Shown here: in pieces, positions 1 through 32,000 of the stretch | How positions within the stretch are numbered: position 1 is the first letter of the stretch | Layout of the letters: each line of letters opens with the position of its first letter | Origin: Methylorubrum extorquens | GTDB lineage: Bacteria > Pseudomonadota > Alphaproteobacteria > Rhizobiales > Beijerinckiaceae | Length of the DNA stretch: 32,000 nt | NCBI GenBank assembly: GCA_900234795.1 | Contig: LT962688.1 | Span: 750,001-782,000, forward strand | Direction of reading: 5' to 3' | Made by a program: the position numbers and the translations under genes | Notes under the pieces: model-generated | The model's database searches: none | What the model was told of the DNA's origin: nothing | What the model saw: only the letters and a program-made list of their open reading frames with translations

Positions 1-1754
1 CGCACCCGCGCGTGGTAGGCGTCGAGCCAAGCCGCGTCGTACGCGCCGAGCATGGCCGGATCGATCAGCCGCCGGTCGATCGGGGCCAGCGTCAGGGTCT
101 CGAAGCCGAGCATCGTCCGGTCGCCGCCGGGGATCGTCCGCGGCTCGACGAGGATCAGGTTCTCGATGCGGATGCCGTAGGCACGGCTCCGGTAATAGCC
201 CGGCTCGTTCGAGAGGATCATGCCGGGCTTCAACGCCACCGTGCCGGTCTTGGCGATGCGCTGCGGGCCCTCGTGGACCGAGAGGAAGGCACCGACGCCG
301 TGGCCGGTGCCGTGATCGTAATCGAGCCCGGCCTCCCACAGGCTCATCCGGGCGAAGGCATCGATCTGCGCGCCCGTCGTCCCCTCGGGAAAGACCGCGC
401 GGGCGATGGCGATATGGCCCTTCAGCACGCGGGTGAAGCGGTCGCGCATCGCGTCCGTGGGCGTACCGATGGCGACGGTGCGGGTGATGTCGGTGGTGCC
501 GTCGGCGTATTGCGCGCCTGAATCGATCAGGAAGAGTTCGCCGGGCTGCGCCGTGCGGTCGGTGGCGCGGGTGACGCGATAATGGACGATGGCACCGTTC
601 GGGCCCGAACCGGAAATGGTCGGGAAGGAGACGTCGCGCAGCAGGCCGCCTTCTCTGCGGAAATCCTCCAGTGCCTCGACAGCGGCGATCTCGCTCACCC
701 CCTCGGGCGCGGTCCGGTCGAGCCAGGCGAGGAAGCGCGTCACGGCAAGGCCGTCGCGGTGGTGGGCGGCGCGGGTGCCGGCGATCTCGGCCGGGTTCTT
801 GACCGCCTTCATCGCGGTGACCGGATCGGCGCCGACATCCGCGACGCCGCCGGCGGCCTCGATGCGATCCTTGAGGGCCGCCGCCGCCGTCGCCGCATCG
901 ATCCGCACACGGGCGGCGCCGGTGCACAGGCCGGCGAGATCCGCGTCGAAGGCGCTGCGCGGGCGAAGGTCGGCCAGCGGTTCGAGGGCGGCGCGCAGGT
1001 CGGCGTCGATCTGCGGCGAGGTGAGGTAGAGCGCGGCCCGCCCCTCGCGGGGCACCAGCGCGTAGCCGAGCGCCAGGGGCGTGTGCGCGATGTCGGACCC
1101 ACGCAGGTTGAAGGTCCAGGCGAGGTTGTGGGGATCGGAGATCACCAGGGTGTCGATCCCGCCTTCCGCCAGCGCGGCGCGGATGCGGTCGAGCTTGTCG
1201 CTACGGGTCTCGCCCGCAAGATCATCGGGATGGGCGGCGACACGGCCCGCCGGCGGCCGGGGCCGCCCGGCCCAGACCGCGTCCACGAGATTGTCGGGCA
1301 CGGCGCGCAGGGATGCCCCCGCCTTGATGGCGGCGCGCTCCAGGCGGGCCACGCCGTCGGGCGTGTGAAGCCAGGGATCGTAGGCGAGGGTTTGGCCGGG
1401 CTTCAGGTGGGCGCCGAGCCAAGCCTCCGGCGTCGTCTCGGCCAGAGGCACCACGGTGATGATCCCGGTATCGACCTGCTCCGGCGCCTGGAGGGTGTAG
1501 CGGCCATCGACGAACAGGGCCGCCACGTCGGCCAGGATCACCGCGAGGCCGGCCGACCCGGTGAAGCCGGTGAGCCAGGCGAGGCGCTCGGCGTTGGCCG
1601 GCACGTATTCCGACTGATGCTCGTCGGCCCGGGGCACGACGAAGCCGTCGGCGCGGATCTCGCGGAGCGCCGCACGCAGGGCTTCGATCCGTTCAGGCCC
1701 CTTGGCGTGGCTGGGATCGTCGAAGGTCTGGAAGCGGGGCAGGGGCGTCGTCAT
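1..1754 (-). CDS. pepP: Xaa-Pro aminopeptidase (aminopeptidase P, M24B); the C-terminal end runs off the window start
   Basis: Absent from the ORF track because there is no stop inside the window. My reverse-complement translation from ATG (1754-1752) reads MTTPLPRFQTFDDPSHAKGPERIEALRAALREIRADGFVVPRADEHQSEYVP... and continues open to position 1. M24 signatures are present (LIDSGAQYADGTTDITRT, DYDHGTGHGVGAFLSVHEGP, SNEPGYY, IRIENL). Plus-strand ORFs 12..521 and 582..2159 are antisense shadows. Confidence 0.85.
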   Translation of the reverse strand, partial: MTTPLPRFQTFDDPSHAKGPERIEALRAALREIRADGFVVPRADEHQSEYVPANAERLAWLTGFTGSAGLAVILADVAALFVDGRYTLQAPEQVDTGIITVVPLAETTPEAWLGAHLKPGQTLAYDPWLHTPDGVARLERAAIKAGASLRAVPDNLVDAVWAGRPRPPAGRVAAHPDDLAGETRSDKLDRIRAALAEGGIDTLVISDPHNLAWTFNLRGSDIAHTPLALGYALVPREGRAALYLTSPQIDADLRAALEPLADLRPRSAFDADLAGLCTGAARVRIDAATAAAALKDRIEAAGGVADVGADPVTAMKAVKNPAEIAGTRAAHHRDGLAVTRFLAWLDRTAPEGVSEIAAVEALEDFRREGGLLRDVSFPTISGSGPNGAIVHYRVTRATDRTAQPGELFLIDSGAQYADGTTDITRTVAIGTPTDAMRDRFTRVLKGHIAIARAVFPEGTTGAQIDAFARMSLWEAGLDYDHGTGHGVGAFLSVHEGPQRIAKTGTVALKPGMILSNEPGYYRSRAYGIRIENLILVEPRTIPGGDRTMLGFETLTLAPIDRRLIDPAMLGAYDAAWLDAYHARV

Positions 1755-1793
1755 GGCGGAAACCTACCGCGTCGGATGCCCTCGCGACACCCT

Positions 1794-1851
1794 CCTCCAT
1801 GGCCATCGCTCGAAAGCGATCACCCTGGTTTTTGGCTGGCCTCAGTCGCCG
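1794..1851. repeat. Dispersed ~58-bp intergenic repeat, copy A (core ATCGCTCGAAAGCGATCACCCTGGTTTTTGGCTGGCCTCAGTCGCCG)
   Basis: The 47-nt core at 1805-1851 matches 9720-9766 at 43/47 positions in the same orientation, and 11 further upstream bases match 8/11. It contains a small hairpin (ATCGCT-CGAA-AGCGAT). It lies 40-97 nt upstream of the pepP start on the minus strand. Confidence 0.8.
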
Positions 1852-1980
1852 GCGCCCGCGGGCTTAAGCTCTCGCTCCGCTCGATGCTTTCAGGGGCTCG
1901 CGCCCCGAAAAGTCCGCTCCGCGCGGCGCACTTCGCGCCGGCAAGCCGCTCACGCGGCTTCGAGCAATCGCCGCTCCTCC

Positions 1981-2898
1981 TCAGCGCGGACGCGCCGCCG
2001 CCCCGCCGCGTCGCAGCACCAGGGTCGCCCAGCCCTCGATCACGCCGGAGCGGGCGAGATGGAAGCCGCGGTGGCGGTAGGTCGAGAGCACGCCCGGCAC
2101 ATCGCGCTCGATCAGGCCGGAAAGGATCAGCACGCCGTCATCGGCCACCGCGGCGGTGAGCGAGGGCGCGAGCCGCTTGAGCGGGCGGGCGAGGATGTTG
2201 GCGAACACCACGTCGAAGCCGCGCGGGCGGTTCGCCAGGGCGTGGCGCACGCCCGGCGCATGGTAGAAGCGCATGAACGGCCCGAGGCCGTTGAGGCGGG
2301 CATTGCCGCGGGCGGTCGTCACCGCTTCCGGATCGAGGTCGCCGGCCACCACGGGCGTGCGCAGCACCTTGGCGGCGGCAAAGCCCAGGATGCCGGTGCC
2401 GGTGCCGACATCGAGGACATGGGCCGGCCGCCGCCGCTTCAGTTCATCCACCAGCGCCCGCAGACAGCCAAGCGTGGTGCCGTGATGGCCGGTGCCGAAG
2501 GCAAGCGCCGCCTCGATCTCGATGGCGAGGTCGTTCCCCCGCACCTGATGACGGTCATGGCCGCCATGGACGAGGAAGCGCCCCGCCCGCACCGGCTTCA
2601 GCCCCTCGAGCGAGGCGCGTACCCAATCCTGCTGGTCGATGGTCTCGAAAACCGCCGCGTCGGCCTGCTCGCCGACCATCGGGCGGATCAGGTCGCGGAT
2701 CATCTCCGCGTCGGGCTCCTCGGAGAAATAGGCCTCCAACCGCCACGCGCCGGTCTCTTCGACCTCGAAGGCGGCCACCGCCGTCTCCATGGGGTCGAAC
2801 ATCTCGCCCAGCAGCTCGGTCATGGCGCGAGCGGAGGGCTCGTCCGTGATCAGGCGCAGGACGTGCGTGGGTCGGTGCGGCGGCAGACCTTCGAGCAT
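1981..2898 (-). CDS. prmA: Ribosomal protein L11 methyltransferase
   Basis: ORF 1981..2928. The translation has the PrmA layout (N-terminal FE...W.LEAYF, FGTGHHGTTLGCL, SAM motif VLDVGTGTGILG, ANILA). I prefer the ATG at 2898 (MLEGLPP...) because GAGGG lies 6 nt upstream; 2928 is the alternative start. Confidence 0.85.
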   Translation of the reverse strand: MLEGLPPHRPTHVLRLITDEPSARAMTELLGEMFDPMETAVAAFEVEETGAWRLEAYFSEEPDAEMIRDLIRPMVGEQADAAVFETIDQQDWVRASLEGLKPVRAGRFLVHGGHDRHQVRGNDLAIEIEAALAFGTGHHGTTLGCLRALVDELKRRRPAHVLDVGTGTGILGFAAAKVLRTPVVAGDLDPEAVTTARGNARLNGLGPFMRFYHAPGVRHALANRPRGFDVVFANILARPLKRLAPSLTAAVADDGVLILSGLIERDVPGVLSTYRHRGFHLARSGVIEGWATLVLRRGGAAARPR

Positions 2899-3063
2899 GG
2901 GGCGCCCTCTACCATCCGCGCGCGCCAAGGGCCACGGGCTTCACGACCCCTTCGACGCGCTGTTCATGAGCAATCGAGCGGGAGCACGTACCCACAACAG
3001 CACAAGCAAGACAAAAGATGCTTAATCCACAGGCATGATGTTTAATTCTTAGCCGAAAGCGCC

Positions 3064-3088
3064 GGAACCGGATCGGCGAGGCGGCGTT
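3064..3088 (+). promoter_or_regulatory. Candidate sigma-EcfG (general stress response) promoter, GGAAC-N16-CGTT
   Basis: GGAAC at 3064-3068, an exact 16-nt spacer, then CGTT at 3085-3088. This is a perfect match to the alphaproteobacterial EcfG consensus GGAAC-N16/17-CGTT. It is intergenic and points toward the small ORFs at 3223 and 3516. Confidence 0.45.
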
Positions 3089-3222
3089 ATCACCGTCCGA
3101 AGCGTCTCGCGCATGCGCCTTGTCGGCCCCGGTGGCCGGCGGGGCCATGCCCGGTGGCCGGGCGTTGCGCGAGGCGTCTTTCCGTCTCGTTCATCAGGCG
3201 CTTGTCGAGTTCTCATCGCGTC

Positions 3223-3423
3223 ATGACACCCAGATCTGTCCGCTTTCGCTCCCCCGTCGTCGTCAGGCGCGAGCCGCGCCCCGACCGCCGCCGCGCCACG
3301 AACGCCGACATCCTCGCATCGGACACGCTCGACTCCCCGCTGCCGGGCTCGCTGCTCGTGCTGCTGAGCCGGCTCCATCGCGCCGAGACCAAGCCGGCGC
3401 AGGGGACCGAGCCCACCGCCTGA
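3223..3423 (+). CDS. Hypothetical small protein (66 aa)
   Basis: Internal ATG of ORF 3154..3423. Third codon positions are almost all G/C, which is the coding signature of this genome. I recognised no family. The C-terminal PLPGSLLVLLSRLHRAE only vaguely recalls anti-sigma helices. Confidence 0.4.
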   Translation: MTPRSVRFRSPVVVRREPRPDRRRATNADILASDTLDSPLPGSLLVLLSRLHRAETKPAQGTEPTA

Positions 3424-3515
3424 GGCGAGGGGAACTCCGGCCGCGCCCGACCACTTCCTGTCCCGCATCTCCCGGCCCGGACCCGTCCGGGCCCACATCG
3501 AGAAAGGATCGGTCG

Positions 3516-3686
3516 ATGGCCGTGGTATCGAGCAAGATCTTCGAAGAGGGCAAAGCCGCCAAGGCGATGGGCAGGCCCGATTCCGCCAACCCCTACGAGG
3601 CGGGCTCGCAGGAGAGCCTGGATTGGCTCGAAGGCTTCACCGCCGACGAGCCCGAACCCTCGGCGGCCGGCCCGTCCGACGACTGA
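3516..3686 (+). CDS. Small Rmf/CrpP-like protein (56 aa)
   Basis: MAVVSSKIFEEGKAAKAMGRPDSANPYEAGSQESLDWLEGF... carries the G..A...G.....NPY...S......W..G pattern of the ribosome-modulation-factor/CrpP-like family. AGAAAGGA lies 7 nt upstream of the ATG. This is the 3' part of tracked ORF 3120..3686. Confidence 0.6.
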   Translation: MAVVSSKIFEEGKAAKAMGRPDSANPYEAGSQESLDWLEGFTADEPEPSAAGPSDD

Positions 3687-3856
3687 ATCCGGAGAGGGGG
3701 ACCTCCGCGATCCCCGGCCGATGACAGGGTTATTCCCGACGCGTTAAACGTGGATGGTGTGCGTGCCGGGCGCTCGCTCGGCACCGTGACGGCTCGACCG
3801 AGCCGGCGCCGGGCCCGCCGCATCGACGGCGGCCCGGCACGACCTGGGGAGCCGTC

Positions 3857-4667
3857 ATGATATCGTCCCGTCTCGTCCGGACCCGCCGCGCCGTGATGGC
3901 CGGCCTGCTGCTTGCATTCACCGCCGCCCCCCTCGCCGCGCGCGCTGCGGACGAACCCATCGTGGTGTTTGCCGCCGCCAGCCTCAAGAACGCACTGGAC
4001 GAAGCCGCCGCTGCCTGGACGAAGGAGACCGGCGGCACGACGCGGATCTCCTATGCCGGCTCCAACGCGCTGGCCAAGCAGATCGAGGCCGGCGCGCCGG
4101 CCGACCTCTTCATCTCCGCCGACCTCGCTTGGATGGACTATGCCGAGACGAACGGCACGATCCGCGCGGACAGCCGCGTCAACCTCCTGCGCAACGCCAT
4201 CGTCCTCGTGGCGGCCAAGGGATCGGGCCTGCGGGTCGCGCTCGAGCCCGGCACCGATCTCTCCACCCCGCTGGCCGGTGGACGGCTCGCCCTAGGCAAT
4301 GTCGAGGCGGTGCCCGCGGGCAAGTACGGCAAGGCCGCCCTCGAAAAAGCTCGGCGCCTGGGACCGGGTGAAGGGCCAGCTCGCGCAGACCGAGAACGTG
4401 CGCGCGGCCTTGCTGCTCGTCTCCCGCGGCGAGGCCCCCCTCGGCATCGTCTACGCGACGGATGCGGCGAGCGATCCGGGCGTCGAGGTCGTGGCGACCT
4501 TCCCCGCCGACAGCCACCCGCCGATCGTCTACCCGGCCGCGCTGACCAAGGATTCGGTCCGCGCCGATCGAGCAGCGTCCTTCCTCGGCTTCCTGCGCAG
4601 CCCGGCGGCGCGCCCGCTTTTCGAGCGTCAGGGCTTCGTCGTGGTCGGCGCCGAGAAGCGCTCTTGA
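3857..4667 (+). pseudogene. modA: Molybdate ABC transporter substrate-binding protein, frameshifted as sequenced
   Basis: ORF 3857..4804 reads as ModA (signal peptide, VFAAASLKNALDE, LFISADL, VPAGKYGKAALEK) only up to ~4346. The rest (LGAWDRVKGQLAQTENVRAALLLVSRGEAPLGIVYATDA...FERQGFVV) is in ORF 4299..4667. The two frames join if one A is removed from the A5 run at 4344-4348. No modB or modC is adjacent. Confidence 0.8.
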
Positions 4668-4702
4668 AGAGGGCGGGGAGGATCACGCCCCTCCCGCGCC
4701 CA

Positions 4703-5260
4703 TCACCGTTCCGAGACGATCAAGGGGGTCAGGGCGCGCTCCAGCTCGCCCTTGGTCATTTTCGAGCGGCCGGGAATGTCTTGCTTGCGCGCCCGCTGCA
4801 TTAGTTCGGACTTCGTCGCGCCGGCGGTACCGCCCTTGTCCGAGGTCTTGCCGGCCTTGCCGCCGGTCTTGCGGGCGGTGGCCGCCTTCTCCGCCACATC
4901 CGCGGGCTGCTTCGAGTGCTGCTTGCCCTTGGCGGAATCAGCGCGCTTCTTGGCGGTCGAGCGGCTGTATTCCGTATCGGACAGTTTCTCCCGCGCCTTC
5001 TTGGGCAGGTAGCGCTCGCCGGTCTTGCCGCTTTCCTTGCCGGACTTGGTGTCCCACTCCTCGTCGGTCCATTGCTTCAGGTGGTTGTCGTCGGACTTCT
5101 TGCCGGCGTAGCCACCGCCCTCCTTCTTGTATTCGCTGGTAGCCATCTGCGCCTTGCGGGCGGACCACTGGCCGGGCTTGCCGCCCTTGGAGGATTCGGT
5201 GATCTCCTCTTTCACCTTCTCCCACAGCTTCGGATCGGTCTTCTTCGCCGTGCCTGACAT
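4703..5260 (-). CDS. Lys/Gly-rich hydrophilic protein with a Rho_N/SAP-like C-terminal motif (185 aa)
   Basis: ORF 4703..5260. AGGAGG lies 8 nt upstream of the ATG. The C-terminus [29 protein letters not shown] resembles the Rho-N helix-extended-helix motif. The composition is typical of stress-induced hydrophilic proteins. Confidence 0.75.
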
Positions 5261-5292
5261 CAGTTTCGCCTCCTGAGCGACATTCGGCTGTC

Positions 5293-5317
5293 AACAGGAG
5301 GCGTCATCGTGAGTTCC
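5293..5317 (-). promoter_or_regulatory. Near-consensus EcfG-type promoter (GGAAC-N16-TGTT) upstream of the Lys-rich protein gene
   Basis: On the minus strand, GGAAC (5317-5313), a 16-nt spacer, then TGTT (5296-5293), about 32 nt upstream of the ATG at 5260. There is one mismatch to CGTT in the -10 element. Confidence 0.3.
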
Positions 5318-5514
5318 GGCCGCACCGTTCCCATCCACGGGAGGATGGGCGCGGCCGCGCGCGGCGACCGAGGGGCGTTGACAGGGGAAGACGAAGCTTC
5401 CACCTCCGCGCCACCGAAGACGCATCTGATCGAGCGTGCCCGACGCGACCGGGAACGCTCGGTACACCCTGTGTCAGACCGGCCCGGATCGGGGCCGAGC
5501 TTAAGGAATCTGCG

Positions 5515-6459
5515 ATGTCCGACGGCCTCAGCGCCCCGAAGGTGTTCATCGACGGAGAGGTCGGCACCACCGGCCTCGGCATCCGCGAGCGCCTGGAGCG
5601 CGAGGGCCGGGTGCGCCTCGTCAGTATTCCGCTGGAGAGCCGCAAGGATGCGGCGGTGAAGCGGGCGATCCTCGAAGAGGTCGACCTCGCCGTGCTCTGC
5701 CTGCCTGACGACGCCTCCCGCGAGACCGCGGCGCTCGCCGACAGCTTGCCCGGAGGCGGCCCGAAGCTGCTCGATGCCAGCACCGCCCACCGTATCGCGC
5801 CGGGCTGGGCCTACGGATTTGCCGAGATGACGCCGGATCAGGCCGAGGTGATCCGCGCCGCGCGCCGGGTCGCCAATCCCGGCTGCTACCCGACCGGGGC
5901 GATCGCGCTGCTGCGCCCGCTGGTGGAGCGCGGCCTGATCCCGTCGGATCATCCCGTCAGCATCAATGCGGTGAGCGGCTATAGCGGCGGCGGCCGCAGC
6001 ATGATCGAGAGCTACGAGCGCGGGGAGGGCGCCCCGTTCCAGCTCTACGGGCTCGGCTTCGGTCACAAGCACCTGCCGGAAATCGAAGCCTATAGCCGGC
6101 TCACCCGGCGGCCGATCTTCATTCCCTCCGTCGGCAACTTCCGGCAGGGCATGCTGGTCAGTATCCCGCTGCATCTCGGTGCCCTGCCCGCCAGCCCGAA
6201 GCCGGGCGATCTCGAGGATGCGCTGGCCGATTGGTACGCGGGCACTCCGCTGGTGACCGTCGTGCGCGGCGCGGAGGAGGGCGCCCACCGCGAACGTCTC
6301 GAGCCGGAAGCCCTCAACGACACCGACCGGCTCGAATTACGGGTGTTCGGCTCCGACAGCCACGGCCAAGCCGTGCTGGTCGGCCGCCTCGACAACCTCG
6401 GCAAGGGCGCATCGGGCGCGGCCGTGCAGAATCTCGGTCTTATGCTCGGGCTCGACTGA
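5515..6459 (+). CDS. argC: N-acetyl-gamma-glutamyl-phosphate reductase (short alphaproteobacterial type)
   Basis: ORF 5515..6459 shows [13 protein letters not shown], the active-site region [15 protein letters not shown] and the C-terminal [19 protein letters not shown] lies 7 nt upstream of the start. Confidence 0.9.
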
Positions 6460-6506
6460 CGACAGAATAGCTTCGGCCCGGATACGCTCTCGACAGTCGC
6501 TCGATG

Positions 6507-6538
6507 AAAACCCGGCACGCGCGGTCCGCGCGTGCCGG
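6507..6538 (-). terminator. GC-rich hairpin followed by T4 on the minus strand (may also act bidirectionally after argC)
   Basis: CCGGCACGCGC (6512-6522) pairs perfectly with GCGCGTGCCGG (6528-6538). The A4 run at 6507-6510 reads as a U-tract only for a minus-strand transcript. No convincing minus-strand ORF lies upstream of it. Confidence 0.4.
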
Positions 6539-7394
6539 ATCGGCGCCTGCAAGGCGATCCCCGACCGAATGGCCGACGAACGCCCCGCGAAAGCCAGCTG
6601 CCGCCCCTCGGAGCCGGGACGACATCCATCACCCGCGTGGTTCATCGCGTAAGAGCTTGGCCGGGACGAGCAACGCGTCCGTGCCGCACATGAGGAGACA
6701 GCCGCTCTCCAAATGGATCGGCAGGGTCTCGCGCCCGTCATCCGCGATGAGCCAGACGCTTCAGCTCACAAATATTGTCAGGTGGACGTAGAGCCACGCG
6801 CCCGCCGAATCGAGGGCACATCATCCGCCAATCCACAGGGCGGCCCTTCGGCTGTCATCCGTCTTTTGACAATCGGTCGTCCGGGACTGGACAGTGAAGG
6901 CGGCGCCGCGTCGGTCGAGAACTGGCGCAAGACGCTCTCGCGCGCCGGATATTTCGGGGCGGACCGATTCAACACCCGGCAATCCACAGAAAATACGTAA
7001 TTCTGCGGCAGGACGCCGCAACCAGGGCGTGTCTTCCGCTCCGCGACCGGCGCGATCACGTCAAGCCGGCAACTCTGGCATGCCAACGGGGAAATCCGGC
7101 AACCATCTGGGATCACAACTCCTTGAAACGTCGACAGTTTCCGACGTGTGTTCAAGAGCGTTCTATCATTTGAAATATTTCGTTGAGATCGTCAGCGTCA
7201 CCCTTAAGGTGGGCCTAATCCTTTTTTTCCGAAGGCCGCGATCGGCGTTTTTTCCATTCGATTTGGATAGAAACACACGCTACGCTCAGTTCTCTTCGAC
7301 CTGACTGCGCTCGAATTTATACGCGATGTCTTGCTCTAGCACGGTCCTGAGCTTACCGTATTCCAGCTAAAGCCCCCTCATAGAAGATTGCGCC

Positions 7395-7925
7395 ATGGAC
7401 ACCAGTGAACAGGACGCGGAGACAGCCCGCCTCGTTACCCTCACGGCCGATGTCGTGTCTGCTTATGTCAGCAACAATCACGTACAGAGCGCCGAGTTGC
7501 CGAAGCTTCTCGGGGAAGTGCATGAGGCGATTCGCTCGGTCAGCTTGAGCGGCCGTCCCACCGCCGAAACCGGGCCGCCCAAGGCGACGCCGCAGGAAAT
7601 CCGCAAGTCGATCAGCCACGACTTTCTGGTCAGCTTCGAGGACGGCAAGCCCTACAAGACGCTGCGCCGCCATCTCACCCTGCGCGGCCTCTCGCCGGAA
7701 CAGTATCGGGCGAAATGGGGCCTCCCCAACGATTACCCCATGACCTCCGCGAGCTACTCGGAGCAGCGCTCCGAACTGGCGCGTGCGCTGGGCCTGGGTC
7801 AGCAGCGCCGCCGGATCGCCGAGCCGGAAGCGGAAGTCGAGGCGGCGCCCGAGCCGGTGGCCGCCGAGCCGGAACCCGCTGCGGAGAAGAAGCGCCGCGC
7901 TCCGCGCCGCAAGAAGGACGCTTGA
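7395..7925 (+). CDS. mucR: MucR/Ros family transcriptional regulator, zinc-ligand-deficient variant
   Basis: ORF 7395..7925. N-terminal LTADVVSAYVSNN and core ...SFEDGKPYKTLRRHLTLRGLSPEQYRAKWGLPNDYPMTSASYSEQRSELA. Aligned to the Ros C-X2-C-X9-H-X4-H motif, the ligands are S, D, H, G. Confidence 0.9.
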   Translation: MDTSEQDAETARLVTLTADVVSAYVSNNHVQSAELPKLLGEVHEAIRSVSLSGRPTAETGPPKATPQEIRKSISHDFLVSFEDGKPYKTLRRHLTLRGLSPEQYRAKWGLPNDYPMTSASYSEQRSELARALGLGQQRRRIAEPEAEVEAAPEPVAAEPEPAAEKKRRAPRRKKDA

Positions 7926-7966
7926 GCCCAAGCGCAGCTTCGCTTGAGCGCAGATCCACTTGGTCG

Positions 7967-7995
7967 ACGCGGGCTCGGCGGTGCCGGGCCCGCGT
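7967..7995 (+). terminator. Hairpin downstream of mucR
   Basis: ACGCGGGC (7967-7974) pairs with GCCCGCGT (7988-7995), and an inner CGGC/GCCG extends the stem. The downstream T tract is poor, so this is only a weak intrinsic-terminator call. Confidence 0.35.
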
Positions 7996-8245
7996 TCCGT
8001 TCGATTGCGCTCAGCGCTTCGACGGCTTGCCGATCTCAGAGGGGACGCGCGTTGGCGTTCGGCTCCGTCAGCGCCGCGCCTGCACGTCCAGAGCCGGCCT
8101 TGAACTGGCCTGAAGAGACCTCAGGGCCGTCGAACGATCTCGCTAAGCGCTTAACCCGCAGGCAACACTGGCGACTGCCCTGCGTCCATATCGATTGATC
8201 GACCGCTGCCGAGCCGGCAAACGCTCAATTGGAGGGCATTTGCCG

Positions 8246-8521
8246 ATGATTTGGGCACACACACGGATCACGACTGATAAGATCCGTTCGGTCGAACTCC
8301 TGTTTCGCGAACAGGACGTCTCCTTCGACCATGCGCGGCAGATGCTTCTCATCAGCGTGGCCGAGGACAGGTCGATGGTTCGTCTCTGGGTCTGCGTCCC
8401 AGAGATCGAGATGCTGACGTCCTATTACGGGTTCAGCCTGTGCACCCGGGCCGACCTGCCCCTGGCGCCGACCCTCGTTGCCGGCTGCCCCGAACAGTTC
8501 GGTCGCATCTTCCAGGGATAG
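8246..8521 (+). CDS. Hypothetical protein (91 aa) in a lower-GC patch
   Basis: Internal ATG of ORF 8195..8521, preceded by GGAGGG 9 nt upstream. Codon bias is weaker than in neighbouring genes. I recognised no family. Confidence 0.5.
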   Translation: MIWAHTRITTDKIRSVELLFREQDVSFDHARQMLLISVAEDRSMVRLWVCVPEIEMLTSYYGFSLCTRADLPLAPTLVAGCPEQFGRIFQG

Positions 8522-8586
8522 CGCATGCGCCCAGCCGATGAATTCCGGCCTTCATTCCGGGAGGAGGGGGTCCGGTGTCGTGAGCA

Positions 8587-9591
8587 TCACACCGTACGAC
8601 GCGTCGGGGTGAGCCGAACGCCGGGGGCCGGGCGCTCCAGCAGAACCTCCCGGCGGAAGCGCACCAGCCGGGCCGGGCGCCCGGCATTGCCACTGGTGAG
8701 CGTCTCGGTCTCCTCGACGAGGCCCTGTTGCGCCACGAGGCGGCGGAAGTTCTGCTTGTGCAGCCGGATGCCCGAGAGCGCCTCGACCGTGCGTTGAAGC
8801 TGAAGCAGGGTGAAGGCCGGCGGCATCAACTCGAACACCACCGGGCGATACTTGATCTTGCCGCGCAGGCGGCCGATCGCCGTGGCGAGCACCCGTCGAT
8901 GGTCATGGGCCATCGGCTGGCCAGTGATCGCGAGGTCGTCGGGCACGGCGGCGCCGTTCTGGCCGTTGGCCTCCGGGATCAACCCGGCTTCGAACAGCAA
9001 TTCGTAGCGCTCCAGAACCCGCTCCTCGTTCCAGGCGCCGCCGATCCCGAAACTCAGCCCGACCCGGTCCTCGCGCATGCGCCGGAGCTTCGGGTCGGAG
9101 GCGGCGGCGACCCAGGCCATCAGGCGCGGCTCGATCTCGGCGAGCGCCGGAGGCCGGCCCTCGCGGAAATCCTCCCACGGCAGGTAGCGGTACCAGTTGC
9201 GCCATGCGGCTTCCGCAAGGCCCGCCGGGCGCAGCTCGCGCACCAGGGCGAGATAGGCCACCGAGAGCAGGTGCACGTCGTGCTGGCCGCCCTCGCGGTC
9301 GCGATCGCCGAAGGTGTAGAGCTGCTCGACATAACCGAGGCGCTGATGCGTCTGCTGCTCGACCCAGGCGCGAAGGCCGCGCTCCAGGGTGGCGTGCTCG
9401 GGCACCAACGGCCCGGCGGGCAGGGCGCTCTCGCGACCCTCGGCTTGTCCCTCGACCTGCACGGTGAGCGCGCGCGGCTCGCCGTCCGTCGCCGCGACGA
9501 TGACGGCCACGAGCCCCACCGACGAAGCGCTGGCGGCGCGCGTCCCCTTGTCCGCCGCGGCGGCGGTCACACCCAGTTCGGCCGTGCTCAT
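8587..9591 (-). CDS. nadQ: NadQ/NrtR-like regulator (degenerate Nudix-like domain plus C-terminal winged helix)
   Basis: ORF 8587..9738, with the likely start at the ATG at 9591 (MSTAELG...). Shows LPAGPL.P.H.TLE.GLR.WVEQQT...LGYVEQLYTFGDRDR, and a C-terminal FTLLQLQRTVEALSGIRLHKQNFRRLV...GLVEET...GRPARLVRF typical of the NrtR/NadQ DNA-binding domain. Confidence 0.65.
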   Translation of the reverse strand: MSTAELGVTAAAADKGTRAASASSVGLVAVIVAATDGEPRALTVQVEGQAEGRESALPAGPLVPEHATLERGLRAWVEQQTHQRLGYVEQLYTFGDRDREGGQHDVHLLSVAYLALVRELRPAGLAEAAWRNWYRYLPWEDFREGRPPALAEIEPRLMAWVAAASDPKLRRMREDRVGLSFGIGGAWNEERVLERYELLFEAGLIPEANGQNGAAVPDDLAITGQPMAHDHRRVLATAIGRLRGKIKYRPVVFELMPPAFTLLQLQRTVEALSGIRLHKQNFRRLVAQQGLVEETETLTSGNAGRPARLVRFRREVLLERPAPGVRLTPTRRTV

Positions 9592-9708
9592 GCGTTCGTC
9601 GGCCTTCAGCCCCTCTTCGTGGGCATCCCCTCGGCGGTGGAAGCGGTTCCGGCCCGCATTCCGGTCTTGCCGGATTGGCACCGGCACCGTCAACGGAGCC
9701 TCCGGCCT

Positions 9709-9766
9709 CATCCAGGGCAATCGCCCGAACGCGATCACCCTGGTTCTTTGCTGGCCTCAGTCGCCG
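9709..9766. repeat. Dispersed ~58-bp intergenic repeat, copy B
   Basis: See copy A; 43/47 identity over 9720-9766. It lies 118-175 nt upstream of the nadQ-like start on the minus strand, in the divergent region shared with thiE. Confidence 0.8.
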
Positions 9767-9818
9767 CGGCAGGCCGATCCTGCTAGATCAAAAGGCGAAT
9801 TCATCGAAGGGAGCGGGT

Positions 9819-10544
9819 ATGGGCAGCGGAACAGGGCTCGGTTTGTCCCGGCCGTCGGCGGGCGTCGCCGTGGACCTGCGCCTCTACGGCATCCTCGATG
9901 TCGGCGTGCTGGGGGGCGATGCCACCGCGCTTGCCACCCTGGCGGCGGAGGCGGTGGCCGGTGGCGCCACCCTGCTCCAGTACCGCGACAAGGATCTGAC
10001 CGACGCCCGCGCGGCCCTCGCACGGATCCGGGCGATCCATGCGGCCCTCGCCGGCCGCGCGCCGCTCCTCGTCAACGACCGGGTCGATCTCGCGCTGGCC
10101 GCCGGCGTCGAGGGCGTGCATCTCGGCCAGTCGGATCTCCACCCCGAAGACGCGCGCCGCCTGCTCGGCCCGCGCGCCATCATCGGGCTCACGGTGAAGA
10201 CCGGGGCCCAGGCCGACGAACTCTACCGGCTTCCCATCGACTACGCCTGCATCGGCGGCGTGTTCGCCACCACCAGCAAGGACAACCCCGACCCGCCGGT
10301 CGGGCTCGACGGGTTGCAGCGGATCGTGTTCCGCGCCCGGCTCGCCCGCGGCCAGAGCCTGCCGCTCGGAGCGATCGCCGGGATCGACGCCAGCAACACC
10401 GCCTCCGTCATCCGAGCCGGTGCCGACGGGGTGGCGCTGATCGGCGCCCTGTTCAAGGGCGGTGCCACCGAGGCCAAGGCGCGGGATCTGCTTGCACGGG
10501 TCGATGAGGCGCTGGGCCAGCGCGGGAGCACGGGCACGCGTTAA
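9819..10544 (+). CDS. thiE: Thiamine-phosphate synthase
   Basis: Internal ATG of ORF 9675..10544, with GAAGGGAG upstream. Shows LYGILD, LLQYRDK, LLVNDRVDLALA..A.GVHLGQ.D, GGVFAT.SK and AIAGI. Confidence 0.9.
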   Translation: MGSGTGLGLSRPSAGVAVDLRLYGILDVGVLGGDATALATLAAEAVAGGATLLQYRDKDLTDARAALARIRAIHAALAGRAPLLVNDRVDLALAAGVEGVHLGQSDLHPEDARRLLGPRAIIGLTVKTGAQADELYRLPIDYACIGGVFATTSKDNPDPPVGLDGLQRIVFRARLARGQSLPLGAIAGIDASNTASVIRAGADGVALIGALFKGGATEAKARDLLARVDEALGQRGSTGTR

Positions 10545-10591
10545 GGCCGGAAGAAGCGGACCATCAAAAAAATAGACGAGGGAAGACGCCC

Positions 10592-11398
10592 ATGACCGCC
10601 ATCGCCCTGACCATCGCCGGCTCGGATTCGAGCGGGGGCGCCGGCATCCAGGCCGACCTCAAGACCTTCGCCGCCCTGCGCGTCTACGGCGCCAGCGTCA
10701 TCACGGCCCTCACGGCCCAGAACACCCGCGGGGTACAGGCGATCCACGATGTGCCCGCCGATTTCGTGGCCGCGCAGATCGACTCGGTGTTCTCCGACCT
10801 CGCGGTGGGGGCGGTGAAGATCGGCATGCTCTCGCGGCCCGAGACCATCCGCGCGGTGGCCGAGGGTCTGCGGCGGCACGCGCCCGGCATCCCGGTGGTG
10901 CTCGACCCGGTGATGGTGGCCACCAGCGGCGACCGGCTGATCTCGCAGGAAGCCGTCGAGATTCTGCGCAGCGAGTTGATGCCGCTCGCCACCATCATCA
11001 CCCCCAACCTGCCCGAAGCCGCGACCCTGCTCGACGAGGGGGAAGCGGGACACGAGAACGAGGCGGTGGCGCAGGGGCGGCGGCTGCTGGCGCGCGGCGC
11101 GCGGGCTGTGCTGATCAAGGGTGGCCACGGCGAGGGCAGCGAGAGCGCCGATCACCTGATCGCCGCGGACGGAACCCTGCGCCGGTTCGCGGCCCCACGC
11201 ATCGAGACCCGCAACAGCCACGGCACCGGCTGCACCCTCTCGGCGGCGGTGGCGGCGGGGCTTGCCCGCGGCCAGGGCCTCGCCGAGGCGGTGGGGGCCG
11301 CCAAGACCTATGTCACGGGGGCGATCCGCGCGGCGGACACGGTGCCGGTCGGCCACGGCCACGGCCCGCTCCACCACTTTTTCGCGCTCTGGCGATAG
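10592..11398 (+). CDS. thiD: Hydroxymethylpyrimidine/phosphomethylpyrimidine kinase
   Basis: ORF 10592..11398 shows [51 protein letters not shown] and [10 protein letters not shown]. Confidence 0.9.
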
Positions 11399-11574
11399 GC
11401 ACCGGGCTGGGCGAAATCAGCCCCTTTCCGCCTTTTGCGTTTGACAGACCAAACGCTCGTTCGGATAACGGAACGCCTTTCGGTGCCCCGCACACGATTT
11501 CGTGATCCGATCCGCCCGCGAGGGTGTTTCCGGCGCGCGAAGATTTTGTCGGGCACTTTCAGCGGACCGACGTG

Positions 11575-12206
11575 ATGCAGGACATAGCGGCAAGCCTCGA
11601 ACGTGGACGGCCGAAGGATCTCGTCAGCGGCGCCCAGGTGCTTTCGGGTCAGCTCGGCAAGACGATCCAGCGTCTGCGCAAGGCCTACAACCTCTCCCTC
11701 TCCGAACTCGCCGAGCAATCGGGCGTGGCGAAGTCGATCATCAGCCAGATCGAGCGCAACGAGACCAATCCGACGCTGGCGACAATCTGGCGGTTGAGCC
11801 AGGCGCTCGACGTATCGATCGAGCGGGTGCTCGCCACCTCTGACGAAGAACCCTTCATCGAGCGCTTCTCGCGCGCCGACACACACCGCGGCTCGTCTCC
11901 GACGACGGCAAGGTGCGGCTGGCCATCATCGGCTGGATCAAGACCGTCGAGTGGCTGCAATGGTACGACGTCACCGCTGATGCCGGCGGCGTGCTCGAAT
12001 CCGACGCGCACCAGCGCGGCTCGGTCGAGTCGCTGTCCGTGCTGGAGGGCAGCTTCGAGGTGGATGTGGCCGGCGAAGTGCAGCGGGCGAATGCCGGCGA
12101 GACCCTGCGCTACCGCTGCGACCGCCCCCACAGCATCCGGTGCCTCGGCGACGCGCCCGGCCGCGCGACCATGGTCGTGATCATGAAGGCCGCCGTGATG
12201 GAGTGA
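11575..12206 (+). pseudogene. XRE-family HTH plus cupin-domain transcriptional regulator, frameshifted as sequenced
   Basis: The HTH part (LGKTIQRLRKAYNLSLSELAEQSGVAKSIISQIERNETNPTLATIWRLSQAL) is in ORF 11524..12180 up to ~11886. The cupin part (PRLVSDDGKVRLAIIGW...LESDAHQRGSVESLSVLEGSFEVDVAGE...YRCDRPHSI) is in the frame of ORF 11913..12206. The frame changes within ACACACCGCGG (11881-11891). This is consistent with a 1-nt loss in a C run or a 2-nt AC gain. The start is uncertain (11575 ATG or 11524 GTG). Confidence 0.75.
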
Positions 12207-12247
12207 TCCGGCGCCAGCCGCTCCCTTGTGGGCAGCGACATCGTACG

Positions 12248-12287
12248 AAAAAGGCCCCCGCCGCTCGCCAGCGACGGGGGCCTTTTT
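12248..12287. terminator. Bidirectional intrinsic terminator between the convergent XRE gene and the giant gene
   Basis: A5 (12248-12252), GGCCCCCG (12253-12260), loop, CGGGGGCC (12275-12282), T5 (12283-12287). A second 8-bp hairpin, GAGGCGGG/CCCGCCTC, lies at 12316-12346. Confidence 0.7.
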
Positions 12288-12361
12288 CATGGAGTAGCCT
12301 GGTCGATCGGGCCGTGAGGCGGGCCCGTTGACACCGAACCCGCCTCCTCCGACGTGAAGCC

Positions 12362-15300
12362 TCAGGCCTCGTCGAACCGGCCGCTGGCATGCGCAAGCAT
12401 GGTGTAGACCTTGCCCGTCTCCGAGGTGAGGTAGGCGTCCGCGCGCTTGGTGTCGCGATCGTTCTTCGTCACCTCGCCGAGCAGCCGCTCGAACTCGCCG
12501 ACATAGCGATCGACCGTGCGGCGGAACTCGGCATCCGCCCGGTAGCGGCGCTGGATCTGCTCGAAGGTCTGGCGCCCCCTGGACCGTGTAGAGGCGGCCG
12601 TCGAACAGGTTGGTGTCGCCCTGGCGGTAGCGCTGCCAGAACTCGACCGAGGCCTGATGATCCACCATCCGGGCGATGTCGGTCGAGATCGCGTCGAGCG
12701 AGATCCGCTCCACCGGCCCCTTCGCCTCGGGCGCGGCGACCGGAGCCGGGGCGGGGACCGCCTCGGCGCCGTCATCGTCGAGCGACGCGCGGGTCAGGAG
12801 ATCGGACAGCCAGCCGCGGTTGTCGCGGGTGCCGGGCCGCCCCTGGACCGGGCCGGGGACGGCGGCCGGGCTCGCCGGACGCACGGGGGCCGATGCCGGC
12901 TGAGACCGGCCCGCCGTCGGGGCCGCATTGCGGACCGGCGCAGGCGCGGAGACCGGTGCGGGCGCCGCCGCCCCCGACACGGCGCGGCCGGCCTCGGCCG
13001 TGCGGCGCTGCTCGGCCCCGCGGGCCTGCGCCGCTGGCTGGGCGACATCGACCGAGCGGTTCGAGCGGGCCACCAGGGCGGAGAGCTCGTTCAGCGCGTC
13101 GATCTGTTCGGCCACGACGCGACGCATCTCGCTCGTGGCATCCTGCGTCTCGCGGGGCAGGTCGAGAACGCCGCGCTGCAGGTCGGCGCGGGTGGCGTCG
13201 AGTTCGCGGCGAATCTCGGCGGCCATCGCATTCATCCGCGTGACCGAGTCGCCGAACTGGCCGGAGGCGGCGGCGAAGCTCTGCATCATCTTGGCGGAGG
13301 CCTCCTCGATGGCGCTGCGCACCGCTTCCGCCGTGCGGGCGCTCTCGGCATCCGCGCCGCTGCGCAGGCGCTCGAAGTCGCCCGCCACGGCGGTCCCGGC
13401 CTCGCGGGCCACGCGGGCCACGCTCTCGCTGAGTTCACGGGCGCGGGTCTCGGCCGCACGCAGCGTCTCCTCGATCACGCTGCCGAAGCGGCCGGTCTGG
13501 GCCTCGATGGCCTGGCTGCGCTCTTCGAGGCGGGACAGCACCGCCTCGACGACGGCCTGCCGGCTCGACAGGCTCTCGGCGAGACGGCCTTCGACCGCTT
13601 CCAGATTGCCGGCGGCCGCTTCGAGCGCGCCGACATAGGTGCCGGTGCGCTCCACCAGCGCCTTGCCGCGGGCATCCAGGGTCTCGGCGAGGCTGGACGC
13701 CTGGGCGAGTGCTCCCTGCGAGGCTTCGCGGAGCGCCACGACCTGGGTCGAGACCCGGTCGGAGGCCTGTGCCGTGTCGGCGGCGACCCGGTCGAGGGCC
13801 GACTGGATCTGCTCGACACGGGCCGCGAGCCCTTGCTCGATGGCACCGAGGTTCTCCGAGGCGCCGCCGACGAGGTCCTTCAGCCCGTCATTGGCGTGCT
13901 CGATCCGGGTGAGGAAGCCGGCGACGTCGCGGCGGACCCGCTCATGCGCCTGGGCGACGGTGTCGGCGGAGGCCGCCGCGCCCTCGTCCAGCGCGACGCG
14001 CAGGGCCTTGGCCGACTCGACGGTGCGGACGACGATGGCGTCGGTGCGCTCGCGCAGGGCCTCGACCAGCGGTGCACCCTTGTCGGCGATGAGCCGGTCG
14101 AGGGCCTGCTCCCGCTCGGCCAGGGCGTCGGCCAGGGCCGCGGCCGGTCCGTCGATCATGCGGGCCAGCGCGCCGTTGCGCTGATCCATCGTCTCGGCCA
14201 GCGCGTCGGCGCGGGCCTGGACCTCGGCCGCGTGACGGCGGGCGCGCTCCTCCAGCATCCGGCCCATCTGGGCGATGCCGTCGTCCACGAGCGCCGCGTA
14301 GGCGTTCTGGCGCTCGTCGAAGGTCTCCGCCAGGGCGGCCTGCCGCTCGGCACGCTCGTCCAGGGCCGCGACCATCCGGGCGGTACCGCCATCGATGAGC
14401 GCCGCGTAGGCCTCCTTCTGGCGGTCGAACGCCTCGGCCAGCACCGCGTGGCGGCGGGCCCGCTCTTCCAGTGCGGCGACCATGCGGGCGGTGCCCTGCT
14501 CGATCAGGGTGGCATAGGCGTCCCGCTGCCCGTCGAAGGCCTCGGTGAGGGCGGCCTGCCGCTGGGCACGCTCGTCGAGAGCCGCGACCATCCGGGCGGT
14601 GCCCTCCTCGATCACGCTCGCATAGGCATCGCGCTGCCCGTCGAGGGTCTCAGCGAAGGCGGCCTGCCGCTGGGCCCGCTCGTCGAGAGCCGCAACCATG
14701 CGGGCGGTGCCCTCCTCGATCAGCGCCGCGACGGCCCGCTGACGCTCCTCCACCGTCTCCGCCTGTGCGGCGTGGCGGCGCGCCCGTTCTTCGAGCGCGG
14801 CGACCATACGGGCGGTGCCCTGCTCGATCACGCTCGCATAGGATTCCCGCTGGCCGTCGAAGGCCTCGGCGAACGCGGCCTGCTGCCGGGCGCGCTCGTC
14901 CAGCGTCGCCGCGATCCGGGCGGTCCCCTCTTCGATCAAGGCGGCGACGGCCTTCTGGCGCTCCTCGACCGTCTCGAACTGGGCCGCGTGCTGGCGTGCG
15001 CGCTCATCGAGCGTCGCGACCATGCGGGCCGTGCCCCCGTCGATCTGCGCCGTGTAGGCGTCCTGGCGCTCGTCGAAGGCGTCGGCCAGCGCGTTGGCGC
15101 GGTTCGCCACCACGGTGGCGAAGGCGCGCAGGCGGGCGTCGATGCGGGCGGTGAAGTCCTCGCTGCGGGCCTCGACGGTCTGCGACAGGGTGGCCGCCTG
15201 GTTCTCCACAAGCCGGGCGAACTCGCCGCCGCGGCTCTCGACGAGCCCGTCGAGACTCCGCATCCGCTCATCGAACACCGTCGCCAGCGCCTGGGTCTGG

Positions 15301-18300
15301 GTCTCGAGGCGGCCGGTCAGCGCCGTCGAGCGCTCATCGACCAGGGCGCCGAGGGTGGCGTGGATCTCGTCGAACAGGGCGCGCAGCTCCTGCGACCGCC
15401 TTTCGACGGTCTGCGCGACCTGCTGGCCGCGCCCGTCCACGATGTCGCCGAGAACGCCGAGGCGCTCGTCGAACAGGTGGGCGAGCCCCCGCGTGCGGGC
15501 ATCGACCTCGCCGGCCGCGCGGCCGATGCCGCCTTCCAGCGTCTCCACGAACAGACGCGCGCCCTCGGTCAGCGCCGCCTGGAGCGGCAGGATGCGGCCC
15601 TGGAAGCCCTCGTCGAGGCGGCCGGCATGGCCGTCGAGCAGCCCGCGGATCTCGGCCGTGCGGTGGTCGAGGATGTCCTGAACCGTGCGGGCCCGCTCCT
15701 CCAGGGTGATGCGCAGATCATCGCTGCGGGCCTCGAGCATGGTGCGGATTTCGCCCGCGCGGCTGTCGAGCAGGTCCTGCACCGTGCGGGCCGGCTCCTC
15801 CAGGGCGGCGCGCAGGGCGCCGAGCCCGGTCTCGAACTCGCCACGGACATGGCCGGCGCTGCCATCCACGAGACCGCGCAGCTCGCCGGTACGGCTGTCG
15901 AGGGTGTTGCGGATCTCGGCGCTGCGGGCATCGAGCAACTCGCGCACCATGCGGATGCGCTCTTCCAGCGTCGTATCGAGGCTGCCGAGGCTCGCCTCGA
16001 ACGCGCCGCCGACCCGGCCGGAGACGTCTTCCATCAGGCCGCGCAGATCGTCGGTGCGGTGATCGAAGGTGTCGCGGATCTCGGCGCTGCGGGCATCGAG
16101 CAGGTCGCGCACCGTGCGGACGCGCTCCGCCAGCGTCGTGTCGAGGGCGCCGAGGCTCGCCTCGAACTCGTTGCGCACCCGTCCAGCACCGCCCTCCATC
16201 AGACCACGCAGGTCGTCGGTGCGGTGATCGAAGGTGTCGCGGATCTCGGCGCTGCGGGCGTCGAGCAGGTCGCGCACCGTGCGCAGGCGCTCGTCCAGCA
16301 CAGTCTCGAAGCTGCCGAGGCCGGCTTCGAGTTCGCCGCGCACGCGGCCGGCACTGCCTTCCATCAGGCCGCGCAGATCGTCCGCGCGGCTGTCGAGCAG
16401 AGTGCGGATCTCGCTCGCCTGGGTCTCGAAGGCGTGGCCGAGGCGGCCGGTGCCCTCGCCGAGCAGGCCGTCGACCTGTCCCATGAGGTCGCGCAGGGTC
16501 GCGAGCAAGGCGGTGCCGCGGCGGTCGAGCAGGGCGCCGAGCGAGGCGCCGCCCTGTTCCAGGGCCTGGGTGATGTCGGAGAGGCGTCCCTCAAGCCCTT
16601 CGACGGCCACGCGGCCGCGCTGGTCGAGGTCGGCGGCGAGCGCGCCGCCGCGCTCGTCGAACAGGTGGTTGAGGCTCTCGGCCCGCTCGTCGAACAGGCG
16701 GGCGATGGCCTCGACATGGCCGCCCAGCGCCTCGACGGCGAGACCGCTGCGGCGCTCCAGCAGGGCGACGAGGTCGCGGATGCGGCCGGTCAGCTCGCCG
16801 TCGATGGTGCGGGTGCGGCTCTCGATCAGGCGCACCGCTTCGAGCGCCTGGATGCCGAAGGATTCGTCGAGGTGGCGGGTGCGCTCCTCCAGCGTGCCGC
16901 TGAGGGCATCGAGGCGCGCGACCACGCCGGTATCGAGGCGCTCGGCGCCCTCGTCGAGGCGGCGGGCGAGATCCTGGGTCGTGCGCTCGAGCCGCTCGGC
17001 GATCTCGGCCGCGCGGGCGGCGAGAAGGTCGCCCACGGAGCGGCCACGGTCGGCGATGTCCTGCGCGGAGCCTTCGATGCGCCGGTCGAGGGCGTCAGTG
17101 AGGATGCGATTGCCCTCATCCAGCGTGCGGGCGATCTCGGAGCTGCGCAGCACCAGCGCCTCGTTGAGGGCATTGGCGCGGGCACCCAGCCGCGTGTCGA
17201 CATGGCCGACGAGGGCTGCGAAGCTCTCGCCGATCTCGGCGGCGCGACGGGCCGAGAGGGATTCCATCTCGCCGATGCGGGCCTCGACGGTCTCGCTGGC
17301 AAGGCGCGCACGCTCGGCCAGGGAGTCGGCGAGCGCATTGCCCTGCACGGCGATGATCCGGTCGATCTCGGTGAGGCGCGAATCCAGGGTGTCGCCGAGC
17401 GTCTGCGCGTTGCCGGCGATCCGGTCGGCGAGGATGTCGCCGCGGGCGATGGTTTCCTGCAGGGCGGCGAGCCGGTTGCCGAGGGCCTCCTCCACCGCGC
17501 GGGTGCGGCTGTCGGCGGTCTCGACGAAGGCAGCGTGGCTCCGGTGCAGCGTGTCGCCGACCTGCGACACATGGCCGGCAATGGCGAGCACGACCTCGCG
17601 GCTGGCGCCTTCGAGGCGGGCCTGGGCCTCGTCGGACTGGCTGGCGATGAGCGCGGCGGCGCCGCGGCCGTGACGGCCGAAGCTGTCCTCCAGAGTTCCC
17701 AGGCGGGTCTCCAGCTCGGTGCCGACGTCCTCTGCGGTGCGCGACAGCGCCAGCGTCGTGGCCTCGCCGCGGGCGGCAACCTCGTCGCCGAGCCGGCGCA
17801 GCGTCTCGCGCAGGGCCTCCAGGGCGCTCTCGGTGCGGCCGCCGACCTCGCCGCCGGCCTGTTCGGCCGCACGGGCGAGGGAAGCGGTGGCCTCGGCGCT
17901 GCGGGCCGACAGCTCGTCGCCGATCTGGGCCAGGGCGTCGCGCAGGCTGCGCAGCGACGCCTCGGTGCGGCTGTTGACCTCGCCGCCAGCCTGCTCGGCC
18001 GCGCGGGCCAGGGCCGCACTGGTCTCGGCGCCGCGGGTGGACAGCTCCTCGCCGATCCGGCCTAGCGTCTCACGCAGGCTCCGCAGCGATTCCTCAGTGC
18101 GCGCACCGACTTCGCCGCCGACCCGCTCGGCGGTCCGCGCCAGCGCGTCCGTCACCTCGGCGCTGCGGCCGTCGATCTCGTTCTGCACCTGCCGCAGCAG
18201 GTCGCGCAGACCCTGCGCCGACTGGTCGGCACGGCTGCCGATCTCGCCGCCGGCCTGAGCCGCCGCCAGCGACAGGGCGACGCTGGCCTCCGAGCCGCGC

Positions 18301-20759
18301 ACGGAGATCTCGTCGGCCACCTGCCGCAGGAGATCCTGAAGCGCGTGCATCGACTGGTTGGTGCGGTTGTCGATCTCGCCACCGGCATGGGCGGCGGCGA
18401 GCGCCAGGGCGCCGGTCGCCTCGGCGCTGCGGGCCGACAGCTCGTCGGCCATCCGCTGGATCGCGGCGTGAAGGGCCTGCGACGCGCTCTCACTGCGGCT
18501 GCCCAGCTCGCCCCCGACGCGGTCGGCGGCGGCCTGGAAGCGGCCCACCACGTCGTCCGAACGGCTCTCGACGGCGGCGGCGGCCTCGTCGGCCGCGCGG
18601 CGCAGCGCCTCGGCGGCTTCGGCGAAGCGGGTGGTGACGGCGGCGCTCTGCGCCTGCGCGGCCCCCGAGGTCTCCTCGGCAACGTGCAGCATCCGCGCGG
18701 TCGATTCCACGGCGCGCTCGGCGAGCAGGTCGCTCATGGCCTCGGCGGCCTCGCGCAGACGGCGCTCCAGCGCTTCGACGCTCGCGCCGACGGACGCGGT
18801 CGCGGTCTCCGCGTTGCGGCGGATGCCGTCCTGGGCAGCGCCGGTGCGGGCATCGAGATCCTGGCCCAGACGGGCCACGGTCTCGCCCAGGCTCTCGGCG
18901 GTGCCGTTCGCGTTCGCGGCGAAGGAGGCGCCGAGCCCGGCCAGAGCCTGCTCGACGGTGGCGGCGGCCTGCGCCGCCCGCTCGGTCATCAGGCCGACGA
19001 CCCGTTCGCCCGCCGTGTCGAGGTTCGAGGCGAGCGCCCCGCCCTGGACGGCGATGACATCATCGACGCGGGACGCCGCCGCCTCGATGCGGGCGGCGAG
19101 TTCGAGACCGCGGCCGTCCATGGTCTCGGCCGCGCGGGTGGCGGACGCCAGGAACGCGTCGCGGACCCGGTCGATGCGGGTGGAGAAGTCGTCGGCGACG
19201 CTGCCGGCGGCAAGCGCCAGGGCGGCCTGCGCGTCACGCCCACGGCCCTCGATCAGTTCGGAGACGCCGGTGCCGGCGGCCTCGATCTCGGTGCGCAGCG
19301 AGGCGCCGCGAACGGCGATGTCCTCGGAGATCGCCGCGCCGGTGGCGGCGAAGTTGCGGCTCAAGCCCTCGCCGGTCTCGGCGAAGCGGGCGGTGATCGC
19401 GCCGCCGGTCTGAGCGAAGCGCTCGGTCAGCTCGGTCCCGCGCGACAGGAAGGCCTCTTCCAGGCCCCTCGTCGAGCGCTCGAAGGTCTCGCGCACGGCG
19501 CCGCCCTGGCGGTCGAGCGCCTCGATCAGGCCGGTGCCGGTCTCGGACAGGGATTGGGCGACGGCGCCCGCATTGTCGGCCAGCGTGCGGGTGAGCGCCC
19601 CGCCGGTGCGCTCGAAGGCCTGCGTCACCTCGTCGGCGCGCTGCTGCAGTGCGCTGGTAAGGGTGGTGCCGATCTCTTCCAGGCCGCCGCGCACGCCTTC
19701 GCTGGTGGCGGTGAGCTGGCGGACGAGGTCGTCGCCGCGGGTCGAGACGTTTCCGACCACCCGTTCGCCGACCTCGCCGAGCGCTTCGGTGATCGCGGTG
19801 CCGCGGGCATCGAGCGCCCCGGTCACGCGCTCGCCCGCGCCGTTGATGGCGGCCACGATGCGCTCGGCCGCGCCCTCCAGCTCGCTCGACAGGTTCTCGT
19901 GCGAGCCGGCGATCGCGCCGCGCACCCGGTCGGCGCTGCCGACGATGGACTCGCGCTGGGCGATCAGCTCATCGACGAGGCTGCGGATGCGGATCTCGTT
20001 ATCGGAATAGGCGCGCTCCAGGGTCGAGATCTCGCCGCGCACCAGCGTTTCGAGTTCGCCGGCGCGGGCGAGTGCCCGCTCCACGCCGTCGCCGACGGCC
20101 GCGACTTCGCGGCGCACGGTCTGCGACATGGTCAGTACCGCGTCGGTCGAGAAGCTCTCGGGCTCGGCCAGCCGGATCGCCACCTCGCCGACGGCGCGGG
20201 CGACGAGGCGCATCTCGTGGGCGCGCACGGCCAGCATCGCCGTGATGAGGAACAGCACGATCGGCCCGGCGATGGCGGTAGCCACCACCGCCGCCTGAAG
20301 CGCGGTGAGCCCGGTGATGAACGTCTTCAGATCGCCGCCGGACTGGTTCCAGGCGAGCGCCACGAGACCGTTGAGCCACAGGAACGAGGCGATGGCCGCG
20401 ACGAGGTACGGCTTGCGCGAGGGCCGCACCCGGAGCGTCTGCTGCAGGATGCCGATGTTCTGGCGGTCGTCGTTGGCGACCAGCGAGCGGTCGGGCGGCA
20501 GAAGCCCGCCCTCGCGGCGCGAGCGCCCCCGCTCGGGCAGCGGCAGATCAGAGGCGGCGGGATCGATGTCGAGGGTCGGGGTGCGGCGTCCCCCGGCCTC
20601 GGAGAACGGATCGGCCAGCGGATCGCTGTCGCCGACATCGGGCAGCCGCGGCTCGACGCGGGCGGTGTCGCCCGGTGCCGGAATGTCCAGATTCAAAGCC
20701 TGCTCGATCGCGGAGAGGGCCGCCTCTGCCGGATCCTTCAGCTTCTTCTCGGTGGCCAT
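12362..20759 (-). CDS. Giant (~2,798 aa after frame repair) membrane-anchored helical-repeat protein, GPR/RgsE-like; one frameshift near the 3' end as sequenced
   Basis: Tracked as ORF 11685..20948. The best start is the ATG at 20759 (MATEKKLKDPAEAAL), with GAGGG just upstream. Two predicted TM helices sit near the N-terminus (PYLVAAIASFLWLNGLVALAW and LQAAVVATAIAGPIVLFLITAMLAV). These are followed by >2,000 aa of Ala/Glu/Arg-rich repeats, a Pro/Ala linker and a globular C-terminal domain. The frame breaks at the C5 run 12575-12579. The sensible end (...LYTVQG | RQTFEQIQRRYRADAEFRRTVDRYVGEFERLL...HASGRFDEA*) is in ORF 12362..12775. The 11685..12574 tail of the tracked ORF is junk that crosses a terminator and the XRE gene. 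Confidence 0.85.
14172..15035 (-). repeat. In-frame tandem repeat array, 108 nt / 36 aa, 8 units (GTARMVAALDERA.RQAA.AE.FD.QR.AYA..IE.)
   Basis: The CAT triplets encoding the Met of GTARM recur at 14265, 14373, 14481, 14589, 14697, 14805 and 15021; the unit at 14913 encodes Ile instead. Spacing is exactly 108 nt. Confidence 0.9.
15645..16412 (-). repeat. In-frame tandem repeat array, 165 nt / 55 aa, 4 units plus one 33-aa unit (LLDARSAEIRDTFDHRTDDLRGLMEG.AGRVR.EFEA.LG.L...L.ER.RTVRD)
   Basis: The anchor GCGGAT[CT]TC (EIR codons) occurs at 15744, 15909, 16074, 16239 and 16404, exactly 165 nt apart, plus 15645 (99 nt). About 60 nt are nearly identical between the units at 16056-16118 and 16221-16283. 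Confidence 0.9.
17592..18515 (-). repeat. In-frame tandem repeat array, 132 nt / 44 aa, ~7 units (GGE[VIL]..R[TS]E.S...L...L..[IL]..E[LI]S.R..E....L...A...)
   Basis: The anchor GA[CT][CT]TCGCC[GA]CC recurs at 17844, 17976, 18108, 18240 and 18372, with degenerate copies at 17712 and 18504. Spacing is exactly 132 nt. Confidence 0.9.
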
Positions 20760-21092
20760 GCAACCCTCGTACGCATCGCCGTCCATTGCAGAGCTCGCGC
20801 CCTCCGCAATGGAGACGGATTTACCCGACGTCTCACGGGATCTTAGTCCCTCGGATGATGCCCCCGATACCCGATCGGCCCGGCGCACCCAAGAAACCTT
20901 AACGGAATGGTTACCAAGCCGGGTCCCGTGATCCGGCATTCGCCCCAAGTTCTGACGCTTGCAGCCTTAAACGGGTACGCCCCGGCGCGCCCTGCGCTGT
21001 GGATAGCCGGCGCCACCCACAGGCAGGTCGCCGCGCCGAGCGCTTTGACCCAGAACCGGGCGGATGGAGCGGTCGTTTCATCCCGAACAACG

Positions 21093-21464
21093 ATGATCAA
21101 GCAGACGATAAGGACGGACGTGGACCTCGAGAACAAGCTCGCCCCTCTGCTGGATCACGCCCACCTCGATGCGCAGACCTTCGGCGATGCCGACCTCGCC
21201 CGGGAGGTGCTGAGCCTGTTCGAGGATCAGTGCCGCCGGCTCCTGCCCGCGATGGCGGAGGCGAGCCGTCCGGCGGAGGAACGGGCCGATCTCGCCCATA
21301 CGCTCAAGGGGGCGGCGCTCGGCGTCGGAGCGATGCAGGTGGCCGAGGCGAGCACGACCGTCGAAACCCGGTTTCGCACCGTCGGCGAGGCCGATCTCGA
21401 AGCGTTGCGGAGCGCCGTCGCCGAGACGCTGGCGGCGCTCGCCGCCCCCGGCCGGAAGATGTGA
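21093..21464 (+). CDS. Single-domain histidine phosphotransfer (HPt) protein (123 aa)
   Basis: Internal ATG of ORF 20907..21464 (MIKQTIRTDVDLENK...). It has the HPt signature HTLKGAALGVGA with the phospho-accepting His. The start is uncertain because there is no strong RBS. Confidence 0.75.
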   Translation: MIKQTIRTDVDLENKLAPLLDHAHLDAQTFGDADLAREVLSLFEDQCRRLLPAMAEASRPAEERADLAHTLKGAALGVGAMQVAEASTTVETRFRTVGEADLEALRSAVAETLAALAAPGRKM

Positions 21465-21573
21465 GCGGCCGCCTGTCAGGCTCGCTCGATGCCCGCGACG
21501 TAAGACCGCCGCCGTGCCGGCCCGACCTCTCGGCGAACGGACACGCGGCATCGGCACCGGCGGCGCGACGGAA

Positions 21574-21600
21574 AAGCGCCGGCTTGGCGCTTGCTTTCTC
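21574..21600 (+). terminator. Hairpin plus T-rich tail after the HPt gene
   Basis: AAGCGCC (21574-21580), loop GGCTT, GGCGCTT (21586-21592), followed by GCTTTCTC. Confidence 0.4.
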
Positions 21601-21679
21601 ACTCGGCCGCCCGCAAGCAGGCGCCACGCCGCCCCCCTGAAGGATCGCAGGCGGACGCCGACACGTCCCGGAGCAAGGT

Positions 21680-22000
21680 ATGCCCAAGATCACCTTCGTC
21701 GATCACGCCGGCACGGCCCGCACGATCGACGGCGAGGTTGGCTCGACCGTCATGGAGACGGCGATCCGCAACAACGTTCCGGGGATCGATGCCGAGTGCG
21801 GCGGGGCCTGCGCCTGCGCCACCTGCCACGTCTATGTGGACGGGGAATGGGCCGACAAGGTTGGCCCGGCCGAGCCGATGGAGCAGGACATGCTCGATTT
21901 CGCCTCGGACGTGCGCGCGACCTCGCGCCTGTGCTGCCAGATCCGCGTGACGGCTGAACTCGACGGCCTCATCGTGACGACCCCGGCCCGTCAGGGCTGA
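21680..22000 (+). CDS. 2Fe-2S ferredoxin, adrenodoxin/putidaredoxin type
   Basis: ORF 21680..22000 shows [12 protein letters not shown]..., the cluster ligands in [13 protein letters not shown], and the distal Cys in SRLCCQI. Confidence 0.9.
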
Positions 22001-22219
22001 GGCGACGCCGCGCAGGGCCTGCCTCTTTCCGGGCGGACTCGCCGCGCTCGTCCTGCCGATGAACGCCGCCCGGTACAGGATACGCTGCTGCTCGGCCACT
22101 CGCCCTGCGGCGCTGAGCAGACCGAGGCACGGTGCCAACCGGAGCCTGTCTTGGTCGGCAGCCTCTGCGGGCTCCCGCCGCTGGCCGTCCTCGTCACGAC
22201 CCTGTCGTCGGAAAGCGCT

Positions 22220-23395
22220 CTAGCGCAGCAGCGCCCGCATCGCCCCGTCCAACCCTTCGAGCGTCAGCGGGAACATCCGGTCCGCGAAGATCCGGCGGAC
22301 CATGCCGATCGAGTGGGTGTGGCCCCAGTGCTCGGCTGGAATCGGGTTGAGCCAGACCGCCTTCGGGAAATGATCGAGCACGCGGCCGAGCCAGACCTCG
22401 CCCGCCTCCTCGTTCCAGTGCTCCACCGAACCGCCGGGATGGGCGATCTCGTAGGGGCTCATGGAGGCATCGCCCACGAACACCAAGCGGTAGTCGGAGG
22501 GATAGGTGCGGATCACGTCGAGGAGCGGGATACGCTCGTCGTGGCGGCGATGGTTTTCCGTCCACACCGCCTCGTAGGGGCAGTTGTGGAAGTAGAAATG
22601 CGCGAAGTGCTTGAACTCCGAGCGCGCCGCCGAGAACAGCTCCTCGGCCAGCTCCACATGCCAATCCATCGAACCGCCGACATCGAGGAAGAGCAGCACC
22701 TTCACGGCGTTGCGCCGCTCCGGGCGCAGCCGCACATCGATGAAGCCCTTGCGGGCGCTCTCGCGGATGGTGCCGTCGAGGTCGAGTTCGTCGGCCGCCC
22801 CCGTGCGGGCGAAGCGGCGCAGGCGGCGGAGCGCCACCCGCATGGAGCGGGTGCCGAGTTCACGTGAATCGTCGAGATCCTTGAACTCGCGCCGATCCCA
22901 GACCTTGACCGCACGGAAGTTGCGGTTGCCGTCCTGGCCGATGCGGATTCCCTCCGGATTGTAGCCGTAGGCGCCAAAGGGCGAGGTGCCCCCGGTTCCG
23001 ATCCATTTCGACCCGCCCTGATGACGCTCCTTCTGTTCGGCGAGGCGCTGTTTCAGCGTCTCGAACAGCTTGTCCCAACCGAGCGCCTTCAACTCGGCCT
23101 TCTCTTCGTCGGTCAGATACTTCTCGGCGAGCTTGCGCAGCCATTCCTCGGGGATGGCGGCGGGTTCGACCGCCTCGGCTAGCGTTTCCAGCCCCTTGAA
23201 GACGGATGCGAACACGCGGTCGAACCGGTCGAGGTTCGACTCGTCCTTCACCAGCACGGTGCGGGCGAGGAAGTAGAATTCCTCCACCCGCTTGTCCGCG
23301 AGGTCGCTCTCCATCGCTTGGAGCAGCGTGAGGTACTCGCGCAGGGACACCGGCACGCGGGCCTCGCGCAGGCCCGTGAAGAATTGGAGCAGCAT
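22220..23395 (-). CDS. VWA-domain protein, CoxE-like
   Basis: ORF 22220..23452, with the start taken at the ATG at 23395 (MLLQFFTGLREARVPVSLREYLTLL). The VWA core is LLFLDVGGSMD...VFVGDASM. No MoxR/CoxD-type ATPase gene is adjacent. Confidence 0.85.
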   Translation of the reverse strand: MLLQFFTGLREARVPVSLREYLTLLQAMESDLADKRVEEFYFLARTVLVKDESNLDRFDRVFASVFKGLETLAEAVEPAAIPEEWLRKLAEKYLTDEEKAELKALGWDKLFETLKQRLAEQKERHQGGSKWIGTGGTSPFGAYGYNPEGIRIGQDGNRNFRAVKVWDRREFKDLDDSRELGTRSMRVALRRLRRFARTGAADELDLDGTIRESARKGFIDVRLRPERRNAVKVLLFLDVGGSMDWHVELAEELFSAARSEFKHFAHFYFHNCPYEAVWTENHRRHDERIPLLDVIRTYPSDYRLVFVGDASMSPYEIAHPGGSVEHWNEEAGEVWLGRVLDHFPKAVWLNPIPAEHWGHTHSIGMVRRIFADRMFPLTLEGLDGAMRALLR

Positions 23396-23492
23396 GAGGC
23401 CTAAACGCCCGAGCCCGGCCCGCAGGTCAAGCCGAGGCCGGGTCCGGACCAAGCCGCAGGCGCCGAACAGCCGAGCTTGAGAGTCTTCGACT

Positions 23493-23542
23493 CCTGTGGA
23501 CAGCGCCGTTTTCCCGTGGATATCGCCGTTTTCCCGTGGATA
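23493..23542 (-). promoter_or_regulatory. Three same-orientation boxes T[GA]TCCAC[AG]GG phased at exactly 20 bp (candidate operator or DnaA-box-like array)
   Basis: On the plus strand: CCTGTGGACA at 23493-23502, CCCGTGGATA at 23513-23522, CCCGTGGATA at 23533-23542. They lie in the divergent region between the VWA gene (start 23395) and ORF 23651. Confidence 0.45.
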
Positions 23543-23543
23543 T
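23504..23543. repeat. Perfect 20-bp tandem duplication (CGCCGTTTTCCCGTGGATAT x2, followed by a partial CGCC)
   Basis: Read directly from the sequence: 23504-23523 is identical to 23524-23543. Confidence 0.95.
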
Positions 23544-23650
23544 CGCCCGACACCACCTTTGTGGGTGAGGGATAACTGTCATCTCGGCGGAACTAAGGTG
23601 CCGTCGCACAATGCAGGATGCGTCCGTGACTTGACGATTGGAAGGACACC

Positions 23651-24049
23651 ATGCCCGTGGTCTTGCGATCCCTGAGCGATTTCAAGAAATTCCTCCGCAA
23701 ACCCGGAGCGACCCTGCAAATCGTTCAGAACACCTTCGTCGATCGTCAGGACGCCGAGTCCCGCGCCGCCTATCGCCGCAAGGGCCTCTACGAGCCGCGA
23801 ACCCTCCGGGCGCTCTCGAAGAAGGCCGCCGTGTTCGACGTGAAGGGCCACGAAACCACCGTGTGGCTCTACTGGGATCGCGGCACCCGACACTGGCGCT
23901 TCTCCGGCGATACCGTCACGGTCCCGCTCAACGCCACCCTCGGACCGCCCGACGCGGTGGTCTATCGCTGCACTCTGCCTCCGCCGAGCGGGCAACGTTG
24001 TCCCGCCAGCCAGCGCGACGACGATGAGGCCATGCTGCCGGGCCTCTAA
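23651..24049 (+). CDS. Hypothetical protein (132 aa)
   Basis: ORF 23651..24049. GGAAGGA lies 5 nt upstream, and G/C third-position bias is strong. I recognised no family. Confidence 0.65.
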   Translation: MPVVLRSLSDFKKFLRKPGATLQIVQNTFVDRQDAESRAAYRRKGLYEPRTLRALSKKAAVFDVKGHETTVWLYWDRGTRHWRFSGDTVTVPLNATLGPPDAVVYRCTLPPPSGQRCPASQRDDDEAMLPGL

Positions 24050-24420
24050 CGGCAGGCTCCGACCGATACAGTTGCGCCGTCATGGCGGGGCGAACCATCC
24101 CGGACCTGCCGTGATCCATGAAAGCCGGCCGGTTCGACCTGCCGAGAGCCGCGCTCAGCTCGGACTGACCTCTCACAGTTTGTTGAACGGACGAATCAAG
24201 CGCCCTTCATCGTGCGCTTGATCGAACCTCAGCTTGCATGCACCACCTGGAGCGATCGCAACCTGGTGTCTGATCCGGACTGATCGTTCGCAATAGCAGC
24301 CAGATCGTGGTTTTTTCTCGATTTTGCAGTCGTTTTCCAGGAAAATGGCTAGAACCGGACTTGAATCTTTTTCAGATCCTTTTAGCTCACAAGAACGAGG
24401 GGCAAATAGGATCACGTACA

Positions 24421-24954
24421 ATGTCGGAAACCAATCAGGTCACGCAACACGACCGTATCGAACTCGCAGCCGATCTCGTCTCGGCTTATGTCTCCAACAA
24501 CTCTCTGCCGTCGCCTGAACTCGCGGGCTTGATTGTTCAGGTTCATGCGGCCCTGGTCGCCCTGTCGGCACCGCAGGCGCCCAAGGAAGAAGAAGTCGAG
24601 CGGGCGACACCGGCCCAGATCAAGAAGTCGATCACGCCGGATGCCCTGATCTCCTTCATCGACGGCAAGCCATACAAGACGCTCAAGCGGCACCTGACCA
24701 CGCACGGCCTCGACATCGACGGCTACCGCCGCCGCTACGGCCTGCCGGCCGACTATCCGACGGTCTCGTCCAACTATTCGGCCGCGCGCTCGGCGCTCGC
24801 CAAGGATCTCGGCCTCGGCCAGCAGCGCCGCAAATCCTCGGCGAAGGCCGCGGAGCCGGTCGATGAGGTGGTGGCGGAAGCGGCCCCTGAGCCGCGCCGC
24901 AAGGCCGCTGCCGGCGAAGGCCGCAAGACCGGCGGGCGCCGCAAGGCCGCCTGA
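24421..24954 (+). CDS. mucR: MucR/Ros family transcriptional regulator, second zinc-ligand-deficient paralogue
   Basis: Internal ATG of ORF 24307..24954 (MSETNQVTQHDRIELAADLVSAYVSNN...). The core is ISFIDGKPYKTLKRHLTTHGLDIDGYRRRYGLPADYPTVSSNYSAARSALA. The Cys ligand positions are S and D. Confidence 0.9.
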   Translation: MSETNQVTQHDRIELAADLVSAYVSNNSLPSPELAGLIVQVHAALVALSAPQAPKEEEVERATPAQIKKSITPDALISFIDGKPYKTLKRHLTTHGLDIDGYRRRYGLPADYPTVSSNYSAARSALAKDLGLGQQRRKSSAKAAEPVDEVVAEAAPEPRRKAAAGEGRKTGGRRKAA

Positions 24955-25690
24955 GGATCGATGCCGCGTTGGCGGAGTCATCGGACTCCGCTGGCCGGCT
25001 CCGATACGGCGGGTCGATAGGGTCTGCGCAGTCGAAGCCCGGGCCGATCGCAAGGCCGCCGGGCCGGCCGACCGCTCTCAATGCGTCGCAGGAAGGCTTG
25101 CAGACGCAGCGGCAGCGCTTCGCTGCTCGCGCGCTCTATTCGCTGACGGCCTGTGTAGCCCTCTGCTCACCGCAGACGCACTCACAAGGCGCCGCGTCCC
25201 GATGCGGCCTGCGCCATCTCGCGAAGACGGGCTCCCCCAGAGACAGGCCCCGCGAGCCAGTCGCATTCAGCTCGGCGGGCTTCGTCCAACGTCGGATTTT
25301 CGCGACGGGACGCCCACGTGGTTTCCAGCTTCCGGCAAGGCTAATCAGAGGTTCGCGTTCGCGCAACGACCCCGACATGATCAAGAGTCGGTACGTCGGC
25401 CCCACGGATACGATCGGGCTGCCTCCGAAGCGTCCTTCAGGGCATCGTCCGGCCCGGAGTCCGACGGCTTTCAGCAATCGACGCTACGAGATTCGAGACC
25501 CCAACCACGGTCTTGACCGGAACCCGCTGCACGGAAGCAGATACGGGTCCGAGACCGTAAAGCGGGCCGTATCACCAAGTCCCGTAAGTCGGACCCGTCT
25601 GCCCATCATCGGGCAAACCGCTCGGCCTTTACCGCATCCGTCGCCACCGTTTCGATGGCGAGACGGTTCCGGCGTCCTTCGAGCCAACAA

Positions 25691-26425
25691 TCAGGCGTCG
25701 GGCATCGCCGACTGGATGAGACGGTCAGAGGACAGATCCTCCTCGTCATACCCGAGGAGTTCGGCGAGACGGCCGCGGGCGCGGCTGACGCGGCTCTTCA
25801 CCGTGCCGACCTTGCAGCCCATGATGGTCGCGGCCTCCTCGTAGGAGACGCCCTCGGCGCCCACCAGCACGAGGGCCTCGCGCTGGTCCGGCGGCAGCTT
25901 GGCGAGCGCCGTCTGCAGATCCTCGACATCGAGCCGGTCGCCCTGATGCGGCGCGGTCGCGAGGCGGGCGGCGTAGGAGCCGTCCTGATCCTCGACCTCG
26001 CGCACGCGCTTGCGGTGATCCGAGTAGAAGATGTTGCGCAGGATCGTGAAGAGCCACGCGTTGAGGTTCGTGCCCGGCTGGAAGCGGGCGCGGTGCTGCC
26101 AACCCTTGAGCAGGGTGTCCTGCACGAGGTCGTCGGAGCGCGCGGGGTTCGAGGTCAGCGACAGGGCGAAGGCGCGCAAGGACGGCACCGCGGAGAGCAG
26201 GCCGTTGCGGAATTCGGGATCGATCCGCTCGCCCTGCGCCTTGAGGGCCGCTTCGAGCTTGCCGATCAGTTCGGAGAAGCGGGACGGTGTGTCCTCGCCC
26301 GCGCCGAGCGTGTCGTACACGCTGCGCAGATGATCGCCGAGATGGCTGCGGATTGAGTCGGAAAGTTTGGGACGGCCGTCTGTCATCGCGGGACGATCCA
26401 GGGTCGCTTCGGTATCGTTACGCAT
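25691..26425 (-). CDS. ECF sigma factor (EcfG/SigT-like) with a ~65-aa NepR-like N-terminal extension
   Basis: ORF 25691..26506, with the start taken at the ATG at 26425 (MRNDTE..., GAAGAG upstream). Region 2 reads DDLVQDTLLKGWQHRARFQPGTNLNAWLFTILRNIFYS. Region 4 reads LPPDQREALVLVGAEGVSYEEAATIMGCKVGTVKSRVSRARGRL. The N-terminal segment LGDHLRSVYDTLGAGEDTPSRFSELIGKLE follows the NepR pattern. Confidence 0.85.
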   Translation of the reverse strand: MRNDTEATLDRPAMTDGRPKLSDSIRSHLGDHLRSVYDTLGAGEDTPSRFSELIGKLEAALKAQGERIDPEFRNGLLSAVPSLRAFALSLTSNPARSDDLVQDTLLKGWQHRARFQPGTNLNAWLFTILRNIFYSDHRKRVREVEDQDGSYAARLATAPHQGDRLDVEDLQTALAKLPPDQREALVLVGAEGVSYEEAATIMGCKVGTVKSRVSRARGRLAELLGYDEEDLSSDRLIQSAMPDA

Positions 26426-26672
26426 CGGGCTCTTCGCGATCGGGACTTTTCGGCAATGCCGGCGCAGTGCCGCACACGGGGCAGGCCCCGGCACGGCCCT
26501 TAACATAGTTGTAGCGCATCGGCCCGATCACGCACACCCGCGCCACGCGAAATACTGCCACGCTTGCACACCAGACGGTAGTCTGTCGCCCGAAGAGTGA
26601 GATGATTCGCCGATCCTGCCGCTTGAATGCGGCAAATCGGCAGGCCCCTCCGCCTTTCCCGATCGATCGCCC

Positions 26673-27495
26673 TCAGACCGCGCCGTGGATCTCCGGCATC
26701 GGCCGCGCGCGCCGCCGCGTCGCGCCCTTCCGCACCCGCACCACCCCGTCGGTGAGAACGAGGGTGTCGCCGCGCTCCAGTTCGGTCCACGTCTCGTCCC
26801 GGGTCAGCGCCCGCGTGGCGATCATGGTGACGATATCGGTCTCGGTGGTCTCCTGAGCGAAATCGACCCGCCAATCCTCGTCGATCAGCGTCGCCGTGCC
26901 GAACGGCGCCCGGCGGGTGAGGTAGCAGAGCCGCTTGCCGCAATGGGCGTAGAGCACGCGGCTGTCGGAAAGCAGCATGTTGAACACGCCGCGCTCCGAA
27001 AGGATGAGGGCGTAACCCGCAATCGCCGCCTCCAGGGTCGCGGCGCGGGGCGGCTTGGGGAAGCGCTCCTGAAGCTGCGACAGCATCCAGCAGAAGGCGT
27101 GTTCGCTGTCGGTGGTGCCGACCGGCTCGAACCGGCCGAGCGGCAGCCGCTTCACGCCCTTGAGCTGGCCGTTATGGGCGAAGGTCCAGCGCCGGCCCCA
27201 CAGCTCGCGGGAGAAGGGGGTGGGTGTTCTCCAGGCTGACGCGCCCGCGATTGGCCTTGCGGACATGCGCGACGACGATGCGGCTCTTGATCGGATAGCG
27301 GCGCAGGAGCTTGGCGAGTTCGGAGCGGGCGCTGGGCTCGGGATCGTGAAAGGAGCGGCAGCCGCGCCCCTCGTAGAAGGTGATGCCCCAGCCGTCGGCA
27401 TGCGGGCCGGTCTCGCCGCCGCGCCGGGCCAAAGCCGCGAAGGAGAAGCGGATATCGGTCGGCACATTCGCGCTCATTCCGAGCAGTTCGCACAT
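26673..27495 (-). pseudogene. yafJ: Class II glutamine amidotransferase, YafJ-like, frameshifted as sequenced
   Basis: [19 protein letters not shown]...[10 protein letters not shown]...[20 protein letters not shown] is in ORF 27172..27579. The continuation [18 protein letters not shown]...TDSEHAFCW...GVFNMLLSD...TRRAPFG is in ORF 26673..27467. The frames join if one G is removed from the G5 run at 27216-27220. Confidence 0.8.
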
Positions 27496-27553
27496 GGTGG
27501 CCGGGGTCTTCTGCGTCGCGCGCGGTAGGATCGAGAGAGGCGGGGAGGGGAAA

Positions 27554-28784
27554 CTAGGAAGCTTCGGGGGGAGGAACAACCGATTTGCGGTGCATGTCCC
27601 CCGCCGCCGCGCCCGGTCTCCCGCGCGCGCGCTCGCGGCCCGGCCAGACGGGGGTGACGGCGAGACCCGGAATCAGGCGGCGGACCGCGGGCGCCAATCC
27701 CAGGGCGAGCCCGATCATTCCCGCGAGCGCCAGAAGGTCGGTGAGGCCGACGCGGAAGTGGCCGCGGAAGGCGGGCGTGACGAACCAGAACAGTTCGGCG
27801 AGATGGACCGCGACGGCGAGCGCCGCCACCAGCCGCGTGCGGTTCTCGCCGGGACGCAGGGTCAGGATGGCGGCCAGCCCCACGACGACGGCCGCGGACA
27901 GCGCCAAGGCGCGGCCGGAAAAGCCCGCGCGCAACCGGTACCACGCGGCGGCCCCCCGGATCGGCGGCGGCGCCGAGCATCAGGAACTGCACGACGTGCA
28001 GGCCGGCCCAGACGAGCAGCAGCACGGCGAGCGGCGTGAGCCGATCGTGCCGGCGCCGGGCAGGCCCGGCATCGGGCGGCGCGACGAGGATCGCGGCGGC
28101 GAGCGCCAGACTCGACCACGCCGCCAGCACCAGCAGGCCGAAGGCGCTGGCATGGAAGCGCTGGCCAGGATCGGTTCCAACCGACATGACGAGATCGTCC
28201 GCGGCCAACGTGCCGACCACGGTGTGGAGGCCGAGGCCGAGCACAGCCCGCCCGTCGTCGATCCGGCCAGCCTTGGCCCAGGGCTCGCCGCCGCGGCGGG
28301 CGAAGAGCAGGGCGAGCCCGGTCCAGAGCGCGAAGTAGAGGGCGAGGCGGGCGGCGAGCAGCGGCGGCGCGGCCCCGAACAGGGCGAGCGGGCCATCCGG
28401 CCCGGCGCTATCCGGCGCCGGGTAGAGCAGGAAGGCGGCCACCGGGATCGGCAGAGCGAGGATCGCGGCCACCGGCATCAGCACGAGCAGGCCGCGCAGG
28501 GTCTCCAGCAATGCGGTCTCGGGCTGCGGGCGCCACGCATCGGCCCGCTCGATCATGATGACGACGGGCAAAGCACCCGCCGGCAGCGCGAGGAGGCAGG
28601 TCCAGGCGGCGAGATAGGACGGCGCGAGCCGGGGCAGTCCGGCATGGTGGAACGCCAGCAGCAGGCAGGCCAGTCCGGCCGCGAAGGCCGCTGCCGGGCG
28701 GCGGGCCGGATCGCGGAAATAGGCGCTGGCGGATTTCGCCCCCGTCGCCTTGCGGGCGGCGCCGCCCTTCTCCTCCGCGCTCAC
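27554..28784 (-). pseudogene. Polytopic membrane protein resembling ActF of Alternative Complex III, degenerate, frameshifted as sequenced
   Basis: The GTG start at 28784 overlaps the upstream stop (GTGA). The body lies in ORF 27474..30575 down to ...LLVWAGLHVVQFLMLGAAADPG, and continues (AAAWYRLRAGFSG...HLAELFWFVTPAF...) in ORF 27554..27934. The frames join if one C is removed from the C6 run at 27952-27957. QFLMLGAAADPGAAAWY aligns with my recollection of the ActF signature QF[LM]LIWY.N.PEE..Y[FY]. Confidence 0.55.
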
Positions 28785-30709
28785 CGCTGCGGCTCCCCGG
28801 CGGCGAGGCCGTACAGGGCGAGGGGACGTCCCGCATCCGTCGGCAGGGCGTTGAGGCGCCGGGCGAGGGCCGCCGGAATGAACGGCGCGCCGGAGGGCTC
28901 GATCGTCAGCACGAAATGTCCGGCGAGGGCGGAGGGGGGGAGGCGGCCGACCTGCCCGGCTCTCACAACGGACAGGAGCGCGACCGCAAGGCCGAGCACG
29001 CCGCCCGCCGCCGCCGCGGAGAGAGCTGGCACCGCCGCCATGGCCCAGGATAACGGCCACGCGGCCGGCCAAGGCGTTGGCCAAGCGGTCGACCAGGAAT
29101 TGGGCCAGGAATCGGGCCAAGAGAGCGGGCGGGCGAGGAGTGCCGCCACGCTCGCCGGCCCGTCCGGCATGTCCCCGGCAAGGCCCACGATGCGGATGGC
29201 GAGGAAGGCCGCAAATCCGAGAAAGGCACCGAACAGGGCGAGGCGGTTCAGGCTTCGCTCCTCCCGGTGCAGGGCAGCGGCGGCCTCCGGCATCGGCACC
29301 GGACCGAAGGCGTCGAGGCGCGGCGCGCGGGGCCCCGAGAGCCCACGCGCCGCCTCGGCCAGCCCGGCCTCCGAGGCGAAGATCGCGATGAGGCCAGGGG
29401 GCTGGCCGGGGGGTTGGGCAAGGGGCTGCACGGCGAACGGGCCCGGCCGGGCGTCCGGCGCGGTCTCCGGCACCCGCGGCGCGGCGTCCGCGTTCTGGGC
29501 GAGGGCGAGTTGGCGTGTCTCGGCGATTCCGACCGGCGGCACGAGACGGAAAAGAAGCAACAGGCCGAGGACGAACAGCCCAGCGGAGCCCAGCGTCGCG
29601 ATCCCCGCGGTCAGGAGATCCGCCAGGGCCGCCCCCGTCGCCCCGATCCGCGTGGCGAGCACATGATCCGCACCGAGGCCGACGGCGACGAGGGCGCCGA
29701 TCAGGCCGAGGGCGAGGGCGCTGCGGCGGATGGCGGGGATCCAGAACAATTGCGTGGGGAGAAGCCCGGCGAGCATGAGTATCCAGAAGGCGGGCGCCTC
29801 GTCGCCGAGGAGCCGGCGCGTCAGGCGCGCCCGCTCGGCCGCGTCGCCGTAGAGAAGGGCGGTGACGATCTCGGTGACGTGGCAATAGAGGGCGGCCAGG
29901 CCGAAGGCGAGCAGTAGCCGCCCCAGGATGTCGAGGTGGCGGCCGGTGATGAGGCCGTCGAGCCCGCGGCCTCGGCGCAGGGTCATGGCGAGTGCCGCGA
30001 TCAGCCCGGCGCCCGAGAGCACCGCCTCGACCAGCAGGGCGACCGGAAGCAGGGTGTCGTGCCGGTCGGTGCGAAGGGCGGCCGCCAGCGCGAGGTCGAT
30101 CAGCACCGCCACCGCCGCGAGAATGCCGAGCAGGCCGAACCCCCGGCAAGCCCGCTCCCAGGCGAGCCATTGCAGCGCCGAGCCGCACCAGCCGGCGGAG
30201 AGCGCTCGGTAGAGGCGGGCGCGTCGGCGATCCGGCCCCGCGGCGTCGCGCAACACCGCCAGATCTGGCAGGAGCGGCGCCGCCCACAGGCCGAGGCTCG
30301 CCAGGAGCAAGGCCCCGAGGCTCACCGGATGGACCGGCACCGGATAGAGCGCAGCGAGACCCGCGCAGAGCAGGGCAGCGGTCTGTGTCAGGCGGCCGAT
30401 TCCGCAGCGCCAGGCCACGCCCGCGAGTAGCAGCAGCCCCGAGATCAGCAGGCACCCCGCGGCGAGCCCGATCCACCACGCGGCGGCGGCCGGACCGAAC
30501 GCGGCCGGCACGGTCGAGCGCAGACCGGCCCAGACGAGGATCGGGACGAGCGTTCCGGCAACGGCGAGCCACCAAAGGCGGCCGGCCGGCGCGAGCACGC
30601 TCCCCGCGAGCGCGGCAGCGATCGAGGTGACCGTCTCGTCGGGCCCGATCACCGGCGCGCCGTAGAGGGGAACGGTCTCGGCGGCAGGTGGAAACGCGCG
30701 TTCGGTCAT
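28781..30709 (-). CDS. Fusion of an NrfD/ActC-like membrane domain and an ActD (DUF3341)-like domain (642 aa)
   Basis: Internal ATG at 30709 of ORF 28781..31102 (MTERAFPPAAETVPLYGAPVIGPDETVTS...). PLLPDLAVLRDAAGPDRRRARLYRALSAGWCGSALQWLAWE matches my recollection of the ActC signature LLPDFAMLRD......Y..LS.GW.GS...W..FE. The C-terminal part LIAIFASEAGLAEAARGL...LDAFGPVPMPE...RLALFGAFLGF...HFVLTIEPSGAPF follows the DUF3341/ActD layout. Confidence 0.6.
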   Translation of the reverse strand: MTERAFPPAAETVPLYGAPVIGPDETVTSIAAALAGSVLAPAGRLWWLAVAGTLVPILVWAGLRSTVPAAFGPAAAAWWIGLAAGCLLISGLLLLAGVAWRCGIGRLTQTAALLCAGLAALYPVPVHPVSLGALLLASLGLWAAPLLPDLAVLRDAAGPDRRRARLYRALSAGWCGSALQWLAWERACRGFGLLGILAAVAVLIDLALAAALRTDRHDTLLPVALLVEAVLSGAGLIAALAMTLRRGRGLDGLITGRHLDILGRLLLAFGLAALYCHVTEIVTALLYGDAAERARLTRRLLGDEAPAFWILMLAGLLPTQLFWIPAIRRSALALGLIGALVAVGLGADHVLATRIGATGAALADLLTAGIATLGSAGLFVLGLLLLFRLVPPVGIAETRQLALAQNADAAPRVPETAPDARPGPFAVQPLAQPPGQPPGLIAIFASEAGLAEAARGLSGPRAPRLDAFGPVPMPEAAAALHREERSLNRLALFGAFLGFAAFLAIRIVGLAGDMPDGPASVAALLARPLSWPDSWPNSWSTAWPTPWPAAWPLSWAMAAVPALSAAAAGGVLGLAVALLSVVRAGQVGRLPPSALAGHFVLTIEPSGAPFIPAALARRLNALPTDAGRPLALYGLAAGEPQR

Positions 30710-31122
30710 CGGCTCAACGGTCGGCCGCAGGCTGCGCGCGACTTCGATCCTGAAGGACAAAGGCGGGCGATGGTGTGTCTCGCACGGCCATCCGGTCTCG
30801 TCCGAAGGGAGGGTGGGGAAGGGCGCTGCCGAACGGGATGGCTGGGAAATGCGGGAAAGGCTGGCCCTCCGCCCACGGACTCGAACGCGGATCGCCCGCC
30901 ATGTGCTCTCCCGCACCAAAGAGCAATGCCGCGGCGGGAATGCAATGCGACGCGCCGGCCGCGCGGGCTTGCGCCGCGGCGTTTCCGTGCGAAGAGGACG
31001 ATCCGTGACGGCTTCCTCACGCGCCAGCCCGCCGGATCGTCCTTCACAGCGCCGAAACCGTTCTCCGATGCCGCACCCCACCGCCGCGAATTCGTCGGCC
31101 ACGGCTTGGCCGGGCGCCCGGA

Positions 31123-32000
31123 ATGCCGATGGAGCGTGATCCCGTCCTGTTCGCCTGGGCCTCGTCGCCGCGTCGGCACGCGGCGGCGCTCGCGCTGGCG
31201 GTGGGCTTCGGCGGACCGCTGGCGCTGTTCGTGCTGCTGTGCCTGCGCGACCTCATCGCGGTGCTGACCCGCAGCAGCCCGGACTTCCTGCCCTTCCTGC
31301 GGATCGCCCTGCCGCTGCCGGGCCATCACGGACACGAAGCGCCGATCCTGTTCCCGGGCTGGAGCCTGCCGCCGACGGAACTGCCGCTGATCGCGCTGAC
31401 TTCGCTGGCCGCCGCAGCCCTGCTGCTGGCCGCCCTCGGGGCCGCGGTCGCGTATCTCTGCTTCTCCGTCCAGGCCCGGGCCACGGCGCGGCTGCGGGCG
31501 CGGGCCACCGAAGCGATCCTCGCCTCGCCGCCCGGTGCCCGCGAGGATCTCCGGGCGCTGCCCGGCCTCGTCGGCCAAGCGCTGGCGCGGATGGGCCCGC
31601 TCGCGGCGGTCGGCATCGTCGTGCCCGGCCTGACGCTCGCCGCGATCCTGCTGGCCCTCGTCATGGCGGAACTCGCGGCCCCGCGCCTCGTGCCGGTGAT
31701 CGCGCTTTTGCTCGCTGCCGTCGGGCTGGCGCGGGTCCTGCTCGCCAGCCGCACCGCCGCCCGGCGCAGCCTGCGCCTCGCCGACACTGCCGCGACGGAG
31801 GCGGGCCTGCGCGACCTGATCCGGCGGATGCCGGCGGTGCGCGCCCACGGGGCGGCGGCGTTCGAGCGACGCCGCCTGGGGCTGCGGGCACGGGCGGCGC
31901 GCAGCGCGCTGGTACGGGCCGAGGCCCGGCTCGCCTATGCGCGGGCCCCGGCGCTCGCGCTTGTCGTGATCCTGCCCGCCCTCCTCGTCGCCACCGCCCT
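31123..32000 (+). CDS. ABC exporter, N-terminal transmembrane domain; the 3' end runs off the window
   Basis: Not in the ORF track because there is no stop in the window. My translation from the ATG at 31123/31129 reads MPMERDPVLFAWASSPRRHAAALALAVGFGGPLALFVLLCLRDLIAVL... It has several hydrophobic helices, Arg-rich loops and strong G/C third-position bias. The 380-aa minus-strand ORF 30706..31848 is its antisense shadow. Confidence 0.5.
   Translation, partial: MPMERDPVLFAWASSPRRHAAALALAVGFGGPLALFVLLCLRDLIAVLTRSSPDFLPFLRIALPLPGHHGHEAPILFPGWSLPPTELPLIALTSLAAAALLLAALGAAVAYLCFSVQARATARLRARATEAILASPPGAREDLRALPGLVGQALARMGPLAAVGIVVPGLTLAAILLALVMAELAAPRLVPVIALLLAAVGLARVLLASRTAARRSLRLADTAATEAGLRDLIRRMPAVRAHGAAAFERRRLGLRARAARSALVRAEARLAYARAPALALVVILPALLVATA

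What the first reader, a model, noticed from the sequence alone, without database searches (positions are those of the whole stretch)
25691..26425. EcfG-like ECF sigma factor carrying a NepR-like anti-sigma motif in cis at its N-terminus
Residues ~52-88 of the tracked ORF (nt 26243-26353) read IRSHLGDHLRSVYDTLGAGEDTPSRFSELIGKLEAAL. This follows the NepR pattern (LG..LR..YD.......P.RF..L[LI]..LE), the region NepR uses to bind sigma-EcfG and phospho-PhyR.

- The motif runs in frame, with no stop, into a complete region 2 / region 4 ECF sigma factor of the EcfG/SigT type (AWLFTILRN).
- No anti-sigma gene follows. Instead there is a 736-bp gene-free gap.

The fusion suggests auto-inhibition in cis, possibly relieved by PhyR~P. 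That would be a variation on the PhyR-NepR-EcfG partner switch. I cannot tell from memory whether this architecture is already catalogued in ECF classifications.
Basis: partly seen in the sequence, partly recalled or inferred. Interest (0 to 1): 0.65.

Follow-up and report, generated by a model that had tools for sequence, protein, structure and literature searches.

The report
Known NepR-like extension on sigma-EcfG1
The gene is the well-studied general-stress sigma factor EcfG1 of the Methylobacterium extorquens group, and its NepR-like N-terminal extension is real but was already described in 2009 and 2016, although what the extension does is still unknown.

Summary
The 244-aa ORF at 25691-26425 (-) encodes an EcfG-type ECF sigma factor. 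Residues 25-61 match the NepR family: Pfam PF18557 scores E 3e-5, and a profile of the extension hits all four solved NepR structures.

It is not new. Twelve published primers for M. extorquens AM1 ecfG1 (MexAM1_META1p4906) map onto this gene, eight of them exactly. They include the primers that define both in-vivo start codons (26425 and 26386) and the truncation point (G65) of the published extension-less construct.

Francez-Charlot et al. (2016, citing their 2009 paper) state that all EcfG paralogues of Methylobacteriaceae carry this ~55-aa NepR-like extension from an ancient nepR-ecfG fusion. They also report that only truncated EcfG1 binds NepR in vitro and in two-hybrid assays.

The extension is kept in 80 orthologues (dN/dS 0.40, against 0.02-0.04 for the sigma domains) and in distant paralogues.

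Published data favour the extension masking the NepR-binding surface. They argue against strong auto-inhibition, because full-length EcfG1 complements a sextuple ecfG mutant.

My AlphaFold runs were uninformative about cis docking.

The 736-bp gap is a non-coding, poorly conserved spacer between convergent genes.

The parts
25691..26425 (-). ecfG1 coding sequence (244 aa plus stop), orthologue of M. extorquens AM1 MexAM1_META1p4906
   Evidence: All 12 published '4906' primers map here, 8 of them exactly. Two differ only at their designed mutations and two share one mismatch. None of six control primers (ecfG2-6, nepR) matches. NCBIfam PRK12547 scores 231 bits against a cut-off of 219. The best Foldseek PDB match is the B. 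quintana EcfG/RpoE chain 5uxx_A at 52% identity. Gene callers call the identical 244-aa protein in complete genomes.
26423..26425 (-). Start codon 1 (ATG), full-length isoform
   Evidence: The published full-length two-hybrid primer ATGCGTAACGATACCGAAG matches 26425..26407 exactly. The start1 mutagenic primer (ATG>TAG) maps to 26432..26411. Orthologue N-termini align to this Met. A GAAGAG Shine-Dalgarno-like hexamer ends 4 nt upstream (by eye).
26384..26386 (-). Start codon 2 (ATG, codon 14), short in-vivo isoform
   Evidence: The start2 mutagenic primer (ATG>ATC) maps to 26392..26374. The paper reports a second isoform lacking the first 14 residues that arises from a second start codon. Both isoforms keep the NepR-like motif.
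26237..26359 (-).
   Evidence: Pfam NepR E 3.2e-5. Profile against PDB NepR chains. hhalign against free-standing NepR proteins gives 99.4% probability, though those proteins were picked with the same profile. AF2 predicts helices at 23-41 and 46-63. Motif positions are at least 90% conserved in 80 orthologues, with dN/dS 0.40.
26234..26425 (-). Residues 1-64, the segment deleted in the published 'S' (short) EcfG1 construct
   Evidence: The 'S' two-hybrid primer GGCGAGCGGATCGATC matches 26233..26218, so the S form begins at G65. Only this truncated form binds NepR in vitro and in two-hybrid assays.
25997..26215 (-). Sigma region 2 (aa 71-143)
   Evidence: Pfam Sigma70_r2 and PhyR_sigma2. dN/dS 0.04.
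25754..25927 (-). Sigma region 4 (aa 167-224)
   Evidence: Pfam Sigma70_r4_2 at 8.5e-19, plus PhyR_sigma-like. dN/dS 0.02.
26414..26633 (-). Promoter fragment used in the published ecfG1p::lux reporter
   Evidence: Primers 4906p1_F2 (one mismatch) and 4906p_R3 (exact) map to 26633..26615 and 26414..26435. The fragment is reported as neither stress-induced nor PhyR-dependent. No GAAC-N16/17-SGTT motif lies here and no sigma-70 consensus match.
24955..25690 (.). 736-bp non-coding spacer between convergent ecfG1 and the Ros/MucR-like gene. It is not part of the system.
   Evidence: No coding-like ORF (GC3 0.62-0.73). No Pfam, Rfam or terminator-like hit. Only one other species aligns, at 72-75% identity. 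In other Methylorubrum species the spacer is about 200-540 bp.

Best explanation
This is ecfG1, the main NepR-controlled general-stress sigma factor (ECF15/EcfG family) of a strain in the Methylobacterium/Methylorubrum extorquens group.

Shown: its first ~64 residues are a diverged NepR domain. It is a two-helix hairpin carrying the NepR motif and sits where nepR lies in canonical nepR-ecfG operons. It is translated as part of the sigma factor from either of two start codons. It is conserved in every orthologue and paralogue examined, all from Methylobacteriaceae. The authors of the 2016 paper suggested that it results from an ancient nepR-ecfG gene fusion.

Inferred mechanism (about 0.4-0.5 likely): the extension folds back onto the NepR-binding surface of sigma regions 2 and 4. 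There it acts as an intramolecular competitor of free NepR. This would tune how tightly NepR can sequester the sigma factor, and so set the threshold of the PhyR-NepR-EcfG partner switch. It would not act as a full auto-inhibitor. Control of EcfG1 still runs through free NepR and PhyR~P encoded elsewhere in the genome.
For: Identity:
- Eight of 12 AM1 ecfG1 primers match exactly. Two differ only at their designed mutations and two share one mismatch. Six control primers (ecfG2-6, nepR) do not match.
- NCBIfam and Pfam assignments.
- 5uxx_A is the best structural match.

NepR homology.

Prior description: an extension of about 55 aa that 'resembles NepR', found only in Methylobacteriaceae, attributed to an ancient fusion.

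Fusion plausibility: in Sphingopyxis granuli, nepR2 overlaps ecfG1 by 4 bp.

Functional constraint:
- Motif positions are at least 90% conserved across 80 orthologues, with dN/dS 0.40, below 1.
- H28, L29, G30, L33, Y37, L53 and L57 are at least 90% conserved across 85 homologues that go down to about 51% identity.

Masking of the NepR site: only EcfG1 lacking residues 1-64 binds NepR in vitro and in two-hybrid assays, and the same holds for EcfG5.

Not a full inhibitor: full-length isoforms complement the sextuple mutant.
Against: - No direct evidence shows that the extension touches sigma regions 2 and 4.
- My AF2 model has pTM 0.48. It superposes poorly on the NepR-bound sigma chain 5uxx_A (TM 0.46, rmsd 17 A). 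So it does not reproduce a NepR-like closed state.
- The isolated extension is predicted just as confidently as in the full-length context, so pLDDT says nothing about docking.
- Full-length EcfG1 is pulled down with NepR in vivo, so any masking is incomplete or conditional.
- The failure of full-length protein to bind in vitro or in two-hybrid assays could be a folding or steric artefact of the constructs.
- The extension evolves about 10 times faster than the sigma domains.
Confidence: 0.85

Rival explanations
1. The extension is a true cis anti-sigma domain that keeps the sigma factor inactive until phospho-PhyR binds the extension directly and releases regions 2 and 4. That would be a partner switch that needs no free NepR.
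For: - The extension keeps the NepR motif that binds both sigma-EcfG and PhyR in other species.
- Most AM1 EcfG paralogues bind no NepR homologue in two-hybrid assays.
Against: - Full-length EcfG1 complements the sextuple mutant, and EcfG1 is regulated through free NepR.
- EcfG2, which also has the extension, behaves as constitutively active.
- No PhyR-extension interaction is reported in the literature I could search.
- AF2 gave no closed conformation.
Confidence: 0.15
2. The extension is an evolutionary remnant of the fused nepR. It has no regulatory role today, or at most a generic effect on solubility or stability.
For: - It evolves about 10 times faster than the sigma domains, with dN/dS 0.40 against 0.02-0.04.
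- The window's copy falls just below the Pfam NepR cut-off.
- The 2016 paper says any function is 'currently not known'.
Against: - The motif residues are kept at 90% or more in 80 orthologues and in paralogues down to about 51% identity.
- No examined homologue has lost the segment.
- Removing it changes NepR binding.
Confidence: 0.17
3. The extension governs something other than the NepR site. One option is turnover or proteolysis of the sigma factor. Another is insulation between the many EcfG and NepR paralogues so that each sigma factor is regulated differently.
For: - EcfG3 protein levels rise on stress through post-transcriptional control.
- Methylobacterium species carry 2-11 EcfG paralogues plus NepR paralogues that bind PhyR but no sigma factor.
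Against: No data link the extension to stability. EcfG1 levels do not change on stress.
Confidence: 0.15
4. Annotation artefact. Translation really starts downstream of the motif, and the NepR-like stretch is untranslated leader that happens to be in frame.
For: None beyond the general uncertainty of start codons in high-GC genomes.
Against: - Both in-vivo isoforms start upstream of the motif, as shown by published mutagenesis of the two ATGs.
- The segment is conserved at the protein level, with dN/dS below 1.
- No in-frame ATG lies between codon 14 and region 2.
Confidence: 0.02

Closest known systems
Sigma-EcfG1 of Methylobacterium (Methylorubrum) extorquens AM1, MexAM1_META1p4906 (Francez-Charlot et al. 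2016, PMC4814048, which cites its reference [4])
   Same: It is the same gene. Published cloning, mutagenesis, truncation and promoter primers map onto it. It has the same two start codons, the same NepR-like extension and the same lack of an EcfG-type promoter, and it does not sit at the phyR locus.
   Different: Only strain-level nucleotide differences. Two of the primers share one mismatch at 26615-26633. The window is 99.88% identical to CP021054.1 over 6.7 kb.
Canonical nepR-ecfG operon with divergent phyR, as in Sphingomonas melonis, Caulobacter crescentus SigT/NepR and Bartonella quintana (PDB 5UXX)
   Same: It has the same two modules, a NepR motif followed by an EcfG sigma factor, in the same 5'-to-3' order. 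The sigma part is 52% identical to the 5uxx_A chain.
   Different: Here the two modules are one polypeptide. No phyR is adjacent and there is no autoregulatory GAAC-N16/17-CGTT promoter. A separate free NepR elsewhere in the genome still regulates the sigma factor.
ECF sigma factors with fused regulatory extensions, such as C-terminal extensions in several ECF groups and N-terminal extensions in Planctomycetes groups formerly called ECF87-89 (review PMC8103513)
   Same: The general principle is shared: a regulatory segment, possibly derived from an anti-sigma factor, is fused in cis to the sigma factor.
   Different: Those extensions are unrelated in sequence. This one is N-terminal, homologous to a soluble anti-sigma factor of a partner switch, and coexists with a free copy of that anti-sigma factor. 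The two reviews read here do not list it.
PhyR (a sigma-like domain fused to a receiver domain)
   Same: It belongs to the same regulatory module family. The window protein also matches the Pfam PhyR_sigma2 and PhyR_sigma-like models because PhyR mimics EcfG.
   Different: PhyR fuses a degenerate sigma factor to a receiver and binds NepR in trans. Here a real sigma factor is fused to a degenerate NepR.

Membership tests
EcfG / ECF15 sigma factors | Only sigma regions 2 and 4, with family-level sequence similarity to EcfG | tested here: met
   Pfam Sigma70_r2 and Sigma70_r4_2. NCBIfam PRK12547 scores 231 bits against a cut-off of 219. The best Foldseek PDB hit is the B. quintana EcfG chain 5uxx_A at 52% identity. 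I did not run the ECF Hub classifier itself. The ECF15 assignment comes from the paper, for the AM1 orthologue.
EcfG / ECF15 sigma factors | Orthology to an experimentally characterised EcfG | tested here: met
   Published ecfG1 primers match the gene and primers for ecfG2-6 do not.
EcfG / ECF15 sigma factors | Typical context: nepR immediately upstream and phyR divergent nearby | tested here: not met
   The upstream gene is a GATase_4 and the downstream gene is Ros/MucR-like. The 32-kb window has no NepR-like ORF. This is the known exception for Methylobacterium.
EcfG / ECF15 sigma factors | Autoregulatory EcfG-type promoter GAAC-N16/17-(C/G)GTT upstream | tested here: not met
   No match lies near the gene. 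The two matches elsewhere in the window are at chance level. This agrees with the paper.
NepR anti-sigma factors (Pfam PF18557) | Profile match to the NepR motif | tested here: inconclusive
   The window protein scores 23.9 bits, E 3.2e-5, with full profile coverage, but below the curated 25.7-bit cut-off. Many orthologues and paralogues pass. The family-level profile hits PDB NepR chains at 2e-5. hhalign gives 99.4% against free-standing NepRs, with partly circular selection. Homology is well supported. Strict per-sequence membership is borderline.
NepR anti-sigma factors (Pfam PF18557) | Two-helix hairpin (alpha1, linker, alpha2) | tested here: met
   AF2 predicts helices 23-41 and 46-63 in the full-length protein, and the same two helices when the extension is modelled alone. 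This is prediction only.
NepR anti-sigma factors (Pfam PF18557) | Small free-standing protein (about 50-140 aa) | tested here: not met
   It is fused in frame to the sigma factor. Free-standing relatives are 49-140 aa.
NepR anti-sigma factors (Pfam PF18557) | Binds sigma-EcfG and phospho-PhyR | not testable with these tools
   The only indirect published evidence is that deleting the extension permits NepR binding. No PhyR-extension assay was found in the literature searched.

The most novel reading that the evidence does not exclude
Phospho-PhyR binds the cis NepR-like domain of EcfG paralogues directly. This would give a two-protein partner switch that works without free NepR. It would also explain why EcfG2 and other paralogues depend on PhyR even though they bind no NepR homologue, a point the 2016 authors flagged as unexplained.
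Probability: 0.15. Interest if true: 0.6.

Novelty: already known. Interest (0 to 1): 0.15.

Why it matters
For a genome scan, this locus is a re-discovery of a published feature in a model organism, so it should not be counted as new.

The residual value is that the function of the extension has stayed open since 2009. The 2016 paper calls it 'currently not known', and two later ECF reviews do not mention it. If someone shows how it works, this would be the first mechanistically understood N-terminal regulatory extension of an ECF sigma factor. It could also clarify how Methylobacterium wires 2-11 EcfG paralogues to a single PhyR.

Tried and rejected
- **Single-sequence PDB search.** phmmer of the extension against PDB found only noise such as tropomyosin and N-WASP. 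The profile search was needed.
- **AF2 of the full-length protein, then Foldseek.** I hoped to see whether the extension sits between regions 2 and 4.
  - The tool gives no coordinates or PAE.
  - pTM was 0.48, and the fit to the NepR-bound sigma chain 5uxx_A was poor (TM 0.46, rmsd 17 A).
  - The result is inconclusive, leaning against a NepR-like closed state.
- **AF2 of the extension alone as a control.** It was as confident as in the full-length context, so pLDDT cannot indicate docking.
- **Foldseek of that 53-aa model.** It returned nothing because the model is too short.
- **Papers not held.** The 2009 PNAS paper (PMC2642658) and the 2015 Annual Review (PMC4710059) are not in the library. 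What the 2009 paper says is cited only through the 2016 paper.
- **Hidden gene or RNA in the 736-bp gap.** Pfam, Rfam, GC3, terminator scan and cross-species conservation were all negative.
- **A separate NepR in the window.** None was found. The 11.5-bit hit at 8281-8538 covers only 14 residues of the leader part and is spurious.
- **The 271-aa reading from ATG 26506.** I rejected it.
  - Orthologues start at the position of M28.
  - The closest homologue has an ATG five codons upstream of M28, where the window has ATC.
  - GC3 of the extra 27 codons is 0.74.
- **Fused proteins outside Methylobacteriaceae.** Every carrier with a named organism was Methylobacterium, Methylorubrum or Microvirga. 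The exceptions are unclassified 'Beijerinckiaceae' and 'Proteobacteria' MAGs and one likely contaminated Kitasatospora assembly.

Full report
**1. What is in the sequence**

The minus strand carries an open frame from 26506 to 25691 (271 aa).

Residues 25-61 of that protein (nt 26243-26353) read IRSHLGDHLRSVYDTLGAGEDTPSRFSELIGKLEAAL. They continue without a stop into a complete ECF sigma factor.

Pfam finds these domains, numbered on the 271-aa frame:
- Sigma70_r2 (aa 108-169) and Sigma70_r4_2 (aa 196-247).
- The two PhyR sigma-like models, as expected for an EcfG that PhyR mimics.
- NepR (PF18557) at residues 53-87. It covers 34 of 35 profile positions at E 3.2e-5 and 23.9 bits, just under the curated 25.7-bit cut-off.

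NCBIfam PRK12547 is passed, at 231 bits against a cut-off of 219. The stated coordinates, motif, AWLFTILRN signature and 736-bp gap are all correct.

**2. Is the NepR resemblance real?**

Yes. Four lines of evidence agree.
- **PDB search.** A single-sequence search found nothing. A profile of 45 extensions from homologues (alignment A2) put NepR chains at ranks 1, 2, 3 and 5: 5uxx_B at 2e-5, 4qic_B at 3e-5, 2lfw_B at 5e-3 and 3t0y_B at 0.12.
- **Representative library.** Against 1.84 billion representative proteins the same profile found 2093 hits at E up to 1e-3. The top 150 are nearly all 49-140 aa long. Of the seven small hits I scanned, all match Pfam NepR, four of them above the curated cut-off at up to 60 bits.
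- **Profile-profile comparison.** hhalign against 50 free-standing NepR-sized proteins gives 99.4% probability over 49 columns. That set was selected with the same profile, so the number is inflated.
- **Predicted structure.** AlphaFold2 predicts the expected helix-loop-helix, with helices at 23-41 and 46-63.

**3. Which gene is it?**

The homologues are 240-250-aa proteins of Methylobacterium, Methylorubrum and Microvirga. Many carry PF18557 in precomputed annotation, and NCBI names several of them 'NepR family anti-sigma factor'.

A genome scan found one orthologue of at least 84% identity in each of 80 species genomes. The flanking genes are shared in the Methylorubrum relatives I compared.

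The decisive evidence comes from the primer table of Francez-Charlot et al. 2016 (PMC4814048, S5 Table). All 12 primers for ecfG1 (MexAM1_META1p4906) map onto this gene:
- Eight match exactly.
- Two mutagenic primers differ only at their designed changes.
- Two primers share a single mismatch at 26615-26633.
- None of the six control primers, for ecfG2-6 and nepR, matches anywhere in the window.

The primers also annotate the gene.

| Primer | Window position | What it defines |
|---|---|---|
| Full-length two-hybrid primer | starts at 26425 | start codon 1 |
| start1 mutagenic (ATG>TAG) | 26432..26411 | start codon 1 |
| start2 mutagenic (ATG>ATC) | 26392..26374 | start codon 2 (ATG 26386, codon 14) |
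| 'S' (short) construct primer | 26233..26218 | truncated form begins at G65 |

The window is 99.88% identical over 6.7 kb to CP021054.1. The shared primer mismatch indicates it is not AM1 itself.

**4. What is already published**

The 2016 paper states the following:
[quoted passage not shown] - Its function 'is currently not known'.
- EcfG1 exists in vivo as a full-length form and a form lacking the first 14 residues, the latter from a second start codon.
- Both isoforms complement a sextuple ecfG mutant and are pulled down with NepR.
- Only EcfG1 truncated of the extension binds NepR in vitro, and the same pattern holds in two-hybrid assays for EcfG1 and EcfG5.
- No ecfG gene lies at the phyR locus or has an EcfG-type promoter.

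My scans agree on the last point. No GAAC-N16/17-SGTT motif lies upstream, and no NepR-like ORF occurs elsewhere in the window.

Later ECF reviews (PMC8103513 and PMC8999054) do not mention it. I found no later paper addressing its mechanism.

**5. New supporting analysis**

I compared the window gene with 80 orthologues by region.

| Region (aa) | dN/dS |
|---|---|
| NepR-like segment (22-63) | 0.40 |
| Sigma region 2 | 0.04 |
| Sigma region 4 | 0.02 |

The extension evolves about ten times faster than the sigma domains but is still under purifying selection. Motif positions I25, R26, H28, L29, G30, L33, R34, Y37, R49, F50, L53, L57, E58, A59 and L61 are at least 90% conserved.

Across 85 homologues that go down to about 51% identity, H28, L29, G30, L33, Y37, L53 and L57 stay at 90% or more. 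That argues against a neutral relic.

The NepR-like segment occupies the position nepR has in canonical nepR-ecfG operons. In Sphingopyxis granuli, nepR2 overlaps ecfG1 by 4 bp, so loss of one stop codon could create such a fusion.

**6. Mechanism**

Shown:
- The extension is translated.
- It is NepR-derived and conserved.
- Removing it unmasks NepR binding in vitro and in two-hybrid assays.

Inferred: it docks in cis on the NepR-binding face and competes with free NepR, tuning the switch rather than silencing the sigma factor.

Three observations argue against strong auto-inhibition:
- Full-length EcfG1 complements the sextuple mutant.
- EcfG1 regulation runs through free NepR and PhyR.
- EcfG2, which has its own extension, looks constitutively active.

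It remains possible, because the authors note that EcfG2 and others must be controlled by PhyR through an unidentified mechanism. I found no test of it.

My structural attempts did not settle cis docking:
- The full-length model has pTM 0.48.
- It fits the NepR-bound sigma chain 5uxx_A poorly, with TM 0.46 and rmsd 17 A.
- The extension alone is predicted as confidently as in context.
- The 53-aa model is too short for Foldseek.
- The tools expose neither coordinates nor PAE.

**7. The gap and the neighbours**

The 736-bp stretch (24955-25690) lies between convergent genes, ecfG1 and a Ros/MucR-family regulator (PF05443, 2e-40).
- Its ORFs lack the GC3 signature of genes, at 0.62-0.73 against 0.87 for ecfG1.
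- It has no Pfam, Rfam or terminator-like hit.
- It aligns only to the nearest other species, at 72-75% identity. In other Methylorubrum species the spacer is shorter, about 200-540 bp.

It is a variable spacer and is not evidence about sigma-factor regulation.

In canonical operons nepR lies upstream of ecfG. Here the upstream gene is a class-II glutamine amidotransferase.

**8. Verdict**

- Novelty: already known.
- Interest is low for discovery. There is a modest residual open question about what the extension does.

Noticed in passing
window 26673-27507 (-), frameshift near 27214-27221: The class-II glutamine amidotransferase (Pfam GATase_4) just upstream of ecfG1 is split into two ORFs by one extra C in a C-run. 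All ten relatives listed in the alignment, including the five best-matching, have one C fewer. In the six genomes that carry the identical EcfG1, five have an intact GATase of 267-273 aa and one has it merged into a 702-aa call. It is either a strain-specific pseudogene or a homopolymer sequencing error.
   Followed up: yes
window 24421-24954 (+) (longer frame from 24307): The Ros/MucR-family regulator convergent with ecfG1 reads 'ISFIDGKPYKTLKRHLTTHG' where, from memory, Ros has its CxxC...H...H zinc ligands. The cysteines seem to be replaced, so it may be a zinc-less MucR-type protein. This was judged by eye only.
   Followed up: no
window 11685-20966 (-): A giant open frame of about 3,090 aa is made of at least ten Apolipoprotein A1/A4/E-type amphipathic-helix repeats (PF01442, 1.4e-71), plus an ApoLp-III match. 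That is an unusual protein for a bacterium.
   Followed up: partly
window 25754-25996 and 25694-25753 (aa 144-166 and 225-244 of EcfG1): Across 80 orthologues the sigma2-sigma4 linker shows no amino-acid change in the median comparison (median dN 0), although AF2 models it with low confidence. A C-terminal tail after region 4 (LLGYDEEDL..D...SAM) is also strongly conserved, at dN/dS 0.06. G225, Y226 and D234 are at least 90% conserved in paralogues too. The reason is unknown.
   Followed up: partly
homologue table (P0006, P0010, P0013, P0035, P0042, P0057, P0060, P0062, P0066): NCBI names these full-length 240-260-aa sigma factors 'NepR family anti-sigma factor'. The name apparently comes from the small N-terminal domain and is misleading for proteins that are sigma factors.
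   Followed up: no
L009 (NZ_JBEORY010000051.1, 'Kitasatospora sp. NPDC097691'): An actinomycete assembly contains a contig with a 97%-identical Methylobacterium ecfG1. Contamination of that assembly is likely.
   Followed up: no
P0030 (234 aa, on a 974-bp ENA contig): This protein is 100% identical to the window protein from KLEAALKAQGER onward, but its first ~45 residues are an unrelated signal-peptide-like sequence. It is probably a chimeric metagenome assembly.
   Followed up: no
window 3065-3088 (+) and 21053-21077 (+): These are the only two matches in the window to the EcfG promoter consensus GAAC-N16/17-(C/G)GTT. The count is at chance level (1.6 expected), so they are not evidence of GSR targets.
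   Followed up: partly
window 25250-25700: GC content drops to 0.60-0.64 in the half of the convergent spacer next to ecfG1, against a window mean of 0.71. The spacer has the same length (727-744 bp) in the six genomes that carry the identical EcfG1, and it aligns at about 95-99.9% identity in all six. In other Methylorubrum species it is about 200-540 bp long.
   Followed up: partly

Follow-up and report, generated by a model that had tools for sequence, protein, structure and literature searches.

The question raised by this locus is what the membrane subunits of a respiratory complex do where every redox-cofactor subunit of that complex is missing. The locus lies in the window, the whole 32,000-nucleotide stretch of Methylorubrum extorquens DNA analyzed here. 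It is composed of two genes, g1 and g2, which are homologous to the ActC, ActD, and ActF subunits of Alternative Complex III (ACIII). ActF is the only NrfD-like subunit that has neither a quinone site nor a settled role, and proton pumping has been suggested for it (PMC5928083, PMC8076601). A literature search found no description of an ActCD/ActF remnant pair, and no expression, proteomic, or knockout evidence for the pair. A sequence-only reading of the window had described the two genes as an orphan, degenerate ACIII membrane module that is either a relic or has been recruited for a new membrane role.

The gene pair and its annotation

The g1 protein is an ActC-ActD fusion and is identical to SOR27462.1 of M. 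extorquens, an exact match in the protein collection. Among PDB sequences, its N-terminal half matches ActC of four ACIII structures (6f0k_C at 8e-30; also 8k9e_C, 6btm_C, and 6lod_C). The AlphaFold2 model of g1 is of moderate confidence (pLDDT 70, pTM 0.77), and its best Foldseek matches are the ActC chains (target-normalized TM-score 0.74-0.76) plus 8k9e_D. Alignment to 6f0k_C and 8k9e_C shows that the periplasmic loops of the ActC-like domain are trimmed. The Pfam NrfD model (PF03916) gives no match to the window's g1 at E up to 1; on the full-operon relative L092 it scores 63.8 bits. The ActC homology of g1 is visible only in pairwise, PDB, and fold comparisons.

The C-terminal part of g1 only just meets the cut-off of PF11821 (26.8 bits, cut-off 25.7) and is matched by 8k9e_D both by sequence (E 0.0026) and by fold. 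In the model, this ActD-like domain combines two transmembrane helices with a beta-alpha-beta part on the cytoplasmic side. A Trp/Pro-rich insert stands where ActD has a conserved 10-aa periplasmic loop ('GGRPRFSW' in full operons). Model pLDDT is below 50 in the insert, and a 12-nt tandem repeat lies inside this region at 29093-29119. The ActC-ActD fusion is ancestral and not peculiar to the orphan pair; it is also found in full operons of the same family, where it is 664-679 aa long. The NCBI name for g1, 'quinol:electron acceptor oxidoreductase subunit ActD', overstates the capability of the locus.

The second gene, g2, is orthologous to ActF of full operons, and its profile matches 6f0k_F at 9e-35. 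Its AlphaFold2 model was built from P0040, which is 98% identical to the g2 of L001 (pLDDT 84, pTM 0.85). The top five Foldseek matches of this model are ActF chains, from all four structurally solved ACIII complexes. ActC and ActF chains can be superposed on the models of the two proteins, as can, less closely, PsrC 2vpw_C, in line with the NrfD/PsrC architecture of two four-helix bundles and no cofactor. In intact relatives of the window's g2, 'LGAAADPGAAAWY' replaces the ActF motif 'WSANLPEE..WY'.

Much of the sequence-only reading holds at this level. The two minus-strand genes with their GTGA overlap are seen in the translations, the 642-aa fusion is supported by its reading frame and by PDB, Pfam, and Foldseek matches, and the second gene is ActF-like with a replaced signature. 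For the profiles that reading had named, DUF3341 (PF11821) and ActF match, and the Pfam NrfD model does not.

Table 1. Features of the locus, in window coordinates
Feature	Position	Strand	Basis or remark
GATase_4, YafJ-like class-II glutamine amidotransferase gene	26673..27497	-	Downstream flank
g2, ActF orthologue	27554..28784	-	409 aa without the extra G; GTG start
G6 homopolymer	27952..27957	-	Shifts the g2 frame; comparison with other assemblies
GTGA stop/start overlap (g1 TGA with g2 GTG)	28781..28784	-	Couples g1/g2 translation
g1, ActC-ActD fusion, 642 aa	28781..30709	-	Translated ORF; PDB sequence matches; AlphaFold2/Foldseek
ActD-like (DUF3341) domain, aa 438-642	28784..29398	-	Pfam PF11821; 8k9e_D sequence and fold; model
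Trp/Pro-rich insert, aa 514-549	29063..29170	-	Alignment and loop comparison
ActC-like (NrfD-fold) ten-helix membrane domain, aa 1-405	29495..30709	-	6f0k_C/8k9e_C alignment; model helix pattern
Quinol-binding loop remnant, aa 121-127	30329..30349	-	7 residues vs 36 in full-operon ActC
Intergenic region, 419 bp, g1 to divergent ABC-type gene	30710..31128	.	Presumed promoter site
Start of ABC867, ABC-type protein of 867 aa	31129..32000	+	Flanks full and reduced loci alike

The frameshift in g2

In the window, g2 is not a single ORF. A +1 frameshift at the G6 run gives the literal translation '...LGAAADPGGRRVV...'. The sequence-only reading had taken ActF as an intact frame, which is incorrect for the window; its peptide silently skipped one base. 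The GATase_4 gene is frameshifted too, at a C5 run at about 27216. G5 instead of G6 stands in all other sequences checked, which are L001, from a 97%-identical strain, and five short-read assemblies of the window's own strain. The five short-read assemblies show 0 mismatches to the window. In the four that span both sites (5.6-6.2 kb), the only differences are two single-base homopolymer insertions in the window, and the fifth (4.4 kb) covers one of the two sites. The likely source genome is a Nanopore-read assembly that was Illumina-polished (PMC5824006). Because the short-read assemblies carry G5, the g2 frameshift is most likely a nanopore homopolymer or assembly error, and the reference genome seems to carry homopolymer frameshifts at this locus.

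Origin from a full operon

At least 40 loci of Methylobacterium and relatives have the order ActA-B-CD-E-F-G-COX2-1-3-4 between the same flanks, ABC867 and GATase_4/PhyR. Most Methylobacterium species carry this full actA-actB-actCD-actE-actF-actG-coxBACD operon at the same site. This operon of other Methylobacterium species is the one described as 'COX operon type a-I attached to an Act/Nrf-like cluster' (PMC4013037). Only g1 and g2 are present in Methylorubrum species and in another set of Methylobacterium species, here termed the gnaphalii group because its members are related to M. gnaphalii. A neighborhood survey, as suggested in the sequence-only reading, finds the pair conserved without actAB between the same flanks in both sets. 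M. organophilum has ActF only, and g1 is gone.

Gone from the window locus are ActA, ActB, and ActE (all redox-cofactor subunits), ActG, and coxBACD. A tblastn search with ActA and ActE gives no match in the window or in any reduced locus. There is no room for actE, because g1 and g2 overlap by 4 nt. This overlap is kept in all genome-derived orphan pairs and in metagenome locus L096; the sole exception is metagenome locus L098, where a 23-nt gap replaces it. actB is also absent from the locus, and the neighbors are the divergent ABC867 and the YafJ-like GATase_4, with no Fe-S partner gene adjoining, in agreement with the earlier description. The 419-bp region upstream of g1 has conserved blocks within the extorquens subclade only and gives no sigma-70, EcfG-type, or Rfam match.

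Because relatives carry the intact operon between the same flanks, the pair is a relic and not a module built from scratch. The comparison indicates that it is a cofactor-less membrane module, an ActC-ActD fusion plus ActF, left from an ACIII-caa3 oxidase operon. The relic half of the earlier alternative is thereby settled, and the new membrane role is a proposal that is considered below.

The reduction appears to be recurrent. The neighbor-joining (NJ) trees use two or three flank genes, and the full-operon and additional orphan taxa that matter most in them come from metagenome scaffolds. With ABC867 and GATase_4, the grouping is (L096 pair, (L092 full, gnaphalii-group pair)) at 100% bootstrap, and monophyly of all orphans is recovered in 0/200 replicates of the flank-gene NJ analysis. 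A full-operon lineage thus lies inside the reduced clade. This placement implies that, within a single Methylobacterium/Methylorubrum clade, reduction to the same genes took place independently at least three times. The length of the N-terminal extension of g2 also differs: it is 13 aa in Methylorubrum and 18 aa in the gnaphalii group, and M. organophilum has none (0 aa), which points to differing actE deletion breakpoints.

Loss of the quinol site and decay of the periplasmic loops

The quinol site of ActC is composed of His139, Ser164, Asp169, and Asp253 (PMC8076601, Table 2). The ActC half of g1 is shortened, as the sequence-only reading had claimed. Its quinol loop is lost to a deletion of 29 aa, which takes His139 and Ser164 (R. 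marinus numbering) with it, and the first periplasmic loop is shorter by about 13 aa. Asp169 aligns ambiguously (H/D/R), and position 253 lies in a 2-residue alignment gap in Methylorubrum and is a Met even in full alphaproteobacterial operons. Two to three of the four residues are missing in the pair.

Within Methylorubrum, the periplasmic loops of g1 have a mean identity of 0.44; when Methylorubrum is compared with the gnaphalii group it is 0.21, and in full operons it is 0.80. Nowhere in g1 is conservation lower than in the periplasmic loops that contact ActB. In ActF, the WSANLP motif has decayed in a pattern that differs by lineage. With its ActC quinol loop gone and its periplasmic docking loops degraded, the pair is predicted to be no longer able to oxidize quinol.

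A rival reading is that the pair still handles quinol or translocates ions together with electron-transfer partners whose genes lie elsewhere in the genome, in a trans-encoded complex that is ACIII-like or of another NrfD type. NrfD-like subunits do serve many Fe-S and catalytic partners (PMC8076601). The charged cluster on the cytoplasmic side of ActC (Arg114, Arg119, Asp191, Arg196, Asp197) is kept, but proton half-channel residues are inconsistently kept across the reduced lineages: the gnaphalii group lacks ActC Glu326, ActF His355, and ActF Glu358, and Gln replaces ActC Glu122 in 17/17 Methylorubrum sequences. The partner search covered the locus and close ActB relatives; the best 120 of these relatives include no named entry from Methylorubrum or other reduced species, and a scan for ActF finds a single locus per Methylorubrum genome. 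With the quinol loop deleted, the site residues missing, and the ActB-contacting surface so poorly conserved, quinol handling or ion translocation with partners in trans is unlikely, although the genome may encode a distant, unrecognized Fe-S partner elsewhere.

Selection on the two genes

Across 15 Methylorubrum loci, the median dN/dS by NG86 is 0.44 for g1 and 0.28 for g2; the dS values are rough, given the biased codon usage and the 72-75% GC of the genome. Overall values are 0.25-0.57 for g1 and 0.12-0.38 for g2, and those of flanking genes are 0.05-0.26. The closest Methylorubrum pair has 0.25 for g1 and 0.12 for g2 (Fisher p about 1e-19). Close pairs in the gnaphalii group have 0.18-0.29 for g1 and 0.14-0.17 for g2. 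In full-operon relatives, the values are 0.33 for ActCD and 0.30-0.32 for ActF, and the constraint on g2 equals that on full-operon ActF.

A neutral relic would consist of two slowly decaying pseudogenes, with ORFs left open since stops are rare in 72-75% GC DNA. Long spurious ORFs are many in the window, including a 1033-aa wrong-frame ORF over the same DNA. Pfam scores also drop stepwise from full operon to orphan, and g1 is 2-3 times as far from outgroups as full-operon ActCD, compared with only about 1.2 times for g2 relative to full-operon ActF. The loss of g1 in M. organophilum and the frameshift in the window's g2 would fit decay as well, but the same-strain short-read assemblies lack that frameshift. 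The g1 alignment of 15 Methylorubrum species has 58 distinct gap blocks, all in frame, and neither gene has an internal stop in these species. A single frame is kept in every complete copy examined except the window's. The low dN/dS, the overlap kept in every genome-derived pair, and ActF cytoplasmic loops that are invariant across reduced lineages also contradict neutrality. Neutral decay is largely refuted and is very improbable.

The sequence-only reading had named a dN/dS near 1 and mere local decay as outcomes that would undo its proposal. The dN/dS found is 0.12-0.57 over both genes. Relatives do carry the intact act operon, but simple decay is contradicted by dN/dS, the kept frame, and the recurrence of the pair. 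These measures indicate that both genes are maintained by purifying selection in two separately reduced lineages. Part of g1 may be on its way out, given its 2-3-fold divergence and its absence from M. organophilum.

That the frames are kept for a non-protein reason, either read-through into the downstream GATase_4/PhyR genes or an overlapping antisense gene, is barely credible: the g2-GATase_4 spacing is just 51-272 bp, a 693-aa antisense ORF covers 27585-29666, and no promoter or terminator is identified at the locus, but sense-frame dN/dS is far below 1 where read-through would leave amino acids unconstrained, codon-position GC favors the sense frame (GC2 0.56-0.58, GC3 0.88-0.90) over the antisense ORF (0.69, 0.84), and GATase_4 lies on the other side of the operon in L092, so its linkage is not fixed.

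The cytoplasmic face and a proposed function

The cytoplasmic loops N1-N4 of ActF have an identity of 0.79-1.00 between Methylorubrum and the gnaphalii group; the same columns have 0.34-0.53 among other full-operon Methylobacterium species. They contain four invariant motifs: ERADAWRPQPE; RRGGEPWGKAGRIDDGRA; PPDxGPxRRRxDRLT; and (R/K)PGE(N/Y)R(T/A)R. Two full operons, L092 and L094, already have these motifs.

The redox parts appear to have been lost separately at least three times, with the pair kept under selection, so the pair probably has a role other than respiration. The relic is explained, with fair though far from complete confidence, as a cofactor-less module that is redox-dead, selected, and engaged in a redox-independent role through its cytoplasmic face. 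ActCD and ActF would still pair as the pseudo-symmetric membrane heterodimer known from ACIII structures. ActF would have gained the four cytoplasmic loop motifs at a stage before redox loss, and the redox-independent role of the heterodimer, served by the membrane core and cytoplasmic face, would probably predate the loss of the redox subunits. A cofactor-less heterodimer that acts through its cytoplasmic face is the most likely form of the pair. A scaffolding or docking role toward a partner in the cytoplasm or membrane would suit the pair better than that of a proton channel, and this step is suggested by the conservation patterns.

The cytoplasmic motifs are older than the loss and may simply stabilize the ActCD-ActF-ActD assembly rather than mark a second function. 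A more specific proposal, plausible but held tentatively, is that ActF, aided by ActC-ActD, has a redox-independent second function. The new cytoplasmic loops would have conferred this function in the common ancestor that Methylorubrum shares with its sister lineages in Methylobacterium, and it would explain the repeated stripping to exactly these genes. If this is true, the long-unexplained role of ActF would become separately studiable in a genetically tractable model organism.

Comparison with known systems

The pair is homologous to ActC, ActD, and ActF of the ACIII of Rhodothermus marinus, Flavobacterium johnsoniae, Roseiflexus castenholzii, and Chloroflexus aurantiacus (PDB 6F0K, 6BTM, 6LOD, 8K9E/9ILT). 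The predicted folds are also alike, with two NrfD-like ten-helix subunits and a two-helix ActD that has a cytoplasmic beta-alpha-beta domain. Unlike ACIII, the pair is without ActA, ActB, and ActE, its quinol loop is deleted, its periplasmic loops are degenerate, and the P-side Glu301 and WSANLP motif of ActF are lost. These missing subunits, loops, and motif residues rule the pair out as a quinol:cytochrome c oxidoreductase.

The full ACIII-caa3 operon of Methylobacterium has the same chromosomal position, the same ActC-ActD fusion, and the same 4-nt cistron coupling. The closest full operons, L092 and L094, share the clade-specific ActF cytoplasmic motifs. The window differs in the absence of actA, actB, actE, actG, and coxBACD and in an ActCD that lies 2-3 times as far from outgroups as that of full operons.

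[quoted passage not shown] Described members have a periplasmic or cytoplasmic Fe-S partner subunit, and all but ActF bind quinone (PMC8076601). The window pair, in contrast, has no nearby partner gene and no quinone site, and the Pfam model misses g1.

The complex I/Mrp comparison is an analogy only, with no homology. Like the pair, the antiporter-like subunits shared by complex I and Mrp are homologous membrane modules of a redox pump that also occur, and are maintained, without the redox arm. Transport is demonstrated for Mrp, whereas the proton-path residues of the window pair are inconsistently kept.

Significance

ActF is under selection in lineages without any electron-carrying subunit or oxidase, usually alongside ActCD, and in the pair it diverges little beyond the ActF of full complexes. 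M. extorquens is a natural, genetically tractable background for the ACIII membrane module alone. The locus is a clean example of reductive evolution that recurs, with a selected, cofactor-less remnant left over from a respiratory complex.

Identity of the encoded proteins

The gene pair g1-g2 encodes the ActCD-ActF membrane module of an Alternative Complex III (ACIII)-caa3 operon. It lacks a cis-encoded redox partner, and the quinol loop is deleted. ACIII and its subunits are well described. Pfam detects only ActD in g1 (PF11821, aa 439-506, 26.8 bits against a cut-off of 25.7) and does not detect the NrfD domain; NCBI names the protein 'ActD' or 'DUF3341'. In a PDB sequence search, g1 aa 131-428 match ActC of all four structure-solved ACIII complexes (6f0k_C at 8e-30, 8k9e_C, 6btm_C, and 6lod_C), and the C-terminal part matches 8k9e_D. 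The AlphaFold2 model of g1 (pLDDT 70, pTM 0.77) has its best Foldseek matches among ActC chains, with target-normalised TM-scores of 0.74-0.76, followed by ActD.

The homology of g2 rests on PDB profile and fold searches, as neither Pfam nor NCBIfam gives a match. A profile of g2 relatives matches 6f0k ActF at 9e-35 as well as ActF of 6lod, 8k9e, and 6btm, and the five top fold matches of the g2 model (pLDDT 84, pTM 0.85) are all ActF chains. The assignment to ActC, ActD, and ActF made in the sequence-only reading is therefore correct, on the basis of PDB matches and model fold matches.

The TGA stop of g1 overlaps the GTG start of g2 (28784), and SOR27462.1 ('membrane protein of unknown function', Methylorubrum extorquens) in the protein collection is identical to g1. 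Translation of the window splits g2 over two frames, with no single ORF. After '...LMLGAAADPG' the frame continues 'GRRVVPV...', and the remainder, 'AAAWYRLRAGF...PPPEAS*', is in another frame ending at 27554. A G6 run at 27952-27957 breaks the frame. It is G5 in the 97%-identical strain of L001, where a 409-aa g2 is intact, and in five of five short-read assemblies, with 0 mismatches to the window. Four of these (5.6-6.2 kb) span this site and a second one in the gene for the YafJ-like glutamine amidotransferase (GATase_4), where the window has C5 and the four same-strain assemblies C4; their sole differences from the window are these two 1-base homopolymer insertions. The fifth (4.4 kb) covers the G6 site only. 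The TK 0001 genome (LT962688, 5.71 Mb) is an Illumina-polished Nanopore assembly (PMC5824006), and the two insertions suggest that nanopore errors persist in the source assembly. Because L001 and all five short-read assemblies carry G5, the g2 frameshift is most probably an assembly error. The peptide 'LGAAADPGAAAWY', quoted earlier from this region, is encoded by intact g2 and not literally by the window, owing to the G6 frameshift.

Features in the window and at homologous loci (L numbers)
Feature	Position	Strand	Description
g1	28781-30709	minus	642-aa ORF by translation
GATase_4 gene	26673-27497	minus	YafJ-like; frameshifted by C5 at ~27216
Trp/Pro-rich insert	29063-29170		g1 aa 514-549; low-complexity 'PLSWPDSWPNSWSTAWPTPWPAAWPLSW' in periplasmic loop of ActD domain
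Tandem repeat	29093-29119		12-nt unit, within the insert
Conserved block	30880-30960		upstream of g1
Large ORF	11688-20948	minus	3087 aa
L028 (M. organophilum)	9671-11098		ActF alone, intact 369-aa ORF, 317 bp from ABC867
L096 reduced pair	6163-9113		metagenomic; 613-aa g1 without any Pfam match
L098 reduced pair	1899-5161		703-aa g1; 23 nt to ActF instead of 4-nt overlap
L092 GATase_4	11-829		beside ABC867
L017 (M. zatmanii LMG 6087)	1-60		contig end within g1

Operon of origin

Distant g2 relatives are found in operons of the order ActA-ActB-ActC(D)-ActE-ActF-ActG-COX2-COX1-COX3-COX4. In one of these (L006), the full operon is followed by GATase_4 and PhyR-like genes, as is g2 in the window. 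The locus survey was a scan of one genome per species, giving 76 loci typed by tblastn. The majority of Methylobacterium species have YkuD / ABC867 (an 867-aa ABC-type protein) / full operon / GATase_4 / PhyR. Every Methylorubrum species surveyed has ABC867 / g1 / g2 / GATase_4 / PhyR, as does the gnaphalii group (M. gnaphalii, M. sp. C25, M. brachythecii, M. haplocladii, and M. thuringiense). This survey, proposed in the sequence-only reading, places an intact full operon between the same flanks in relatives; the pair is a remnant of that operon at the same chromosomal place. The ActC-ActD fusion is ancestral rather than specific to the orphan, since full operons already carry it at 664-679 aa with both Pfam domains.

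Searches of intergenic DNA at reduced loci for remnants of actA, actB, actE, actG, and cox returned only noise (tblastn, E up to 5). Among the 120 best ActB relatives there is no named entry from a reduced-clade species, and an ActF scan finds a single locus per Methylorubrum genome. In M. organophilum, ActF is the sole survivor of the operon, which may be a later stage of reduction. The flanks of the L092 full operon are rearranged, as GATase_4 sits upstream rather than 3' of the cox genes, which are followed by a TonB-dependent receptor gene.

Probable repeated reduction

Reduction to g1-g2 seems to have happened several times, in at least three independent events. The trees are neighbor-joining, built on two or three genes, and L092, L094, L096, and L098 are known from contigs of metagenomes or read archives. 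ABC867 and GATase_4 (separately and combined) join the L092 full operon to the gnaphalii-group orphans as their sister in all 200 bootstraps. Monophyly of all orphans is recovered in 0 of 200, and the L096 orphan branches outside L092 plus the gnaphalii group with 100% support. These placements, with Methylorubrum as the other branch, give the minimum of three. A single ancestral loss was the first reading and was dropped once L092 and L096 nested a full operon among reduced lineages.

Deletion of actE left g2 with an N-terminal extension of 13 aa in Methylorubrum and of 18 aa in the gnaphalii group, and with none in M. organophilum. The quinol loop and WSANLP motif also decay in lineage-specific ways. 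Both patterns agree with independent events. M. organophilum and L098 may be additional reductions; the WSANLPE motif is still intact in L098 ActF.

Erosion of the quinol site and periplasmic face

Functional residues follow Calisto and Pereira (PMC8076601 Table 2) and Sousa et al. (PMC5928083). Quinol-site residues His139, Ser164, and Asp169 are kept in all full-operon alphaproteobacterial ActC aligned there (19/20 sequences). In Methylorubrum g1, a 29-aa deletion takes out the entire quinol loop (7 aa versus 36), and ActC Glu122 is Gln in 17 of 17 proteins. The first and last periplasmic loops of the ActC part are shortened too. In place of the 10-aa ActD periplasmic loop ('GGRPRFSW'), the window has the 36-aa Trp/Pro-rich insert, which among the g1 compared is present in the extorquens and aminovorans lineage only. 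Periplasmic loops are the most conserved part of full-operon ActCD (mean identity 0.80) and the least conserved part of orphan g1 (0.44 within Methylorubrum, 0.21 between Methylorubrum and the gnaphalii group).

The erosion is graded. M. haplocladii and M. thuringiense retain the quinol loop, Ser164, and Asp169, with His139 replaced by Pro, and M. gnaphalii is eroded further. The Pfam ActD score falls from 111 bits in the L092 full operon to 54, 29.6, and 26.8 bits, and the NrfD model matches only the full form. The periplasmic 'WSANLP.E' motif of ActF has decayed differently in each reduced lineage.

The gnaphalii group is without the proton half-channel residues ActC Glu326, ActF His355, and ActF Glu358. 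Because these residues are not consistently kept, a proton path is not supported and a retained proton channel is unlikely. On the evidence of the locus and the 120 best ActB relatives, a redox partner encoded in trans is likewise unlikely, given the deleted quinol loop, the decayed periplasmic loops, and the inconsistent proton residues. Separately, alphaproteobacterial full operons (L003, L006, L033, and others) lack residues reported as >95-98% conserved in ACIII; in their ActCD, Met replaces ActC Asp253, Gln replaces ActC His247, and Ser replaces ActD Glu122. [quoted passage not shown]

Conserved cytoplasmic loops of ActF

Between Methylorubrum and the gnaphalii group, four ActF cytoplasmic loops have identities of 0.79-1.00, against 0.34-0.53 for the same columns among other full-operon Methylobacterium species. 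Their motifs are ERADAWRPQPE, RRGGEPWGKAGRIDDGRA, PPDxGPxRRRxDRLT, and (R/K)PGE(N/Y)R(T/A)R, with sidedness assigned from R. marinus N-side residues. Two full operons of the same clade, L092 and L094, carry the motifs too, so the motifs are older than the reductions; the idea that they arose after partner loss was dropped. M. organophilum, where g1 is gone, has degraded versions of them (ERLDLW; KRADAPFGRGGGLDDARA). Orphan ActF diverges from outgroups ~1.2x as much as L092/L094 ActF, and g1 2-3x as much as L092/L094 ActCD. The best-kept parts of g1 are TM6-TM8 and the cytoplasmic segments.

Selection on g1 and g2

The pair is under purifying selection. Nei-Gojobori (NG86) dN/dS, a check proposed in the sequence-only reading, is well below 1 in both genes, which argues against neutral decay. 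Flanking genes in Methylorubrum have values of 0.26 (YkuD), 0.19 (ABC867), 0.09 (GATase_4), and 0.05 (PhyR).

Values of dN/dS for the orphan pair and for full-operon ActCD and ActF
Comparison	g1 or ActCD	g2 or ActF	Fisher p
15 Methylorubrum loci, median	0.44	0.28	
Closest Methylorubrum pair	0.25	0.12	~1e-19
Gnaphalii group, close pairs	0.18-0.29	0.14-0.17	
Full-operon Methylobacterium species	0.33	0.30	
L092 versus L094 (both full operons)	0.33	0.32	

Complete g1 and g2 copies other than the window's are each in a single frame, and the 4-nt stop/start overlap is kept in all genome-derived g1-g2 pairs. Within Methylorubrum, g1 varies in length from 578 to 670 aa, and the alignment holds 58 distinct in-frame gap blocks and 0 internal stops. 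GC3 is 0.88-0.90 and GC2 0.56-0.58 in the sense frame. Open frames alone are weak evidence in such GC-rich DNA, as the same stretch of the window also holds a 1033-aa ORF in a wrong frame; the argument against neutral decay rests on substitution and indel patterns. A neutral relic is rejected, being contradicted by dN/dS, by the frame and indel evidence, and by the kept cytoplasmic loops of ActF. The codon-level pattern does not agree with selection acting on anything but the proteins.

What looks like a stop codon in g1 of M. zatmanii sits in unrelated sequence at a contig end. There, the L017 contig ends within g1 in ~60 nt of unrelated low-GC sequence, possibly from an insertion element or a break in the assembly.

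DNA around the pair

Searches of the g1-g2 locus gave neither a sigma-70-like promoter nor a convincing terminator. There is no EcfG/PhyR-type promoter (GGAAC-N15-18-CGTT) near the pair, and no Rfam family matches within window 25000-32000. Upstream of g1 is a block of ~45 nt, '...GCATTGCTCTTTGGTGCGGGAGAGCACATGGCGGG', with GCATTGC twice nearby. It is invariant across the extorquens, aminovorans, rhodesianum, and thiocyanatum lineages and was seen neither in full operons nor in more distantly related Methylorubrum species. This block may be a regulatory site specific to the subclade. A 31-nt block conserved upstream of g1 occurs only in the extorquens subclade. Elsewhere in the window, the 3087-aa ORF has about ten repeats of the Apolipoprotein A1/A4/E type (PF01442, 241 bits) along with a match to ApoLp-III. 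An amphipathic-helix repeat protein of this length is very large by bacterial standards, and no Pfam match is recorded for its L001 homologue.

Implications

The g1 and g2 proteins would still form an ActC-ActF heterodimer. The selected function is probably independent of electron transfer and would depend on the membrane core and cytoplasmic face of the two proteins. Docking or scaffolding appears to match the conservation pattern better than proton conduction does. The selected function may predate the disappearance of the respiratory subunits; that would account for the survival of the same genes each time. No paper describing an ActCD-ActF pair without partners, or its recurrent origin, was found among open-access papers and bioRxiv. 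The orphan pair offers a natural 'membrane-module-only' setting in which to study the role of ActF.
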